Made by a program: the position numbers and the translations under genes
Part shown: positions 1 through 64,000 of the stretch, one piece after another
Position numbering within the stretch: position 1 is the first letter of the stretch
Layout of the letters: each line of letters opens with the position of its first letter
The notes under the pieces: generated by a model
The model's input: only the letters and a program-made list of their open reading frames with translations
Told to the model about the DNA's origin: nothing
The model's database searches: none
Assembly (NCBI GenBank): GCA_963748045.1
Contig: CAVVIC010000018.1
Location: forward strand, 37,021-101,020
Source: an uncultured Gammaproteobacteria bacterium
GTDB lineage: Bacteria; Pseudomonadota; Gammaproteobacteria; Steroidobacterales; Rariloculaceae
Reading direction: 5' to 3'
Length of the DNA stretch: 64,000 nt

Positions 1-586
1 GGCGCTGCTCGACATCTACACGCTGGCGCGCAGCTTCGACGCCCGCGGCGGCATCGACGGCAAAGTCATCGGCATGATGGGCGACTTGAAGCGCGGCCGC
101 ACCGTGCGCTCGCTGTGCTACCTGATGCGGCACTACGAAGGCGTGCGGCTCGTGTTCATCGCGCCGCCGCAGTTCGCGATGGAGCGCGACATCAAGAGCT
201 ATCTCGACGACCACGGCATCGCGTACAGCGAAACGACGCAGCTCGACGCCGTGCTGCCGCAGCTCGATGCTCTGTACGTCACGCGCATGCAGACGGAATG
301 GGACACGGCCGGCGAGTCGCGCGCCGTGGACTTGAAACCGTTCAGCGTCGGCACGCACGAGCTCACGCTCATGAAACGCGACGCCTTCATCATGCATCCG
401 CTGCCGCGCGGACCCGAGATCGATCCGCTCGTCGACCACGACCCGCGCGCGATGTACTGGCGCCAGGAGCGCAACGGCATGTGGATGCGCGTAGCCGTGC
501 TGATCAAGATCTTCGGCGTGGAGCGCATCGTGACGGCGCTGGCCGCGGCGGACAGCGAGCCGCCGTTTGCCGGTCGGTTGGCGTGA
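1..586 (+). CDS. pyrB: aspartate carbamoyltransferase catalytic subunit, C-terminal part (5' end lies outside the window)
   Basis: Open from position 2 to the stop at 584-586. Translation ALLDIYTLARSF...MMGDLKRGRTVRS...HPLPRGPEIDPLVDHDPRAMYWRQERNGMWMRVAVL is the conserved C-terminal half of ATCase catalytic chains (HPLPR motif). Confidence 0.85.
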   Translation, partial: ALLDIYTLARSFDARGGIDGKVIGMMGDLKRGRTVRSLCYLMRHYEGVRLVFIAPPQFAMERDIKSYLDDHGIAYSETTQLDAVLPQLDALYVTRMQTEWDTAGESRAVDLKPFSVGTHELTLMKRDAFIMHPLPRGPEIDPLVDHDPRAMYWRQERNGMWMRVAVLIKIFGVERIVTALAAADSEPPFAGRLA

Positions 587-592
587 GCCGCG

Positions 593-1234
593 CTAGTGCG
601 CGTCGATGTGCGCGAGCTTCGACTGCTGAGATAACCGGTAGAACCGCCGCAACTCGCTCTGCACGGCCTCGTCGTCCGCGCCGCGCGTGAGCGCCGCGGC
701 GAGCCGACGGCAGTACTTACCCGCATAGCGATTCGCGCGCCGATAGCGCTCGCGCTCGGCGCCGCGCAGCTCGCTGTCGAGCTGCGGCTTGTCGAACAGC
801 CAATAGTGCAGCTCGTGCGGCTCGCGGCCGCTCTGTTGCTTCAGCAGCAGGCCCGTCGTCACGAACTTGTCGACCTCGGCCTGCAGCTCGAGCTCGAACA
901 GCGTGACGCTCTTGTCGCGTTCGGCATTCCAGGCGTAGTAGGTGAAGTGGCTCACGCCTTCGAGCGCCGACCAGAAGTCGGCGAGGTTGCCGGCGTCGAG
1001 GCAGGTCAGAGGATCGCGCTCGGTCAACCGTTCGAGCAGCTCGCGCTCCAGGAACAGCGCGACCTCCGCTTCGCCGTCGGTTTCGGCGATCAGCAGCTTC
1101 TCGTCCACTTCGCGGCCGCCCTTGTCGAGCGCGCGCGCGAACCTGGCATCGGTGATCAGAAAGTCGTCGACGCCGTACGCGACATCGAGCGCATAGAGCT
1201 CGTGCAGCAGCGTCTGTAGCTTGCCGAGCAGCAT
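593..1234 (-). CDS. hypothetical protein (acidic, helical; no family recognised)
   Basis: 213-aa ORF with protein-like composition (...FTYYAWNAERDKSVTLFELELQAEVDKF...). The next gene upstream ends 2 nt away, so the two are probably co-transcribed. Confidence 0.6.
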   Translation of the reverse strand: MLLGKLQTLLHELYALDVAYGVDDFLITDARFARALDKGGREVDEKLLIAETDGEAEVALFLERELLERLTERDPLTCLDAGNLADFWSALEGVSHFTYYAWNAERDKSVTLFELELQAEVDKFVTTGLLLKQQSGREPHELHYWLFDKPQLDSELRGAERERYRRANRYAGKYCRRLAAALTRGADDEAVQSELRRFYRLSQQSKLAHIDAH

Positions 1235-1236
1235 GC

Positions 1237-1830
1237 TCAGTGGCGCGTCGCCGCGTTCAGCGTGGCATTCGGCTCGATGCCGTGCTCGCGTAGCAGCTGC
1301 GCCGCGCGCCGGCTACCGGTCTTGAGCCACACCTCGTAGAGACGCAACACGTCGAGCGCCGCGGCGGAGCCCGACGCACGGATCTCGGTCAGCACGTCGA
1401 CGAACTCGCGAAACTTCGCGGCGAGCTCGGCGAACACCGCGCTCAACGCGCGGCCCTGGAGCGTACCGCGCACGCCGTCCGACAACCGTCCGTAGGCGGC
1501 GCCGCCCATGTCGATGTAGTAGTCGACGTCGACGAGCTTGCGCGCGAAGCCATCGCCCAGGAAGCCCGCGACGAACAACGACGTGTCGCCCACGCGGCGC
1601 AGCACCGCGTTGCGCGCGTCGCGATCCGGTGCTTCGGCCGCTTCGGCCAGCAACAACGCGAGCGGCTGCAGGCCCGGCCCGGTCTTGCTGCGCTCGTAGA
1701 GCGCTTCGTGCCTGGCGAACAGGGTCAACAGATTGACGACGTAGTAGGCCGTGTGATCGTCGGCCGCGACGCCTTGCTTCTGCATGGCGGCAGCGACGGA
1801 GTCCTTGAAGAACTCCTGGAGGCTCACCAC
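1237..1830 (-). CDS. hypothetical protein (helical; no family recognised)
   Basis: ORF 1237-1923. I place the start at the tandem GTG codons 1830/1827 (VVSLQEFFKDSV...) because the 30 upstream codons are Arg/Cys/Ser-rich and junk-like. The start is uncertain. Confidence 0.55.
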   Translation of the reverse strand: MVSLQEFFKDSVAAAMQKQGVAADDHTAYYVVNLLTLFARHEALYERSKTGPGLQPLALLLAEAAEAPDRDARNAVLRRVGDTSLFVAGFLGDGFARKLVDVDYYIDMGGAAYGRLSDGVRGTLQGRALSAVFAELAAKFREFVDVLTEIRASGSAAALDVLRLYEVWLKTGSRRAAQLLREHGIEPNATLNAATRH

Positions 1831-1963
1831 CGGACGAACTTCGATGAGTTGCCGCGCGCAATGACATCTCCTGCTACTCGGCCTGCACTGCCGCGGGAGA
1901 CGGCAGAGCGCGCCGCTTTGCATTCGAGTATAGGACGACGTGCGTCGCGAACTGCGCGCCGCT

Positions 1964-2395
1964 TCACGTTTCTTCGGCTAGCACTCGCTGTTCGAGAGCG
2001 CTAAGCATGCGCGCGCAATGACTGCTGATTCGCTCCTGCCAATGACGACGCCGCAGCGTGGCCGCGCCGTTCAAGAGATAGCGTGCGTCGAGCAACACGC
2101 ACGAACCGTCTTCGACGGGTTCGAGACGCCAGTGCAATCGCAGCTGCACGCAGCACGGTGGGTCGAGCAGCATTTCCTGCAGCGTGATCGACACCGGCCG
2201 CAGGCACGCGAGCACTTTGCCGCGCCTGAGCACCTTGCCGCGCTGTTGCTCGTACCGGCAGCCGGGCTTCGGCGGAGTGGCGGCGTCGACGACCACGGCG
2301 CCACCCCAGCGCCCATAGCCTACGACCTCGACGAGCGCGGCGAACGCTTCGGTCATCGGACATGCCAACTGTTTCTCGTGCCGCTGCTTTAGCAC
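1964..2395 (-). CDS. hypothetical protein, possibly SRPBCC/START-like fold
   Basis: ORF 1964-2419. An AAGGAGG Shine-Dalgarno lies 5 nt upstream of the GTG at 2395, which favours that start. The fold guess is weak and by eye only. Confidence 0.45.
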   Translation of the reverse strand: MLKQRHEKQLACPMTEAFAALVEVVGYGRWGGAVVVDAATPPKPGCRYEQQRGKVLRRGKVLACLRPVSITLQEMLLDPPCCVQLRLHWRLEPVEDGSCVLLDARYLLNGAATLRRRHWQERISSHCARMLSALEQRVLAEET

Positions 2396-2492
2396 GGCGC
2401 CCTCCTTGACGCGACCCAATGAGGGACACCGTAGCGGTGGGCTGGCCGCGCCGCGATGCGCGTTTATGGCGAATTGCGCGCGAAATGCGTCG

Positions 2493-3465
2493 CTACGGGA
2501 TCAGCACCGTGGAGCCGGTAGTGCGCCGTGCTTCGAGATTGCGGTGCGCCTGCGCCGCATCGCGCAATGCGTAGGTCTGGTGGACCTCGATCCGCACGCG
2601 ACCGCGCTGCACGAGGTCGAACAGCTCGCTGCTGCCGGCCTCGAGGTCGCGACGCTCGCGAATGAAGTCTTGCAACGTGGGCCGCGTGACGTACAACGAG
2701 CCGCGCTTCTGGAGCTCGTGCAGCCCGAACGGCTCGACTCTGCCGGACGAATTGCCGAAGCTCACGAGCAACCCGTGCGGCTCGCAGGCAGTCGAGCGAC
2801 TGGAAGAACGTCGTGCGGCCCACCGAGTCGTAGACCACGGGCACGCCGCCGCCGGCGAGCTCGCGCACGCGCTGCGGCACGTCTTCGCTGTCGAGCAGCA
2901 CGTGCTCGCAACCGTGCGCGAGTGCGAGCTCGCGTTTCGCGGCCGAGCCCACGACGCCGATCACGCGCGCGCCGAGCTCGCGCGCCCACTGCGCCGCGAT
3001 CAGACCGACGCCGCCGGCCGCGGCGTGCAACAGGATCCAGTCGCCGGCCGCCACTGTGTAGCTGCGCTTCAACAGGTACCAGGCCGTGAGGCCCTTCAGC
3101 ATCATGGCCGCGCCGGTCTTCTCGTCGATCGCGTCAGGCAGCCGGACGAGCGAGCGCGCGTCGAGGACGCGCTCTTCGGCGTACGAACCGAGCGAGCCGG
3201 AGGCCGTATATGCGACACGGTCGCCGGGGCGCACGTGCGTGACGCCGGGCCCCACGGACATGACCACGCCCGCGCCCTCGCCGCCGAGACCGCTCGGCAA
3301 TGTCATCGGATAGAGCCCCGTGCGGTGGTACACGTCGATGAAGTTGAGGCCGATCGCGCGATGCGCGACGCGCGCCTCACCGGCTTTCGGCTCGCCCACG
3401 TCGACTTGCTGGTACTTCAGCACTTCGGGTCCGCCGAACTGCTCGAATCGAATCGCCCAAACCAT
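2493..3465 (-). pseudogene. qor: NADPH:quinone oxidoreductase (Qor, zeta-crystallin/MDR family), frame interrupted once
   Basis: The N-terminal part (ORF 2464-3465: MVWAIRFEQFGGPEVLKY...AAAGGVGLIAAQWARELGARVIGVVGS...VVYDSVGRTTFFQSLDCLR) and the C-terminal part (ORF 2493-2771: LLVSFGNSSGRVEPF...LEARRTTGSTVLIP) are two halves of one Qor. They join if one base near 2781 is removed. Length is 973 = 3n+1. Confidence 0.85.
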
Positions 3466-3521
3466 GCGTGGCTCGCTCGCTGTTAGAATTTGCGCCCGTT
3501 TCGTTCGGAATATAGCACCCG

Positions 3522-4735
3522 ATGGCAGAACACCTCGTGGTCGTCGGCGGCGGCCAAGCCGCCGCGCAGGCCGTGCAGACGCTGCGCCAGCACAACTACG
3601 TGGGCGCGATCACGCTGCTCGCCGACGAGCCGCATGCGCCGTATCAACGCCCGCCGTTGTCGAAGAAGTACCTGGCCGGCGAGCTGCCGCGCGAGCGGCT
3701 GCTGCTGCGCCCCGCCACGTTCTACGCCGAGAAGAATGTGACGCTCGAGCTCGGCTGCCGCGTCGCGGAGCTCGAGCCCGCAGCGCGCCGCGTGCGCCTC
3801 GACCGACGGGCGCAAGCTCGACTACGACCGTCTTCTGCTCGCGACCGGCAGCCGGCCGCGCCGGCTCGACGTGCCCGGCGTCGCCCTGCGCGGCGTGCAC
3901 TATCTCCGCACGATCGCGGACGTGGACGGCATCGTCGCCGAGCTGACGGTCGGTGCGCGCGTCGCGCTGATCGGCGCAGGCTTCATCGGCCTCGAGGCCG
4001 CGGCCGTGCTGCGCCACCGCGGCTTCGACGTGACCGTGCTCGAGGCGTTCGACCGCGTGCTGGGTCGCGCCGTCGGACCGGAAGTCGCGCAGTTCTATGC
4101 GGACTGCCACCGCGCCGCGGGCGTCGATCTGCACTGCGGCGCCGAGCGTCCGCGCGTTCGTGGGCGACGAGCGCGTCGCGGCCATCGAGACCGCGGACGG
4201 CCGTCGGTTCCCGTGCGACGTCGCGATCATCGGCATCGGCGTCGTGCCGAACGTCGAGCTGGCGGCGGCCGCGGGCCTCACGTGCGACAACGGTATCGTC
4301 GTCGACGAGCTGGCGCGGACGGCCGACGCGAAGGTCGTCGCGGCCGGCGATTGCACGAATCACACGATCGACGGGCGGCGCGTTCGGCTCGAGTCGGTGC
4401 CGAACGCGGTGCATCAGGCCAGAGTCGCGGCAGGAACGTTGCTCGGAACACCGGCCCCGTACTCGGAAGTGCCGTGGTTCTGGTCGGATCAGTACGACCT
4501 GAAGCTCCAGATCGTTGGCTTGTCGCACGGCCACGATCAGGTCGTGCTGCGCGGGGATCCCGCGACGCGGAGCTTCGCGGCGTTCTATCTGCGCGGCGGC
4601 GAGCTACTGGCGGTCGACGCGATCAACAGCCCGCGCGAGTTCGCGCACGCGAAGAAGCTGGTGGCTGCACGGGCGAGGATCGCGCCGGAGATGTTGCGCG
4701 ACGCGAGCGTCGACCTGGGTACGGTCGCCGGCTGA
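3522..4735 (+). pseudogene. FAD-dependent ferredoxin/rubredoxin-type reductase (pyridine nucleotide-disulfide oxidoreductase), two frame interruptions
   Basis: One protein is spread over three frames. The first (MAEHLVVVGGGQAAAQAV, FAD site) runs to about 3803. The second (DGRKLDYDRLLLATGSRPRRLDVPG...ALIGAGFIGLEAAAVL, NAD(P) site) runs to about 4147. The third (...VVAAGDCTNH...VPWFWSDQYDLKLQIVG) runs to the stop at 4735. Length is 1214 = 3n+2. Confidence 0.8.
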
Positions 4736-4741
4736 GGCGCG

Positions 4742-5418
4742 TTACTGCTGCGCGACCTGCTGCTCGGGCAGATGCACGAACAGCTCGCCGACGGCAGCGG
4801 CGGAGTTCTGTCGCCGAACCGAAGGCCGTCACGTCGTAGCGCTCCACGGCGCTGCCGGACTTGCCTTCGAACACACCGGCGACGCCGAGCACCGAAGCGG
4901 TGTTGCCGGCGTTCGGACCCACGGTCGGGCGATACTCGGCGGGCCCGCGCCACGGCCGATCGAACAGCCACACGGGCAGCAGCGTCTCTTTCAGGAACGG
5001 CCACACGTTCGAGTCCGAACGCACGAACAGCGTGCCCTGGCCCGGCAACGTAACGAGCCAGTAGTCACTGAGCACGACGCCGGTCAGCAGCAGGTCGGTC
5101 GAGGGCGAGGCCGCCATCAACCGACTCGCGATCGCCGCCGGCTGGCCCGACTCGTCCGTCAGCACGAGCCCGAGGACCGCGGTGCGATCGATCGTCTCTT
5201 CCCACAGGCCGTCGACGGCATTCGACCGACCCGGCGAGCATTGCGTCCTCGCCGACCGCGGCGGTCAGCAGCTGGTCCGGCAGCGAGTACCGCAACACGC
5301 GATCGCCGGCGGCCGGCGCGGCACCCGTGTGTACCGTGAACGGGTTGTAGTAGAGCGCGGTGCCCGCGAGCCCCGCGCCGATCAGCAAACCCAGCAGTGC
5401 GACGAATAGGTATTTCAT
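4742..5418 (-). pseudogene. membrane-anchored/exported hypothetical protein, paralogue of 5415-6053, two frame interruptions
   Basis: MKYLFVALLGLLIGAGLAGTALYYNPF...GEDAMLAGSV, then a shift near 5222 to NAVDGLWEETIDRTAVLGLVLTDESGQPAAIASRLMAAS...ERYDVTAFGSAT, then a shift near 4810 to NSAAAVGELFVHLPEQQVAQQ*. The start overlaps the upstream gene's stop (ATGA). Length is 677 = 3n+2. Confidence 0.55.
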
Positions 5419-6053
5419 GGGATGCGCGTGACCGTGTAGAGCTCGATCGTGCCGCGCATCGCGCCGCTGGCATCGACACCCGTGACCTTCCACGTCTCGG
5501 TATAACTGCCGCTCAAGCCCGCGAAGTCGCCGGTGCCACCTGCCACCGCGCCGCCCGCAGCGAGCGCCACTTCGAGTGTTCCTTCCCACGCGCCGCCGGG
5601 CGTGTAGCCCGCGCGTTGCAGCGCGGTGTCGAGCGCACCGCTCTTCTCACCTGGCGCGCGCAGCACGAGCGAGCCGCGAGCCGGGACCACCACCGACCAC
5701 GTCGCCGTCATGCCGTGATCGCCGTTGGCCCAGTGCCGGGCGGCGATACCGACGACCTGACCGGTTGAATCTCTGACCTTGTAGTGCTCGACGAGCAGCG
5801 GCTCGGCGACGAACTTGGCGGGCAGCACCATGGCGCTGTCGGCCCCGGCCGATCTCAGCCCGCCGGCCTTGCCGTCCGTGGCCGCGATGCGGTCTGCGGG
5901 CAACCGAATCAGGAACTGCTCCGCACGGCCGCCGTTGGCGACGACCGTCGTCTGCGACGGCAGTCGCTGATGGCTGATCCATGGCACCCAATGAGCCGCG
6001 GCCAGCGTGCCGCCGAAGCCCAGGACTATGCCCAGCAGGAATAACGCTCGCAT
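5415..6053 (-). CDS. membrane-anchored/exported hypothetical protein
   Basis: Intact 212-aa ORF with an N-terminal hydrophobic anchor (MRALFLLGIVLGFGGTLAAA). Shares motifs with the downstream gene: VRDSTGQVVGIAARHWA vs LTDESGQPAAIASRLMAA, and GTIELYTV vs VGELFVHL. Confidence 0.6.
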   Translation of the reverse strand: MRALFLLGIVLGFGGTLAAAHWVPWISHQRLPSQTTVVANGGRAEQFLIRLPADRIAATDGKAGGLRSAGADSAMVLPAKFVAEPLLVEHYKVRDSTGQVVGIAARHWANGDHGMTATWSVVVPARGSLVLRAPGEKSGALDTALQRAGYTPGGAWEGTLEVALAAGGAVAGGTGDFAGLSGSYTETWKVTGVDASGAMRGTIELYTVTRIP

Positions 6054-6135
6054 GCCGCTTCCAGTGTGTATCTAGAGAGGCAGTATCCCCGCCGCCAGGG
6101 GGCTCGACGGTTAACGAAATCACAAAACGCGGCGC

Positions 6136-7773
6136 CTAGCGAGGAAATAAGGCGGTCAAACGGCCGCGAAGTAGTCCTCGCAGATAGGCCTCGAACGAGC
6201 GCGGGTCCTTGCGAACCAGGGCGTCGGCCTCCTCGAGCGACCGGCGGCCGGTCGCCGCCAGCGACTCCTCCCGCTCGGGCGCCAACGAGAGCTCCCGGAA
6301 GTATGCCGCGTGGCTGCGGGCCAAGCCCAGCGTGTACTCGAAGAAGCTGGCCTGCTCGCGGGTCAGGGCCGCGAGCAACGCCGCGGAAGGCGTGCGCTCC
6401 GGCTCGCGCAGCGCGGCAGCCGCGACCTCGACGGCCGCCACGTAGCCGGCCCCGTCCGCGTCGAGCAGCTCGGCGACGCCCGTGACTTCGCGAAGCAGCT
6501 CCGCGCCACAATCGGCGAGGGGCCGCGACCGGCCGCCATGCACGATCGTAAGACCCGGCCGCCGGCCCTCACGCGCGACCGTCAAGTCGCGGCTGTCGAT
6601 CTCGGCCTGTTCAGCGGAGGAGATCGGCGGGCTATCGGCGAGCAGACAGTGGATCAACAACGCCTCGAGCACCCGCAGCTCGTTCTGACTCATGCCGACG
6701 GGATCCGCGCAGTTCAGATCGAGCGTCCGAACCTCGACGTACTCGACGCCACCGCGCTCGAGCGCGATCAGCGGCCGATGCGAGCTCGCTTTGCTCGGCT
6801 TCGGGCGAATCGTGCTGTAGTACTCGTTCTCGATCTGCAGGATGTTCGCGTTCAGCTGTCGATAGTCGCCGTCGACGACGACGCCGATCGCGGCATAGCG
6901 CGGGTCCTCGGTGGTGACGGCGGCGCGCATTCCGGCCACGTACTCGGCGAGCGAGTTCGCGCGAATGCTGAGCCGTCCCTGGCTCTTGTTGCGATACCCG
7001 AGATCGCTCATGCGCAGCGACGTCGCGAACGGCGCATGCCAGGTGTCGCGGTCGAGCTCCGTCAGGAGCTCATGGCCTTCCGGGCGAAACGACTTCGACA
7101 GCACGGGCGACGCGCCGAACAGATACGTGACGAGCCAGGCGCAGCGGCGATAGTTACGCACGAGCCCCATGAGCTCGGCCGAGCGGAAGTCCGTCAGCGA
7201 CTCACGCCGTTGCTCCCGCTCGCGGTACTCGGGCCAGAACTCCTGCGGCAGCGAATAGTTGAAGTGCACGCCTGCGATCGCCTGCATCGCACGACCGTAG
7301 CGATGGCCGAGCCCGCGGCGATACACGGTCTTCATGCGGCCGACGTTCGACGGGCCGTAGTACGCGATCGGAATTTCGTCGCTGCTGCCGAGCGTGCACG
7401 GCATGCTGGCCGGCCACAGGAGCTCGCTGCCGAGCCGGCGATGGATGAACGCGTGCACGTCGCAGAGAAACTGCAGCGTCTCCCACGTGCTGTGCTGCGG
7501 CGGCGTTACGAGCTCCGGCAGCGCTTCGGAGTAATCGGTCGTGATGTACGGATGCGTGAGCGCCGCGCCGAGACTTGTGGGATGCGGCAGCTGCGAGAGA
7601 TGCCCGTCGGCCGTGACGCGCAGGCTCTCCTTCTCCACGCCGCGCAGCCCGCGACGCACCAGCGCGGCACGATCGCGCAGCCATTCGAGCCGTGCGGCCA
7701 GGGACGAATGGGCGCCAGAGGAAACGGGATGGGTGCTCGACACGGTCACGGGTTCCACGAGGTCGGCGCGCAT
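6136..7773 (-). CDS. gshA: glutamate--cysteine ligase (E. coli GshA type)
   Basis: Intact 545-aa ORF. ...GVEKESLRVTADGHLSQLPHPTSLGAALTHPYITTDYSEALPELVTPP...GRMKTVYRRGLGHRYGRAMQAIAGVHFNYSLP... matches the proteobacterial GshA family along its length. Confidence 0.9.
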   Translation of the reverse strand: MRADLVEPVTVSSTHPVSSGAHSSLAARLEWLRDRAALVRRGLRGVEKESLRVTADGHLSQLPHPTSLGAALTHPYITTDYSEALPELVTPPQHSTWETLQFLCDVHAFIHRRLGSELLWPASMPCTLGSSDEIPIAYYGPSNVGRMKTVYRRGLGHRYGRAMQAIAGVHFNYSLPQEFWPEYREREQRRESLTDFRSAELMGLVRNYRRCAWLVTYLFGASPVLSKSFRPEGHELLTELDRDTWHAPFATSLRMSDLGYRNKSQGRLSIRANSLAEYVAGMRAAVTTEDPRYAAIGVVVDGDYRQLNANILQIENEYYSTIRPKPSKASSHRPLIALERGGVEYVEVRTLDLNCADPVGMSQNELRVLEALLIHCLLADSPPISSAEQAEIDSRDLTVAREGRRPGLTIVHGGRSRPLADCGAELLREVTGVAELLDADGAGYVAAVEVAAAALREPERTPSAALLAALTREQASFFEYTLGLARSHAAYFRELSLAPEREESLAATGRRSLEEADALVRKDPRSFEAYLRGLLRGRLTALFPR

Positions 7774-7905
7774 TATAGGCCGCGAATTGCCGCCAGCGCG
7801 GGTTCAGCGTAGGTTCACGAAACTTGGGCTAGCTTAAGGCATGATCAGGAGGCTCGCAACTATCGATGCACGCGACCGGCTTGCCGAAGGGTTGTCGCCT
7901 GTGCC

Positions 7906-8205
7906 GTGCTACTGCTCGCGGCAGTACCGGCGTACGCGTTCCGTTGCGGCACGCGCATCATCACGGCCGGCGATCCCGCGGACAAGGTCCTGCAGTTCTG
8001 CGGCTCGCCGATTTCGGTCCAGACGCGACGCGCGGAACGTCCGTACATCGACGAGTTCGGCAGGAGCTACCTGTATAGAGGGCTCGTCGAGGAAGTCGTC
8101 ATCGAAGAGTGGACGTACAACCTGGGCCCGTACCAGTTCATGCGTCTCGTGCGGATCGAAAACGGTCGCGTGGTCGAGGTCAAGACGCTCGGCTACGGCT
8201 ACTGA
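7906..8205 (+). CDS. small exported protein resembling the family I recall as DUF2845
   Basis: 99-aa ORF with a short signal-like N-terminus and the pattern FRCGTRIITAGDPADKVLQFCGSPIS...RIENGRVVEVKTLGYGY. Start is uncertain: GTG at 7906 is used, and the ATG at 7841 is in another frame. Confidence 0.6.
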   Translation: MLLLAAVPAYAFRCGTRIITAGDPADKVLQFCGSPISVQTRRAERPYIDEFGRSYLYRGLVEEVVIEEWTYNLGPYQFMRLVRIENGRVVEVKTLGYGY

Positions 8206-8210
8206 GCGAA

Positions 8211-8498
8211 TCAGCCGCCGGCTGCGCGCAGCAGCGGCACCTGTTCCATCTCGTAACCAATGACTTCGTGAGTGTGCGGATCGTGGATCGGTTTGCCGCG
8301 CCGAAAACATCCCGTCGTACGCGCGGTGCGCTCGAACTCTTCTTGGGATGCAACGGGTTCGAGCGACACGCGGCCATCGGGCAAGCGCACGAGGCGCTGT
8401 GCGCCCTTGCCGAGCTGCCCGGCATGCCACCGGCGGTCCGTCGTATCACCGAGGACCAAAGCAATGATCTCGATACTGTCGTCCATGGCGCTCTCCAT
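8211..8498 (-). CDS. hypothetical protein
   Basis: ORF 8211-8567. The ATG at 8498 (MESAMDDSIEIIALVLGD...) is preceded by AAGGGAG. No family recognised. Confidence 0.45.
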   Translation of the reverse strand: MESAMDDSIEIIALVLGDTTDRRWHAGQLGKGAQRLVRLPDGRVSLEPVASQEEFERTARTTGCFRRGKPIHDPHTHEVIGYEMEQVPLLRAAGG

Positions 8499-8720
8499 GC
8501 TCCCTTGTCCACACGCGTCACGGCCGGAATCAAGCAACCTCCGTGCCACGCCGGCGGCCGTAGACAAAACAGCGACTTAGCGAGAGACGTCGTGACTCGC
8601 GTCACAGCGCGATGCGACAAAATTTGCCACCTTGGCGGCGAAACGTTGCCGCGTGACACGCGTCCCATGCCCGCCGAAAGGCTTCGGCTAGGGTCGCGGC
8701 AGAATCTTAGGAGATACCGA

Positions 8721-9155
8721 ATGCTGAAGTTCAGACGCCGGATGCAGGACTCGAACCACGGGCCGAAGACTTACGTCGCGCCCGGTACCAGAATCACCGG
8801 CACGATCCAGGGCAAAGGCTCGTACGTGTTCTGCGGCACGATCGAAGGCGACTGCGACATCAGCGGTCCGCTGACTCTCGCGGAAGGCGGACGATGGAAG
8901 GGCACGATCAAGGCCACGGACATCGTGATCGCCGGCACCGTCGAGGGCGACGTGATCGGCGAGCAGCGCGTGGAGATCGCAGGCACTGCACGCGTGACGG
9001 GCAGTCTCGCCGGTCACTCGATCGCCGTTGCCGAAGGCGCGATCATCGAGGGCGACATCAAGGTCAAGAGCGGCACGACACCGGTCGCGTTCCAGGAAAA
9101 GCGCGGCACCGAAGTGCAGGTGCAGGGGCCCGCGAAAATCCACGCGCACTCATAG
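8721..9155 (+). CDS. bactofilin-family polymer-forming protein
   Basis: The internal ATG at 8721 of ORF 8109-9155 is preceded by GGAGA. The 144-aa product has repetitive beta-helix-type segments (ITGTIQGKGSYVFCGTIEGDCDISG...IVIAGTVEGDVIGEQRVEIAGTARVTGSLAGHSIAVAEGAIIEGDIKV) typical of bactofilins. Confidence 0.8.
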   Translation: MLKFRRRMQDSNHGPKTYVAPGTRITGTIQGKGSYVFCGTIEGDCDISGPLTLAEGGRWKGTIKATDIVIAGTVEGDVIGEQRVEIAGTARVTGSLAGHSIAVAEGAIIEGDIKVKSGTTPVAFQEKRGTEVQVQGPAKIHAHS

Positions 9156-10145
9156 CGCGCGTTCCAACTCTCCCAACACCGCGCGGTCGAGCCAACTGCG
9201 CAGTCGATAGTTTTCGATGAACGCGCAGTGCCCGCCGTGCGGGAACACGTCGACAGACAGCGCACTCGTGACGGCGATATCGGCCAGATCTTCGATCGGA
9301 ATGACCGGATCGTCGGCCGCGGCGATGATGCGTGTCGGCACGGCCAGATTCGCCAAGACGTCCCCGGTGACCGCGTAGCCTTTCAGGTACGAGTCGAGAT
9401 CGGGGAAGCCTGCATAGCGCGTCGCAAAGAACTCGGTCGTCGCCGTAAGCGTCGGCAGCTTATGCAGATTGCCGAAATCGTAGAGCTCGGGAAAGCACGC
9501 GGCCTTCGCGAGCAGGCTTCGCCGCCAACGGCGAAGAAAGTACTTTCGATACACCCAGAGACCTTCCTCGAGCGCCCGCATCGTGCTGTGCGGCCGCAAC
9601 ACGGGACAAATCGCCACGACGCGCGCGAGGTCGATGCCCTCGGCCGGCGCTCGCGCCGCGACGCGTAGCGCGAAGTTGCCGCCGAGCGAGTGGCCCACGA
9701 GGAACGTGCGCGGCGCACGATGCGTGGCGACGATACGCTGCACGGCTCCGACGACTTCGGCGATACGGCACGAATGGAACAGCTCTCTATTCAACGCAAA
9801 CGTATTGCCGTGATCGCGGAAGTTCAGCCGGAAGATGTCGAAGCCCGCTTCGTACAGCCGGCCGCCGGTGGACAGGACGTAACTCGCCGCGGCGCTGCCC
9901 TCCCAGCCATGTAACAGAATCACGAGCCCGCGTGTGGTGCTCCGCTGCGGGCTGAAGTGGCCCAAAAGACGCACGCCGGCGCCGCAGTCGACGATCTCAT
10001 CCAAAGTCGCCGCCAGCATTGGGCTGGCCTGCCGGCCCAGCCATGGCTGACGAAACGGCCAGCCCGCCAGCAACGACTGCACATGGCGATGACGAAGCCC
10101 GACGGGGGGCTTGAATGCACTTACGACGTGCGGCGTACGCTGCAT
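9150..10145 (-). CDS. alpha/beta-fold hydrolase (YheT-like)
   Basis: Intact 331-aa ORF. Has the nucleophile elbow GHSLGGN, ...VILLHGWEGSAAASY..., and a C-terminal ...HGGHCAF... consistent with the YheT/ABHD1-3 type. Confidence 0.75.
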   Translation of the reverse strand: MQRTPHVVSAFKPPVGLRHRHVQSLLAGWPFRQPWLGRQASPMLAATLDEIVDCGAGVRLLGHFSPQRSTTRGLVILLHGWEGSAAASYVLSTGGRLYEAGFDIFRLNFRDHGNTFALNRELFHSCRIAEVVGAVQRIVATHRAPRTFLVGHSLGGNFALRVAARAPAEGIDLARVVAICPVLRPHSTMRALEEGLWVYRKYFLRRWRRSLLAKAACFPELYDFGNLHKLPTLTATTEFFATRYAGFPDLDSYLKGYAVTGDVLANLAVPTRIIAAADDPVIPIEDLADIAVTSALSVDVFPHGGHCAFIENYRLRSWLDRAVLGELERAL

Positions 10146-10235
10146 AGTTATAGACTTGGATTCGGTCGCAACCGTGTCGAACCGAGACCCGGGGGACCGT
10201 ATAACAACTATAACAATGAACCCGGAATCGCGCGC

Positions 10236-12287
10236 ATGCCGAGCTCCGCCCTCAATTTCGGATTGAAACGCCGGTCGCTCGCGTCAATGGGCGCGCTATT
10301 CGCGGGTGTCAGCGTCGTTTTCGCTGTCCTTTTGTACCTGCTGGCGACCGGCAGAGTGTCGCTTCTCACGTTCGGCGTCTTGCTGTTCATCGGCGTGCTG
10401 GTCGCGACCGGTATCGCATTGCTGTTGATTCACTCTCTGGCCGACGGCTTCGCAAGACCACTGCGGGAGGTTTCCGATGCGCTCGCAAACGCGGCTCGCG
10501 GCGACTTCGACTCGGTGGCGAACTTCGGCGAGGCCAGCGAGCTGCGCGATCTCGCGGGGGCGGTCAACGCCATGCGCACGAGCCTGCGCACCAGCACGAT
10601 CTCGCGTGACTACCTCGATAGGCTGCTGTCGAGCATGGGCGAGGCGCTGTTGATCACGGACATGAACGGCCGCATCGAGCGCGCGAACGCCGCGGCGGGC
10701 GAGCTGTTCGGCCATGCGGAAGGCGAGCTCATGGGCAAGCTCGCTGACGAGTTGATCCTTTCGAGCGACCGCCGCCGGGCGGAAGGCGTGGCCTCCCGAC
10801 CGCGCGAAGGCGCCGTGCTACGCCCCGACGGCTCGACCGTCAGCGTGTCGTACACGGTCGCGAACGTGCACAACGATCGCAACGACCTCGTCAGCAAGGT
10901 GTACGCAGCTCACAACATCGACGAACGCAAACGCGTCGAGCAGCGAATTCGCTATCTGGCGCGAACCGATTCGTTGACGAAGATCGCGAACCGCATGCAG
11001 TTCCAGCACATGCTGCAACAGGCGATCGCGCGTGCACGCAGGAGTCAGCAGTACGTCGCGATCCTGTATCTCGACGTCGACCGATTCAAGGACATCAACG
11101 ACACGTTTGGTCATTCCGCGGGCGACACGAGTCTCGAGATCTTCGCGCGGCGAATCCTCGCCGAACTAGGCGAAAACGCGCACGCCGGCCGCCTGGCAGG
11201 CGATGAGTTCGCGGTGCTGATCACGGGCTTCGAGCGCCTCGACGCAATGCAGAGGTATCTCGGGGAGCTCGCGCCGCGGTTGTTACAGGCGGCGGGCAAA
11301 CCGTTCCAGGTGCACGGCGAGGAGATCTTCCTGACGGCCAGCATGGGCATCGCGGTCTATCCCCGCGACGGCGACAACGTCATCGATCTGATCCGCAACG
11401 CCGACGCGGCGCTGTACCAGGCGAAGAAGGCCGGCGGCAACTGCTACGAGTGGTATTCGGCGGACATGAATACCGCGGCGGTCGAGCGGCTGATGCTGAA
11501 GAGCAAGCTGCGCCGCGCACTCGAGCGCGACGAGCTACGGATCCAGTACCAGCCGAAATACCGATTGAATACCGGCCGGCTCGAGGGCGCGGAGGCGTTG
11601 CTGCGCTGGGACTTGCCGGAGCGCGGCATCGTGTTGCCGTCGGACTTCGTACCGCTCGCCGAGGAAACGAACCTGATCCTGCAGCTCGGCGACTGGGTAC
11701 TGAACCGCGTGTGCGCGGACTATCGCGCGTGGCAGCGCACCGTGCCATCGCCATGCCGCGTATCCGTCAATTTGTCGCTGCGGCAGTTGCAGCAACGGCG
11801 GTTCCTCGATCAGGTGCGCGACACGTTTCGCGCGCACGGCGTCTCGCCTACCTCGCTCGAGCTCGAGATCACGGAAACGACGCTGATGGAAGATCCCGAG
11901 CGAACCGTCCGGATTCTCGATGCGTTATACGGTATGGGCCTGCACCTCGCGATCGACGACTTCGGCACCGGGTACTCGTCGTTGAGCGCACTGCAGCAGT
12001 TCCCGATCAACACCCTGAAGATCGACCAATCGTTCGTGCGTAACGTCGCCGTCGACCGGGACGACGCCGCGATCGTCGACGCGATCATTCAGATGGCACA
12101 CAGCTTGCGACTCGAAGTTGTGGCGGAAGGTGTGGAATCCGAGGCGCAGCTGGATTTCCTGCGCAAGCACGGTTGTGATTATGCGCAAGGGCACCTGTTC
12201 GGCGACCCCGTCAACGCGGACCAGTTCTGCGAACTGCTGATCTCCGAAGCCGGGGGCAGCGGCAAGTACCGAGCGCTGTTCGCCTGA
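10236..12287 (+). CDS. membrane-bound HAMP-PAS-GGDEF-EAL signalling protein (c-di-GMP turnover)
   Basis: Start at the ATG at 10236 (MPSSALNF...), followed by two TM segments. The GGDEF domain has the variant motif AGDEF (RLAGDEFAVLI). The EAL domain has EALLRW and DDFGTGYSSL motifs. Confidence 0.85.
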   Translation: MPSSALNFGLKRRSLASMGALFAGVSVVFAVLLYLLATGRVSLLTFGVLLFIGVLVATGIALLLIHSLADGFARPLREVSDALANAARGDFDSVANFGEASELRDLAGAVNAMRTSLRTSTISRDYLDRLLSSMGEALLITDMNGRIERANAAAGELFGHAEGELMGKLADELILSSDRRRAEGVASRPREGAVLRPDGSTVSVSYTVANVHNDRNDLVSKVYAAHNIDERKRVEQRIRYLARTDSLTKIANRMQFQHMLQQAIARARRSQQYVAILYLDVDRFKDINDTFGHSAGDTSLEIFARRILAELGENAHAGRLAGDEFAVLITGFERLDAMQRYLGELAPRLLQAAGKPFQVHGEEIFLTASMGIAVYPRDGDNVIDLIRNADAALYQAKKAGGNCYEWYSADMNTAAVERLMLKSKLRRALERDELRIQYQPKYRLNTGRLEGAEALLRWDLPERGIVLPSDFVPLAEETNLILQLGDWVLNRVCADYRAWQRTVPSPCRVSVNLSLRQLQQRRFLDQVRDTFRAHGVSPTSLELEITETTLMEDPERTVRILDALYGMGLHLAIDDFGTGYSSLSALQQFPINTLKIDQSFVRNVAVDRDDAAIVDAIIQMAHSLRLEVVAEGVESEAQLDFLRKHGCDYAQGHLFGDPVNADQFCELLISEAGGSGKYRALFA

Positions 12288-12362
12288 GCAGGTAATGCTT
12301 CAGTTCGCGGCCTTGAGGTATATTGCAGGCTCGCATCTTGAGAATTCCAACGAGGTAATGTC

Positions 12363-12713
12363 ATGAGAACGCTGACGTGTTGGTCCGTGGTTGCAGTTGC
12401 CGGCTGTTTCGCCATTGCCGCGGCGGCCTGCGAGAACCCCACCCTCGTCTCTATTCCCGAGGGCAAGGCGTCGACGCTCGAGCAGATGCTTGCAGCACAA
12501 GGCCAGGTCAAGACGTATCAGGCCAAGATGAACGAGTACCTGGCGTGCATCGATGCCGAGGCAGATACGCAGGGCGAAAAGGCGCCGAACGAATACAAGG
12601 CGTTGATGGTCAACCGGCACAATGCCGCCGTCGCCGAGATGGAAGGCGTGGCCGCCGCGTTCAACGACCAGATCAAGGCGTACAAGGCTGCCAATTCGGC
12701 GCCCGCCAAGTAA
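12363..12713 (+). CDS. small exported/lipoprotein-like hypothetical protein
   Basis: 116-aa ORF with a signal sequence ending ...FAIAAAAC, followed by a helical, Ala/Lys/Glu-rich body. A strong terminator follows. Confidence 0.6.
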   Translation: MRTLTCWSVVAVAGCFAIAAAACENPTLVSIPEGKASTLEQMLAAQGQVKTYQAKMNEYLACIDAEADTQGEKAPNEYKALMVNRHNAAVAEMEGVAAAFNDQIKAYKAANSAPAK

Positions 12714-12728
12714 CGATCCGCTTCGAAC

Positions 12729-12754
12729 CTGGCGGCGCCGGCCGGCGCCGCCAG
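12729..12754. terminator. bidirectional intrinsic terminator hairpin between convergent genes
   Basis: Perfect 26-nt GC palindrome, CTGGCGGCGCCGG/CCGGCGCCGCCAG, followed by cgTTTcaTTTTT on the + strand. It sits between the stops at 12713 (+) and 12759 (-). Confidence 0.7.
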
Positions 12755-12758
12755 CGTT

Positions 12759-12995
12759 TCATTTTTCCAGCGCTTCGATCTGACGCTTCAAGTCGTACTT
12801 GTCGTCGGTCACGATCCGTTCGAGCACCTTCACGCGCTCTTCCAGTTGATCGAGGCGCTGCTGCCAGGCAATTCGGTCCGCGTCGTCCGTACCGCGCAGA
12901 TTCTGCAGATTCTTCTGATGCATCCGCAGAGTCACGAGCTTGTAGGTGAATACGACAATCAGGATCGCGATTACAAATTCAAAAACAGGATTCAT
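12759..12995 (-). CDS. small single-TM coiled-coil protein, PspB-like architecture, last gene of the psp operon
   Basis: ATG at 12995 (MNPVFEFVIAILIVVFTYKLVTL...). It has an N-terminal TM helix, then ...LDQLEERVKVLERIVTDD..., which resembles the PspB motif ...MESRVNALETILDNE... Lies 42 nt downstream of pspC. Confidence 0.6.
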   Translation of the reverse strand: MNPVFEFVIAILIVVFTYKLVTLRMHQKNLQNLRGTDDADRIAWQQRLDQLEERVKVLERIVTDDKYDLKRQIEALEK

Positions 12996-13036
12996 CGGCG
13001 CCGACCTCCCCGTCCACGCCACGCAGGGCATTAGTC

Positions 13037-13432
13037 CTATTGATTCAGCTGCTGGAACTCGCGGTCGAGCTTGTAGCGGCTCGACGTCACGTACTTCTCG
13101 AGTCGTTGCAGCCGCACGTCGAGATCCCGAAACCGATAGCGCACGCCGGACAGGCTGCTGTGCGGATTCGAACGCACTTGCCTCTGCACCGGATCCGGAG
13201 CGCTACGCTCACCACCTTCGTAGCTTCTGACAGGCAACAGGAATCCGAGCACGACGTACGCGACGATCACGAGCGGCGCCGAGAATACCGCGCCGAGCGC
13301 GACGAGCACCCTCACGACGGTGACGTCGAAACCGAAATAGTCCGCGAGCCCGGCGCACACGCCGAAGATTTTGCCGCTGCTCGGAATCCGATACAGCCGA
13401 TTGACGAGTTTTGGGCCACGCTCAGCGTTCAT
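13037..13432 (-). CDS. pspC: envelope stress response membrane protein PspC
   Basis: ATG at 13432. MNAERGPKLVNRLYRIPSSGKIFGVCAGLADYFGFDVTVVRVLVAL... is the PspC N-terminal domain, followed by a TM helix and a C-terminal leucine-zipper-like tail. Confidence 0.85.
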   Translation of the reverse strand: MNAERGPKLVNRLYRIPSSGKIFGVCAGLADYFGFDVTVVRVLVALGAVFSAPLVIVAYVVLGFLLPVRSYEGGERSAPDPVQRQVRSNPHSSLSGVRYRFRDLDVRLQRLEKYVTSSRYKLDREFQQLNQ

Positions 13433-13484
13433 TACCGCACTCCGGAAGCAGTCGCGCATCGGTCACTTAAGGTGATGTGCACGA

Positions 13485-13694
13485 TCATAGCTTCTTCCTC
13501 CAATCGGGAACCTCGTTGTCCAGAATCGTTTCGAGCGCGTTCACACGGCTCTCCATAGCCTGGCTCTCCTTCCACAGATCCTCGAGCATCTGGTGCTCGT
13601 CGTCGGAGAGACCCTTCGTCGCTTTCCATTTGGTCGAGTAGTGCATGACCATGAACAGCGGCAGCACCACCGTCATGAACACGATAACGAGCAC
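13485..13694 (-). CDS. pspB: envelope stress response membrane protein PspB
   Basis: 69 codons from the GTG at 13694. Has a TM helix, then ...LSDDEHQMLEDLWKESQAMESRVNALETILDNEVPDWRKKL, collinear with E. coli PspB. Confidence 0.8.
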   Translation of the reverse strand: MLVIVFMTVVLPLFMVMHYSTKWKATKGLSDDEHQMLEDLWKESQAMESRVNALETILDNEVPDWRKKL

Positions 13695-13724
13695 GAACCA
13701 GGGCTGAACTGTCGTGCATGGCTG

Positions 13725-14417
13725 TCAGACCGGACCGCTACCGCCGCTCTTCTGGCCCGCGCGTTTCGACTTCAGCTCACGTAGTTCCTTCGCAACGGCA
13801 TCCTCGGCCTCGAGGTCTGCGAACTCGTCCTGCAAGCCCTTCTTGTTCTTGCTGCCCATGTCGTAGGCCTCGACGTAGGCCTCCATGTCGTCGACGCGCC
13901 GCTCGAACTGGTCGAACTTGATGAACGCATCGTCGATGCGCGCGCTGTGCAGGCGCTTGCGGACCTCGAGACGGCGGCTGGCCGTCTGCTGGCGGGCCAA
14001 AATGGCCTGTTGGCGCGTCTTGGCGTCCACGAGCTTCTCCTCGAGCCGCACGATGTCCTCATTCAGGCGCTCGAGCCCGTCGCCGAGCGACTGGTGTTGG
14101 CTGCGCAAAGCATCCGCCGCGGTCACGACGCGGCCCTTCTCGGCCAACGCCGCTTTGGCGAGATCCTCGCGTTCCTTGTCGAGCGCGAGCTCCGCCTTGG
14201 ACTGCCAATCGCGGGACTCGGTCTCGAGCCCCGTCAGCGTACGCGTGATCTCTTTGCGGTCGGCAATAGCGCGTGCCGCCGTCGAGCGCACCTCGACCAG
14301 GGTGTCTTCCATCTCCTGGATCATGAGGCGTACGAGCTTCTCCGGGTCCTCGGCCTTGTCGAGGATGGAGTTGATATTGGCATTCACGATATCGGTAAAG
14401 CGGGAGAAGATGCCCAT
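13725..14417 (-). CDS. pspA: phage shock protein A
   Basis: ATG at 14417, preceded by GAGGA. MGIFSRFTDIVNANINSILDKAEDPEKLVRLMIQEMEDTLVEVRS... is the canonical PspA/IM30 N-terminus, and the rest is coiled coil. Confidence 0.92.
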   Translation of the reverse strand: MGIFSRFTDIVNANINSILDKAEDPEKLVRLMIQEMEDTLVEVRSTAARAIADRKEITRTLTGLETESRDWQSKAELALDKEREDLAKAALAEKGRVVTAADALRSQHQSLGDGLERLNEDIVRLEEKLVDAKTRQQAILARQQTASRRLEVRKRLHSARIDDAFIKFDQFERRVDDMEAYVEAYDMGSKNKKGLQDEFADLEAEDAVAKELRELKSKRAGQKSGGSGPV

Positions 14418-14451
14418 GGCCGGGTCCTCTGTCTGTAGGTGGTCTTCGGTT

Positions 14452-14467
14452 AGCAGGATCCATGCCA
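14452..14467 (-). promoter_or_regulatory. sigma-54 (-24/-12) promoter of pspA
   Basis: The minus strand reads TGGCATGGATCCTGCT. The GG and GC elements have the canonical spacing, about 35 nt upstream of the pspA ATG, and face the divergent sigma-54 activator gene pspF. Confidence 0.7.
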
Positions 14468-14595
14468 GGCGGCCCACTACTGCCTAAGCCGCTGAATAGT
14501 CTGTCATCTACGGACTTGCCCGGACAATACGGCGATGGGCATCGCGGCAGCCGTTCGGCTAAGATTTCGCCGAAACAACCAATTCTTGGTGGCTC

Positions 14596-15649
14596 TTGAC
14601 CACTGCAGCCCCGACCGCCGACAGCACCGGCCTTTTTGGCGAAGCGCCTTCGTTCATGGCCATGCTCGAGCACGTGTCGCGCGCTGCCAAGCTCGCCAAG
14701 CCCGTGCTCGTGATCGGCGAGCGGGGCACCGGCAAGGAATTGATCGCGTCGCGCCTGCACTATCTCTCGGAGCGGTGGGAGCAGCCGCTCGTGAAGGTCA
14801 ACTGTGCCGCGCTGACCGAATCGTTGCTCGAGACCGAACTGTTCGGCCATCAGGCCGGCGCATTCACGGGCGCCACGCGAACTCACATCGGCCGATTCGA
14901 GCAGGCTGACGGCGGCACGCTCGTGCTCGACGAGCTCGGCACGATTCCGCTGCGCATGCAGGAGAAGATCCTGCGCGTCATCGAGTACGGCGAGTTCCAG
15001 CGCGTCGGCGGCTCCGAGACGCTGCGGACCGACGTCCGAATCGTCGGCGCCACGAACGAGCATCTGCCGCGACTGGTCGAGATCGGGCGATTTCGGCCCG
15101 ACCTGCTCGACCGCCTCGCCTTCGACGTGGTGCACGTGCCGCCGCTGCGCGCGCGACCCGAGGACATCGGCACGCTCGCCTATCACTTCGCGGTCAACGT
15201 CACGAAGGAGCTGCGGCGGCAGTTTTTCCCTGGCTTCACGTCGGAGGCGAAAGCGGCGCTGCTCGGGTACGCCTGGCCCGGCAATGTCCGCGAGCTGAAG
15301 AACGCCATCGAGCGCAGCGTGTATCGTGCCGAGGCACCGGATCAGCCGATCCATACGATTCTGTTCGATCCGTTCGCCTCGCCGTACAACCCCGACCGCG
15401 CCGACACCACCTCCAGCCGCCGCCGACACGCCCGCCGTCCCGCTACCTGCGGCTGCCGACGACGGAGTGCCGCGTGACTTCCGCTCCGCGGTTGCCGCGT
15501 TCGAGCAGCAATTGCTGCAGCGGGCGCTGCAGCGCGCTCAGTTCAAACAGACGTTGGCGGCCAAATTGCTCGGCTTGAGCTACCACCAGCTACGCAGCCT
15601 GCTGCGAAAATACGGCCTCGCGAAAGGCGGCACTGACAGCGGCGAGTGA
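14596..15649 (+). pseudogene. pspF: sigma-54-dependent transcriptional activator PspF, frame interrupted once in the linker
   Basis: The AAA+ sigma-54 interaction domain has no receiver domain (VLVIGERGTGKELIA, GAFTGA loop in HQAGAFTGATR, ...WPGNVRELKNAIERS). The C-terminal HTH (FKQTLAAKLLGLSYHQLRSLLRKYGL) is in the +1 frame (ORF 15326-15649), with the shift near 15390-15420. Length is 1054 = 3n+1. Confidence 0.88.
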
Positions 15650-15751
15650 CGCACGTCGCACGTCCGCCTCGCGAGCTGCCGGTCCCGCGATGCGTGATGC
15701 TAAGATGCCGGGCTCGTTTTCAGCACTTTTCCGTCGAGGCACACGTCAATC

Positions 15752-16741
15752 ATGAAGCAAAAGAGCAAGCCGCCCGTGCGGGTCGCCATCACCGGCGCCG
15801 CGGGCCAGATCGGGTATCAGTTGGCCTTTCGGATCGCATCGGGTCAGCTGTTCGGACAGGACCAGCCGATCATCCTGCAGCTGCTCGAAATCACGCCGGC
15901 GCTCGGCGCGCTGAACGGCGTCGCGATGGAACTCGACGATTGCGCTTTCGACACGCTGCACAGCGTCGTGGTGACCGACAAGGCCGAGGAGGCGTTCCGC
16001 GATACGAACTACGCGCTGTTGGTCGGCGCGCGGCCGCGCGGCCCCGGTATGGAACGCAAAGATCTCTTGATCGCGAACGCGCAGATTTTCTCGGCCCAGG
16101 GCAAGGCGCTCGACAAAGTCGCCGACCGCCGCGTGAAGGTGCTCGTCGTCGGCAACCCGGCCAACACGAATGCACTCATCGCACGCGAGAACGCCAAAGG
16201 GCTCGATCCCCGCAACTTCACCGCGATGACGCGCCTCGATCACAACCGCGCCAAGGCGCAGCTCGCCGGCAAGGTCGGCGCACACGTCAGCGACGTGCGG
16301 CGCGCGATCATCTGGGGCAACCACTCGGCGACGCAGTTCCCGGATCTCGCGCACGCGACGGTCAACGGCACGGCTGCACTCACGCGTGTGTCGCAGGCCT
16401 GGTACCGCGACGAGTTCATTCCCACCGTGCAACAGCGTGGCGCAGCGATCATCAAAGCGCGCGGCGCTTCGTCCGCGGCCTCGGCGGCGTCGGCGGCCAT
16501 CGATCACGTCCACGACTGGGCGCTCGGCACGCCGGACGACGACTGGGTGAGCATGGCCGTCGCGTCCGACGGCAGCTACGGCATCGGCGAGGGCTTGGTG
16601 TACTCGTACCCGGTCCGCTGTGTCCGCGGCGAGTACCAGATCGTGCAAGGCCTCGCTGTCGACGACTTCGGCCGCAGCAAAATGGCGGCCACCGAAACCG
16701 AGCTCCGCGATGAGCGTGCCGGGGTCAAAGACTTGCTGTAG
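15752..16741 (+). CDS. mdh: malate dehydrogenase (LDH-like MDH clade)
   Basis: Intact 329 aa. [21 protein letters not shown]...[18 protein letters not shown]...[13 protein letters not shown]...[12 protein letters not shown] are MDH signatures. Confidence 0.92.
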
Positions 16742-16791
16742 GCCCGCGCCGCGAGTGGCGTGACCGCGAACCACTCCCGAAAGGAGTAGCG

Positions 16792-19222
16792 ATGGCAACG
16801 TTCGTTTGGCTGCTGCTCCTGGTCGTATTCCCGATCACGCTCGCGTACTGGCGCGCGAACCTGCTCGTTGCAACGAGCGCGCTCGGCGCGCTGCTCGCTG
16901 CCTACGCCTTCCTCGGGCACGGCAGTCCCGCTTGGAACGCAGTGTGGGGAGCTCTGTTCGCTCTGCTGCTGTTCCTGAACCTCGTGCCACTGCGCCGTGC
17001 GCTCATCAGCGCGCAGCTGCTCGGCCTGTATCGCCGCATGCTGCCGAGCATGTCGAAGACGGAACAGGACGCGCTCGAAGCCGGCAACGTCTGGTGGGAA
17101 GGCGAGCTGTTCGCCGGCATGCCGGACTGGCGCAAGCTACTCCGCTTGCCGGCTCCGCATCTCACCGCCGAGGAGCAGGCGTTTCTCGACGGCCCGACCG
17201 AAGAGCTCTGCCGCATCCTCGACGACTGGCAGATCACGCACGAGCTGGCCGACATGCCGCCGAACGTCTGGCAGTACATCAAGGCGCAGAAGTTCTTCGC
17301 GATGATCATCCCGAAGGACTACGGCGGCCTCGGCTTCTCGCCGCTCGCGAGCTCAATGGTGCTCGCAAAGATCGCGTCGCGGAACGCGACGGCCGCATCC
17401 ACGATCGGCGTGCCGAACTCGCTCGGCCCAGCGGAGCTGCTGCTGCATTACGGCACCGACGAGCAGAAGCAACGCTGGTTGCCGGGCCTCGCGAACGGCA
17501 CCGAGATCCCATGCTTCGCGCTGACCTCGCCGCGCGTGGGCTCCGACGCCACCGCGCTCGTCGACAAAGGCGTCGTCTGCAAAGGCACGTTCGACGGCCG
17601 CGAAGTGCTCGGCATCCGGCTGAACTGGGACAAGCGTTACATCACGCTGGCGCCGATCGCGACCGTGCTCGGCCTCGCGTTCAAGCTCTACGACCCCGAT
17701 CACCTGCTCGGCGACGTCGAGGAGTACGGCATCACGGCGGCGCTGATACCGACGAACCTGCCCGGCATCGAGATCGGCCGGCGCCACTTCCCGCTGAACA
17801 TTCCGTTCCAGAACGGCCCGACACGCGGCCACGACGTGTTCGTGCCGATCGATGCGATCATCGGCGGCCCGAAGATGGCCGGTCAGGGCTGGCGCATGCT
17901 CGTGCAGCTGCTCGCCGTCGGCCGCAGCATCGTGCTGCCGAGCAACGCGCTCGGCGGGGCCATGGCGGCGCTGTACGCCTCCGGCGCGTACGCGAAATTG
18001 CGCAGGCAGTTCGGCCTGCCGATCGGCAAATTCCACGGCGTCGGCGAAGCGCTGGCGCGCATGGCCGGCAACGTCTACACGATGACGGCCGCCTCGCGCG
18101 TGACCTGCACGGCGCTGCTGCACGGCGAGAAGCCCGCCGTGCCGTCGGCGATTCTGAAGTACCACAACACCGAGCTCGGCCGGCAAGTCGCGAACGACGC
18201 CATGGACGTGCACGGCGGCAAAGCGATCATGCTCGGGCCGAAGAACTACCTCGCGCGCGGTTACGAATCCGTGCCGATCGCGATCACGGTAGAGGGCGCG
18301 AACATCCTGACGCGCAACCTGATCATCTTCGGCCAGGGCGCGATCCGCTGCCATCCGTTCGTACGCGCCGAGATGGACGCGGTGCGCAACCCCGATCGCA
18401 ACGCGGGGCTCGCGGCGTTCGACCGGCTGCTGTTCGGCCACATCGGCTACGCCATCTCGAACGCGGCCCGCTCGTTCGTACTGGCGCTCACGATGGCGCG
18501 ATTCACGTCCGTTCCAGTCTCGGGGCCGACACGGCGCTTCTACCAGAAGATCAACCGCTACAGCGCATCGTTCGCGCTGCTGACGGACGCGGCCATGCTG
18601 ACGCTCGGCGGCGAGTTGAAGCGCCGCGAGCTCCTGTCCGCGCGGTTCGGCGACATCCTGAGCTACATGTATCTCACTTCGATGGTGCTGAAGCACTACC
18701 GCGACCGAGGCGAGCCAGCCGACGAGTTGCCGCTCGTCGAGTGGTCGTGCCGCACGCTGCTCTACAAAGCGCAGGAGCAGTTTCACGGTCTGCTGCGCAA
18801 CTTTCCGAGCCGTTTGCTCGCCGCGCTTCTGCGGTTCCTGATCTTCCCGCGCGGCCGCACGTATTCGTCACCGTCCGACGAGCTGGGGCAGCGGATCGTG
18901 GAGCTCGTGATCAATCCCACGCCGACGCGCGAGCGCATCACGGAAGGGATCTACAAGACCGTCGAGCCGGGCAATCCGCTCGGATTGTTGCAGCAGGCGA
19001 TGGAGCTGGCGGAGCAGGTCAAGCCGCTCGAGCGGCGCGTCTTCGACGCGCGCCGCGCGGGTGCAGATCAAGGCCGAAGACACGCCGGGCCAGATCGACG
19101 AAGCCGAGCGCAAGGGCGTGCTGACCAAGGCCGAGGCCGACGCCGTGCGCGCCTTCGACCGCAAGGTGCTCGAGCTGACGGGTGTCGACGATTTCGATCC
19201 CCGCGACCTTCGTCGCGCGTAG
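16792..19222 (+). pseudogene. fadE: acyl-CoA dehydrogenase FadE (long, membrane-associated type), frame interrupted once near the 3' end
   Basis: About 755 codons match E. coli-type FadE (N-terminal TM region, ...IIPKDYGGLGFS..., ...GANILTRNLIIFGQGAIRCHP...). After about 19060 the conserved tail VQIKAEDTPGQIDEAERKGVLTKAEADAVRAFDRKVLELTGVDDFDPRDLRRA* is in the +1 frame. Length is 2431 = 3n+1. Confidence 0.88.
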
Positions 19223-19307
19223 TCGCGACCGGCGCCGGCGGCCCCGTGAGGCACCGAACGACGCGTGCTAGAGTGAGGCGACAAAACCTCGCGAGGAGTC
19301 GTCGCCC

Positions 19308-19802
19308 ATGCTGACGCGCAGCGCTTTCGTCCTGGCCTGTGCCGTGTTGACCGCGTGCGGGCAACCGTCGCCCCCGGCAGCACCCGCCGCACCGGCTGCC
19401 GCCCCGCCGGTGGCCGCACCACCCGCCGCACCGGCCACGTTCACTCGCAAACCGGCTCCGGCCGACGCCATGGCGTACATCATCGAGCCCGCCGACGGCG
19501 CGACGGTCGCGAATCCGGTCCGCGTGGTGTTCGGCTTGAAAGGCATCGGCGTAGCGCCCGCGGGCACCGATCGTCCCGACGCCGGCCACCACCATCTTCT
19601 GATCGACGCCGGGCCGCCGGCGGATCTCAATGTGCCGATTCCGAGCGACGATACACACAAACACTTCGGCGGCGGTCAGACGGAGACGATGCTGACGCTC
19701 GCGCCCGGCAAACACACGCTGCAGCTGCTGCTCGGCGACCATCTGCACGTGCCGTTCGAGCCGCCGATCGCGTCGAGCGTCGTGACGATCGAAGTGCAGT
19801 AG
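19308..19802 (+). CDS. lipoprotein resembling the family I recall as DUF4399
   Basis: Has a lipobox (AVLTAC) and a Pro/Ala linker, then ...RVVFGLKGIGVAPAGTDRPDAGHHHLLIDAG...HFGGGQTETMLTLAPGKHTLQLLLGDHLH.... Confidence 0.65.
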   Translation: MLTRSAFVLACAVLTACGQPSPPAAPAAPAAAPPVAAPPAAPATFTRKPAPADAMAYIIEPADGATVANPVRVVFGLKGIGVAPAGTDRPDAGHHHLLIDAGPPADLNVPIPSDDTHKHFGGGQTETMLTLAPGKHTLQLLLGDHLHVPFEPPIASSVVTIEVQ

Positions 19803-19849
19803 CGCCGGCACAGTCCGCCGGCGCGGCGCGCAGCGCTCCGGAGCGCAAC

Positions 19850-21530
19850 GTGTACACCGAGTTCTTCGGCCTCAACGAAAAGCCGTTCGCGATCACACCG
19901 GATCCGCGCTACCTCTACATGAGCGCGCGCCACACGGATGCGCTCGCGCACCTCGTGTACGGCATCTCCGAAAGCGGCGGCTTCATCCAGCTGACGGGCG
20001 AGGTCGGCACCGGCAAGACCACGCTGATCCGCAGCCTGCTCGAGCAGCTGCCCGAGAAGGCCGACATCGCACTGATCCTGAGCCCTCAGCTGACGACGCT
20101 CGAGTTCCTGCAGACGATCGCCGAGGAGCTCGGCTGCCCGCTGCCGCAGGAACGCACCGTCAAAGCGTTGATCGATGCCTTGAACGCGCACGTACTGAAG
20201 GTGCACAGCGAGGGCCGCCGCGTCGTGCTGATCGTCGACGAAGCGCAGACGCTCTCGCCCGAGCTACTCGAGCAGGTGCGCTTGCTGACGAACCTCGAGA
20301 CGGCGAAACAGAAGCTGCTGCAGATCATCCTGATCGGCCAGCCCGAGCTGCGCGACCTGCTCGACCGGCCGGACATGCGGCAGATCGCGCAGCGCGTCAC
20401 CGGTCGATACCACCTCGAGCCACTCGACGCCGATGACACGGCCACGTATGTGGCGCATCGCATGCGCGTGGCCGGTGCGCTGCGCGACGTGTTCTCGAAG
20501 TCGGCGCTGCGTGCGCTGTATCGCCGCGCGCGCGGCATTCCACGGCTCATCAACGTGATCGCCGATCGCGCACTGCTCGCGGCCTACACGCAGGATCGCC
20601 ACGGCGTCGACGGCAAGCTCGTCGCACTCGCGGCCGCCGAGGTGTTCGGGGCGCGACGCTCGGGGCACACGTGGTGGTGGGCGGTCACGGCGGCGGCCGG
20701 CATCGCGCTGTTTGCGTTCGCGACGACGAATCTGTGGCGCACGCCGGCGGAGCCGGCGCAGTCGACCGGCGAAAGCTCACCATCGGTCGCCGCCACACCT
20801 GCGGTCACCGCACCGGCGACCGACATCGTCGTCGCGGCAGCAAGCGCCGCGGCGGAGCCGCCGACGGCTCCCGCCGCTCCGGCCTCTGCGCCGCGCGGGC
20901 CGGCGACACTGCGTGAGCTACTTGCCGAGCCCGACTTCGCGTTGACGGCGGACGAAGCGATTGGCACGTTGCTCACGCTCTGGGGCGGTCAGTACGACGC
21001 CGTGCGGCGCGAGCCGTGCAGGCAGGCTGTCGAACAGGGACTGCGTTGCCTCGCTTCAGAGCCGCGGCTCGCTCGGCGAGCTGAAACGCGTGAACTGGCC
21101 GACGATCGTGTCGCTCGTCAACGAGGACGGTACCGCGCATCCAGTCGTGATTGCCGCGCTGCAACACGACACCGCGCAAGTCGTTGCACACGGCAAGACG
21201 TTCGAGCTTTCGCTCGCAGAGCTTGGGCTCAACTGGTACGGCGATCATCTTCTGCTGTGGCGCCCTGGCAGTGCGCCGACCAAGGATCTGGTGCCGGGCG
21301 TCGACGACGTCGGCGTGCTGTGGGTGCGTGGCATGCTCGCGCGCATCAACGGCGCGGAAACGCCCGCCGACGCTTCGACCGTGTACGACACGGCGCTCGT
21401 GCGTCAGGTCAAGGCGTACCAGCGCGCGCGCCAGCTCACGGTCGACGGCATCGTCGGCGATCGGACGCTGATTGCGATGCTGGCCGACCTCAAGCTTCCC
21501 GACACGCCGCTACTGTTCGCGGGACGCTGA
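19850..21530 (+). pseudogene. gspA: general secretion pathway protein A (ExeA/GspA: AAA+ ATPase with C-terminal peptidoglycan-binding domain), frame interrupted once
   Basis: GTG at 19850 (VYTEFFGLNEKPFAITPDPRYLYMS...). Has Walker A GEVGTGKT and a TM segment near WWWAVTAAAGIALFAF. The C-terminal part, in the +1 frame after about 21055, ends with the PG-binding repeat ...VKAYQRARQLTVDGIVGDRTL.... Length is 1681 = 3n+1. Confidence 0.85.
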
Positions 21531-21531
21531 C

Positions 21532-22239
21532 GTGTCGTTCATCTTAGACGCACTCCGCAAATCCGAGCACGAGCGCCAGCGTTCGGCGGCACCGGGTCTG
21601 TCGCACGTGCCGCTCGCGACGCCGCGCCGCGAGGTGCCACGCTGGACGTTGCTCGTGATCGGCGTGCTCGCTGCCGCCGTGCTCGTGCTGGGCGGAGCCT
21701 GGTGGCAGAGCCAGCGGTCACTCATCGCGCCGGCCGCAAGCTCGCCGAGGGCTGTGACGACGCCCGTCGCTTCGACTCCGCCGACCACCGCAGCTCCCGC
21801 GCCCGTCGCGGCGCCGACGATCACGGCTCCGCCGCCGGCCGCGGCGCCGGCGACCGTCGCCATCGCTGCACCAGCCGTGCAGCAGCCTGCGGTCGTCGTC
21901 GCTTCGACCTCATCGCCGCAGGATTCCGAGTCCGCCGCTGCTCTCGACGAGCGGACACAGTCGCTCGCGAGCGCCGCCATCGTGCCGAAGCGACCCGCGC
22001 CAACGGGCCCGACATTGCCGAGCGCTGCCGCGCTGCAGGCGCAAGGCATCAACGTGCCGCCGCTCAAGCTCGAGCTGCACGCCTACAGCGACAAGCCAAC
22101 CGAGCGATTCGTGTTCATCAATGGCCGCAAGTACAAGGAAGGCGAGCGGCTCGCCGAAGGCCCCGAGGTCGTGACGATCGAGACGAACGGCGTCGTGCTC
22201 AGCGAGCAGGGGCAGAGATTCCAGCTGGCGCCCGAGTAG
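21532..22239 (+). CDS. gspB: general secretion pathway protein B (ExeB/GspB-like)
   Basis: The GTG at 21532 lies 1 nt after the gspA stop. VSFILDALRKSEHERQ is the typical GspB N-terminus. A TM helix, a Pro/Ala-rich linker and a conserved C-terminal ...ERFVFINGRKYKEGE... follow. Confidence 0.75.
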   Translation: MSFILDALRKSEHERQRSAAPGLSHVPLATPRREVPRWTLLVIGVLAAAVLVLGGAWWQSQRSLIAPAASSPRAVTTPVASTPPTTAAPAPVAAPTITAPPPAAAPATVAIAAPAVQQPAVVVASTSSPQDSESAAALDERTQSLASAAIVPKRPAPTGPTLPSAAALQAQGINVPPLKLELHAYSDKPTERFVFINGRKYKEGERLAEGPEVVTIETNGVVLSEQGQRFQLAPE

Positions 22240-22249
22240 TCCCGAGTAG

Positions 22250-22925
22250 TCAAAGGGCCGCGGGCAGAGGCTCGATCAGCACAGCGTCGTCGTTGCGCGG
22301 ATCGTTGACCGCAAGCGATACCGGCCACGCTTCGACCTGCGGCGCACGCGCCGCGATCTCTGCCGCTTCCGCAGCGCTCGTGTGCGGATCGAGCCAACGC
22401 GCCTGGTCGGCGCGCGCCACGAGCACCGGCATGCGGTCGTGGATCGGCGCGAGCGTCGCGTTGGCATCGGTCGTCACGATCACGCAGGTTTCGAGCGTCC
22501 GGCCGTCGGGTGCGCGCCAGCGCTCCCACAGGCCTGCGAACGCGAGCAACGGCTCGCCGTGGCCGCGGATGAAGAACGGCCGCCGCCGGCCCTGCACCGC
22601 TTCGCCCCATTCGTAGAAGCCGCTCGCCGCGATCAGGCAACGGCGTCGCGTGAACGCTTCGCGAAACGCCGGCTTGTCGGGCAGGCTATCGAGACGCGCG
22701 TTGATGAGCCGTTGGCCGATCGAGGCGTCCTTCGCCCAGAACGGCACGAGCCCCCACTTCAGGAGATCGAGCCGCCGCACGCCATCGCGCTCGCGCACGA
22801 CGGCCACGGCCTGCCCCGGCGTGACGTTATAGTGCGGCGGCAGCGCCTCGGCCACGGCCTCCGTGAGGCCGAAGTGCTCGGCGAGTCTGCGCGGACGTGG
22901 CGAACAGCGCGAACCGGCCGCACAC
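22250..22925 (-). pseudogene. SOS response-associated peptidase (SRAP/YedK family), frame interrupted once near the 5' end
   Basis: GTG-TGC-GGC-CGG-TTC at 22925 encodes (M)CGRFALF, the catalytic N-terminal Cys2 motif. After about 22890 the rest (...LAEHFGLTEA...PHYNVTPGQ...LKWGLVPFWAKD...INARLDSL...GFYEW...) continues in the frame of ORF 22250-24673. Length is 676 = 3n+1. Confidence 0.8.
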
Positions 22926-22926
22926 C

Positions 22927-23679
22927 TTACGCTCGGACGCCGCGACCGTAGTTCAGCAGCAGCAGCACGGCCGCGAACAATACCGCGGCCGAACCCACCA
23001 TGATCGCGTACGCCAAGCCGATCGGTATGTCCGACGAGCCGAGCATGCCGTAACGGAACGCGTTGACCATGTACAGGATCGGATTCGCCAGCGCGACCTT
23101 CTGCCAGAACGGCGACAGCAGCTTGATCGAGAAGAACACGCCGCCGAGATACGTCAGCGGCGTCAGCACGAACGTCGGGATGATCGAGATGTCGTCGAAC
23201 GACTTCGCGAAGATCGCGTTGAACAGGCCCGCAAGCGAAAACACGATGGCCGTGAGCAGGATCGTCGTGAACGTGATCAGCGGATGCACGACGTGCAGGT
23301 CCGCGAAGAACATCGCGACCACCACGACGAGGGCCGCCACGAGCAGGCCGCGCACGACGCCGCCGACGACGTAGCCCACCACGATCGTCGTGTACGCGAG
23401 CGGCGCGACGAGCATCTCCTCGAGATGCAGCATCAGCTTGCTCGAGAAGAACGACGACACCACGTTCGCGAACGAGTTCGTGATGACGGACATCATGATC
23501 AGGCCGGGCGCGATGAACGTCATGTACGACACTCCGTCCATGGTGCCGATGCGCCCGCCCACGAGGCTGCCGAAGATGATGAAGTACAGCGTCATCGTGA
23601 TGGCCGGCGGCACGATCGTCTGGATCCAGATTCGCACCACGCGGCGCGATTCCTTGCGCACGATCGTATTCAACCCCAC
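22927..23679 (-). CDS. ABC-2 type transporter permease (YadH-like)
   Basis: 250 codons from the GTG at 23679. ...RIWIQTIVPPAITMTLYFIIFGSLVGGRIG... is collinear with E. coli YadH. Six TM segments. Confidence 0.85.
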   Translation of the reverse strand: MGLNTIVRKESRRVVRIWIQTIVPPAITMTLYFIIFGSLVGGRIGTMDGVSYMTFIAPGLIMMSVITNSFANVVSSFFSSKLMLHLEEMLVAPLAYTTIVVGYVVGGVVRGLLVAALVVVVAMFFADLHVVHPLITFTTILLTAIVFSLAGLFNAIFAKSFDDISIIPTFVLTPLTYLGGVFFSIKLLSPFWQKVALANPILYMVNAFRYGMLGSSDIPIGLAYAIMVGSAAVLFAAVLLLLNYGRGVRA

Positions 23680-23736
23680 GAGGTTGATGCGCCACAGGTT
23701 CGGCGCGGCGATGCGGCGAGCAATGCGTTGCGTCGT

Positions 23737-24673
23737 TCATGCGGAGCGGCGCTCCTCTTTGTCTTTGTCCTGGACGAGACGGATGAACAGCTCCTCGAGA
23801 CGATTCGTCTTCGTGCGCATGCTGGCTACGTGCAGCGACTGCGCCGAGAGCTGCGCGAACACGTCGTTCAACCCCTGCCCTTTCATGACTTCGACCTCGA
23901 TCTCGTGCTCGTTCCGCAGCCGCGTGGGGTACGCCGCGAGCGCCGGTGCGGCACTGACGGGCTCCTTCAGGCTCAGCACGAACGTCTCGACCTGCAGCTT
24001 GCCGATGACGTTCTTCATCGTGTCGTTCTCGATGATCCTGACCTTCGTCGATGATCGCGATGTTCCGGCACAGGCTCTCGGCTTCGTCGAGGTAGTGCGT
24101 CGTCAGGATGATCGTGACGCCGGCCGCGTTGATCTCGCGCATGAACTCCCACATCGAGCGGCGGATCTCGATGTCGACGCCGGCCGTTGGCTCGTCGAGG
24201 ATCAGGAGGCGCGGCTCGTGGACGAGCGCGCGCGCGATCATGAGCCGGCGCTTCATGCCGCCCGACAGCGTGCGCGCGATGCCGAGGCGCTTTTCCCAAA
24301 GGTGCAGCGCCTTCAGGTACTTCTCGGTGCGCTCGCGCGCCACGTTCGCGGGCACGCCGTAGTACCCCGCCTGGTTGATCAGCGTGAGGTCGTTGCGCTC
24401 GAACATGTTCAGGTTGATCTCCTGCGGCACCACGCCGATGGAGGCCTTCGCGGCCTCGCGCGCGGTGTCGAGATCGTGCCCAAACACCTGGACCGAGCCG
24501 CCCGTTTTGCGGATCAGCGACGTGATGATGCCGATCGTCGTGGTCTTGCCGGCGCCGTTCGGGCCGAGCAGCGCGAAGAAATCGCCCTCGCGTACCGTGA
24601 GGTCGATGCCTTTCAGCGCTTCCACGCCGTTGCCGTAGACCTTGCGCAGGCCCTTGATGACTAACGCGTCCAT
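23737..24673 (-). pseudogene. ABC transporter ATP-binding protein (YadG-like), frame interrupted once
   Basis: Has Walker A GPNGAGKTT, signature LSGGMKRR and Walker B LLILDEP. After ...NIAIIDEGQ an extra base near 24037 moves the C-terminal domain (IIENDTMKNVIGKLQVETF...RLVQDKDKEERRSA*) into ORF 23737-24018. Length is 937 = 3n+1. Confidence 0.88.
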
Positions 24674-24709
24674 TGGTGTCCAAAGCCGGAGCCCGTGCTC
24701 CGCGGGCGG

Positions 24710-25340
24710 CTATTGTAAATGCGGAGGCAGCGGCGTGCCGCAATGAACGCTGGGCGTGCGTGTCAGGTGACCGGATGCGCGGGTCGCCGCTGGCGGCCAG
24801 TCGCGAGCGAGCCCGGGTTGCAGCGCAACGAGCGCGAGCTGCCGCCGCGACTCGGGCCGCGTGTCGGTCAGAATGCCGTGCCACAGCCAGTCCTGGTCGG
24901 TGAACGCGCAATGCACGATGTCCGACGCAGCGGCCAGACGCCCCAGGTCGGGCAGCGCGAGCGATCGCAGCAACTCGATCTGCGCGACGCCTAGGCCGAG
25001 CAGAAACTGCGCCTGGTACGGACTCTGGCGGCTCGTCTGGCGCGCGGCCAAGAGGATCGACAGAGCGAGCTCGTGATACCGCGGCATCGCGTTCGCCGAC
25101 CGCGGCCAGCTCCTGCTCGGCGCCGACGACGCCGTCGCACCGGACCTGAAACAGCGCGCGCGGAAACTGCGCGACGTTGTCGAGTAGCGTGCCGTCGGCT
25201 GCGCGCAGCGGCGGGTGCGCAGTCGCCGGCAAACCCAGGCAATCGCGTTCGACTCGGGCCCGTGATTGCAGGAAGCCTAAGAACGACCGATTCAGCTCGT
25301 GGACCGGTTCGAGGTGCTCCAGACGGACGGTGGCCGGCAT
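24710..25340 (-). pseudogene. FlhD-like protein, apparently two tandem FlhD-like repeats, frame interrupted once (or two fused genes)
   Basis: The N-frame (from the ATG at 25340) gives ...HELNRSFLGFLQSRARVERDCLGLP...FPRALFQVRCDG.... The frame of ORF 24710-25087 gives ...HELALSILLAARQTSRQSPYQAQFLLGLGVAQIELLRSLALPDLGRLAAASDIVHCAFTD.... The latter aligns ungapped to E. coli FlhD (recalled from memory) with 18/60 identities. Length is 631 = 3n+1. Confidence 0.5.
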
Positions 25341-25372
25341 GCGTCTTCAGTCCCCGTTTTGCGGCGTTTTTG

Positions 25373-25404
25373 CCATATATGGTCCTAAAATACCATTAGT
25401 GGTA
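25373..25404. promoter_or_regulatory. AT-rich divergent control region with two short palindromes
   Basis: CCATATATGG (25373-25382) and TACCAttagTGGTA (25391-25404) lie in the 80-bp gap between the FlhD-like and FlhC-like genes. This stretch is unusually A/T-rich for the window. Confidence 0.25.
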
Positions 25405-25420
25405 AATGTAGGCTAAGCAG

Positions 25421-26029
25421 GTGAATGTTGCCGAAATGGGGGGAAAGGGGAACATGAGGGCAACCGACGACCGTTATCGCCGCGAGCAGGCGCGGTTCAA
25501 TCTCGCCATGCGATTGATCGAGCACGAGGCACGAACCGGCACGATTCGCTATCTGACCGGGCTTCAGGACGATCGCATCCGCAAGCTGTACACGACCTAT
25601 TTCAAGTACGACGCGCAGCCGGTCCGGCGTCGCCGCGGGCGCTCGCCGACGCGCGTCGGGCCGCTCGTGCGGACGCCGCAACGCGCGCTCGAGTCGGGCG
25701 TGTTCGCGAACCTGCTGCTCGCGAACGGCCTGTTCTGCATCGAGCGTCCACCGGGGCCGAACCTCAAAGCCAACGTGGATCTCGGCCATCGGCTCTGCGA
25801 GTGCTTCGAGAGCTTCGAGCAGCTCATCCCCTATCATTCGCTGTCGTTCGAATGGGGCTGGAACCTGCTGCAGAGCATTCGGCGCGGCGACGAGCTCGGT
25901 ATCGCGCGCTGCGAGAAGTGCCGCGTCTGCTACGTGTTCGATCTGCTGTCGCTGCCGCGCTCTGCCTGCCCGGCCTGCCTGCTGTTCGAGCGCGAGCGCG
26001 AGGTACCATTCGAGCTGATGTCCGCGTGA
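25421..26029 (+). CDS. FlhC-family transcriptional regulator
   Basis: FNLAMRLIEHEARTGTIRYLTGLQDDRIRKLYTTY parallels E. coli FlhC [35 protein letters not shown]. The C-terminal Cys cluster CEKC...ACPAC parallels the FlhC zinc site CNCC...ACSLC. Start is uncertain (GTG 25421, ATG 25436 or ATG 25454). Confidence 0.65.
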   Translation: MNVAEMGGKGNMRATDDRYRREQARFNLAMRLIEHEARTGTIRYLTGLQDDRIRKLYTTYFKYDAQPVRRRRGRSPTRVGPLVRTPQRALESGVFANLLLANGLFCIERPPGPNLKANVDLGHRLCECFESFEQLIPYHSLSFEWGWNLLQSIRRGDELGIARCEKCRVCYVFDLLSLPRSACPACLLFEREREVPFELMSA

Positions 26030-26043
26030 GGTAGTCGGGCTCG

Positions 26044-26802
26044 ATGTGTCTCGTGGTCGTGGCGCACGCGGCGGCGGCGCGCTACAGGTTCGTGATCGCA
26101 GCCAACCGCGACGAGCTGCATGCGCGGCCCACGCGGCCGGCGGGCTGGTGGCCCGAGCCGCCGGGGCTCCTCGGCGGCCGCGACCTGCTGGCCGGCGGCA
26201 CCTGGCTCGGCGTGGATAAGCGCGGCCGTATCGCGGCCGTCACGAACGTGCGCGACGGCACGCCGCGCGAGGCGCCGCGCTCGCGCGGTGCGCTGGTCAC
26301 CGACTATCTCGGCGGCGACGAGCCGGCCGCGAACTTCGCGGCGCGATTGGCCGCGGCCGGCGCAGGGTTCGCCGCGTTCAATCTGCTGCTGCTCGACGGC
26401 GCCGAGCTGCGGTACACCAGCAACCGAGCGCCGCCGACGCGGCTCGCGCCGGGCGTGCACGCGCTCAGCAACGCGCCGCTCGGTGTCGACTGGCCGAAGA
26501 CCACCAGTGCGAAGGATGGCGTCACGCGCCTGCTCGCTTCGGCCGATCCGCTCGAGGCGTTGTTCGAGCTGCTCGCCACTCGCAGCACCGCGGATTCCGC
26601 AGAAGAGCGCTACCGCAGCGCGCACTTCGTGACCGGACCCGTGTACGGCACGCGCTGCTCGACGGTGATCCTGATCGACGATCGAGGCGTGCTGACGTTC
26701 GCCGAGCGTTCGTTCGATGCCGGCGGCTCGCGCACGGGCGAGGTTCGCGAGACGTTCGCGATCGAGCCGCAGCCGACCGCCTCAACCGACGCGCTGCGCT
26801 AG
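26044..26802 (+). CDS. NRDE-family protein (TANGO2-like)
   Basis: MCLVVVAH...VIAANRDELHARPT...GGTWLGV...RIAAVTNVR... contains the literal NRDE motif and the N-terminal Cys2 typical of the family. It starts 14 nt after the FlhC-like stop. Confidence 0.8.
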   Translation: MCLVVVAHAAAARYRFVIAANRDELHARPTRPAGWWPEPPGLLGGRDLLAGGTWLGVDKRGRIAAVTNVRDGTPREAPRSRGALVTDYLGGDEPAANFAARLAAAGAGFAAFNLLLLDGAELRYTSNRAPPTRLAPGVHALSNAPLGVDWPKTTSAKDGVTRLLASADPLEALFELLATRSTADSAEERYRSAHFVTGPVYGTRCSTVILIDDRGVLTFAERSFDAGGSRTGEVRETFAIEPQPTASTDALR

Positions 26803-27456
26803 CCACGCCGCGATCGCGACGATCTCCTCGGCGCACACGCTGTGCGGCATCGGGTAGACGTGCCAATCGACGGCGTAGCCCAAGCCCTCGAGCGTGCGCC
26901 GCGAGCCTTCTGCGAGCGCGAGCGGCAGCAGCGGATCTGCCGAGCCGTGCGCCATGAAGATCGGCACGCCCGCATTCGCGGCGCTGCGCTCGGCAGCCAA
27001 GGTGTCGCCGAGCGGCAAGTAGGTCGAGAGCGCGAGCACGCCGGCCAGCGACCGGGGCTCGCGCAACGCCGTGTGCAGCGCGATGGCCCCGCCTTGCGAG
27101 AAACCGGCCAGCACGATCTGCGAAGCCGTGAGACCGCGCTCGATCTCGCGATCGATGAGTCGCGTGACGGCCGCGGCGCTCGCGCGAATGCCGGCCGCGT
27201 CCTGCCGCACGTTCATGCCGAACCCCAAAATGTCGTACCAGCCCCGCATCTCCATGCCGCCGTTCACGGTGATCGGCCGCACGGGTGCGTGCGGGAACAC
27301 GAAGCGCGCCGGAAACGGCAAATCGAGCTCCGGCACGATCGGCTCGAAGTCGTGCCCGTCGGCACCGAGCCCGTGCAGCCAGATGATCGCGAGCTCCGGC
27401 AAGTCGCCGGTGGAAATTTCTACGGTCGGCAAGAGCGTGTCGGACGGGGTCGTCAT
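26782..27456 (-). CDS. carboxylesterase/phospholipase-family alpha/beta hydrolase
   Basis: 224 aa with ...IIWLHGLGADGHDF..., the nucleophile elbow GFSQGG, and ...FMAHGSADPLLP.... Confidence 0.8.
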   Translation of the reverse strand: MTTPSDTLLPTVEISTGDLPELAIIWLHGLGADGHDFEPIVPELDLPFPARFVFPHAPVRPITVNGGMEMRGWYDILGFGMNVRQDAAGIRASAAAVTRLIDREIERGLTASQIVLAGFSQGGAIALHTALREPRSLAGVLALSTYLPLGDTLAAERSAANAGVPIFMAHGSADPLLPLALAEGSRRTLEGLGYAVDWHVYPMPHSVCAEEIVAIAAWLAQRVG

Positions 27457-27469
27457 GACGTTACCGGGC

Positions 27470-27513
27470 CTATTGCAAATTTGCGCATACGGCCTATTAT
27501 ATGCGCAATTTTA
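27470..27513. promoter_or_regulatory. candidate ArgR operator(s) / arg operon promoter region
   Basis: The sequence is CTATTGCAAATTTGCGCATAcggcCTATTATATGCGCAATTTTA. It contains the palindrome GCAAATTTGC (27474-27483) and the 9-bp inverted repeat TTGCGCATA (27481-27489) / TATGCGCAA (27500-27508). It ends 20 nt upstream of argR and is AT-rich, like ARG boxes. Confidence 0.4.
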
Positions 27514-27532
27514 TCCACCGACTGTTGCCGAA

Positions 27533-28000
27533 ATGCCTGCTTCACGCGAACAAACGGAGCGACGCCAAGCGATTGCCCGGCTCCTCGAGGAACACTCGAT
27601 CAACCGGCAGGCAAAACTCGTCGAGCTGCTTCGGGCCGAAGGGTATCCGGCCACGCAGTCGAGCGTGAGCAGGGATTTGCGGGATCTCGGAGCGATCAGA
27701 CAGAAGACCGGTTACAGCTTGCCGAAGGCTGCCGAGGTTAGCAACGGCGAGTCGCTGCAGGGCGTAGCGGAACTCGTGCTCGACATTCGGCCCGCGGGGC
27801 CGAACCTGCTCGTGATCATGACCGAGGTCGGCGCCGCACAGCGCGTCGCCGTGACGCTCGACCATATCGGCTGGCCGGAGATCGTCGCTACGCTGTCCGG
27901 CGACGACACGATCTTCGTGGCGACCGAAGGTGCAAACCAACAACGCCGGCTGCGAAGCCGGTTGCGACAACATCTGAATCTGAAGAAGGCATCCACATGA
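27533..28000 (+). CDS. argR: arginine repressor
   Basis: ATG at 27533. The N-terminal winged helix is RQAIARLLEEHSINRQAKLVELLRAEGYPATQSSVSRDLRDLG. The C-terminal oligomerisation domain is ...LVIMTEVGAAQRVAVTLD...IVATLSGDDTIFV.... Confidence 0.85.
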   Translation: MPASREQTERRQAIARLLEEHSINRQAKLVELLRAEGYPATQSSVSRDLRDLGAIRQKTGYSLPKAAEVSNGESLQGVAELVLDIRPAGPNLLVIMTEVGAAQRVAVTLDHIGWPEIVATLSGDDTIFVATEGANQQRRLRSRLRQHLNLKKAST

Positions 28001-29223
28001 CGGCTGCGGCTAAACCGATCGTTCTGGCGTTCTCCGGCGGGCTCGACACGTCGTTCTGCATTCCCTGGCTCAAGGAGACCTACGGCCGGCCGGTCGTGAC
28101 GGTGACGGTGAACTGCGGCGGCATCGACGCCGCGGCCGCGCGGCAGCTTCAAGAGCGCGCGAAGGCGCTCGGCGCCGTGGAGCACCACTTGATCGAGGCG
28201 CGGGGCGAGTTCTTCGACAAGGTCATCAAGTTCCTGATCATGGGCAACATCCGTCGCGGCAACATGTACCCGCTGTGCGTGGGCGCCGAGCGCGGCTTGC
28301 AGGCGAAGTACTTGGCTGAGCTCGCGAAGCAACTCGGCTCGGATACCGTGGCTCACGGCTGCACGGCGGCCGGCAACGACCAGGTGCGGTTCGAGATCGT
28401 GCTGAAGGCCGTGGCGCCCGAGCTCGTGATTCTAGCGCCCGTGCGCGATCACGCGTGGCAACGGCCGGCGCAGGTCAAGTTCCTCGAGGACCGCAAGATG
28501 TCCGTGCCGACGCGTGGGTCGGCCTACTCGACCAATCGCGGCCTCTGGGGCGTCACGATCGGCGGCAGCGAAACGCTCGACTCGAAGGGCAGCATTCCCG
28601 AGTCGGCGTGGGTGCTCTCGGCCGGTGCGCTCGACAAGCCGCAACCGTACTCCGAGATCGAAGTCGAGTTCGAGCGGGGCGTGCCCGTGGGGCTCGACGG
28701 CGCGCGGCTCGATGCCGTCGCGCTGATCGAGAAGCTCGAGACGGTCGCCGCGCGCTATGGCATCGGCCGCGGCATCCATTTGGGCGACACGATCATCGGC
28801 ACGAAGGGCCGCGTGGCGTTCGAAGCGCCCGCCGCCGAAGTCCTGATCAATGGGCATCGCGAGCTCGAGAAGCTCACGCTGACGCTGACGCAGTCGCAGG
28901 TCAAAGAGCCCGTGAGCCAGATCTACGGCCAGCTGATCCACGAAGGCAAACAGCTCGACCCGGCGTGCCGCGACATCGAAGCCCTGTTCGTGTCGTCGCA
29001 GTCGCGCGTCTCCGGCAAGGTCCGCGTGCAGCTGCGGCCCGGCAGCCTGTTCGTGCTGGGCGTGACCTCGCCGCACTCGCTGATGGCCGCGAGCCGCGGC
29101 AAGTACGGCGAAGCCGCGGGCGAGTGGACGGCGGCCGACGCACTCGGTTTCTCGAAGATCATGGCGTTGCCCGGGATGTTCCATACCCGGGCCGGAGGGG
29201 CAGTGACATGCGCTCGGTATTAG
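27997..29223 (+). CDS. argG: argininosuccinate synthase
   Basis: Intact 408 aa with the ATP-PPase motif AFSGGLDTS and ...HGCTAAGNDQVRFE.... The start overlaps the argR stop (ATGA). Confidence 0.92.
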   Translation: MTAAAKPIVLAFSGGLDTSFCIPWLKETYGRPVVTVTVNCGGIDAAAARQLQERAKALGAVEHHLIEARGEFFDKVIKFLIMGNIRRGNMYPLCVGAERGLQAKYLAELAKQLGSDTVAHGCTAAGNDQVRFEIVLKAVAPELVILAPVRDHAWQRPAQVKFLEDRKMSVPTRGSAYSTNRGLWGVTIGGSETLDSKGSIPESAWVLSAGALDKPQPYSEIEVEFERGVPVGLDGARLDAVALIEKLETVAARYGIGRGIHLGDTIIGTKGRVAFEAPAAEVLINGHRELEKLTLTLTQSQVKEPVSQIYGQLIHEGKQLDPACRDIEALFVSSQSRVSGKVRVQLRPGSLFVLGVTSPHSLMAASRGKYGEAAGEWTAADALGFSKIMALPGMFHTRAGGAVTCARY

Positions 29224-30282
29224 TCGACAAGATCGCGTCGGTCGCGCTGCAGGCCGACCTGGGCCAGGAGATCCGCGTCGCGGACGAGATCCCGTGCGAG
29301 GAAGGCGTGTTGATCGCGGTCGAGGTGCTGAACAACAAGTCGCGCTACAACACGCTCGAGCTCACGAGCGGCCGCATGGCTGAGGTCAAGAAGGGCGACG
29401 TCGTGGTCGGCGCACTGGGCCATCGCAAAGCGCTGTTCGGCTATTCGGGCCATCTCCCCACCGAGCTGAAGCCCGGCGACATCGTGCAACTCCTGAACTT
29501 GGGCGGCGTGGTCGGCATCTGCGACTCGATCAATCCCTCGCAACGGCGAACCGTTCGACTGCCGCGTGCTCGGCGTCGTGCTCGACTTCCCGTACTTGGG
29601 ACAGCGCGTCGGCGTGCCCGCGCGAGTATCGGCGCAGCCGCTGCAGACGGATGTCCCGCTCACGATTCAGGGCGTGCCCGTGGTCGCAATTGCCGGCACC
29701 TGCATGAACTCGGGCAAGACGGCCGCCGCCTGTGCGATCGTGAGCCGGTTCCGCCACAACGGCCTCGTCGTCGATGCGTTCAAGTCGACCGGCGTCGCGC
29801 TGCGCCGCGACATTCTCGCGATGGAAGACTCGGGCGCGCGGCACATCGCGATGTTCTCGGACTTCGGCATCGTCGCGACGACGTCGAAGAACGCGCCGGC
29901 GCTCACTCGCAGTCTGCTGAACGAGCTCGGCGAGCAGAAACCCGACGCGATCGTGTTCGAGCTCGGCGACGGCCTGCTCGGCGCGTACGGCGTCGAGGCC
30001 ATCCTGCGCGACAAGGAAATCTGTAACTCGATTACGGCCATGGTGCTGTGCGCGAACGATCCGGTCGGGGCCTGGGGCGGCGCGAAGCTGCTGCGCGAGG
30101 AGTTCGGCATCGAGCCCACCGTGATCTCGGGCCCGGCCACGGACAACCAGGTCGGCATCGACATCATCAGGGACCGTGCGAACGTCGCGGCGTTGAACGC
30201 CATGACGCACGCGGCCGAGCTCGGCGACTTGCTCCAGTCCGCGATCGGTCTTAAGCACCGGGCCGCGAAGGCGAGCGCATGA
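29208..30282 (+). pseudogene. uncharacterised two-domain protein X with a Walker-A-like P-loop, embedded in the arg operon, frame interrupted once
   Basis: The ATG at 29208 is preceded by GGAGGGG. The N-terminal part is MRSVLVDKIASVALQADLGQEIRVADEIPCEEGVLIAVEVLNN...GICDSINPS. After an extra base near 29545 it continues NGEPFDCRVLGVVLDFPYLGQ...VVAIAGTCMNSGKTAAACAIVSRF... to 30282. It overlaps argG by 16 nt and argC by 4 nt. Length is 1075 = 3n+1. Confidence 0.6.
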
Positions 30283-31343
30283 GCGCGCCGAAGCCCATTC
30301 CCACCATCGTGCTCGGTGGCTCCGGGTACGTGGCCGGCGAGTTCCTGCGCCTGCTGCACGCGCACCCGAAGCTCACCGTCGGCGGCGTCGTGTCGTCGAG
30401 TCAGGCCGGCGAGCCCGTGGCCAAGACGTTCAACCATCTCGCGCCCGCGTTTCCGACTGAGACGTTCGTGTCGCTCGACGCCGTGATCGGGCGCCTTGGC
30501 ACGGCACCGAAGTGGCTCGTCCTGTCGGCCGCGCCGCACGGCGCGTCGGCGGGACTCATCGACAAGCTGCTGACCGCCGGGGCCAGCGCTGGGGTCGAGA
30601 TCGTGGTCGTCGATGCGTCGGCCGACTTCAGGTTCGCGGACGCGGATGCGTACGCGGCCGTGTACGGGCACGAGCACCAGGCGCGGGCGCGTCTGCCCGA
30701 GTTCACCTGCGCGGTGCCGGAGCAACTCCCGACCATCGCCACGCCGCACGCGGCGCACCCGGGCTGCTTCGCGACCACGATGCTGCTGCCGATCGTGCCA
30801 CTGGCGGCGCTTGGCGTCGCCGACGAATTCTTCGTGAGCGCGGTGACCGGCAGCACGGGCGCCGGCCGCACGCCGCGCGACACCACGCATCACCCGCTGC
30901 GGCAGAGCAATCTGTTCGCGTACCAAGCGTTGAAACACCGGCACGATCCGGAGGTACGGTCGCTGATCAAAGCCGCGACCGGCCGCGACGTGGCACTGAA
31001 CTTCGTGCCGCACTCGGGCCCGTTCGCGCGTGGCATTCACGCGACGATCTTCGTGAAACCGAAGGAACGCATGAGCGCGAGCCAAGTCAACGACGCACTG
31101 CGCGAGTACTATCGCGGCAGCACGTTCGTGCGCGTCGACGCCGAGCCGCCGAAGATGAAGGACATCGTTGCCACGAACTACGCGGCCATGCATGCCGTCG
31201 CCAATGGCGACACGATCGTAGTGTTCTGCGTGACCGACAATCTGCTCAAAGGCGCTGCCGGCGGCAGTCTCCAGTGGGCGAACCGTTTGCTCGGTCTGCC
31301 GGAGACGATGGGTTTGACTGCACCAGCAGCGGGGTGGTTGTAA
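30279..31343 (+). CDS. argC: N-acetyl-gamma-glutamyl-phosphate reductase
   Basis: Intact 354 aa. Has the N-terminal Rossmann motif VLGGSGYVAGEFLRLL, the active-site region HPGCFATT, and a C-terminal ...DNLLKGAAGGSLQWANRL.... Confidence 0.9.
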   Translation: MSAPKPIPTIVLGGSGYVAGEFLRLLHAHPKLTVGGVVSSSQAGEPVAKTFNHLAPAFPTETFVSLDAVIGRLGTAPKWLVLSAAPHGASAGLIDKLLTAGASAGVEIVVVDASADFRFADADAYAAVYGHEHQARARLPEFTCAVPEQLPTIATPHAAHPGCFATTMLLPIVPLAALGVADEFFVSAVTGSTGAGRTPRDTTHHPLRQSNLFAYQALKHRHDPEVRSLIKAATGRDVALNFVPHSGPFARGIHATIFVKPKERMSASQVNDALREYYRGSTFVRVDAEPPKMKDIVATNYAAMHAVANGDTIVVFCVTDNLLKGAAGGSLQWANRLLGLPETMGLTAPAAGWL

Positions 31344-32520
31344 TGAGCGTAGCGACACACGAGATCGCCGCCGTCGGCGCGCATCTGAACGAGGTTTATC
31401 CCATGCTGCCGTTCACGCCGGTGCGCGGCGTCGGCGTGTACCTCGAGAACGCGGCCGGGCGCCGGATTCTCGATCTGTACGGCGGCCATGCAGTCGCGGC
31501 ACTCGGCTATGGCCACCGCGATCTTTCCGAGACGCTGGCGCGGCAGAGCCGCGACCTCGTGTTCCAGACGAATGCCCTGCCGCTGAAGATCCGCGACGAA
31601 GCGGCCGAGAAGCTCGCGGCCTTCGGCCCACCGGGCTTAGGACGCGTGTTTTTCGTCAACAGCGGCGCCGAGGCGAACGAGAACGCGCTGCGCCTCGCCT
31701 TCAAGGTCACGGGGCGCAGCAAGATCGTGGCGATGGAAGGCAGCTTCCACGGCCGCACGGCCGCGGCCGCGTGCCGTGACCTGGGGCGCCGCCAAGACCT
31801 GGTACGGCTTCCCGCGCACTCCGTTCGACGTGCAGTTCGTGCCGCGCAACGACGCCAACGCGCTCGCTGCGGCCGTCGACTCGAGCACGGCTGCCGTGAT
31901 CATCGAGCCGGTGCAAGGGCTCGCGGGCGCGTTCGACTTCGCGCCGGCGTTTCTGCACGCGGTGCGCGCGGCGTGCGACAAGGCCGGCGCGCTCTACATC
32001 ATGGACGAGGTGCAGACCGGCATGGGCCGCCTCGGCGCGCCGTTCGGCGCGCAGCTGTACAACGTGCGGCCCGATCTGCTGACGGTGGCCAAAGGCTTAG
32101 GCGGCGGTTTCCCGTGCGGCGCCGTGCTGATGCCGAATAGCATCGCAGCGGATTTGAAGCCCGGCGCACTCGGCACGACGTTCGGCGGCGGCCCCGTGGC
32201 CTGCGCCGCGATCAAGACCGTGATCGAAGTCATCGAGCGCGACAAACTGCTCGCCAACGTTCGCGAGGTCAGCGCCGCGATTCGCGCGACGTGCAAAGTC
32301 GGGCCAGTCGAGAGCATCCAGGGGCAGGGCTTACTGCTGGGACTGCGCACGCGGCCGAAGGCCGCCGCGGTTCGCGACGCACTGCTCGCGCGCGACATTT
32401 TGGCCGGCACCAGCGCGGACCCGCACGTGCTGCGCTTGTTGCCGCCGCTTGATTCTCTCGACCGAACACGTGGAACGCCTGTCTGCCGCCCTGAAGGAGC
32501 TGAACGATGCTTCGCTTTAA
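31343..32520 (+). pseudogene. argD: acetylornithine (acyl-ornithine) aminotransferase, two frame interruptions
   Basis: ...YGGHAVAALGYGHRD...FFVNSGAEANENALRLA...MEGSFHGRTAAAA runs to a shift near 31770. VTWGAAKTWYGFPRTPF...IMDEVQTGMGRLG...TFGGGPVACAA...LRLLPPL runs to a shift near 32448. The end is ILSTEHVERLSAALKELNDASL*. Length is 1178 = 3n+2. Confidence 0.88.
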
Positions 32521-33508
32521 CGACCTGGCCGATTTTTCGAATGAGGAGATCAAGGACCTGATCGCGCTCGCCGCGCGGCTCGACAAGAATCCCGAGCCGC
32601 GTGCGCTCGAGGGCAAGGTCTTGTCGCTGCTGTTCTTGAGTCCGTCGCTGCGGACACTATCGTCGTTCCAGGCGGCGATGATCAGGCTTGGCGGCGGCGC
32701 GTTCGTGATCTCGCCCGACATGTCGATCCACGGCCTCGAGTCGCGCTACGGGATCGTGATGGACGGCACTGCGGCCGAGCACGTGCGCGAGGCGATTCCG
32801 GTCATCGCGTCGTACGGCGACGCGATGGGTGTGCGCGCGTTCGCCGACCGGCGCGATCTCGCGCACGACATCGCGGACACGGACTTCAAGAACTACACGG
32901 GCCTCATCAACAAGCCGTGGATCAACATGGAGTCGGCCATCGACCACCCGTGCCAGAGCCTCGCGGACTGGAAGACGCTGGACGATCTCGGCGTTCCGGA
33001 ACACGGCAAGTTCGTGCTGTCGTGGGGCTACCATCCGAAAGCGCTGCCGCTCGCCGTGTCGGCCGCGACGATCCACATGGCGGCGAAGCGCGGCATGAAC
33101 GTCGTGCATCTGCGGCCGCCTGGCTTCGAGCTGCCGCCGGCGATCATGGACAAGGCGCACAAAGCCGCCGCGGCCTCGGGCGGCAGCGTCACGGAAACCA
33201 CCGATCGACGCGAGGCGATGGAAGGCGCGCACGTGATCTACACGAAGTCGTACTCGTCGACGAAGTACTACGGCGACAAGCTCGGCGACCAGGCGCTGCG
33301 CGAGCAGCTCGTGGGCACCTGGTGCGTCGACGAGCCGTGGTTCGCGAACGCGCGGCCCGACTGCCGGTTCATGCACTGCTTGCCGGTGCGGCGCGGCGTC
33401 GAGGTATCCGATCGGATTCTCGACGGCTCGCGCAGCGTCGTGATTCAGGAAGCGCGTAACCGCTTGTACGCGCAAATGGCCGTGCTGTACCGCATGATGA
33501 AAGGCTGA
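32507..33508 (+). CDS. argF: N-acyl-L-ornithine carbamoyltransferase (argF'-type: AOTCase/SOTCase clade, not classical OTCase)
   Basis: Intact 333 aa. It is collinear with my recollection of the Xanthomonas AOTCase and Bacteroides SOTCase: ...LLFLSPSLRTLSSF..., GIVMDGTAAEHVREAIPVIASYGDAMGVRAF, INMESAIDHPCQSLAD, HCLPVRRGVEVSD...IQEARNRLYAQMAVL. Confidence 0.8.
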   Translation: MLRFNDLADFSNEEIKDLIALAARLDKNPEPRALEGKVLSLLFLSPSLRTLSSFQAAMIRLGGGAFVISPDMSIHGLESRYGIVMDGTAAEHVREAIPVIASYGDAMGVRAFADRRDLAHDIADTDFKNYTGLINKPWINMESAIDHPCQSLADWKTLDDLGVPEHGKFVLSWGYHPKALPLAVSAATIHMAAKRGMNVVHLRPPGFELPPAIMDKAHKAAAASGGSVTETTDRREAMEGAHVIYTKSYSSTKYYGDKLGDQALREQLVGTWCVDEPWFANARPDCRFMHCLPVRRGVEVSDRILDGSRSVVIQEARNRLYAQMAVLYRMMKG

Positions 33509-33513
33509 AGACC

Positions 33514-34446
33514 ATGACCGCAAGACTCTCTACGAACGAACAACGGGCCATCGTGATCACGGCACTGCGCCACGCGTTGCCGTATTTGCGAGTGTTCAAG
33601 AACAAGGTGTTCGTGCTGAAGGCCGGCGGCGACGCGTTCGTCTCGAACGAGACGACGCGCGCGCTGATGGAGCAGGTCGGCATCCTGCACCAGGTCGGCA
33701 TCCGCGTCGTGCTCGTGCACGGCGGCGGGCCGCAGTCGACGGCGCTCGCGAAACGCCTGGGGCTCGCGACGCAGATGATCGAAGGCCGGCGCGTCACCGA
33801 TGCCCAAACGCTCGAAGTCTCGACGATGGTGCTGAACGGCGAGATCAACACGCGCATCGTCGCCATGTGCCGCGCGCTCGGCATTCCCGCGATCGGCTTG
33901 AGCGGTGTCGATGGCGGGCTCATCAAGGCCAGCAAGCGGCCACCCGTGCAGGTGAGCGGCACTACCGTCGACTACGGGTTCGTCGGCGACATCCTCGGCA
34001 TCGACTCGAGCATTCTGCTGAAGCTGCTCGACAACGACCTCGTGCCGATCGTGAGCCCGCTCTCGGCCGACGACGGCGGCACGGTGCTGAACATCAACGC
34101 CGACACGGTCGCAGCGATGATCGCCTGCGAGCTCAAAGCCGAGAAGTTCGTGATGGCCACGGGCGCGCCGGGCATCCTGGACTCGCTCGACGACCCGCGC
34201 TCGCTGATCTCGTACATCGACCGCGCGGGCCTGCGTCGCCTGCGCGACGAAGGCAAGATCTCGGGCGGCATGCTGCCGAAGGTCGCGGCCATCGAGCGAG
34301 CGCTGTCCGGCGGCGTGCCGCGCGTGCACGTGATCTCTTACCAGCAGCCCGACAGCCTGCTGCTCGAAGTCTTCACGAACGAGGGCACGGGCACGCTGGT
34401 CGTCAACGACACGAAGAACCTGCGGCCCGAGGAGCAGACGAGCTAA
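33514..34446 (+). CDS. argB: acetylglutamate kinase
   Basis: Intact 310 aa with ...VFVLKAGGDAF..., ...VVLVHGGGPQ... and ...NINADTVAA.... It has a kinase domain only, with no fused acetyltransferase domain. Confidence 0.9.
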   Translation: MTARLSTNEQRAIVITALRHALPYLRVFKNKVFVLKAGGDAFVSNETTRALMEQVGILHQVGIRVVLVHGGGPQSTALAKRLGLATQMIEGRRVTDAQTLEVSTMVLNGEINTRIVAMCRALGIPAIGLSGVDGGLIKASKRPPVQVSGTTVDYGFVGDILGIDSSILLKLLDNDLVPIVSPLSADDGGTVLNINADTVAAMIACELKAEKFVMATGAPGILDSLDDPRSLISYIDRAGLRRLRDEGKISGGMLPKVAAIERALSGGVPRVHVISYQQPDSLLLEVFTNEGTGTLVVNDTKNLRPEEQTS

Positions 34447-34450
34447 CGCC

Positions 34451-35648
34451 ATGGCGCGCCTCTGGGACAAAGGGCTGCCGCTCGACGAGCAGATCTTGCA
34501 GTTCACGGCCGGCGAGGACCACGTCCTCGACGAACGGCTCGTGGCCTACGACGCGCGCGCGTCGATCGCGCACGCGCGCATGCTCGCGAAGCAGGGCTTG
34601 CTCAGCAAAGCCGACTGCGACGCGATCTGTTTAGGGCTAGAGGCACTCGCCGCGGCGCACGCGGCGGGCGAGTGGAAGATCGAGCTCGCGGACGAGGACG
34701 CGCACAGCGCGCTCGAGCGGCGGCTCACGGAGCGCATCGGCGAGGCCGGCGGCCGCGTGCATCTCGGCCGCTCGCGCAACGACCAGGTGCTGGTCGCGCT
34801 GCGCCTGTACTTGCGGGACGCGATCGGCGAGCTCGCGGCCGGCGCCGACGCCGTGATCGCGCGCGCTCGAGCGCGTCGCCACGGAGCAGGGCACCATCGC
34901 CCTGCCCGGCTACACGCACATGCAGCCGGCCATGCCGAGCTCCGTCGCGCTCTGGGCGCAAGGGTTCGCCACGGAGATCGGCGACGACCGCGACGGCCTG
35001 AAGACCGTGTTGCGGCGCGTGCAGAAGAATCCGCTCGGTTCGGCCGCCGGCTACGGCGTGCCGAATCTGCCGCTCGATCGCGAGGCGACGCGCGCCGCGC
35101 TCGGCTTCGACAGCGTGCACGATCCGGTCACGGCCGTGCAGCTGTCGCGCGGCAAGGCGGAAGCCGCGCTGCTGTTCGAGATCGCGCTCACGCTCGGCGA
35201 TCTCGGCCGCCTCGCATCGGACCTGCTGCTGTTCTACACGAGCGAGTTCGCGTACGTCACGTTGCCGGCCGAGATGACGACCGGCTCGTCGATCATGCCG
35301 CAGAAACGCAATCCCGACGTGTTCGAGCTCGTGCGCGGCGCGCAGGCCACCGTCGTGGGTGCGCTGCACGAGACGCTCGCGCTGACGGCCAAGCTGACCT
35401 CGGGCTACCACCGCGACCTGCAACGGCTGAAGGCGCCGTTGTTCCGGAGCATCGATCTCGCGACCGCCGTGCTCGCGATCATGGCGCATGCGCTGCCGAA
35501 CGTGCGGTTCCGCCCTGAGAACATCACACTTCAGCCCGAGCTCTTCGCCGCGGAACAGGCCAACGCGCTGGTCGTGAAGGAAGGCATTCCGTTTCGCGAA
35601 GCCTACCAACGGATCGCAGCGCAGCTCGCGCGCGGCAAGAACAAATGA
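34451..35648 (+). pseudogene. argH: argininosuccinate lyase, frame interrupted once
   Basis: The N-terminal third (...HLGRSRNDQVLVALRLYLRD...) runs to about 34858 in a gcgcgcgc run. It continues in the +1 frame as ALERVATEQGTIALPGYTHMQPAMPSS...GSSIMPQKRNPDVFE (lyase signature) to 35648. Length is 1198 = 3n+1. Confidence 0.9.
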
Positions 35649-35848
35649 ACGAACGGCGTCGTCATATCGCGCGCAACCTGCTGGTCGGTGCCCTGCTTGC
35701 GGGCGGGATCGTGGCCTGCGGCCAGCGCGGCCCGCTCGCGCTGCCGGAACAGGTGCGCCCGATCCAGCGCATCGAGCTGCCGCAGCCCCAACCCGAGGCG
35801 CAGCCACCGGAAAAGCAGGACGACGAGCAAAAAAAGAATGAGCGCTAA
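35645..35848 (+). CDS. lptM: small lipoprotein LptM/YifL-like
   Basis: 67 aa. A signal sequence plus lipobox is followed by the motif ...VACGQRGPLALP..., which matches E. coli YifL ...TGCGLKGPLYFP.... The tail is Pro/Glu/Gln-rich. The start overlaps the argH stop (ATGA). Confidence 0.7.
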   Translation: MNERRRHIARNLLVGALLAGGIVACGQRGPLALPEQVRPIQRIELPQPQPEAQPPEKQDDEQKKNER

Positions 35849-38564
35849 GCCGCTCGTTCTCGTCGACGGCTCCTCGTACCTGTACCGCGCGTTCCACGCG
35901 ATACCACCGCTGTCGACCGCCACGGGCGAGCCGACCAACGCCGTGCTCGGCGTCGTGAACATGCTGTACAAGCTGCTCGACGAGGTGAAGCCCGAGCGTA
36001 TGGCTGTGGTGTTCGACGCGCCGGGCAAGACGTTCCGCGACGACCTGTACGCCGAGTACAAAGCGCATCGGCCCGCGATGCCGGACGAGCTGCGCCCACA
36101 AGTCGCGCCGCTGCTCGAAACCATCGAGGCCATGGGCATCCCGCTGCTGCGCATCGAGGGCGTCGAGGCCGACGACGTGATCGGCACGCTCGCGCGCGAG
36201 GCGTCGGCCACTGGCGAACAAACGGTGATCTCCACCGGCGACAAGGATCTCGCGCAGCTCGTCGACGAGCGCGTGACGCTCGTGAACACGATGGACAACA
36301 CCACGCTCGACCGCGCGGGTGTGCAACAGAAATTCGGCGTGACGCCCGAACAGATCATCGACTACCTGGCGCTCGTCGGCGACACGTCGGACAACATCCC
36401 GGGCGTGCCGGGCGTCGGGCCGAAGACGGCCGTCAAGTGGCTCCAGCAGTACGGCGATCTCGACACACTGAAAGCGCGCGCGAGCGAAGTGCCCGGCAAG
36501 ATCGGCGAACGGCTGCGCGAATCGCTCGGGGTGCTCGATCTGTCGAGACAGCTCGCGACGATCCGTTGCGACCTCACGCTGCCGCTGCGAACCGCCGACC
36601 TCGCGCTGCGCACGCCCGACAAAGACCGGCTCGCCACACTCTTCGAGCGGCTCGAATTCAGCCGACTGCTGCGCCGCGTGCGCGGCGACGCGCCGACGCA
36701 GACCGCCGCGGGCGCTGCTACCACCGCCGCGGCGTCGGCACCCGCGCCAACACCGACGGTCGGCCGCTACGAAACCGTCGTAACCGAAGCCGCACTCGAA
36801 CGCTGGTGTGAGCGCCTGGCGAAAGCGCCGCTCGTTGCGCTCGACACCGAAACCACGAGCCTGGCCTACATGGAAGCCGAGCTCGTCGGCATCTCGCTCG
36901 CGATCACTGCGGGCGAGGCCGCCTACATCCCGCTCTCCCACCGCTACCCCGGCGCGCCGGACCAGCTGAACCGCGAGCGCGTGCTCGAGCGGCTCAAACC
37001 GTGGCTCGAGAGCGCGGCACCGAAGGTCGGCCATCATTTGAAGTACGACGCGCACATCTTCGAGAACCACGGCGTGAAGCTCGGCGGCATCGAGCACGAC
37101 ACGATGCTCGAGTCGTACGTGCTGAACTCGACGGCGACGCGCCACGACATGGATTCCGTGGCCACGTTGTACCTCGGCGTCACGACGATCAAGTACGAGG
37201 AGGTCGTCGGCAAGGGCGCGAAGCAGATCACGTTCGACCAGGTCGATCTCGACACGGCCACGCGCTACGCGGCCGAGGACGCCGACGTCACGCTGCGCCT
37301 GCACGAGAAGCTGTGGCCGCAGCTCCAGGCGGAGCCGGGACTCAAAAGCATTTACACCGACATCGAGCGGCCGTTGATCCGCGTGCTCGAGCGCATGGAG
37401 TACACGGGCGTGCGCGTCGACGCGCAACTGCTGCGCCAGCAGAGCCAGGAGCTCGCGACGAAGATGGCGGTGACCGAGCAAGCCGCCTACGCCGCGGCCG
37501 CCGGACCGTTCAATCTGAGTTCGCCGAAGCAACTCCAGGAAGTCCTGTACGAACGCTTGCAGCTGCCCGTGCTCGGCAAAACGCCGACGGGGCAGCCCTC
37601 CACGGCCGAGGACGTGCTCGAGCAGCTCGCCGAGAGCTACGACCTGCCCCGACTCGTGCTCGAGTACCGCGGGCTGTCGAAGCTGAAGTCCACGTACACC
37701 GACAAGCTGCCACTCGAGATCGATCCGCGCACCGGACGGATCCATACGTCCTACCACCAGGCCGTCGCCGCGACGGGCCGGCTGTCGTCGTCGGATCCGA
37801 ATCTGCAGAACATCCCGATTCGCACGCCCGAAGGGCGGCGCATCCGCCAGGCGTTCGTCGCACCGCCGGGTTGCAAGCTCTTGGCCGCCGACTACTCGCA
37901 AATCGAGCTGCGGATCATGGCGCACCTCTCGGGCGACGAAGGGTTGCTCGCCGCGTTCGCCGCCGGAGAGGACATCCACCGCGCCACCGCCGCGGAAGTG
38001 TTCGGCATGGAGCTCGACGCCGTGACGGGCGAGCAGCGCCGCTCAGCGAAGGCCATCAACTTCGGGTTGATCTACGGCATGTCGGCCTTTGGGCTCGCGC
38101 GCCAACTCGGAATCCAACGCGGCGAGGCGCAGACCTACGTGGACCGCTACTTCGAGCGCTACCCCGGCGTGAAGCGCTACATGGAGGAGACGCGCGCGGC
38201 CGCGCATCGCGAGGGCTTCGTCAGCACCGTATTCGGCCGGCGGTTGTATCTCCCGGAGATCAACGCGAAGAATCCCCAGCGCCGCCAGTACGCGGAGCGC
38301 AGCGCCATCAACGCGCCGATGCAGGGTACGGCGGCCGACATCATCAAGCGCGCGATGCTCGAAGTCGCCGCCTGGCTCGAGCAGCACCGCCCGGAGACCA
38401 AGCTCATCATGCAGGTCCACGACGAGCTCGTGATCGAGGTGCCCGAGAGCTACGCCGACGAGGTCGGGGCTGCCGTGGCGCGGATCATGGAAGGGGCCGC
38501 GAGCCTGCGCGTGCCGCTGCGGGTCGATCGCGGCCTCGGCGCCAATTGGGACGAAGCGCACTGA
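35838..38564 (+). CDS. polA: DNA polymerase I
   Basis: The ATG at 35838 (MSAKPLVLVDGSSYLYRAFHA..., 5'-3' exonuclease domain) begins an intact 908-aa frame. The 3'-5' exonuclease domain (...LDTETTSL...) and polymerase motifs (...LLAADYSQIELRIMAHLS..., ...RRSAKAINFGLIYGMS..., ...QVHDELV...) are present. It overlaps lptM by 11 nt. Confidence 0.95.
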   Translation: MSAKPLVLVDGSSYLYRAFHAIPPLSTATGEPTNAVLGVVNMLYKLLDEVKPERMAVVFDAPGKTFRDDLYAEYKAHRPAMPDELRPQVAPLLETIEAMGIPLLRIEGVEADDVIGTLAREASATGEQTVISTGDKDLAQLVDERVTLVNTMDNTTLDRAGVQQKFGVTPEQIIDYLALVGDTSDNIPGVPGVGPKTAVKWLQQYGDLDTLKARASEVPGKIGERLRESLGVLDLSRQLATIRCDLTLPLRTADLALRTPDKDRLATLFERLEFSRLLRRVRGDAPTQTAAGAATTAAASAPAPTPTVGRYETVVTEAALERWCERLAKAPLVALDTETTSLAYMEAELVGISLAITAGEAAYIPLSHRYPGAPDQLNRERVLERLKPWLESAAPKVGHHLKYDAHIFENHGVKLGGIEHDTMLESYVLNSTATRHDMDSVATLYLGVTTIKYEEVVGKGAKQITFDQVDLDTATRYAAEDADVTLRLHEKLWPQLQAEPGLKSIYTDIERPLIRVLERMEYTGVRVDAQLLRQQSQELATKMAVTEQAAYAAAAGPFNLSSPKQLQEVLYERLQLPVLGKTPTGQPSTAEDVLEQLAESYDLPRLVLEYRGLSKLKSTYTDKLPLEIDPRTGRIHTSYHQAVAATGRLSSSDPNLQNIPIRTPEGRRIRQAFVAPPGCKLLAADYSQIELRIMAHLSGDEGLLAAFAAGEDIHRATAAEVFGMELDAVTGEQRRSAKAINFGLIYGMSAFGLARQLGIQRGEAQTYVDRYFERYPGVKRYMEETRAAAHREGFVSTVFGRRLYLPEINAKNPQRRQYAERSAINAPMQGTAADIIKRAMLEVAAWLEQHRPETKLIMQVHDELVIEVPESYADEVGAAVARIMEGAASLRVPLRVDRGLGANWDEAH

Positions 38565-38654
38565 CCGCCGTTGGAACTTTTCAGCAGCCCCCCGGGACTA
38601 AATCTTCGGCACTCAGGACGGGTGCTCCCGCTATCCTCCCAAAGCGGGGTTTTG

Positions 38655-38719
38655 AAACCCTGGCTCACCCCGCCAGGGTTTGGCGCCCCGGGTGTGTCCC
38701 CTGAATCCCACACCCGGGG
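38655..38719. terminator. two GC-rich hairpins between convergent polA and engB (probable bidirectional terminator region)
   Basis: AAACCCTGG-n9-CCAGGGTTT spans 38655-38681. CCCCGGGTGTG-n12-CACACCCGGGG spans 38686-38719, is followed by CCTCTTT, and ends 5 nt before the engB stop. Confidence 0.55.
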
Positions 38720-38724
38720 CCTCT

Positions 38725-39319
38725 TTAAGAATCGTCAGAAGCGCTGGACTCAAGCCAGTCCGTAAGCCAACCGCGCGCCCGCTCCACGCCTTCCCGGTCG
38801 ATGGCCGAGAACCGCGTCAGATGCGCGGCCGCGCCGAGCTCCTTGCCGACCACCTGCTGCTGCGCGAGCCCCGCCCCGCGGCTCAGCTTGTCGGCCTTGG
38901 TCAGCAATACCATCAGGGGCAACGCCCGCGGCTTCAGCCAATCCAGCAGCTGCGTATCGAGCGGCGTGAACCCGCGGCGGATATCGACGGTCAGCACGAG
39001 CCCCACGAGCGACTGCCGCTCGGCGAGATACGTCGAGAGCACCTTCTCCCACTGCTCCTGGACGTCGGCTGGGCACGCGCGCAAAGCCGTAGCCCGGCAG
39101 GTCGACGAGCCGGCGATCCTCACCAGCCGCAAAGAAATTCACGAGCTGCGTTCGCCCCGGCGTCTTGCTGACCCGCGCGAGCTTGCGCACGCCCGCGAGC
39201 AGATTCAGAGCTGTCGATTTGCCGGAGTTCGAGCGGCCGACGAACGCCACTTCGCGCCCCGTGTCGGCAGGAAAGTCGGTAACGCGCGCAGCGCTCTTGA
39301 TGAAAGTCGTGGGAACCAC
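38725..39319 (-). pseudogene. engB: ribosome biogenesis GTP-binding protein YihA/EngB, frame interrupted once
   Basis: ...[19 protein letters not shown] (G1)...[13 protein letters not shown] runs to a shift near 39067. It continues [31 protein letters not shown]...LLTKADKL (G4)... Length is 595 = 3n+1. Confidence 0.88.
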
Positions 39320-39426
39320 GGGCCTGGCGAACGCGCGGAGTCGCTGCTTTGGAGCGGGGGGCTAGTGTACAATCGGCCGCCGTTTCCCGGCTAAAACACT
39401 TGTGTCTTTCGAGCTTGGGCGGATTA

Positions 39427-40068
39427 ATGATGTTGGCGACTAAGAACTCTCCGCGTTTCGGCTGGTGGATCACGCTGGTGCTCTCCGGCTCCGTACTGAC
39501 AGTGGCGGCGCAGGCCCAGGAAGGGTCGGTCGACGCTGGCCGCGCCAAGTCGGCCACGTGTGCCGCCTGCCACGGGCTCGACGGCAATAGCGTGACTCCG
39601 GACTGGCCGAGCCTGGCCGGCCAACACACGGCCTACCTCGTGCGGCAACTGAAGGCGTTCAAGGCCGGCGACCGCGTGAACGTCACGATGAAGCCGTTCG
39701 CCGACATGCTCACGGACCAGGACATGGCCGACGTGGCGGCCTACTTCGCAGCCCAAAAGGCGCTGCCGAAGGGCGCCGACCCGGCACTCGTGAACTTGGG
39801 GCAACAGATCTATCGCGGCGGCGTGCCGCAACGCGGCATCGCCGCGTGCATCGCCTGCCACGGCCCGAGCGGCGACGGCAATCCGCTGGCCGCCTACCCG
39901 CGCATCAGCGGGCAACACGCGACCTACGTCGTGCGCACGCTCGGCGAATACGCCTCCGGCACGCGGCGCTCCGACGTCGATCTGAACCAGATGATGCGCA
40001 ACGAGGCATCGCTGCTGCGCGACGACGAGATCAAGGCGCTCGCGAGCTACGTGCAGGGACTCAACTAA
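39427..40068 (+). CDS. dihaem cytochrome c4
   Basis: A signal peptide is followed by two CxxCH motifs (CAACH, CIACH), each with a downstream Met-containing segment. The position between engB and dsbA matches Pseudomonas. Confidence 0.85.
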   Translation: MMLATKNSPRFGWWITLVLSGSVLTVAAQAQEGSVDAGRAKSATCAACHGLDGNSVTPDWPSLAGQHTAYLVRQLKAFKAGDRVNVTMKPFADMLTDQDMADVAAYFAAQKALPKGADPALVNLGQQIYRGGVPQRGIAACIACHGPSGDGNPLAAYPRISGQHATYVVRTLGEYASGTRRSDVDLNQMMRNEASLLRDDEIKALASYVQGLN

Positions 40069-40092
40069 CCACCATCGCGCGGGTCGCGAGGG

Positions 40093-40872
40093 ATGTCGGC
40101 CATGCAACCGAGGACGCTCTGGCTCGTGACAGCCGCATTGGTGCTCGCGGCCTGCGGCCGCTCCGGCCCGCCGGCCAGCGCGCCGACCGCCGATAACGGC
40201 CAGCCCGCGGCCGAGGCGGGCGTCAGCACCGAGGCGGACGCGTCGCTATCGGCCGCCCCTGCGCCGGCTCTCGTGACGGACGAAGCCGCTGGCGCGCCGA
40301 ACACGGGCCGGTTCCGCATCGGCGTCGACTATCAGCGACTGTCGCCGACCCAACCGACGAGCTCGCCGCCCGACCAGGTCGAGGTCGCCGAGGTGTTCTG
40401 GTACGGCTGCCCGCACTGCTATCACTTCGACCCGACCGTCGAAGCCTGGCGCGCCAAGAAGCCCGAGTACGTGAACTTCGTCCGTGTCCCGGCCGTCTGG
40501 AATCCGTTGCTGCAGTTCCACGCACGCGCGTTCTATACCGCCGAAGCGCTCGGCAAGGGCGCCGAGACGCACAGCGAGTTCTTCCGCGAGATTCACGAGC
40601 GTGGCAACGCGCTCGACACGGAGCAGAAGCTGCAGGAGTTCTTCGGCCGGTTCGGCGTCGACGCCGCGGCGTTCAAGACGGCGTTCGATTCGTTCGCGGT
40701 GCACGCGAAGCTGCAACGCGCGGACGAGCTGAACCGCCGCTATCGCATCGGCGGCGTGCCGACGTTGATCATCAACGGTAAGTACACCACCGAAGACAGC
40801 CAGACCGCGAACTACGACGAGCTTCTCGAGCTCGCGAACACGCTCGCTGCCTCCGAGCACGCCGGCAAGTAG
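40093..40872 (+). CDS. dsbA: thiol:disulfide interchange protein DsbA (lipoprotein-type signal, long Ala/Pro linker)
   Basis: Has a lipobox LAAC, the thioredoxin active site WYGCPHCYHF, and ...GVPTLIINGKY.... Confidence 0.88.
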   Translation: MSAMQPRTLWLVTAALVLAACGRSGPPASAPTADNGQPAAEAGVSTEADASLSAAPAPALVTDEAAGAPNTGRFRIGVDYQRLSPTQPTSSPPDQVEVAEVFWYGCPHCYHFDPTVEAWRAKKPEYVNFVRVPAVWNPLLQFHARAFYTAEALGKGAETHSEFFREIHERGNALDTEQKLQEFFGRFGVDAAAFKTAFDSFAVHAKLQRADELNRRYRIGGVPTLIINGKYTTEDSQTANYDELLELANTLAASEHAGK

Positions 40873-40885
40873 CGTTCCCGCACCG

Positions 40886-42034
40886 TCAGAGCGCGCGCAG
40901 CCGCTGCGCGGCCGCATCGAGCGTCGCGTTCTCCTTCGCGAAGCAGAATCGCACGAGCTTCACAGCGGGCGGCCGCTCGTAGAACACCGACACCGGAATC
41001 GTGGCCACGCCGTGCTCGATCGTGAGCCAGCGCGCGAACTCGACGTCGGGCAGCGCGGAGATCGCGCTGTAGTCGGCGAGCTGGAAGTAGGTGCCCGGCG
41101 CGCGCAGCGCGCGGAACTTCGTGCGCCCAAGCAGCGCGGCGAAGTAGTCGCGGCGCTCCTGGTAGAACGCAGGCAATTCGCGGTGGTGCTCGGGATGCGC
41201 TACGAGGTATTCCGCGAGCGCCTGCTGTAGCGGCGTGGTCGACGAGAACGTCACGTATTGATGCACGCGCCGAAGCTCGGCCGAAAGCGCCGCCGGCGCC
41301 ACGCAGTAGCCGAGCTTCCAGCCGGTGGCGTGGTACGTCTTGCCGAACGAGAACACGGCGAAGCTGCGCGCCGCGAGCTCGCGTTGCGCGAGTACCGTCG
41401 CGTGCCGCGCGCCGTCGAACACCACGTGCTCGTAGACCTCGTCGCTGAGCAGATAGCAGTCGTACGGCCGTAGCAGCTCCGCGAGGCGGTCGAAGTCTGC
41501 GGTACCGAGGAGCGCGCCGCTCGGATTGTGCGGCGAGTTCACGATCACGAGACGCGTGCGCTCGTTCAGGCTCGTCGCGAGCCGGTCCCAATCGATCGTG
41601 AACTCCGGCAGCACGAGCGGCAGATGCACCGTCTTGCCGCCGGCCAGCGTGATGGACGGCTCGTAGGAGTCGTAGCACGGATCGAACACGATGACCTCGT
41701 CGCCGCGACGGACGACGGCCTGGATCGCGTCGAAGATCGCCTCGGTCGCCCCGCTCGTGACGGTGACGTCGGTGCCGGGATCCACCGTGACTCCGTACAT
41801 GTCCTTGAGCTTGCCGGCGATCGCGGCACGCAAGGCGACGGAGCCCGGCATCGGCGCGTACTGGTGGTTGCGGCCCGCCAGGCTTTTGTCGACCAACTCG
41901 AGCAAACCTGCGGGCGGCTCGAAATTCGGAAAGCCCTGCGACAGATTCACGGCGCGATGCTGCTCGGCGAGCTGCGTCATTACGGTGAAGATCGTCGTGC
42001 CGACGCTCGGCAGCTTGCTGACGAGCGGTTTCAT
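40886..42034 (-). CDS. class I/II PLP-dependent aminotransferase (YbdL/kynurenine aminotransferase-like)
   Basis: ATG at 42034 (MKPLVSKLPSVGTTIFTVMTQLA...). ...NLSQGFPNF..., ...NSPHNPSG... and the PLP-lysine motif SFGKTYHATGWKLGY are present. The start overlaps the OPT stop (ATGA). Confidence 0.85.
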   Translation of the reverse strand: MKPLVSKLPSVGTTIFTVMTQLAEQHRAVNLSQGFPNFEPPAGLLELVDKSLAGRNHQYAPMPGSVALRAAIAGKLKDMYGVTVDPGTDVTVTSGATEAIFDAIQAVVRRGDEVIVFDPCYDSYEPSITLAGGKTVHLPLVLPEFTIDWDRLATSLNERTRLVIVNSPHNPSGALLGTADFDRLAELLRPYDCYLLSDEVYEHVVFDGARHATVLAQRELAARSFAVFSFGKTYHATGWKLGYCVAPAALSAELRRVHQYVTFSSTTPLQQALAEYLVAHPEHHRELPAFYQERRDYFAALLGRTKFRALRAPGTYFQLADYSAISALPDVEFARWLTIEHGVATIPVSVFYERPPAVKLVRFCFAKENATLDAAAQRLRAL

Positions 42035-43948
42035 TTGCGCGAACCGGACACCGCGACGCGATACAGCACGGCGGCCACGCCCGCCACGATCAGCAGCGCG
42101 ACGACGCTCGGCACCTGGAACGGCAGCGCGAACACGTCCGGATCCTTCGTGAGGTAGATAGGAATCGCCATCAGAATGCCGATCATCGCTTCGCCCGTGA
42201 TCAGGCCGGCCGCGAACAGCACGCCGTGGCGCTCGGCCTGCGCATCGGCCGCACGCGGCAGGCGGCGCGCCGCGAGGAACGCGATGAGGCCGCCGGCCAG
42301 AATAGGGATGGACAGCTCGAGCGGCAGATAGATGCCGACGGCTACCGCAAGCACCGGTGCGCGCCAACCGGCGCGCTGCCGCTCGAGATACACGTCGATC
42401 GCAATGATCACGGCGCCGATCACGGCGCCGGCCGCGATCATTCCCCAGGGCAAACCGCCGCGCAGCACGCCGAGCGTCACGGACGCCATCAGGTTCGCCT
42501 GCGGCGCGAGCAGCGCATTCGGATGCTCGGGGGTTCGCGCGCCGATGCCGTACGCGTTCAGCAGCAGGTTCAGGATCGGCGCCATGAACAGCACGGCCGA
42601 GATCACGCCGAGCGATTGGCCGAGCTGCTGCCGCCACGGCGTCGCGCCGAGCAGATAACCGGTCTTCAACACTTGCAGGTTGTCGCCGCCGATCGACGCC
42701 GCGCAGCAAACGACGGCGCCGACCAGGATCGCTGCGGCCGGAGCCGTGGGCGCGTCGCCGCCCATGAGCCCGAGCAGCAGCAACGACGTCAGCAGGATCG
42801 TCGCCATCGTGATCCCCGAGATCGGGCTGTTCGACGAGCCGACGATGCCGGCCAGATAGCCGCCGACGGCCGCGAACAGAAACGCTGCGAGCACCATGAC
42901 GCCGGTCAGGGCCAGCGCGACGCCGACGCTGCCGACGATGGCGTGGTACAGGAAATAGATCGGGATCACGAACAGCACGATGCAGACCAGCACGAGACGC
43001 ATCGGCACATCGCGCTCGCGATGATCGGTCACCGCGCCGCCTCGCTGGCGCGTGACGGCGAGGCCACTGCGGATCCCGGCCACGAGGGACCCGCGCATGC
43101 GAGAACAGCGTCCACACGCCGCCGATCAGCATCGCCCCGACGCCCAAGTAGCGGATCTTCGTGGACCAGATTGCGCCGGCCAGGTCGGCAGGCAACGCGC
43201 CGCCCGCGTGCTGCGCCGCGAGCGCCGGGTCGCTGGCGAGGAACCAGGTCGAGTAGATCGGAATCGCGACGTACCACGACAGCGCGCCGCCGACAAACAC
43301 GAGGACCGCGATGTTCAGCCCGACGATGTAACCGACACCGAGCAGCGCCGGCGACAGATTCGTGCCGGCGTACAGGATCGTGCTCTTGCCGACGTAAGTG
43401 GCGGCTTGCGCGGTGCCGGACCAGAGACGGAAGCCGGTTTCGCCGATCTTGATCGCAGCGCCGATCACGGCGGCCAGCGCGAGATACGCCGCAGCGCGGC
43501 CAGGCGAGTCGCCGGCCTTCAATACTTCGACGGTGGCCGTGCCTTCCGGGAAGGCGAGCTGTTGCTCCACGATCAACGCACGCCGCAGCGGAATCGTGAA
43601 CAGCACGCCGAGCAGGCCGCCGACACCTGAGATGATCGTGACCCACCAGTAGTCGAACGCGTGCCAGTAGCCCAGCAGGATCAGCGCGGGGAAGGTGAAG
43701 ATCACGCCGGCCGCGATCGCCTCGCCGGACGACGCGATCGACTGCACCATGTTGTTCTCGAGGATGTTCGAGTTGCGCCATAGACGCAGCACTGCCATCG
43801 AGATGACGGCCGACGGAATCGACGCCGAGACCGTCAAGCCGGCGAACATGCCGAGGTAGGCGTTCGCGCCTGCGAGCAGCGCGGAGAGGATGAGGCCCAG
43901 CACCGTGGCCTTGATCGTGAGTTGGGGCAACGGTGCCGGTTCGGTCAT
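42031..43948 (-). pseudogene. OPT-family oligopeptide transporter, frame interrupted once
   Basis: The N-terminal half (MTEPAPLPQLTIKATVLGLILSALLAGANAYLGMFAGLTVSASIP...) runs to about 43098. The C-terminal half is ORF 42031-43098 (MRGSLVAGIRSGL...GIVGSSNSPISGITMAT...). It is multi-TM throughout. Length is 1918 = 3n+1. Confidence 0.85.
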
Positions 43949-44706
43949 TGCTTCGTCTTCTCCGGCAGCATGATCTTGGCCATGATCATGCCGGCCTCGT
44001 ATAGCAGGTACATCGGCACGGCCAGCAGCGTCTGCGAGAACACGTCCGGCGGCGTCAACACGGCGCCGACGACGAACGCGCCGAGGAACACGTACCGCCG
44101 CCCGGTCTGAAGGGTCTTCAGCGAGACGAGCCCGCTCCAGATCAACATGACCGTCGCGATCGGCACCTCGAACGCGATGCCGAACGCCAGGAAGATGCCG
44201 AGCACGAAGCTCAGGTACGAGCTGATGTCGGGCGCCATCGTGACACCGCCCGGCACCACCTTCGCGAAGAACGAGAACATCAACCGGAACACGACGAAGT
44301 ACGCGAACGCCATGCCGGTGTAGAACAGCACGATGCTCGAGACGATCAGCGGGATCGCGAACTTCTTCTCACGCTTGTATAGGCCCGGCGCCACGAACTG
44401 CCAGACCTGAAAGATCACGACGGGCATCGCGATGAACAGCGCGACGAAGAACGTGGTCTTGAATGGCGTGACGAACGGCGACGCGACGTCGGTCGCGATC
44501 ATCTGCGAGCCTTCCGGCAACACGGCCATCAGCGGCGCGGAGACGATTTCGAACACGCGCTGAGTGAACGGCGTCAGCGCGAGAAACACCACGACGACCG
44601 CCACCGTCGCCTTCATGAGGCGCGAGCGCAGCTCGAGCAGGTGCGACATGAGCGTCCCTTCCGCGAGCGGTTCCTCCTGCTCGTGGTTGTCGGGCGGTTC
44701 GCTCAT
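43945..44706 (-). CDS. tatC: twin-arginine translocase subunit TatC
   Basis: Intact 253 aa. ...MSHLLELRSRLMKA...FVAPGLYKREKKF... and a six-TM topology are characteristic. Confidence 0.92.
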   Translation of the reverse strand: MSEPPDNHEQEEPLAEGTLMSHLLELRSRLMKATVAVVVVFLALTPFTQRVFEIVSAPLMAVLPEGSQMIATDVASPFVTPFKTTFFVALFIAMPVVIFQVWQFVAPGLYKREKKFAIPLIVSSIVLFYTGMAFAYFVVFRLMFSFFAKVVPGGVTMAPDISSYLSFVLGIFLAFGIAFEVPIATVMLIWSGLVSLKTLQTGRRYVFLGAFVVGAVLTPPDVFSQTLLAVPMYLLYEAGMIMAKIMLPEKTKQ

Positions 44707-45153
44707 TACGCGTGCGGCGGGCGGTCGGTCGGCTCTGGCGCCTTCGCCGCTTCCGGTGCGGGCGCAGAGACCGGTTCGGGAGTTTTCGCGGTCGCGCTAG
44801 CGGTGGCCGCCTCGGGCGTCGGTGCGGCTGGAGCCGGCTCCGCGGCAGCAGCCGGCGGCGCGGTCGGGGCTTCAGATGCGGCGTCGGCCGGCGGCGGCGC
44901 GGCGCCCGTATCGGTCGGCATGTGGTGGAACGGGTTCTGAGTTTCAGTAGGTCGACGGCGGTGGGGGCGGCGGCTGAATGTCGTTCAGCTCGATCTCGCG
45001 CTCGAGCTGGCGGCGCAGCTCGGTCGCCGTGCGGCGCGCTCGGCCGATCCACTTGCCGATCTCGGCGGCCACCTTCGGCAATCGCTGCGGACCGAGCACG
45101 AGCAGCCCGATGATGAAGATGAGGACGAGCTCGTTGAAGCCGACGTCGAACAC
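44706..45153 (-). pseudogene. tatB: twin-arginine translocase subunit TatB, frame interrupted once before the Pro/Ala-rich tail
   Basis: MFDVGFNELVLIFIIGLLVLGPQRLPKVAAEIGKWIGRARR... (ORF 44944-45153) stops at ...PPPPSTY*. The +1 frame continues TETQNPFHHMPTDTGAAPPPADAA...PPHA* (ORF 44706-44921) and ends 1 nt into tatC. Length is 448 = 3n+1. Confidence 0.8.
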
Positions 45154-45167
45154 GGATCACCGCAACG

Positions 45168-45407
45168 TCAGGCCTGGCGGCTCTTCTGTTTTTGTTCGGG
45201 GAATTCTGCGTCCGGCTCGGGACTCGCGAGCGACTTGGCGGGTTCCTGCGGCTTCTTGTCGTCGTCGCCGGCCGTCGCCGAGCGGAAACCCTTGATCGCG
45301 CCGCCGAGGTCGGAGCCAATCGACTTCAGTCGCTTCGTGCCGAAGATCAGCACGACGATCACGAGCACGATCAAAAGCTCCGAGATACTGATTCCGCCGA
45401 GCCCCAT
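45168..45407 (-). CDS. tatA: twin-arginine translocase subunit TatA
   Basis: [42 protein letters not shown]... is the canonical TatA/E N-terminus. Confidence 0.92.
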
Positions 45408-45469
45408 CGTCTTGCCGCTCCGTTGGTTCGTCGATCCCTGTTAAGAGACCAATGATACGCCAAAGGTCC

Positions 45470-45928
45470 TCACACGGCGGTCGTCCCCCTCGACACTTGT
45501 AGCCAGAACGTCACTGGACCGTCGTTCGTGAGCGTGACCTGCATGTCGGCGCCGAAGCGGCCCGTGGCGCACTCGACACCGCTCGCGGCGACAGCGGCCA
45601 CCAGATGTTCGAACAGCTCGGCGCCCCGCTCCGGCGCCGCGGCCGGCGAGAAACTCGGCCGCAGACCCGAGCTCGTATCCGCAGCCAACGTGAATTGCGG
45701 CACCAGCAGCAGGCCGCCGCCCGCGTCGCGGACCGATTTGTTCATCTTGCCCGCGTCATCGGGGAACACGCGGTAGGCGATGAGCTTGGCGGCGAGCCGG
45801 TCGGCTTCCGCGGGGCCATCCTCGCGCTCGACACCCACGAGCACCATCAAACCGCGACCGACTTGGCCGATGGTTTGTCCATCTACCTCCACTTTGGCGG
45901 CAGAAACTCTTTGAATAAGACCAATCAT
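45470..45928 (-). CDS. dtd: D-aminoacyl-tRNA deacylase
   Basis: [34 protein letters not shown]...[18 protein letters not shown]...[10 protein letters not shown] matches Dtd end to end. Confidence 0.9.
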
Positions 45929-46309
45929 CGTAAATCGCTCCCTCTCTTACGCGAATCGCGCCGCTTAGTATCCGTATCGTCCATATTTCAGGCTGATGAA
46001 CCGTTGAAGTGGGGATAACATCCACCGCTATCGCACGAATGGTATCTATGTGGGAACATTCGACTTTTCGAGTGCCCGACGCGATTCATTGTCCCAGATT
46101 CGCCTTTTCCGCCCCGCCCGACCGATTCTGACCGCGACCGCGACCGAAAGCGCGACCCGCGGCCGACCCCCTCGCCGTGTTCGAATTCCGTCGGTGAAAT
46201 CGTTCGGGAGCCGCCGTTTTCGACCGGCCGCTCGGCCCGTGCTTCCGGTGACGAGGTTCTGCTACCATCCAAAAATTACAGTTCGTGTCCCGGGTTTAGG
46301 AGCGTATAG

Positions 46310-46759
46310 GTGATGAAACGGATGTTCTGGGTGCTGGCGTTGGCCGGTGGCCTTCTCAGTCAGCAGGCATGGAGCCAACAGTGTTCCCTTGCGATCGAAG
46401 CGAATGACCAGATTCAGTTCAATACCAAAGAGCTGCACGTCAAAAAGAGCTGCAAGGAAGTCACGCTCACACTGAAGCACGTGGGCCAACTCGCCGCCAA
46501 CGTCATGGGCCACAACTGGGTGCTCAGTGCAACGTCCGATTACCAGGCGATTGCACAAGCCGGACAAGCCGCGGGTGCGCCGAATTATCTCCCGACTGGA
46601 GACGCGCGCATCCTTGCCTCCACCGATACGATCGGTGGCGGTCAGCAGGTGTCGCTCAAGTTCGACACCTCGAAGCTGACGGTGGGCGGCGACTACACGT
46701 TTTTCTGCTCGTTTCCTGGTCACTTTGTACTGATGAACGGCAAGTTGATCGTCGAATAA
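46310..46759 (+). CDS. azu: azurin (blue copper protein)
   Basis: A signal peptide is followed by QCSLAIEANDQIQFNTKELHVKKSCKEVTLTLKHVGQLAANVMGHNWVL...YTFFCSFPGHFVLMNGKL. This is collinear with Pseudomonas azurin, and the Cu ligands (His, Cys, His, Met) are in place. Confidence 0.9.
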   Translation: MMKRMFWVLALAGGLLSQQAWSQQCSLAIEANDQIQFNTKELHVKKSCKEVTLTLKHVGQLAANVMGHNWVLSATSDYQAIAQAGQAAGAPNYLPTGDARILASTDTIGGGQQVSLKFDTSKLTVGGDYTFFCSFPGHFVLMNGKLIVE

Positions 46760-46853
46760 AGTATTTGTCCGCGCCACAGCGGGCCGCCGCTTCTTAAGTA
46801 CATTTAGATCACGACGGCAGTCGTGTGCCTGACGTTTTGGGGGGTTGTTCGGT

Positions 46854-48222
46854 ATGGTGGCTCTTGCTGTCGTCATCGTCCTGCTTGTTGTCGGCTCGCT
46901 GATCTTTCACTTCGCGAGCCCTTGGTACTTCACTCCGCTCGCTTCCAACTGGAGCACCATCGACTTCACCGTCGACGTCACGTTCTGGGTCACCGGCGTG
47001 GTGTTCGTCGCGGTCAACCTCTTCACCGCCTACTGCGTCTGGCGGTTTCGCGCTCGTAAAGGCAACAAGGCTCACTACGAGCCCGAGAGCACGAAGCTCG
47101 AGATTTGGCTCACGGTATTCACGTCGGTCGGCGTCGCCGCGATGCTGACGCCCGGACTGTTCGTCTGGGCGGCATTCGTCACGGTGCCGAAGGACGCGAA
47201 GGCGTTCGAGGCCGTCGGCAAACAGTGGAACTGGACCTTCCGCCTGCCGGGCGCCGACGGGCAGCTCGGCGCGAGCGACGTCCGCTACATGACGGCCGAC
47301 AATCCGTTAGGTATAGACCCGACCGACGCGAAAGGTCAGGACGACATCGTCGTCGCAAGCCCGATCCTGCATCTGCTCCGGGACCAACCGGTCAATGCGC
47401 TACTGCGCTCGACCGACGTGCTGCACGACTTCGCCGTGCCCGAGTTCCGCGTGAAGATGGATCTGGTGCCGGGGCTCGTGACCTACCAGTGGTTCACGCC
47501 GACCAAACCGGGCACGTACGAGATCCTGTGCGAAGAGCTCTGCGGCTCCGGCCACTTTGCGATGCGCGGCAAGATCGTCGTCGACGAGGCGCCCGCGTAC
47601 CAGGCCTGGCTCGCGACACAACCAACGTTCGCGGCCACGCAAGCGCGACCTGCCGGCAACGCCACCGCGGGCGCCGCCAACTACGCTGTCTGCTCCGCGT
47701 GCCACGGCGCACAGGGCGAAGGCAATCAGCAGCTGAACGCGCCGAACCTCGCGGGCCTCGATGGCTGGTACATCCGCCGGCAGATCCAGAGCTATCAGCA
47801 GCGCATCCGCGGCACCGACAAAGGCGATCAGTTCGGCGTGCAAATGGCGCCGATGGCCAACATCGTTGCCGATCCGGCCACGCTCGAGAACGTGATCGCC
47901 CACATCGCCACCCTGCCGGACAAGGCGCCGCAAGCCACGGTCACGGGCGACGCCGCGCGCGGCCGCAGGCTGTTCCAGACCTGCGCGCTATGCCACGGAG
48001 ATAACGGCGCCGGCACGTGGGCCACGAACGCGCCGCGTCTAGCCGGGCGCAGCGACTGGTACTTGAAACGCCAGCTCGAATACTTCAAGAGTGGCGTGCG
48101 GGGCAAGCACCCCGACGACCTCTACGGCGCACAGATGAACTTGATGGTCGGCGCCTTGATTCGGCGAACACGCCATCGACGACGTCGTCGCCTACATCAA
48201 TACGCTGCACGAAGCGAACTAA
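46854..48222 (+). pseudogene. coxB: cytochrome c oxidase subunit II fused to a C-terminal dihaem cytochrome c domain, frame interrupted once near the 3' end
   Basis: Two TM helices. The CuA site is CEELCGSGHFAM. Two CxxCH motifs (CSACH, CALCH) follow. After ...GAQMNLMVGAL (about 48160) the conserved end FGEHAIDDVVAYINTLHEAN* is in the +1 frame. Length is 1369 = 3n+1. Confidence 0.85.
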
Positions 48223-48251
48223 AGCATCGAGCTTCGAAAGGAAGAATCGTC

Positions 48252-49991
48252 ATGGCCTACGTTGCAATTGCCGATCGGGATCATCACCTGCATGACCCGC
48301 AAACCTGGATCACGAAATACGTCTGGAGCCAGGACCACAAAGTCATCGCCATTCAGTACGGCAGCGTCGCGATCGCCGTGGGCCTCGTGGCGCTCGTGCT
48401 GTCACTCTTCATGCGGCTGCAGATCGGCTTCCCCGGAATGTTCAGCTTCATCACGCCGTACAACTATTATCAGTTCGTCACCATGCACGGCATGATCATG
48501 GTGATCTACCTGCTCACCGCTCTCTTCCTCGGTGGCTTCGGCAATTATCTGATCCCTCTCATGTGTGGCGCCCGGGACATGGTGTTCCCGTACATGAACA
48601 TGCTGAGCTTCTGGGTGTACCTCGTGTCGGTCATCGTGCTGATGGCGAGCTTCTTCGTGCCGGGCGGCCCGACGGGCGCCGGCTGGACGCTGTACCCGCC
48701 GCAGACCGTGCTGCCGGGCACACCTGGCCATGATTGGGGCATCCTGCTGATGCTGCTCTCACTCGCGATCTTCATCGTGGCGTTCACGATGGGCGGCTTG
48801 AACTACGTCACGACCGTGCTTCAGGCGCGCTGCCGGGGCATGACGCTGATGCGTATGCCGCTGTCGGTGTGGGGCATCTTCGTCGCGACGATCCTGGGTC
48901 TTCTCGCGTTCCCGGCGCTGCTGGTCGCGGCCATCATGATGCTGCTCGACCGGCTCATCGGTACGAGCTTCTTCATGCCGGCGCTGCTGTCGCTCGGCGA
49001 AATCAACAAGACCGACGGCGGCAGCCCGATCCTGTTCCAGCACCTGTTCTGGTTCTTCGGCCACCCCGAGGTATACATCGTCGCGCTGCCGGCGTTCGGC
49101 ATCGTGTCCGACTTGCTGTCGACGCACGCGCGCAAGAACATCTTCGGCTACCGCATGATGGTGTGGGCCATCGTCGCGATCGGCGCACTGTCATTCGTCG
49201 TGTGGGCGCACCACATGTACGTCAGCGGTATGAACCCGTACTTCGGGTTCTTCTTCGCGACCACGACGCTGATCATCGCGATCCCAACGGCCATCAAGGT
49301 CTACAACTGGGTGCTGACGCTGTGGCAGGGTAACATCCAGATCAATACACCGAACCTGTTCGCCATCGGCTTCATCTTCACGTTCGTGCACGGCGGCCTC
49401 ACGGGCCTGTTCTTAGGCAACGTCACGGTCGACCTGCCGCTCTCGGACACGTACTTCGTGATCGGCCACTTTCACATGGTCATGGGCGTGTCACCGGTCA
49501 TGGTGCTGTTCGGCGCCATCTACCACTGGTTCCCGAAAATCACAGGCAAAATGCCGAACGAGCCGCTGGGTCGCATCCATTTCTGGATGACGTTCCTCGG
49601 CACGTATGCGATCTACCTGCCGATGCACTACCTCGGCATCCTCGGTCTGCCGCGTCGGTACTACGCGTACGGCGACACCACCCTGCTGCAGAACGGCGCC
49701 CAAGCTGTCAACGAAGCGATCACGATCGCCGCGATCGTCGTCGCCACCGCGCAGGTCATCTTCCTGATCAACGTCTTCTACAGCCTGCGTAAGGGCAAGG
49801 ACTCGCCGCCGAACCCGTGGGGCGCGACGACGCTGGAGTGGCAGACGCCGCAGAACCCGCCGGTGCACGGCAACTGGGGGCCGAAGCTGCCGATCGTCTA
49901 TCGCTGGGCCTACGATTACAGCGTGCCCGGCGAAGCGCAGGACTTCATCCCGCAGAACGAGCCGCCGAAAGGCCACCACTCGCTCAGCTAG
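48252..49991 (+). CDS. coxA: cytochrome c oxidase subunit I
   Basis: The ATG at 48252 lies inside the 1048-aa read-through ORF. The 579-aa frame is intact, with ...GFGNYLIPLMCGARDMVFP..., ...HLFWFFGHPEVYI... and ...HFHMVMG.... Confidence 0.92.
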   Translation: MAYVAIADRDHHLHDPQTWITKYVWSQDHKVIAIQYGSVAIAVGLVALVLSLFMRLQIGFPGMFSFITPYNYYQFVTMHGMIMVIYLLTALFLGGFGNYLIPLMCGARDMVFPYMNMLSFWVYLVSVIVLMASFFVPGGPTGAGWTLYPPQTVLPGTPGHDWGILLMLLSLAIFIVAFTMGGLNYVTTVLQARCRGMTLMRMPLSVWGIFVATILGLLAFPALLVAAIMMLLDRLIGTSFFMPALLSLGEINKTDGGSPILFQHLFWFFGHPEVYIVALPAFGIVSDLLSTHARKNIFGYRMMVWAIVAIGALSFVVWAHHMYVSGMNPYFGFFFATTTLIIAIPTAIKVYNWVLTLWQGNIQINTPNLFAIGFIFTFVHGGLTGLFLGNVTVDLPLSDTYFVIGHFHMVMGVSPVMVLFGAIYHWFPKITGKMPNEPLGRIHFWMTFLGTYAIYLPMHYLGILGLPRRYYAYGDTTLLQNGAQAVNEAITIAAIVVATAQVIFLINVFYSLRKGKDSPPNPWGATTLEWQTPQNPPVHGNWGPKLPIVYRWAYDYSVPGEAQDFIPQNEPPKGHHSLS

Positions 49992-50006
49992 GCGGAGCCC
50001 GCAGCC

Positions 50007-50693
50007 ATGATGACCGCCATGACGATCGCCATGCTCACGGCCGTAGCCGTGTGGTGGCTATTGATCCAGCGGCTGAAGGACAAGCCGTGGCTGACGCAGG
50101 GCGTGATACCGACGAGTCAGGAAGGCATCACGTCGTCGGCACCGAAGGTCGGTTTGTGGGTGTTCCTGGCGGTCGTCTCGAGCCTGTTCGGCTTGTTCGC
50201 GAGCGCCTACGCGATGCGCATGCACGGCCACGGCGGGCTCGCCGCTTGGCAACGGCTCGACGAACCGAGCATCCTGTGGGTCAATACGCTGGCGCTCGTG
50301 CTCGCGAGCGGCGCACTGCAGATCGCACGCAACCGCATCGACAAGGACCAGTTCGAGCACGGGCGCGCGCACTTCGCCGCCGCCGGCTTGCTGACCGTGC
50401 TGTTCCTCGTCGGCCAGGTGCTCGCGTGGCGCTTGGCTAACCCGAACGGCACGCTCGATGCGAGCAGCCCGGCGTACAGCCTGTTCGTACTGGTGACGGC
50501 GGCGCACGGCCTGCACCTGATCGGCGGATTGTTCGTGCTCGGCCGCACGGCCACCCACTTGTTCCGCGGCGTAGACAAAGCCGGTGTCGTCGCCCGTAGT
50601 CGGATTCGTCTCAGCGTGCAGCTCTGCACGACTTACTGGCACTGGCTGCTCTTGATCTGGCTCGGCCTGTTCGCGTTACTGCTCTCGACCTAG
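50007..50693 (+). CDS. cytochrome c oxidase subunit III-family protein (first of two)
   Basis: 228 aa, multi-TM, with the subunit-III-like C-terminal pattern ...VTAAHGLHLIGGLFVL...YWHWLLLIWLGLFALL. Two consecutive subunit-III genes recall the coxMNOP-type layout (from memory). Confidence 0.7.
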   Translation: MMTAMTIAMLTAVAVWWLLIQRLKDKPWLTQGVIPTSQEGITSSAPKVGLWVFLAVVSSLFGLFASAYAMRMHGHGGLAAWQRLDEPSILWVNTLALVLASGALQIARNRIDKDQFEHGRAHFAAAGLLTVLFLVGQVLAWRLANPNGTLDASSPAYSLFVLVTAAHGLHLIGGLFVLGRTATHLFRGVDKAGVVARSRIRLSVQLCTTYWHWLLLIWLGLFALLLST

Positions 50694-50708
50694 AAGGAAT
50701 TCTTCGCA

Positions 50709-51397
50709 ATGGCGCAATCGCAAAGCTACCGCAACGCACGCCGAAGCAGAGACGGCGTGGAAGTCCCTCGCTACCGACTGGTCCGCGGACAAACAAACGT
50801 TCCGCGTGCCATGGGGCAAGGCGATGATGTGGATCTTCCTGCTCTCCGACACGTTCATCTTCACGTGCTTCCTCACGGGCTACATGAACGTGCGCGTATC
50901 GACGGCAGTACCCTGGCCGAACCCGAGCGAGGTCTTTGGCCTCGACGTCTTCGGCGTCAGCGTGCCGTTGCTACTGATCGGCATCATGACGTTCGACCTC
51001 ATCACGAGCAGCGGCACGATGGCGCTCGCCGTCAACTTCGGCTATCGCCGCGATCGCGGTCGCACGGCCGCGCTGATGTTCATGACGGCGGCGTTCGGTG
51101 CGATCTTCGTTGCGATGCAGGCGTTCGAGTGGACCAAGCTCATCACCGCAGGAAGGCATCCGCCCCTGGGGCAACCCGATGGGCGCGTCACAGTTCGGCG
51201 CCACCTTCTTCATGATCACGGGGTTCCACGGCCTGCACGTGTCCGCGGGCGTCATATATCTGTGCATCGTGGCGTTCAAGGTGCTGCGCGGCGACTACGA
51301 AAAGAGGGGCTACGAGATCGTCGAGATCGCCGGCCTGTACTGGCACTTCGTCGACCTCGTCTGGGTGTTCATCTTCGCGTTCTTCTATCTCTGGTAG
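50709..51397 (+). pseudogene. cytochrome c oxidase subunit III, two frame interruptions
   Basis: The ATG at 50709 shifts within about 15 nt to KATATHAEAETAWKSLATDWSADKQTFRVPWGKAMMWIFLLSDTFIF...AMQAFEWTKLITA. A second shift near 51150 leads to EGIRPWGNPMGASQFGATFFMITGFHGLHVSAGVIYL...YWHFVDLVWVFIFAFFYLW*. Length is 689 = 3n+2. Confidence 0.85.
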
Positions 51398-51406
51398 GGG
51401 CCTACG

Positions 51407-51766
51407 ATGTCAGCAGCGACCGGACAACAGCATCCGCTAAAGCTCTACTTCTGGATCTGGGGATTGCTGTTCCTATTCAGCGGATTTTCCTACGCCACGG
51501 ACTTCATGCCGCACGGCTACTTCCGCTGGGGCTTGATCCTGCTGTTCATGGTGGCGAAGGCGGGCTTGATCATCGCGATCTTCATGCACATGGCGTGGGA
51601 GCGAAAAGCGCTGATCTGGGCCATCTTAGGGCCGCCGGTCGTGCTGCTCGTGTTGATCGCGCTCATGGTCATCGAAGGCGACTACACCGAATTCACACGC
51701 CTCACCTCGTTCTCGGCGCCGATCGTGCCCTCTGGGCACGCCGCCGCCGAGGAGGCGCACCACTAG
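51407..51766 (+). CDS. cytochrome c oxidase subunit IV-family small membrane protein
   Basis: 119 aa with three TM segments. ...LLFMVAKAGLIIAIFMHMAWERK... matches the prokaryotic subunit IV (CoxD/CyoD-like) pattern and position. Confidence 0.7.
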   Translation: MSAATGQQHPLKLYFWIWGLLFLFSGFSYATDFMPHGYFRWGLILLFMVAKAGLIIAIFMHMAWERKALIWAILGPPVVLLVLIALMVIEGDYTEFTRLTSFSAPIVPSGHAAAEEAHH

Positions 51767-51815
51767 CACGCGGCCCGCACGGCCCGGAAGGCTCATTCGA
51801 TGTTGATCTGGTTGA

Positions 51816-52109
51816 TTGGCGTCGTCGATCTTCATCCTGATCTGGGGCAAGCTCTGGCGCGCGCTGCCCGCGGCTGGCTTCGGCGTGCTGATCGGGTTAC
51901 CGTTGGCGTGGGTCGCGTCGATTCTCATCACACCGTACATCACAGGCATGAAATCAATACCGGTTTGGTTACCGCCGCTGCCGCTCGTGATCATCGCGGT
52001 CACGTTGTTCGTGTTCGGCGTGATCACTTGGCTGCGCGCCGATAAGCTCACGCCGCTGAAAGACGCGGACGCGCACGACGACCACGGTCACGGCGACGGT
52101 CATCACTGA
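51816..52109 (+). CDS. small membrane protein with a His/Asp-rich C-terminus
   Basis: 97 codons from a TTG start, with 2-3 TM segments and the tail ...DADAHDDHGHGDGHH. Start is uncertain (an ATG at 51800 is in another frame). Confidence 0.4.
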   Translation: MASSIFILIWGKLWRALPAAGFGVLIGLPLAWVASILITPYITGMKSIPVWLPPLPLVIIAVTLFVFGVITWLRADKLTPLKDADAHDDHGHGDGHH

Positions 52110-52131
52110 CCATCGTCCGCGCTAGTCTGCG

Positions 52132-52530
52132 TTAGTCTTCCGTCGCCTTCTGCTGCGCCGCGGCGGCGCGCACGAGGCGTTTCACGAAGACGCGCATCTC
52201 GTTAGCCGCCTGCCGGTCACCGCGCCGCTCGGCCACTTCGATGCCGCGCTCGTAGGCCTGCTGCGCTTCCACGGTCTTGCCCGCCGCCGCGAGCGCCCTG
52301 CCGAGCGCCTTCCAGCCCGCCGAATACTCCGGGTCGATGCGCACGGCCCCCTGCGCGTGGCGCACGGCGGCGAGCGCATCACCGGCCTCGAGATAGCGGG
52401 ACGCGAGCGCGAGCCGCAACGTCGCGCTGTCGCCACCCTTCACGAGCAGCGCCTCGAGATTCGCGATCAGATCCTGCGGCATAGCGGGCGTAACGATAGC
52501 ACCTCGCTCCGACGCAAGGTCTTCTGGCAA
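52132..52530 (-). CDS. tetratricopeptide-repeat protein
   Basis: 132 aa with TPR-like helical pairs (...LALASRYLEAGDALAAVRHAQGAVRIDPEYSAGWKALGRALAAAGKTVEAQQAYERGIEV...). Confidence 0.65.
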   Translation of the reverse strand: MPEDLASERGAIVTPAMPQDLIANLEALLVKGGDSATLRLALASRYLEAGDALAAVRHAQGAVRIDPEYSAGWKALGRALAAAGKTVEAQQAYERGIEVAERRGDRQAANEMRVFVKRLVRAAAAQQKATED

Positions 52531-52611
52531 ACGCTACCGTAGGCTGGCTATAGTAATCGCACGCCTCCGCCGGCGATCTCGTCGCCGGCCGGGCGGAGCG
52601 GGGGAACGAAC

Positions 52612-53014
52612 ATGCGAGCGAATTGGCGAGTCATCGTGCCGGCAGTGCTATTGGCGACGCTCGGCGGCGCTGTCCAGGCGCACCACTCCTTCACGGCCAC
52701 GTACTTCGAAGATCGCACGGTCGAGATCCAGGGCAAGCTGCTGCAGTTCCTGTTCCGCAATCCGCACTCGTTCGTGCACGTCGAAGTGCCGGACGAGAAA
52801 GGCGAGATGCATCGTTGGGCGGTCGAGTGGGGCGGCGCCGGGCGCGCTCGCGAACCAGGGCGTCACGAACCAGACGCTGCACGTCGGCGACGTCGTGACG
52901 ATCACCGGTAATCCAGGCCGCGAGGCCGGCGACTATCGCCTGCGCATGCAGTTCCTGCGCCGCCCGGCGGACGGCTTCGAGTGGGGCCGCAAACCCGGCG
53001 AGACGTTCAACTGA
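52612..53014 (+). pseudogene. small secreted protein with a predicted mature N-terminus His-His (resembles what I recall as DUF6152), frame interrupted once
   Basis: The signal MRANWRVIVPAVLLATLGGAVQA is followed by HHSFTATYFEDRTVEIQGKLLQFLFRNPHSFVHVEVPDEKGEMHRWAVEWGGAG. After a shift near 52842 it continues ALANQGVTNQTLHVGDVVTITGNPGREAGDYRLRMQFLRRPADGFEWGRKPGETFN*. Length is 403 = 3n+1. Confidence 0.6.
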
Positions 53015-53025
53015 GCCGGCCTCTG

Positions 53026-53879
53026 GTGCGCACACTCCTAGCCGGCGGCACTCTGCTCGTGGCACTCGCGGCCGCGAGCCCGGCGCTCGCGCAGATCAGC
53101 CTCGTCGGCGAGTGGACCGGCAAGTATCACGAGGATTTCGACGATCGCGTGCCGGGCGACTTACAGGGCGACTTCACGGGCGTACCGATGAACGACGCCG
53201 CGCGTCGCTACGCGGACGCGTTCAACGTCACGCGCGTCACGGTGCTCGAGCACCAGTGCCAGCCGTACAACGTCGCGCACATCTACCGCGGCCCGCTGCA
53301 GTTCCGGCTCTGGGAAGACAAGGACCCCGCGACGCAGGAGATCATCGCGTATCGCGCAGTACATCGGCACGTACCAGCAGTGGCGCACGATCTGGATGGA
53401 CGGACGCGCCGCGGCCGCCCGATTACGCGCCGCACACGAACATGGGCTTCTCGCTCGGCGAGTGGCACGGCGACATCCTGACCGTCACCACGACGCACAT
53501 CAAAAAGGAGTTCTATCGGCGCAGCGGCGCTCCGAGCAGCGATCTGACCACGCTCGTCGAGCACTACATCCGCCACGGCAATCTGCTGTCGCACGTCATG
53601 ATCATCACGGACCCCGTGTACCTCACGGAGCCGTTCGTGCAGAGCGAAGAGTTCGTGCTGATGGACCGCGGCAACCAGAACTGGCTGTACAACTGCGAGT
53701 ACGTCATGGAAGTGCCGATGGACAAGAACAAGGTGCCGTACTACCTGCCCGGCCAGAATCCGTTCATCCAGGACTTCGCGAAGAAATTCGGCCTGCCGTT
53801 CGACGCCGTGTTCGGCGGCGCGCCGACGACGTATCCCGATTACCTGCCGACGCTCGAGCGGCTCATGAACCGCAAATGA
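53026..53879 (+). pseudogene. secreted hypothetical protein, paralogue of 54786-55663, two frame interruptions
   Basis: GTG at 53026, with the signal ...LLVALAAASPALA. ...GEWTGKYHEDFDDRVPGDLQGDFTGVPMNDAARRYADAFN...QEIIAY runs to a shift near 53357. QYIGTYQQWRTIWMDGR runs to a shift near 53410. The rest is PPDYAPHTNMGFSLGEWHGDILTVTTTHIKKEFYRRSGAPSS...ITDPVYLTEPFVQSEEF.... Length is 854 = 3n+2. Confidence 0.6.
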
Positions 53880-54786
53880 CGCGCGCGCCGCTCATCATTG
53901 CGTTGCTGCTCGCCGCGGGGCTCGGTCTCGAAGCACGCGCGCAGCCGCGCATCGAAGCGTTCCACGTGCAGGGCAACGTCTACATGCTGGTCGGCGCCGG
54001 AGCGAACGTCGCGGTGCAGATCGGCGACGAAGGCGTGCTCGTGGTCGATACCGGCACCGCCGCCACGCGCGAGCCATTGCTCGCCGCGATCCGGCGACTC
54101 TCCACGAAGCCGATCCGCTGGATCGTCAACACGAGCGCGGACGTGGAGCACACCGGCGGCAACACCGCGATCTCGCAGGCCGGCCAGACCGTGAACGGCA
54201 ATCCGGCCGCGATCATCGCGCACGAGAACGCGCTCGCGCGCATGTCCGCCGAGAATCGCGCGGCCACGGACCTGCCGCTGAACACGTTCTTCGAGGACGG
54301 CCGCGACTTCGCGTTCAACGGCGAGGCCGTGTTCCTGTACCACGTGCCCGCGGCGCACAGCGACGGCGACGTCATGGTCTACTTCCGCGGCTCCGACGTG
54401 CTCGTGGCCGGCGACCTCTTCGTGACGACGAGCTACCCCGTGATCCGCAGCGGACGCCGGGCGGCGGCGTCGACGGTTTCGTCGCGGGCCTGAACAAGCT
54501 GCTCGACATGGCGGTGCCGAAGTATTTGCAGGAAGGCGGCACGTACGTGATCCCCGGCCACGGCCGCGTGGGCGACGAGGCCGACCTCCTCGACTTCCGC
54601 GACATGGTCGTGATCCTGCGCGACCGAATCGCGAGCCTGAGTCGCGAAGGGCATGACGCTGGAGCAGGTCATGGCGACGAAGCCCACGCTCGACTACGAC
54701 CGGCGCTACGCGACGGCCGCGTGGACATCCGCGATGTTCGTCGCGGCGTGTACCGCGACCTGCAGCAGCGCAAAGGCGGCCGCTGA
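53876..54786 (+). pseudogene. secreted metallo-beta-lactamase-fold hydrolase, at least three frame interruptions
   Basis: A signal peptide is followed by ...NVYMLVGAGANVAVQIGDEGVLVVDTG...WIVNTSADVEHTGGN...HVPAAHSDGDVMVYFRGSDVLVAGDLF.... Shifts occur near 54440, 54650 and 54750. The later parts are ...GVDGFVAGLNKLLDMAVPKYLQEGGTYVIPGHGRV... and MTLEQVMATKPTLDYDRRY.... Confidence 0.7.
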
Positions 54787-55663
54787 TGCGCGCACTTCGC
54801 ACCTGCCGTCGCGCCGCGCTCGTGACCGGCCTGCTGCTCGGCGGCAGCGCCGGCCGTGCTCGCGCAGCGCGCCGCCACACCGCGCGAACTCGCCGCGTCG
54901 CAAGGCCGGCGCGCCGATCGACCTCACGGGCTACTGGGTGGCCGTCGTCAGCGAGGACTGGCGCCATCGCATGACCACGCCGCGCAAGGGCGACTTCGAG
55001 AGCGTGCCGCTGAACGCGAAGGGCCGCCGCGTGGCGAACACGTGGAATCTCGACGCCGACAACTGCGGCCGGCGAGCAGTGCAAAGCGTTCGGCGTCGGC
55101 GGCCTCATCGCGCCAGCCGGGCCGCCTGCACGTCACGTGGGCCGACGACGACACGCTGAAAGTCGAATTCGACGCGGGCACGCAGACGCGCCTCTTCGAG
55201 TTCGGCACACCGCCAGCCGCGAGCGGCGCCAAGACCTGGCAAGGATTGTCGCGCGCGCGCTGGATCAAGCCGCCGGGCGCCGGCGGCGGGCCGGTCCGCG
55301 CGCAGATCGGCAACAACGCGGGCCCGGTGCTCGCGGGCGGCGGCGGCCGCGGCCAACGCGGCGGCCCGGCGCCTTCGGCCGCGCTGAACGAGGGCGGCTC
55401 GCTCGAAGGTCACGACGACGGCGTTCCGCGCCGGCTATCTGCGCAAGAACGGCGTGCCGTACAGCGAAGCCGCGAAGATCACCGAGTACATCCACCGTCT
55501 GCCGGCCGCGCCGAACGGCGACATGTGGCTGCACGTCGTCACGATCGTGGACGACCCGCAGTATCTGAACGAGCCGTTCTACACGAGCACGATGTTCAAG
55601 CGCGAAGCGAGTGGCGCGAAGTGGCATCCCACCGACTGCCGCACCGCGCCGCCGCCGGGCTAG
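54786..55663 (+). pseudogene. secreted hypothetical protein, paralogue of 53026-53879, five successive +1 frame interruptions
   Basis: Recognisable pieces occur in the frame order 0,1,2,0,1,2. They include ...IDLTGYWVAVVSEDWRHRMTTPRKGDFESVPLNAKGRRVANTWN..., GEQCKAFGVGGLIA, QPGRLHVTWADDDTLKVEF..., and KVTTTAFRAGYLRKNGVPYSEAAKITEYIHR...IVDDPQYLNEPFYTSTMF.... Length is 878 = 3n+2. Confidence 0.55.
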
Positions 55664-55738
55664 CGACGCACCGAACCCCTTCAGAACTGCCGGCAGAGTT
55701 GATATCGTCGGCGCATCAATCGATGAGGACGCACCGCC

Positions 55739-55855
55739 GTGGCTAAAGAACGCACTACCCAGAAGGAAGGAAAGAAGAAGCCCTTGCTGACTCCGAAGGA
55801 GCGCAAGGAGCAGAAGCGCGCCAAGAAGGCGGCGCGGCAGTCCCAGCACGGCTGA
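55739..55855 (+). CDS. possible 38-aa lysine-rich small protein
   Basis: A GTG start has GAGGA about 11 nt upstream. The translation is VAKERTTQKEGKKKPLLTPKERKEQKRAKKAARQSQHG*. It is below the ORF-track size cut-off, and the AAG-dominated codon use fits the genome. Speculative. Confidence 0.25.
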   Translation: MAKERTTQKEGKKKPLLTPKERKEQKRAKKAARQSQHG

Positions 55856-56011
55856 GTCGACAGTCGCGCCCGACGGCGCGCGGTGTCGAAGAACTCCGGC
55901 GACGGGCGGTCCCGCGGCTAGTCATCACCCGCCGCACCGCACCGCCACCGGGCCAGTACGCACATCTCTCGGTGCGCGGCTCATCGCCGCGAAACCGCCA
56001 CGCGCGCGTGC

Positions 56012-56027
56012 CGATTGCATACAATCG
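56012..56027. promoter_or_regulatory. palindrome upstream of the iorAB-like operon (candidate operator)
   Basis: CGATTGcataCAATCG has perfect 6-bp arms. It lies about 60 nt upstream of the ATG at 56086. Confidence 0.2.
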
Positions 56028-56085
56028 TTGCACGCTCCCGGCATCACGGCCGGAACCCGAATTCTCTTCGCCCAAGGAGTCACCG

Positions 56086-56548
56086 ATGTCCGTCTCGTTC
56101 ACCCTAAACGGCGTCGCCGTCCAGCACGACGGCGATCCCGCGATGCCGCTGCTGTGGTTCGTCCGCGAGCGGCAGCAGCTCACCGGTTCGAAGTTCGGCT
56201 GCGGCGTCGCGATGTGCGGCGCGTGCACGATGCACCTCGAAGGCACGCCGATCCGCACCTGCATCACGCCGGTCAGCGCCGTGGAGGGCAAGTCGGTCAC
56301 GACGATCGAGGGACTCAGCGAGCCCGGCCGCGCACGCCGTGCAGCAGGCCTGGCGCGAGCTCGACGTCGTGCAGTGCGGCTACTGCCAGTCCGGCCAGAT
56401 CATGGCGGCGACGGCGCTGTTGACGCAGAACCCCGCGCCGACCGACTCCGATATCGACACCGCGATGCGCGGCAACCTGTGCCGCTGCGCCACCTATCAC
56501 CGGATCCGCGCGGCGATCCACACCGCCGCGAAGACGCTGGCCGGCTAA
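56086..56548 (+). pseudogene. (2Fe-2S)-binding small subunit of an aldehyde oxidase/isoquinoline oxidoreductase-type molybdoenzyme (IorA-like), frame interrupted once
   Basis: [53 protein letters not shown]... carries the first cluster. After a shift near 56325 comes ...[24 protein letters not shown]...[12 protein letters not shown], the second cluster. Length is 463 = 3n+1. Confidence 0.85.
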
Positions 56549-56564
56549 CCGCGAAGGAAATCAC

Positions 56565-58756
56565 ATGAGCATTCCCACTCTCGCTGCCGCGGCCCGCTTC
56601 ACGACCACGCGCCGCACGTTCATCCAGGTCACCACGCTCGCCGGCGCCGGCTTCATCGTCGGCTGCGGCGAATCGCCGTCCGTCACGTCGAAGGCGCCGG
56701 TCGCTGCGGCGCCCACGGGGCCCGTCACGTTCAACGCGTTCGTGAAGATCGGCGCCGACAACAAGGTCACGGCCATCATCAAGCACCTCGACAAGGGCCA
56801 GGGCGTCACGACCGGCCTGTCGACGCTGATCGCCGAGGAGCTCGACGCGGCTTGGGACCAGATGGTCGCCGAGTTCGCGCCGGCCGATACCGCGAAGTAC
56901 GCGAACCTGTCGCTCGGCCTCCAGGGCACGGGCGGCTCGAGCTCGGTCGCGAATTCGTGGCTGCAGTACCGCAAGGCCGCGGCCGCGGCGCGCGCGATGT
57001 TGGTCCAAGCGGCCGCCGCGCAGTGGAAGGTCGCCGCCGATTCGATCACGGTCGCGGACGGCGTGCTGAGCGCGCCCGGCGGCCACAAGGCCACGTTCGG
57101 CGAGCTCGCCGCTGCGGCGGGCGCCATCGCGCCGCCGGCCGAGCCGAAGATCAAGGATCCGGACAGCTTCAAGCTGATCGGCAAGCACGTGCCGCGCATC
57201 GACAGCCTCGCCAAGACCACCGGCAAAGCCATCTACACGCTCGACAAGACCGTGCCCGGCATGCTCGTGGCCGTCGTCGCGCATGCGCCGAAGTTCGGCG
57301 CGAAGGTCGCGTCGTTCGACGCGACGAAGACGAAGACCCTGCCCGGCGTCGTCGACGTCGTGCAGATCCCGACCGGCGTCGCGGTGCTCGCGGACGGCTA
57401 CTGGACCGCGCTCAAAGGCCGCGAAGCGCTGACGCGTGCAGTGGGACGAGAGCACTGCCGAGAAGCGCGGCAGCGCCGAGCTCACCGCCGAGTACAAGGC
57501 GCTGGCCGGCAAACCCGGGCTCGTCGCACTGAACACCGGCGACGCGGCCGCCGCGCTCGGCAAGGCCAAGAAGAAGCTCGCGGGCGATTTCGAGTTCCCG
57601 TACCTCGCGCACGCATCGATGGAGCCGATGAACTGCATCGTCGCGTTGCAAAGCCGACGAGTGCGAGATCTGGACCGGCTCGCAGTTCCAGACGTTCGAT
57701 CAGCAGAAGGCCGCCGCCATCACGGGGCTCAAGGTCGAGCAGATCAAGATCAACACGCTGTTCGCGGGCGGCAGCTTCGGCCGCCGCGCGGTGCCGGACA
57801 GCGACTACATCGCCGAGGCCGTCACGATCGCGAAGGCCATCGACGGCCGCGTGCCGGTGAAGCTCCAGTGGTCGCGCGAGGACGACATGCGCGCCGGCAA
57901 GTACCGCCCGATGCACTTCCATCGGCTCGCGGGCGGCGTCGACGCGAACGGCGACGTCGTGGCGTGGACGCAGACGATCGTCGGCCAGTCACTCGTCAAA
58001 GGCACGCCGCTCGAGGGGTTCCTGATGAAGGACGGCATCGATTCGTCGTCGGTCGAGGGCGCCGGCACGCCGTACGCGATCGCGAACCAGAAGATCGACG
58101 TGCATCATCCCGAGGTCGGCGTGCCCGTGCTGTGGTGGCGCTCGGTCGGTCACACGCATACGGCGTTCGCGACCGAGGTGTTCCTGGACGAGCTCGTGGC
58201 CGCCGCCGGCAAAGATCCGGTCGAGGTGCGGCGCGCGCTGCTGAAGGACCATCCGCGCCATCTCGGCGTGCTGAACCTCGCGGCCGAGAAAGCCGGCTGG
58301 GGCACACCGCTGCCGAAAGGCCGCGGCCGCGGCGTCGCGGTGCACGAGTCGTTCGGCAGCTTCGTGGCCGAGGTCGCGGAAGTCACGGTCAAGAGCGACG
58401 GCACGTTCTCGGTCGATCGCGTGGTGTGCGCGGTCGACTGCGGCATCGCGGTGAACCCGGACGTGGTGCGCGCGCAGATGGAAGGCGGCATCGGCTATGG
58501 GCTCAGCGCCGCGTTGCGCGAGCAGATCACGCTCGTGGGTGGCGCCGTGCAGCAGTCGAACTTCACGGACTACCAGCCGCTGCGCATCAACGACATGCCG
58601 GTGGTCGAGGTGCACATCGTGCCGTCGACCGAGGCGCCGAGTGGCGTCGGCGAGCCGGGCTTGCCGCCGCTGGCGCCGGCGGTCGTGAACGCGATTCGCT
58701 CGGTGACCGGCAAGTCGATCCGGCGGTTGCCGATCGGCGACCGCGTTCCAGTTTGA
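56565..58756 (+). pseudogene. molybdopterin-binding large subunit (IorB-like) with a Tat signal, two frame interruptions
   Basis: The twin-arginine signal is ...TTRRTFIQVTTLAGAGFIVGC. Shifts occur near 57433 and 57657. The C-terminal 320 codons (ORF 57791-58756) include ...[16 protein letters not shown]... and ...[18 protein letters not shown].... Length is 2192 = 3n+2. Confidence 0.85.
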
Positions 58757-58819
58757 GATCGCGCGGCGGCTTCCGATAGCGAACAACGAGGAGTTAGGCT
58801 CGCGGTGGCCAGCGCCGCG

Positions 58820-61503
<2,684 letters not shown>

Positions 61504-61666
61504 TAGCTCGCTTCCCAAAAACCCGAGCCGCCATGGGCGACAAGACAGCATACACAAACGACCGCGCGCGCCGCAGGCGCGCCGCCGCGCCCGGGCCTGT
61601 TACGAATGCCTAATGCAGCGCGATGCCCAAGGCGGGACGCCGGTATTGTGGGTAAACTGACGGTTC

Positions 61667-62179
61667 ATGAAGGTCTCGAGTCTGGAAGCCATCCTGCGCG
61701 CACTCGCCGACGCGGAGGCGCGCTACTTGATCGTCGGCGGCCTGGCGGTAGCCGCTCACGGTTACGGGCGATTGACGTTCGACCTGGATCTCGTCGTACA
61801 ACTGCAGCCCGATAACGTGGCCCGAACGCTGCGGTCGCTCGACCGATTGGGGTACGTCCCTCTGGTCCCGGTCGCGGCCGCCGACTTCGCAGATCCGGTG
61901 AAACGCGAGTCGTGGATTCGAGAAAGGAACGCCGTCGTCTTCCAGTTGCACAGCGAGCGCCATCGAGAGACGCGCATAGACCTTTTCGTTTCCGAGCCGT
62001 TCGATTTCGAGCACGAATATCGGCACGCCAAGACGGGCGAGCTTCTGCCGGGACTACCAGCGCGATTCGTGCGGCTCGAAACGCTCATACGAATGAAAGA
62101 GGCCGCCGGACGAGAGAAGGATCTCGAGGACGTCCGCCAGTTGCGACTGCTGATGGAGCACGCCGACAGTGGGCAATGA
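61667..62179 (+). CDS. minimal nucleotidyltransferase-fold protein (Pol-beta superfamily; resembles what I recall as DUF6036)
   Basis: Intact 170 aa. The NTase motif is in YLIVGGLAVAAHGYGRLTFDLDLVV (G-G...h-D-h-D). The C-terminal ...LIRMKEAAGREKDLEDVRQL... is common in this family. Confidence 0.6.
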   Translation: MKVSSLEAILRALADAEARYLIVGGLAVAAHGYGRLTFDLDLVVQLQPDNVARTLRSLDRLGYVPLVPVAAADFADPVKRESWIRERNAVVFQLHSERHRETRIDLFVSEPFDFEHEYRHAKTGELLPGLPARFVRLETLIRMKEAAGREKDLEDVRQLRLLMEHADSGQ

Positions 62180-62393
62180 AGCCGACGCACAGCGGACGCG
62201 CGCCGACGACGCCTGGCGCGCCCACAATCTGTCGCAGCTCCTCTATTTCCGATCGCTCTCGCTTCGCGAAAAATTCGAGGCCGTTGAAGGTATGGCTGAG
62301 ATCCTGCAGCTTCTCGAGGGCATGCGCGCTCGAGAGAGATCGAACACTATTCCTGCGGACGAGCCACCGCCATCGCCGCGTAACCCCGACTGA
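62169..62393 (+). CDS. small helical hypothetical protein overlapping the nucleotidyltransferase gene by 11 nt
   Basis: 74 codons from a GTG start. The translation ...AWRAHNLSQLLYFRSLSLREKFEAVEGMAEILQLLEGMRARE... is followed by a Pro-rich tail. Coding status is plausible but unproven. Confidence 0.4.
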   Translation: MGNEADAQRTRADDAWRAHNLSQLLYFRSLSLREKFEAVEGMAEILQLLEGMRARERSNTIPADEPPPSPRNPD

Positions 62394-62416
62394 CAACGCT
62401 CTTTGCGGAGTCGATG

Positions 62417-64000
62417 CTACTTGTCGGTAACCCCATCGCGCGCGCGCACCCGTTGCCGCAACTCCTCGAGCTGTGCCGGCGTGCCGGCGAACAGCCTTTC
62501 GGGGAACGTGGGGGACCTCGCGCTCAGGGCGCGCAGGATCTCGCCGGCCCGGTTGGCGTTCAGCTGCGCGCCGGCCAGGTATTGCAAGCGTAGGTTGCGG
62601 TCGGTGTTGATCGCGGCGCCCGGCAGCCAAGCCGTCATGTCGCTGGCCTGGCCCGCGAACGTGCCGACGAGATCGAGAGCCGACGTCGAATCCGACCTGG
62701 CGCAGCGAGGCCGCGACGTCGGCGTACTCGGCACTGCCGAGCCGTGCGCCGAGCCGCTCGACGTCGATCGGCGCGTCGCCGGCGCGGCCGAGCAGCACGG
62801 CGTCGTAACCCATGCCGTCGACGCGGTTCGCGAACAGCGCGCCGTTCGGGAACACGCTGAAGAACGTCGCGATCTCGCTCTGCACGGCGGCCGCGTCCGT
62901 CTCGTACAGCTGCACGAACGCGGTCACGACTCCGCCGTCGTTCAGGTGCGCCTTCGCGAGCTGCCAGAACTCGCGCGTGTAGAGCGTCGCGGCGCCTTTG
63001 ACCCACGGGTCGAGCGGGTCCGACGTGATCGCATCGAACTTGCGGCTCGTCGTCGCGAGATAGTGGCGGCCGTCGTCGATGCGGATCTCGACCTTCGGGT
63101 TCGTGCACGACGCCGAAGTTGTGCGCGGCGAAGAACTGCGCCGCGAGCGGCGGCACGAGCGGCTCGATCTCGGCGACGACGACGCGCTCGACCGCCGGGT
63201 CGATGCTGACGGCGCCCGCCGTGATGCCGGCGCCGAGGCCGATCACGAGCACGTCGGCCGGCTTGTCCGCGACGAGCGTGCTCAGGTGCCCGAGCATGCG
63301 TTGCAGGCGCAGATCCTGCGGATACGTCGAGGCCTGCGTCTTGCCGGCGTTGTGATACGTCAGCACGCCACTCGGCTCGCGCGTGACGGCGACCGACGCC
63401 GTGAGCCCTTCGCCGACGTACACCACGTTCGCACCGACGCCGCGCGTCGGCAGGAAACGACCGTACGCCACGAGCTCGGGCGGCAACGCGGGCACGGAGT
63501 ACGCGAGCGCAACGGCGACCGCGGCGGCAATCACCGCCTGCGTCGCGCACCTGCGCCCCGCAGCCGGCCGAGAGCCACAGCGCCACGCCGACGGCCGCGG
63601 CGAGCACCACCGCGAGCTGCTGCGCGCGCTGGCTGCCGAGCCCGGGGACGAGCACGAAGCGTCGTGAGCAGCGCGCCCGCGATCGCGCCCGCCGTGTTCA
63701 CGGCGTAGACGCGCGCGACGGCCCGGCGCGAGTCCGTCGCAGGCGCGGCGACCGCGGCCAGCGCGAGCGGAAACGACGCGCCCCAGAGCAGCGCGGCGGG
63801 CAGCACCGCGAACGCAACGCGCAGCGCGTCGAGCTCGAGCGCCACGCTCGGCGGGCGTGGGCAGCGCAACGTCGAGCGGCCAGTACGGCAGCGACCGCGC
63901 GATCGCGTAAGCGGCCCACGCGATCGCGGCGGCCAGCAGCCACTGGCATACCGCCAGCGCACGGCGCGGATCGAGTCGCGCACCGAGCGCAGCGCCCGCG
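62417..64000 (-). pseudogene. spermidine synthase-like methyltransferase-fold domain fused to an N-terminal polytopic membrane domain (5' end outside the window), several frame interruptions
   Basis: Fragments are ...ADVLVIGLGAGITAGAVSIDPAVERVVVAEIEPLV... (SAM/aminopropyl-transferase fold), ...GGVVTAFVQLYETDAAAVQSEIATFFSVFPNGALFAN..., and the C-terminal ...TDRNLRLQYLAGAQLN...*. Upstream (63531 to the window end) are TM-like fragments ...AFAVLPAALLWGASFPLALAA.... Confidence 0.6.

Follow-up and report, generated by a model that had tools for sequence, protein, structure and literature searches.

What is a FlhD-like/FlhC-like gene pair doing at a chromosomal site where nothing flagellar is in view? 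FlhDC-type regulators have so far been known as flagellar master switches or, where they have diverged, as activators of conjugative elements. The first kind is represented by FlhD4C2, which Enterobacteria and Betaproteobacteria use as their flagellar master regulator (PDB entries 2AVU, E. coli, and 8J56, Cupriavidus necator). To the second belong SetCD of the SXT/R391 ICEs, AcaCD of IncA/C plasmids and SgaCD of SGI1, heteromeric activators of the FlhDC family with a non-flagellar use (PMC4344509, PMC4207636, PMC8373056). BisDC of ICEclc is likewise a two-subunit activator and, through a feedback loop, switches on its own operon; BisC carries a DUF2857 domain and is FlhC-like by Phyre2, and in BisD, which has a ParB domain, no FlhD domain could be detected (PMC7423338). 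The pair studied here lies in a stretch of 64,000 nucleotides from an uncultured gammaproteobacterium (hereafter the window), and an earlier reading of this sequence (the original prediction) had called it a non-flagellar FlhDC-type master regulator with an unknown regulon.

We found the divergent FlhD-like gene opposite the FlhC-like gene, as predicted, with different boundaries. It had been drawn as a single reading frame of 631 nt at 24710-25340 (-), which does not hold: relatives encode a single 191-aa protein, and a DNA alignment revealed exactly two single-base insertions in the window copy, at 25082 and 24793, so that the true gene spans 24763-25340 (-) with its TGA stop codon at 24765-24763, and the stretch down to 24710 is an out-of-frame artefact. 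By tblastn, the window copy falls into a frame -3 segment covering the N-terminal half (aa 1-86, 25083-25340) and a frame -1 segment covering the C-terminal half with the FlhD-like domain (aa 87-183, 24791-25081). For the junction near 25085-25140, where a frameshift or two genes had been considered, two separate genes were ruled out by the single 191-aa ORF of the relatives and by the single-base nature of the insertions; the region is one gene with assembly-type frameshifts. Since about 30 stop-less frame changes are spread across the 64 kb, roughly one per 2 kb and one of them inside the neighboring ABC ATPase gene, the two frameshifts are most likely assembly errors rather than signs of gene decay. 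In close relatives at 85-92% identity the FlhD-like gene is intact.

The two proteins are members of the FlhD and FlhC superfamilies, respectively. For the FlhD-like protein, a Pfam profile search gave a remote match below threshold: members of the family matched Pfam FlhD (PF05247) with E-values of 6e-5 to 2e-4 (21.8-24.4 bits, under the gathering score of 27), the C-terminal half itself at E 2e-4 and 21.8 bits, and 23 of 45 relatives matched at E<=0.01. A PF05247 match is also precomputed for most of the 70 homologues. The score against NCBIfam NF002783 (FlhD) was 19.8 bits, below its cut-off of 90. A profile search of the PDB returned FlhD chain 8j56_A (E 1e-4) and 1g8e (E 2e-3). The AF2 model (pLDDT 82) consists of two helical halves with a disordered linker between them, and a Foldseek comparison of this model with the PDB placed nine FlhD chains at the top (probability 0.98-1.00, target-normalised TM 0.64-0.78, though with E-values of just 0.15-0.4), all on the C-terminal half, for which the model thereby predicts an FlhD fold.

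FlhD is a homodimer of single-domain chains of about 100-120 aa; by contrast, the D subunit here is mostly 187-205 aa long (most of the 70 homologues are exactly 191 aa) and has an additional N-terminal domain, in which the original prediction had seen a second, more diverged FlhD-like repeat. This half has no match in Pfam or NCBIfam, and a first hhalign test with 45 close sequences gave the repeat a probability of 0.2%. With a broader alignment of 119-125 sequences, a weak signal emerged: hhalign aligned the N-terminal with the C-terminal half at P about 0.002 over 61-66 colinear columns, in the register proposed originally, with a score about 5 sd above column shuffles that was reached by 1 of 200 and 1 of 150 of them. 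The order of helices and strands in the modeled N-terminal half parallels that of the C-terminal half, and the pTM of 0.78 for the whole chain despite its disordered linker suggests that the two halves pack together. The two-domain architecture also extends to distant clades, whose D partners of 203-225 aa were aligned over both halves by hhalign (probabilities 27-94%; four of six at at least 84% over both halves). Judged by these marginal statistics and by the secondary-structure pattern of the model, it is plausible that the N-terminal half is an ancient, strongly diverged FlhD-like copy derived from an internal duplication, and that one chain may plausibly mimic the FlhD homodimer as a pseudo-dimer. 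The abstracts on SetCD, AcaCD and SgaCD contain no mention of a fused two-domain D subunit (PMC4344509, PMC4207636, PMC8373056).

The FlhC-like ORF had been placed at 25421-26029 (+). It exists and carries the C-terminal CxxC...CxxC cluster noted there, with a different start: all homologues begin MRATDDRY, which sets the start codon at ATG 25454 instead of GTG 25421 and gives a gene of 191 codons at 25454-26029 (+), assigned from profiles, fold and cysteines. Its close homologues number 839, with lengths of about 191 aa, and at 50% identity the family falls into 619 clusters. The profile check placed the protein in the FlhC superfamily through intermediates, with the window protein itself below the cut-offs (Pfam PF05280, E 0.16 and 12.1 bits versus 27; NCBIfam NF009365, 11.5 bits versus 216). 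Among 66 distant members, 46 matched Pfam FlhC (best E 3e-10), and a profile of the distant members found solved FlhC structures in the PDB at E 2e-12 and 4e-11. A PDB search with the profile of close relatives gave no FlhC match, so the distant members were needed to make the link. In a profile-profile comparison with E. coli FlhC, hhalign reached 97% and E 5e-11. The AF2 model (pLDDT 84.6, pTM 0.81) is predicted to have the FlhC fold, since its only three Foldseek matches at E<=1e-3 were all FlhC chains (2avu_E, 8j56_F and 8j56_C; target-normalised TM 0.69-0.73). The four cysteines of the predicted zinc ribbon (Cys4) align in hhalign with the zinc ligands of E. coli FlhC, CxxC...CxxC; among the 66 distant members C153, C156 and C175 never vary, and at least 90% retain C172. 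The NCBI pipeline labels some relatives "flagellar transcriptional regulator FlhC".

The pair thus resembles FlhD4C2 in the folds of both subunits (modeled TM 0.69-0.73 for the C-like protein and 0.64-0.78 for the C-terminal half of the D-like protein), in the conserved Cys4 zinc site and in the adjacency of the two genes. It differs in that both proteins lie under the Pfam and NCBIfam thresholds, in that its genes are divergent where flhD and flhC are co-transcribed in that order (as in the E. coli operon), and in its neighbors: in about 70 genomes the pair is accompanied by an ABC exporter, by TANGO2 and in some clades by a NudC-like gene, and by no flagellar or chemotaxis gene.

In the window, the FlhD-like gene is followed after 89 nt by a DrrA/NodI-like ABC ATPase gene (23740-24673, -), which is frameshifted at about 24039 and which tblastn recovered in two pieces, each in its own frame (E 4e-72 to the NCBIfam drrA subfamily). 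Next come an ABC-2 permease gene (22927-23715, -; PRK15066, which we take to be the YadH type), found by tblastn at 93% identity in an alignment that leaves out the N-terminal 7 residues (NCBIfam NF011648, E 1e-113 for the orthologue at locus L001), and, as the last of this gene string, a SRAP (YedK-like) gene (22250-22888, -; tblastn, 92% identity to the L001 SRAP and E 2e-17 against E. coli YedK). On the other side, the gene described originally as an NRDE-family member 14 nt behind the FlhC-like stop codon is indeed there: a TANGO2/NRDE-family gene (26044-26802, +; Pfam TANGO2, E 7e-58).

We surveyed orthologous loci and found the divergent layout conserved in about 70 genomes (62 species-level genomes and 6 more distant loci) of Ca. 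Rariloculales, Steroidobacteraceae and unclassified gammaproteobacterial MAGs, with the intergenic distance at about 110-130 bp. The TANGO2 link was kept as well: most of the 62 loci have TANGO2 behind the FlhC-like gene, and in distant clades a NudC-like NUDIX gene lies between the two. The FlhD-like gene adjoins a YadGH-type ABC exporter in essentially all of the 62 loci, and the SRAP gene is present at just part of them. At one locus (L075) the pair adjoins neither TANGO2 nor the ABC genes, so its presumed targets can differ from locus to locus. The pair is flanked by housekeeping genes, and the same synteny (arg operon, GspA/GspB, YadGH-type ABC) is common to loci across order-level divergence, which argues for long vertical inheritance. 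The hosts are uncultured soil and marine bacteria. The absence of flagellar and chemotaxis genes from the 64 kb was borne out by tblastn with 48 E. coli proteins (mostly flagellar, chemotaxis and motor proteins, together with FlhC, FlhD and YedK as a control): no flagellar, chemotaxis or motor match was obtained in the window, where the YedK/SRAP control was found, and flagellar, chemotaxis and motor queries had no match within 10 kb of the pair in the roughly 70 genomes (1.2 Mb of related loci). No RNA family was found in the window with Rfam, and a literature search found no description of this gene pair or of Rariloculales biology.

We then examined the region that the two genes share. It is 113 bp long (25341-25453) rather than the 80 bp first given, and the AT-richness and two palindromes reported for it stand, with an overall GC of 48% and a core at 34%. 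Within it, a 44-bp block (25373-25416) has column identities across 59 genomes that are mostly 0.75-1.0 and drop to 0.42-0.66 at some positions; the flanks have 0.3-0.6. The block keeps this conservation while the proteins diverge to 29-54% identity. We take it as a candidate operator with core promoters. It consists of two CCAN4TGG dyads 20 bp apart, center to center, and two putative -10 elements. Box 1 (25373-25382) is a perfect 10-bp palindrome, CCATATATGG, and is the sole match within the 64 kb with up to one mismatch allowed; box 2 (25393-25402) is an imperfect dyad, CCATTAGTGG, whose CCA and TGG arms are 0.85-1.0 conserved and which in some relatives is a perfect CCATATATGG or CCATTTATGG. 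A repeat search of the window did not list these 10-bp palindromes, which are visible directly in the sequence. Across 1.08 Mb of related loci, CCA[AT]4TGG was counted about 55 times immediately upstream of the FlhC-like gene and a single time anywhere else.

The region contains no consensus sigma-70 promoter or terminator. From the conservation patterns we infer two -10 elements: TAGGCT (25409-25414, +) for a putative FlhC-like/TANGO2 promoter, with T1 and T6 invariant and A2 0.88 conserved in the 59 genomes (a TAnnnT pattern), and TATTTT (25387-25392, -) for a putative FlhD-like/ABC promoter, with T1, A2 and T6 0.97-0.98 conserved and a variable third position. A sigma-54 promoter reading of TGGCAAAAACGCCGC was dropped because relatives do not keep its GG/GC elements. 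ArgR is encoded near the pair. Reading the dyads as ArgR boxes was rejected by eye, CCATATATGG bearing no resemblance to the ARG box. The motif varies clade by clade along with the pair, which is what a cognate site co-evolving with its regulator should show, and at two loci (L039 and L040) the FlhD-like gene and the boxes have decayed together. In one Rariloculaceae subclade both proteins and TATTTT are kept but the palindromic boxes are gone, which implies either that the binding specificity has shifted in that subclade or that the boxes are recognized by a different factor. Because the motif is essentially confined to the pair's own intergenic region, it points to a local, autoregulatory role. 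The original prediction is sustained as to the FlhDC type and the non-flagellar context, and the master role is not.

Could this nevertheless be an ordinary flagellar FlhDC, strongly diverged and sited away from the flagellar genes? The flhDC genes need not adjoin their class 2 targets, both proteins are in the right superfamilies, and the NCBI name of some relatives says as much. We regard this as improbable, given that the bit scores of 11.5 and 19.8 are far under the equivalog cut-offs of 216 and 90, that the genes are divergent instead of forming an operon, that two domains are fused in the D subunit, that E. coli flagellar, chemotaxis and motor proteins have no match within 10 kb in about 70 genomes, that the conserved operator candidate was found at the pair's own promoter alone, and that clade after clade keeps the linkage to ABC, TANGO2 and NudC-like genes. 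Descent from a mobile-element activator of the SetCD/AcaCD/SgaCD/BisDC type, as a remnant or after domestication, deserves very little credence. The known non-flagellar FlhDC-type regulators are of this type (PMC4344509, PMC4207636, PMC7423338), and the FlhD-like half of a few relatives matches DUF2857, the BisC domain, at E 0.006-0.14. These matches are too weak to build on, and they fall on the D-like protein and not, as in the ICE-borne BisDC, on the C subunit. SetCD, AcaCD and SgaCD are encoded by mobile elements and activate transfer genes; neither protein of our pair had a tblastn match in 72,556 plasmids, searches of PHROGs and PADLOC for phage and defense genes gave no matches, and no integrase or conjugation gene was found at any surveyed locus. 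The pair therefore does not lie on an ICE, plasmid or island beside transfer genes, in agreement with the absence of ICE genes noted originally, and its chromosomal synteny is conserved at order level, which speaks for long vertical inheritance.

A further reading, which we consider rather unlikely but give more weight than either of these, is that the 44-bp block comprises core promoters and the site of another (global) regulator, the FlhDC-like pair acting elsewhere or its window copy being a pseudogene. The most conserved stretches do fit -10 elements, one subclade has the proteins without the palindromes, the window FlhD-like gene contains two frameshifts, and this gene can decay, as in L039 and L040. 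Yet the dyads are essentially missing elsewhere, both in the 1.08 Mb of related loci and in the window itself, where the site of a global regulator would be expected to recur, and the motif shifts per clade together with the pair. As to a pseudogene, frameshifts occur window-wide at a density typical of assembly error, and the relatives at 85-92% identity are intact.

The best reading is that of a chromosomal, locally acting FlhDC-type regulator, and on balance we favor a vertically inherited chromosomal pair that forms a heteromeric FlhD/FlhC-type transcription regulator with nothing flagellar around it, probably a new non-flagellar branch of the FlhD/FlhC family. Strict gene adjacency and joint decay lead us to infer a D/C hetero-oligomer; the two proteins would assemble in the manner of FlhD4C2, here as (tandem-D)2C2. 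Such a complex may bind the two CCAN4TGG dyads in its own 113-bp divergent promoter region, where the dyads would overlap two weak promoters placed back to back, and would thereby autoregulate and set the expression of the two flanking transcription units. One unit would run from the FlhD-like gene through the YadGH-type ABC exporter to, sometimes, SRAP, and the other from the FlhC-like gene through, sometimes, the NudC-like gene to TANGO2. Co-transcription is suggested by the FlhD-like/ABC gap, which has no consensus sigma-70 promoter or terminator, and by the gap of only 14 nt before TANGO2. More tentatively, a single-chain FlhD pseudo-dimer and the FlhC-like zinc protein might form a dedicated (D-D)2C2 switch, long kept in basal Gammaproteobacteria, of a housekeeping or stress module of TANGO2, NudC-like NUDIX and YadGH-type genes.

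If true, such a (D-D)2C2 pair would open a genetic approach to the disputed function of TANGO2 homologues in bacteria, a family for which a role in heme trafficking has been proposed (PMC10470608) and challenged (PMC12782551), acyl-CoA binding has been proposed (PMC11867700) and a cysteine Ntn-hydrolase has been suggested (PMC13044924). The recurrent linkage to TANGO2, with the NudC-like enzyme in some clades, offers a regulatory clue, and the very strongly conserved 44-bp operator candidate a binding-site model. The locus also exposes an annotation trap, with members called flagellar regulators in a context without flagellar genes. The pair would, if this reading is true, be the first chromosomal, non-flagellar, non-mobile FlhDC branch; such a third branch, vertically inherited, divergently arranged and with two domains fused in its D subunit, would add to the range of uses and architectures known for heteromeric FlhDC-type regulators.

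The FlhD-like gene was originally predicted at 24710-25340 of the minus strand, a span that, at 631 nt, cannot be a single reading frame. Two frames are involved: an ORF beginning at the ATG at 25340 (six-frame ORF list and raw sequence) stays open in frame A down to 24015 without a stop, and the FlhD-like peptide is held by frame B (25087-24710). When the two frames were joined conceptually into one query, the homologue search returned 70 proteins, nearly all of exactly 191 aa and most with a precomputed PF05247 match, which are continuous across the junction (...GERDA-RYHELALS...) and end in ...RDWPQRRPAHPxx. Using tblastn, a 92%-identical homologue was placed with amino acids 1-86 in frame -3 (25340-25083) and 87-183 in frame -1 (25081-24791), and DNA alignment with three relatives located two single-base insertions, and no others, in the window copy, at 25082 (GCC-G-CGG) and 24793 (CCG-C-CAG). 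With these removed, the gene occupies 24763-25340 (minus strand; stop TGA at 24765-24763), the tail down to 24710 being out-of-frame read-through. The junction, originally left as one gene, a frameshift or two genes, is thus one 191-aa gene in the relatives, carrying single-base insertions in the window copy.

In a compositional frame plot of the window (GC 66.8%), the reading frame shifts within a strand about 30 times over 64 kb with no stop codon close by, or about once per 2 kb; the plot picks up two independently confirmed changes (~24044 and ~25092) and misses the one near 24793. By tblastn, the neighboring ABC ATPase gene is split across two frames at ~24039, and several relatives come from MAG assemblies with the same fragmented tblastn pattern (e.g. 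locus L007). Given the window-wide frame changes, the split ATPase and the fragmented relatives, the frameshifts are very probably assembly errors and not biology. The assembly looks indel-rich and possibly long-read, and ORF-based readings anywhere in the window call for care. Examples of frame-change positions are 24039, 25082, 24793, 29533, 43097 and 51147-57650, and a gene of the arg operon is also affected. Large parts of 7.7-10.5, 12.1-13.5, 45.9-46.9 and 61.1-62.4 kb appear non-coding-like in the frame plot, and the patches 12001-14000 and 46001-47000 are GC-poorer (58-61% vs the 67% average); Rfam returned no family anywhere in the window, the non-coding-like and low-GC patches included.

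Judged from its profile and structure matches, the C-terminal half of the FlhD-like protein is remotely homologous to FlhD and scores under the curated thresholds. The expected match to Pfam FlhD was found at E 2e-4 and 21.8 bits, although under the gathering score of 27, and NCBIfam FlhD was matched at E 6e-4. Pfam FlhD was also matched by 23 of 45 relatives at E<=0.01 (best 1.3e-5), and the family profile found FlhD structures in the PDB (8j56_A, E 1e-4; 1g8e and 5hxg, both 2e-3). When the AlphaFold2 model (pLDDT 82, pTM 0.78) was searched against the PDB with Foldseek, the top nine matches were all FlhD chains (probability 0.98-1.0, target-normalised TM 0.64-0.78), at 21-28% identity and with weak E-values of 0.15-0.4.

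The N-terminal half, proposed to be a second FlhD-like repeat, has no match in Pfam or NCBIfam, and hhalign of the two halves built from 45 close sequences found nothing (probability 0.2%). With a broader set, to which FlhD-like ORFs from 62 genomes and six distant loci had been added, the halves aligned colinearly over 61-66 columns (P ~0.002, score 20-21) in the very register originally proposed: HELNR..FL with HELAL..IL, CLGLP...LR with LLGL...LR, and FPRALF with ..VV.CAF. Column-shuffled controls scored 10 +/- 2, the real score being reached by only one shuffle in a set of 200 and one in a set of 150. The predicted secondary structure follows the same order in both halves (long helix, short helices, short strand). 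Linker residues 73-83 are disordered in the model, and its high pTM in spite of this suggests that the halves pack against one another. The D subunit is a fused two-domain protein.

For the FlhC-like gene, the predicted ORF 25421-26029 (plus strand, 202 aa in the six-frame list) holds in its end and its FlhC kinship. Its start moves to 25454, since every homologue begins MRATDDRY, which gives a 191-aa gene at 25454-26029. The protein belongs to a large, strongly conserved family: the first search returned 839 close relatives, and clustering at 50% identity gives 619 clusters (E<=1e-3). The expected Pfam FlhC match emerges through distant members: the window protein alone reached E 0.16, and a profile of close relatives found no solved FlhC, whereas in a bridging alignment of 66 distant members (28-54% identity) Pfam FlhC was matched by 46 (best 3e-10) and NCBIfam FlhC by 49. 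The profile of these members matched solved FlhC over its full length (8j56_C, E 2e-12; 2avu_E, 4e-11), and hhalign against E. coli FlhC gave 97% probability (E 5e-11, 159 columns) with the four cysteines aligned. The AlphaFold2 model (pLDDT 84.6, pTM 0.81) had only three significant Foldseek matches, all FlhC chains (TM 0.69-0.73). In the NCBI pipeline's annotation, some family members (P0407, P0444, P0400; loci L068/L069) go by 'flagellar transcriptional regulator FlhC' or 'FlhC family transcriptional regulator'; they too sit in the non-flagellar gene order (ABC, NUDIX, TANGO2, arg operon), and this naming is likely an annotation trap.

The pair thus described, remote FlhD- and FlhC-superfamily proteins in divergent arrangement, is deeply and vertically conserved in a non-flagellar and non-mobile context. 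Scanning a single genome for each species yielded 62 loci from uncultured Gammaproteobacteria MAGs (soil, fen, sediment, sea water), including Candidatus Rariloculaceae (order Ca. Rariloculales). By tblastn of ten neighboring proteins, one order is found throughout: GspB> <(SRAP) <ABC-2 permease <ABC ATPase <FlhD-like | FlhC-like> TANGO2> <esterase ArgR> ArgG>. The ABC/FlhD-like/FlhC-like block is present in nearly all loci whose contig extends that far, and SRAP in part of them only. The FlhC-like protein is far better kept (54-96% identity) than the FlhD-like one (29-89%). Distant members (36-48% identity; Steroidobacteraceae and other MAGs) retain the divergent pair with FlhD-like partners of 203-225 aa, which match one or both halves of the window family at hhalign probabilities of 27-94% (at least 84%, with both halves, in 4 of 6). 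Two marine MAGs carry degraded FlhD-like genes, one decayed by an internal deletion with one operator box left (L039, 9606-9931) and one reduced to a C-terminal remnant and lacking the intergenic region (L040, 9820-10057); the FlhC-like gene is apparently intact in both.

Downstream of the FlhD-like gene, after an 89-nt gap with no promoter or terminator pattern, lie genes for a DrrA/NodI-like ABC ATPase and a permease that matches NCBIfam PRK15066, which we take to be the YadH type, at E 1e-113. Among the distant loci the ABC genes are found in this position in L068, L070 and L074. In the Steroidobacteraceae loci L070/L071 (4953-6009), a bactofilin gene and one for a 200-aa protein without known domain lie between the FlhD-like and ABC ATPase genes on the same strand. 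On the other side, the TANGO2 gene (26044-26802, plus strand; 252 aa; Pfam TANGO2 E 7e-58) encodes a protein beginning Met-Cys, which fits the proposal that human TANGO2 is a cysteine Ntn-hydrolase (PMC13044924). As a partner of the pair TANGO2 persists in most of the 62 loci and is absent from five; the distant locus L075 has neither ABC genes nor NUDIX/TANGO2 adjoining the pair. In L068, L072, L074 and L076 the FlhC-like gene is followed by a NudC-like NUDIX gene with TANGO2 immediately behind it (L068 7624-9280, L072 9653-11432, L074 8017-9695, L076 7951-9677). The NudC-like gene comprises NUDIX-like, Zn ribbon and NUDIX parts; the window's clade has TANGO2 alone. In one lineage, a hipBA-type toxin-antitoxin pair (HTH_31 and HipA; L072 7809-9482) stands between the FlhC-like and NUDIX/TANGO2 genes. 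Further along, all loci examined have, between argG and argC in the arg operon, a conserved protein of ~352-357 aa without Pfam or NCBIfam match (L001 3065-4138, L002 3052-4125; window ~29220-30282, plus strand, apparently frameshifted near 29533).

The intergenic control region (25341-25453) measures 113 bp and not the predicted 80; its AT-rich character (GC 48%, core 34%) and two dyads are as described, the second being imperfect. Among 59 aligned genomes, a 44-bp block (25373-25416) is mostly 75-100% conserved, with a few positions lower, between flanks at 30-60%. It contains box 1 (CCATATATGG, 25373-25382) and box 2 (CCATTAGTGG, 25393-25402), separated by TCCTAAAATA and 20 bp apart centre to centre; in some relatives the second box is perfect, CCATATATGG or CCATTTATGG. 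This dyad operator is highly conserved and locus-specific: CCA[AT]4TGG is found ~55 times in the 120 nt preceding the FlhC-like gene vs once elsewhere in 1.08 Mb of loci, and once in the 64-kb window. Steroidobacteraceae have a different repeat at the same place, TTGCTATTTTTAT(A/C)GCA, and a 46%-identity clade has ACCATATATGGT-like boxes arranged differently. A consensus scan of the region found no sigma-70 promoter. TAGGCT (25409-25414, plus strand; T1 and T6 invariant, A2 88% conserved) and TATTTT (25392-25387, minus strand; T1, A2 and T6 97-98%, third position variable) both carry the TAnnnT signature of -10 elements, from which we infer a pair of back-to-back promoters whose -35 regions are weak. 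Box 2 sits between these putative elements, and box 1 would lie over the D-side transcript start and ~40-45 bp upstream of the predicted C-side start.

The known systems nearest to this pair are FlhD4C2 (2AVU, 8J56), three activators borne on mobile elements, SetCD, AcaCD and SgaCD (PMC4344509, PMC4207636, PMC8373056), and BisDC, in which BisC is FlhC-like and BisD a ParB-domain protein (PMC7423338). The literature searches turned up no description of such a divergent FlhD-like/FlhC-like pair. By analogy, the pair may be likened to FlhDC-type regulators, from which it differs in several membership features: its proteins score under the curated cut-offs, its D subunit is two-domain and not single-domain, its genes lie outside an flhDC operon arrangement, and the examined loci lack a flagellar context. 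As predicted for the 64 kb, none of the E. coli flagellar, chemotaxis and motor queries (48 query proteins in all) matched in the window or any locus, and the YedK control did. That the pair is simply a flagellar FlhDC whose flagellar genes lie elsewhere in the genome seems to us improbable. Searches of plasmids, PHROGs and PADLOC found no relative of either protein, and descent from a domesticated mobile-element activator appears very improbable.

The conserved block might also consist of promoters and the site of another factor only, or the window copy might be dead, which we regard as unlikely, if less so than the two preceding explanations; one Rariloculaceae subclade has lost the palindromes and kept the -10-like elements. 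The reading we favor, with moderate confidence, is an FlhD4C2-like regulator acting on its own locus. The FlhD-like and FlhC-like proteins would assemble in the manner of FlhD4C2, and the complex would bind the dyads, autoregulate, and control the two flanking units: the ABC exporter unit and, opposite it, the TANGO2 unit, which in some clades includes the NudC-like gene.

Follow-up and report, generated by a model that had tools for sequence, protein, structure and literature searches.

The closest described relative of the protein discussed here, which we call X, belongs to Steroidobacter, and Price et al. (bioRxiv 10.1101/2024.10.14.618325, Appendix 2) have independently predicted that this orthologue is an N-succinylglutamate synthase. 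According to the same preprint, no genome has both a member of the X family and a homologue of ArgA, the expected ArgE is missing from Steroidobacter denitrificans too, and a Foldseek comparison of an X family orthologue with DgcN (PDB 7XRJ) gave e = 1.4e-7 with an RMSD of 5.6 Å. DgcN is a DUF1611 protein and, as cited in that preprint, an acetyl-CoA-dependent d-glutamate N-acetyltransferase (Yu et al. 2023, ISME J). The bifunctional synthase-kinase of Xanthomonadales pairs a kinase with an acyltransferase domain (PMC1865377), and substitutions at E92 of the Xanthomonas campestris N-acyl-ornithine carbamoyltransferase (ArgF') switch its specificity to succinylornithine (Shi et al. 2007, cited in bioRxiv 10.1101/2024.10.14.618325).

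The window, by which we mean the whole 64,000-nucleotide stretch of DNA that was analysed, contains a tightly coupled arginine operon in the order argR-argG-X-argC-argD-argF'-argB-argH. In Bacteroides arginine clusters a GNAT gene is found in place of X. We consider, with somewhat better than even confidence, that X is an N-acyl-l-glutamate synthase, neither ArgA nor ArgJ, which performs the first committed step of arginine biosynthesis and most likely makes N-succinyl-l-glutamate.

The arginine operon and its reading frames

An initial annotation of the window, made from its letters, had found ArgG, ArgC, ArgD, an N-acyl-ornithine carbamoyltransferase, ArgB and ArgH in this operon; the NCBIfam models agree with every one of these and add ArgR (Table 1). 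The ArgB protein does lack a GNAT domain, as had been said, and when E. coli ArgA is compared with it by tblastn, a match is seen for the kinase region alone.

Table 1. Features of the arginine operon and of gene X, in positions of the window
Feature	Position	Strand	Basis and remarks
argR (arginine repressor, 155 aa)	27533..28000	+	NCBIfam TIGR01529, E = 1.2e-28
argG (argininosuccinate synthase)	27997..29207	+	NCBIfam TIGR00032, 299 bits; as read, ORF extends to 29223
gene X	29208..30282	+	candidate N-acyl (probably N-succinyl)-l-glutamate synthase of non-GNAT type, 357 aa after repair; a single inserted A at 29542/29543 interrupts the frame
X, N-terminal beta-rich domain (residues 1 to ~130)	29208..29598	+	AlphaFold models; conserved S11, E51, R73, P84
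X, C-terminal P-loop alpha/beta domain, SIMIBI class, dethiobiotin synthetase-like	29656..30282	+	Foldseek and PDB-sequence profile searches
X, Walker A G163-T-C-M-N-S-G-K170-T171	29695..29721	+	conservation in 57 homologues
X, K192 codon (motif FKSTG)	29782..29784	+	invariant; aligns with Lys of the CKP motif of dethiobiotin synthetase (3fgn)
X, E251-L-G-D-G, Walker-B-like acidic strand end	29959..29973	+	E251 98% conserved
argC	30279..31343	+	TIGR01850, 266 bits; start shares 4 nt with X stop
argD (N-acyl-ornithine aminotransferase)	31343..32520	+	NCBIfam; a 1-nt insertion near 31772 and another near 32449
argF' (N-acyl-ornithine carbamoyltransferase)	32507..33508	+	NF003384, 304 bits
argB (N-acyl-glutamate kinase of 310 aa without a fused acyltransferase domain)	33514..34446	+	TIGR00761, 210 bits
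argH (argininosuccinate lyase)	34451..35648	+	NCBIfam; one 1-nt insertion near 34862

As read, the coding sequence of X, from the ATG at 29208 to the TGA ending at 30282, is divided between two frames. It had been described as a protein of about 357 aa with one inserted base near 29545; the length stands, and comparison of the window (tcg-caAc-ggc) with intact homologues (...INPSHGEPFDC...) moves the insertion to an A at 29542/29543. With this A taken out, the product has 357 aa and shares 98% identity with P0001, an intact protein (E = 4.5e-224), and each half of the frameshifted sequence is still 98% identical to an intact protein. A second extra base, the G in GGAGGGG at about 29197, is revealed by comparison with three relatives (L001, L002 and L003), and the repaired ArgG has a C-terminus of ...TRAGGQ* with its TGA at 29205-29207, 1 nt ahead of the ATG of X. 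The 16-nt overlap of argG and X that had been reported is an artefact of this G, and the ribosome-binding site assigned to X, GGAGGGG, includes the inserted base, the relatives reading GGAGGG. At the other end of X the 4-nt overlap with argC is real, stop and start sharing an ATGA (30279-30282); the end of argR and the start of argG overlap by ATGA as well. With the argG stop 1 nt before its ATG and its own stop lying over the ATG of argC, X would be made through translational coupling.

The interruption at 29542/29543 might also be taken to mean that X is a pseudogene in this one genome, killed by the frameshift. We give this a very low probability, given that comparison with three related genomes shows insertions of a single base at intervals of 1-3 kb, breaking argD twice and argH once, altering the C-terminus of argG and continuing upstream of the operon, while both halves of X retain their identity to intact protein. 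Since it is implausible that one organism should carry four broken arginine genes, the pattern of insertions points to an assembly error, and this is the most likely origin of the frameshift in the window copy of X.

Pathway steps without a gene in the operon

By NCBIfam the operon encodes every step of the arginine pathway except two, the acylation of glutamate and the deacylation of acyl-citrulline. The earlier statement that it holds no ArgA or ArgJ and no deacylase agrees with our searches: the GNAT part of E. coli ArgA, ArgE and DapE gave no tblastn match in the 64-kb window, and a search with an ArgJ motif, which is a weak test, gave none there either. Extending the tblastn searches to 80 related loci of 21 kb, no match to ArgA residues after about 320 or to M20 genes was found in these or in the window, and X itself has no Pfam or NCBIfam match to a GNAT domain. 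A RimJ-like GNAT of 167 aa was considered as a general synthase and rejected: nine loci have it, 2-4 kb downstream of their cluster, but the window and most loci do not. Because the cluster has no deacylase gene either, context by itself cannot place X at the first step in this genome.

Distribution and genomic context of the X family

X is a real gene and its conservation goes well beyond what chance would give: more than 7,900 homologues of X were found, thousands of them intact at 357 aa, and the family comprises 1,433 clusters at 50% identity (E <= 1e-3); no Pfam or NCBIfam model reaches its threshold with X. An alignment of 57 sequences was too diverse for the locus search, which was therefore run with a closer alignment of 12 sequences, so that the 80 genome loci obtained are all at least 62% identical. 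The full gene order of the window is seen in 56 of these 80 loci. Linkage to arginine genes, on which the initial annotation had staked its reading of X, holds in that X lies immediately upstream of argC in 76 of 76 genomes, but fails for one Planctomycetota homologue, which has no link to such genes. X paralogues are also found outside arginine clusters, in phosphonate-type clusters among others.

The contexts of distant homologues were taken from single look-ups, four of which were informative, with a fifth homologue that is not arginine-linked. Where the operon is split, X stays with the genes of the early steps, the enzymes of which act on N-acyl-glutamate. Thus five Steroidobacteraceae genomes have X-argC-argB operons and a sixth has argR-X-argC-argB, a distant metagenome-assembled genome deposited as Deltaproteobacteria has X-argC-argD-argB, and in another genome X heads the series X-argC-argD-argB-M20-argR-argG-argH. 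In four metagenome samples X is naturally fused to ArgB, the product combining a full X part with a kinase part for which argB is the best match. An apparent fusion of X to ArgC (P0179, 687 aa) was discarded as an assembly-error artefact, the same contig also calling ArgR-ArgG and ArgF'-ArgB fused.

These contexts bear on a second role that could be imagined for X, that of an N-acyl-citrulline deacylase in place of ArgE or of an ArgJ-like transacylase that moves the acyl group from acyl-citrulline or acyl-ornithine to glutamate. Such a role would suit the lack of an encoded deacylase in the window and the 80 closest loci, and the missing ArgE of S. denitrificans (bioRxiv 10.1101/2024.10.14.618325). 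We nevertheless judge it very improbable, as an M20 deacylase shares the operon with X in two of the distant loci (L089 and L087), which speaks against X being the deacylase, as X is kept with argC, argD and argB in operons without argF', argG and argH, and as it is found fused to ArgB. The long N-terminus of the window's ArgB, which is presumably a mark of arginine-sensitive kinases in acyl-recycling pathways, would favour this role; counting against its deacylase form, we know of no P-loop protein that is an amidohydrolase.

Domain architecture and fold of X

The AlphaFold model of X (pLDDT 95.9) bears out the two-domain layout that had been read from the sequence, with an N-terminal beta domain joined to a P-loop domain. 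A Foldseek search gave 176 matches at E <= 1e-3, the best 50 of the 176 all being of the SIMIBI class (dethiobiotin synthetase, SRP GTPases, HypB and FleN), with dethiobiotin synthetases at the top (E = 1.3e-6 for 1dae; TM 0.51-0.61 for these enzymes, target-length normalised). Dethiobiotin synthetase also came first in two profile searches of PDB sequences (E = 4e-4 and 7e-4), where the alignments take in the P-loop and, in the Mycobacterium enzymes, the following Lys as well. The GTCMNSGKT motif and the FKSTGVA downstream of it are present as first described. Among 57 diverse homologues there is no variation at G169, K170 or K192, and T171, D201 and E251 are each 98% conserved, which extends to paralogues from outside arginine clusters. 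The P-loop, the Lys after strand 2 and the acidic Mg-binding residues of dethiobiotin synthetase (BioD) have their counterparts in GTCMNSGKT, K192, D201 and E251 of X. Residue by residue, K15, T16, K37, D54 and E115 of the E. coli enzyme, which we take to be those for ATP, Mg and phosphoryl transfer, would correspond to K170, T171, K192, D201 and E251.

The model of the N-terminal domain has no match among PDB structures (best E = 0.49), and the domain has a weak Pfam match to EF-G_D2 (E = 0.003). From the residues conserved in it (Table 1), it is proposed to be the substrate-binding domain.

The nearest relatives of X in both fold and profile searches are thus ATP-dependent enzymes, the residues of an NTPase are all conserved, and ATP chemistry fits X at least as well as the binding of CoA; bioD, moreover, is the best NCBIfam match of one X paralogue (26 bits, with a cut-off of 83). 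On this evidence X could be an ATP-dependent ligase similar to dethiobiotin synthetase, which would activate succinate or another carboxylate as an acyl phosphate for attack by the amine of glutamate. This would give N-succinylglutamate, ADP and phosphate and would need no CoA thioester. We regard it as unlikely. Every match to dethiobiotin synthetase falls far under the family thresholds, and NCBIfam TIGR00347 and Pfam AAA_26 do not match window X; the diphosphate of CoA is another group that conserved P-loop residues can bind; with succinyl-CoA freely available, an outlay of ATP would be unnecessary; and DgcN, the only characterised remote relative that acts on glutamate, is reportedly acetyl-CoA-dependent. 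To the wider form of this proposal, in which X is a CoA-independent N-succinylglutamate synthetase built from a P-loop ligase and a beta domain, and its paralogues in phosphonate- or peptide-type clusters protect the amines of other amino acids, we attach a similarly low probability.

The SIMIBI class is also rich in accessory and regulatory NTPases, with HypB, FleN and SRP GTPases among the Foldseek matches and MobB among the weak profile matches, and X always adjoins argC. On these grounds X could be envisaged not as a catalyst of acylation but, for instance, as a metallochaperone or assembly factor, or as a protein that switches ArgB or ArgC in a nucleotide-dependent way. To us this seems improbable: it would leave the first step of the pathway without a candidate, the mutual exclusion of the X family and ArgA (bioRxiv 10.1101/2024.10.14.618325) points to replacement, the N-terminal domain, strongly conserved and with invariant polar residues, resembles a substrate site, and the alignment of 57 X homologues has no conserved Cys/His metal-binding motif.

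The resemblance of X to DUF1611, to which the initial annotation had pointed, is weak. DUF1611_C is the most frequent best Pfam match among members of the X family, over some 36-60 residues around the P-loop, but these matches are sub-threshold: the S. denitrificans orthologue scores 17.3 bits and the best family member 24.6 bits over 36 residues, the gathering score being 25 bits. Window X itself has no match to PF07755 (DUF1611_C) in Pfam at E <= 1, and no Pfam match to DUF1611_N. Structures of DUF1611 proteins were found neither in the two profile searches of PDB sequences (E <= 10) nor in a single-sequence search, and 7XRJ (DgcN) is not among the best 50 of the 176 Foldseek matches to X. 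Plasmid proteins annotated as 'DUF1611 domain-containing' were set aside, as these are X-like paralogues which themselves fall below the DUF1611 threshold.

The acyl group

Alignment to 3l02, 3m5c and 3l05 places Ala90 of the window's ArgF' (codon 32774-32776) at the position of X. campestris E92, and the best PDB match of this protein is the E92A mutant. Of 65 related loci, 64 share the Ala of the window at this position and the remaining one has Ser. These observations support the prediction that ArgF' of the window is of the succinyl type, and the acyl group carried on glutamate is more likely to be succinyl than acetyl. The family typified by ACG33_RS14135 is delimited by full-length homology, by a place inside an arginine biosynthesis cluster and by A, P, S or V at the E92 position of the neighbouring ArgF', with no ArgA or ArgJ homologue expected in the same genome; X is homologous over its full length, lies inside such a cluster and has Ala90 in its neighbour.

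Proposed reaction

That X is a non-orthologous glutamate N-acyltransferase, as the initial annotation had suggested, is the best-supported reading, given the linkage to argC, the operons of the early half of the pathway, the X-ArgB fusion, the coexistence with an M20 deacylase and the succinyl-type ArgF'. For X as a synthase we infer the following catalytic activity, acyl donor and residue roles. The P-loop domain (GTCMNSGKT, K192, D201, D218, E251 and D284) would bind the acyl donor by its nucleotide-diphosphate part; by analogy with the DUF1611 enzyme DgcN this donor would be succinyl-CoA. l-Glutamate may be placed by S11, E51, R73 and P84 of the N-terminal domain together with two elements of the C-terminal domain, the arginine-cluster-specific Y260 and the motif T311-D312-N313, and its alpha-amino group would then attack the thioester. 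The resulting N-succinylglutamate would be passed to ArgB, ArgC, ArgD and the succinylornithine-type ArgF', after which a desuccinylase, presumably encoded elsewhere, would free citrulline for ArgG and ArgH.

Significance

Steroidobacterales, Woeseiaceae, many Acidobacteriota and Myxococcota-like bacteria are plentiful in soil and sediment, and by standard annotation they apparently have no enzyme for the opening step of the arginine pathway; the X family is the sole candidate for this missing step. If the proposed synthase function is correct, reconstructions of thousands of genomes now called arginine auxotrophs would be corrected and a non-GNAT, P-loop solution would be added to a textbook reaction; were X instead to be an ATP-dependent ligase, the first step of the pathway would gain a new enzyme class. 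Two findings, the fusion of X to ArgB and the presence of paralogues in phosphonate-type clusters, offer new handles on the chemistry, the function of the N-terminal domain and the identity of the desuccinylase.

Comparison with known systems

The classical synthases (ArgA, with its kinase-like and GNAT parts, ArgJ and the short GNAT synthases) share with X the proposed role in the pathway, and are unrelated to it in fold. The X-ArgB fusion can be likened to ArgA and to the bifunctional synthase-kinases, in that the pairing of domains is parallel, although their order is reversed, with X at the N-terminus. With the BioD, CobB/CobQ and MobB group X has in common the GT...GKT P-loop, the Lys after strand 2 and the acidic strand end (E-x-G-x-G). 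It differs from this group in that identity is only 12-14%, the C-terminal domain alone is matched and X has an additional N-terminal domain of 130 aa; X also has no biotin or cobalamin genes around it. DgcN is similar to X in its length (about 350 aa) and in having a P-loop alpha/beta domain in its C-terminal half, and in the literature cited above it acylates the amino group of glutamate. The two would differ in substrate, acyl group and context, DgcN using d-glutamate and acetyl in a catabolic setting, whereas X would use l-glutamate and probably succinyl in a biosynthetic one.

At the level of the pathway, the N-succinyl route of Bacteroidetes (N-succinylornithine transcarbamylase, PDB 2fg6/2g7m) resembles that of the window in the small residue at the specificity position and in keeping the acyl group until citrulline, while the window's ArgF' scores higher against the Xanthomonas enzyme (199 bits) than against that of Bacteroides (145 bits). 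The nearest system of all is that of S. denitrificans. Since the function predicted for its orthologue is already published, the acylation hypothesis for X is sound and not new, and window X is a further member of this family, no discovery. The S. denitrificans protein, P0434 in our set and ACG33_14140 by its NCBI name (ACG33_RS14135, a GapMind 2026 family), is 64% identical to X over 354 of 357 residues (E = 3e-174) and shows no difference of substance from it, window X being frameshifted as read. Its neighbours follow the same order, argR-argG-X-argC-argD-argF'-argB-argH, with short intervening genes and then polA, and its ArgF' carries the same signature as that of the window.

The arginine operon and gene X

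The window carries one arginine operon on the plus strand, spanning 27.5–35.7 kb (NCBIfam), in which gene X encodes a P-loop protein between argG and argC. The initial annotation had listed ArgG, ArgC, ArgD, an acyl-ornithine carbamoyltransferase, ArgB and ArgH here, with no acetyltransferase domain fused to ArgB, and NCBIfam agrees on both counts, ArgB being 310 aa long with a kinase domain only. X is split over two reading frames: where intact homologues carry DSINPSHGEPFDC, the window reads tcg-caAc-ggc-gaa, and removal of the extra A gives the protein of about 357 aa that had been proposed (exactly 357 aa, with 98% identity to the intact homologue P0001), with its GTCMNSGKT motif at 29695–29721. 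The described overlap with argC is also correct, the X stop and argC start sharing ATGA. The 16-nt overlap with argG, however, is an artefact: comparison with three related genomes shows another extra base in the window, a G in GGAGGGG. Without it, ArgG ends in ...TRAGGQ* with a TGA at 29205–29207, 1 nt ahead of the X start. With this exception the earlier observation on X holds.

The window was aligned to three related genomes, L003 (88% nucleotide identity), L001 and L002, and against these single-base insertions recur every 1–3 kb, several of them upstream of the operon. Each disrupted arginine gene is otherwise well conserved, and because four such genes in one organism are implausible, the assembly appears error-prone; the frameshift in X is probably not biological, and X is taken as intact in the living organism. 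The insertion pattern spans 21800–39100 (examples besides the operon sites are 22886, 24041, 24793 and 25082), and long chimeric ORFs such as 22250–24673 (−), with an ABC ATPase at its start, may be by-products of these insertions.

Among the flanking genes, a TANGO2-family gene upstream of the operon is syntenic in 36 related loci, and the interval between argH and polA holds a 67-aa ORF whose N-terminus is lipoprotein-like; Steroidobacter denitrificans has a weak LptM-family gene plus a 4HBT thioesterase at this place. ArgB has a long N-terminal extension of the kind that we take to mark arginine-inhibited hexameric kinases; if ArgB is of this type, feedback control would act on ArgB and not on X.

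Coordinates of features in the window and, where a locus is named, in related loci
Feature	Position	Strand	Remark
TANGO2-family gene	26044-26802	+	
Abhydrolase_2 gene	26782-27456	-	divergent from argR
ArgR	27533-28000	+	NCBIfam
ArgG	27997 onward	+	NCBIfam
Insertion at argG end	~29197		one; vs L001-L003
X	29208-30282	+	ATG to TGA
Insertion in X	29542/29543		one; vs L001-L003
ArgC	30279-31343	+	NCBIfam
ArgD	31343-32520	+	NCBIfam
Insertions in argD	~31772 and ~32449		two; vs L001-L003
N-acyl-ornithine carbamoyltransferase (ArgF')	32507-33508	+	NF003384, 304 bits
ArgB	33514-34446	+	NCBIfam
ArgB N-terminal extension	33514-33600		
ArgH	34451-35648	+	NCBIfam
Insertion in argH	~34862		one; vs L001-L003
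67-aa ORF	35645-35848	+	
RimJ-like GNAT gene	L024 15494-15997		
Priestia megaterium plasmid paralogue cluster	L097 3730-12418		
Bacillus paranthracis plasmid paralogue cluster	L099 1-7957		
Paracoccus and Sulfitobacter plasmid paralogues	L095 6033-9540; L096 6160-9684; L100 5063-8468		

Sequence family and predicted structure

Repaired X has no Pfam or NCBIfam match above threshold, and its sole sub-threshold matches are to EF-G domain-2 (weak, residues 38–108) and, at the P-loop only, to MobB and CobB. A large protein collection holds more than 7,900 homologues (1,433 clusters at 50% identity, E ≤ 1e-3); those listed are nearly all 350–365 aa, come mainly from gammaproteobacterial MAGs and bear no source-given name other than 'hypothetical protein', while the source names of distant members point to Acidobacteriota, Myxococcota, Planctomycetota and Alphaproteobacteria. 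Four residues (P84, G169, K170 and K192) do not vary across an alignment of 57 sequences (28–91% identity to the reference), in which S11, G33, E51, R73, T171, D201, D218, D246, E251 (ELGDG), Y260 and D284 are at least 90% conserved.

The AlphaFold2 model of X, built with the same 57 aligned sequences, is very confident (pLDDT 95.9, pTM 0.92) and divides into an N-terminal domain rich in beta structure (residues 1 to ~130) and an alpha/beta P-loop C-terminal domain (residues ~150–345). Modelled separately (pLDDT 92.8), the N-terminal domain had no PDB match (best E = 0.49, TM ≤ 0.27), and in a Foldseek search of the PDB with the whole protein the C-terminal domain alone was matched (TM ≤ 0.40 normalised to query). 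The best matches were dethiobiotin synthetases (1dae, E = 1.3e-6; TM 0.51–0.61 normalised to target), followed by SRP GTPases, HypB and FleN, which places the P-loop domain in the SIMIBI class; 7XRJ, the D-glutamate acetyltransferase DgcN of the DUF1611 family, was not among the best 50 matches listed. Dethiobiotin synthetase also came first in two profile searches of PDB sequences (E = 4e-4 and 7e-4), and in the alignment with the enzyme from Mycobacterium tuberculosis, which crosses the P-loop, the invariant K192 coincides with the CKP-motif Lys.

The likeness to DUF1611 suggested in the initial annotation stands in part. DUF1611_C is often the top Pfam match of family members, covering 36–60 residues round the P-loop with CbiA and MobB scoring just below, but at 16–24.6 bits it is always under the cut-off of 25, so that membership of DUF1611 by Pfam criteria is rejected, and the two PDB profile searches returned no DUF1611 entry at E ≤ 10. 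We conclude that X represents a separate family whose P-loop domain is a remote relative of both DUF1611_C and dethiobiotin synthetase. A metagenomic survey found dgcN to be common in Woeseiales (PMC12363236). As arginine operons of Woeseiaceae universally include a member of the X family, which is at times labelled DUF1611, some of these counts might be X and not true DgcN.

Genomic linkage to arginine biosynthesis

Synteny was compared in the best 80 genome loci (62–96% identity), from Steroidobacteraceae, Woeseiaceae and unclassified Gammaproteobacteria. The order argR-argG-X-argC-argD-argF'-argB-argH is present in 56 of them and mostly interrupted by contig ends in the remainder; argC directly follows X in all 76 loci with enough downstream sequence. 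Split operons occur in some genomes: five have X-argC-argB alone at the corresponding position, immediately after two large genes resembling the tamA/tamB upstream of the S. denitrificans cluster, a sixth has argR-X-argC-argB with unrelated genes upstream, and X-argC-argD-argB stands alone in a distant MAG that was deposited as Deltaproteobacteria. X therefore travels with the enzymes that handle N-acyl-glutamate, and not with argF', argG or argH. One exception to the linkage is a Planctomycetota homologue that adjoins a NUDIX gene outside an arginine cluster and retains all residues specific to arginine-linked proteins.

A natural fusion, P0237, joins X to an amino-acid kinase domain that resembles ArgB (115 bits against Pfam AA_kinase; argB as the best NCBIfam match), and is the sole cluster of this kind found in the family. 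It occurs on contigs from four JGI metagenome samples (L083–L086) beside a divergent arginase-family gene. In L083 (ORF 9860–11881) the called start, TTG 10001, is too late, and the ORF from the real start, ATG 9860, includes a complete X. An apparent X-ArgC fusion (P0179) was rejected as an assembly artefact.

The absence of argA and of a deacylase nearby, also claimed initially, was confirmed: the GNAT part of Escherichia coli ArgA, ArgE and DapE have no match in the window or the 80 loci, in which the kinase part of ArgA alone matches, to ArgB. X itself was rejected as the ArgE-type deacylase, since it coexists with genes for M20 peptidases, the family of such deacylases, in a 6-Mb genome (X-argC-argD-argB-M20 peptidase-argR-argG-argH) and on contig L087 (M20 fragment after argB). 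A 167-aa RimJ-like GNAT, which one subgroup of Steroidobacteraceae (L024 and eight other loci: L021, L025, L027, L028, L039, L042, L046 and L075) encodes 2–4 kb downstream of its arginine cluster, was rejected as a general synthase, being absent from the window and most loci. The Abhydrolase_2 gene (phospholipase/carboxylesterase family) has a homologue no more than 10 kb upstream of X in 46 of 80 related genomes, in about 30 of which it is directly divergent from argR, and is absent from distant X clusters; its presence could be simple synteny, or the gene could be a candidate for the deacylase that is missing.

Paralogues outside arginine clusters

Plasmids searched with tblastn yielded two-domain relatives (27–34% identity over ~80% of the length) annotated as 'DUF1611 domain-containing protein', 'dethiobiotin synthase' or 'hypothetical protein'. 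Those of Priestia and B. paranthracis lie in clusters that resemble phosphonate natural-product clusters and combine a PEP-mutase-family gene with a split thiamine-diphosphate enzyme, a TauD dioxygenase and ATP-grasp ligases. Both clusters include a carbamoyltransferase, whose gene in B. paranthracis immediately precedes the X-like gene, and that of Priestia also an M20 peptidase, a pairing that suggests the same acylate-modify-deacylate logic, perhaps applied to another amino acid in a natural-product pathway. On the Paracoccus and Sulfitobacter plasmids an ABC exporter always comes after the X-like gene (annotated by either of the first two names, but scoring below the Pfam threshold of each), and the gene before it encodes an alpha/beta hydrolase in the two Paracoccus plasmids and an unassigned protein in Sulfitobacter.

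All six proteins compared from outside arginine clusters conserve R73, the P-loop, K192, D201, D218 and E251, and five conserve D284; S11, E51, P84, Y260 and a T311-D312-N313 motif are confined to the arginine-linked proteins. Such a pattern fits a shared catalytic core surrounded by substrate-specific residues.

Predicted function and comparison with known systems

An orthologue of X is covered in Appendix 2 of the preprint 'Novel enzymes for amino acid biosynthesis in diverse bacteria and archaea: GapMind 2026' (Price et al., bioRxiv 10.1101/2024.10.14.618325). There, S. denitrificans is noted to grow in minimal medium without a recognisable N-acyl-glutamate synthase, and its arginine cluster to include the hypothetical protein ACG33_RS14135 (UniProt A0A127FCT3), whose homologues never share a genome with those of ArgA and which has a weak Foldseek link to DgcN (PDB 7XRJ; e = 1.4e-7, RMSD 5.6 Å); the synthase assignment is a prediction (bioRxiv 10.1101/2024.10.14.618325). 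With the Steroidobacter sp. copy as seed we retrieved 'hypothetical protein ACG33_14140 [Steroidobacter denitrificans]' (P0434), which is 64% identical to window X over its full length (E = 3e-174) and has the gene order of the window operon, with polA a short distance downstream, confirming it as the orthologue.

The preprint also reports A, P, S or V at position 92 in 90% of neighbouring ArgF' proteins (bioRxiv 10.1101/2024.10.14.618325). We aligned the window ArgF' to the Xanthomonas campestris structures, with the register fixed by the PDB E92 mutant series (DGDT-E/A/S-EH vs DGTA-A-EH). Its Ala90 occupies the E92 position, its best-scoring PDB entry is the E92A mutant, and 64 of 65 related loci share this Ala, the other, a Blastocatellia locus, having Ser. 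This reproduces the preprint's argument and, as judged from the aligned residue, would support succinylated intermediates. A reasonable guess is that the desuccinylase is DapE or another hydrolase encoded elsewhere.

Synteny, split operons, the fusion and the ArgF' residue thus support the initial proposal of a glutamate N-acyltransferase or other missing function, which coincides with the published prediction, and X quite probably makes N-succinyl-L-glutamate, feeding ArgB. The chemistry is the interesting remainder. Given the DgcN precedent, we lean slightly towards acyl transfer from succinyl-CoA, in which the P-loop would hold the CoA diphosphate. The same precedent argues against an ATP-dependent succinate-glutamate ligase, which we consider unlikely, even though X is closer to dethiobiotin synthetase and the residues for ATP, Mg and phosphoryl transfer are completely conserved. 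The window adds another member to the predicted family, with a modest further contribution from the fusion, the early-half operons and the structural analysis. The fusion of X to a kinase domain parallels the pairing of kinase and acyltransferase in ArgA and in the bifunctional enzyme of Xanthomonas.
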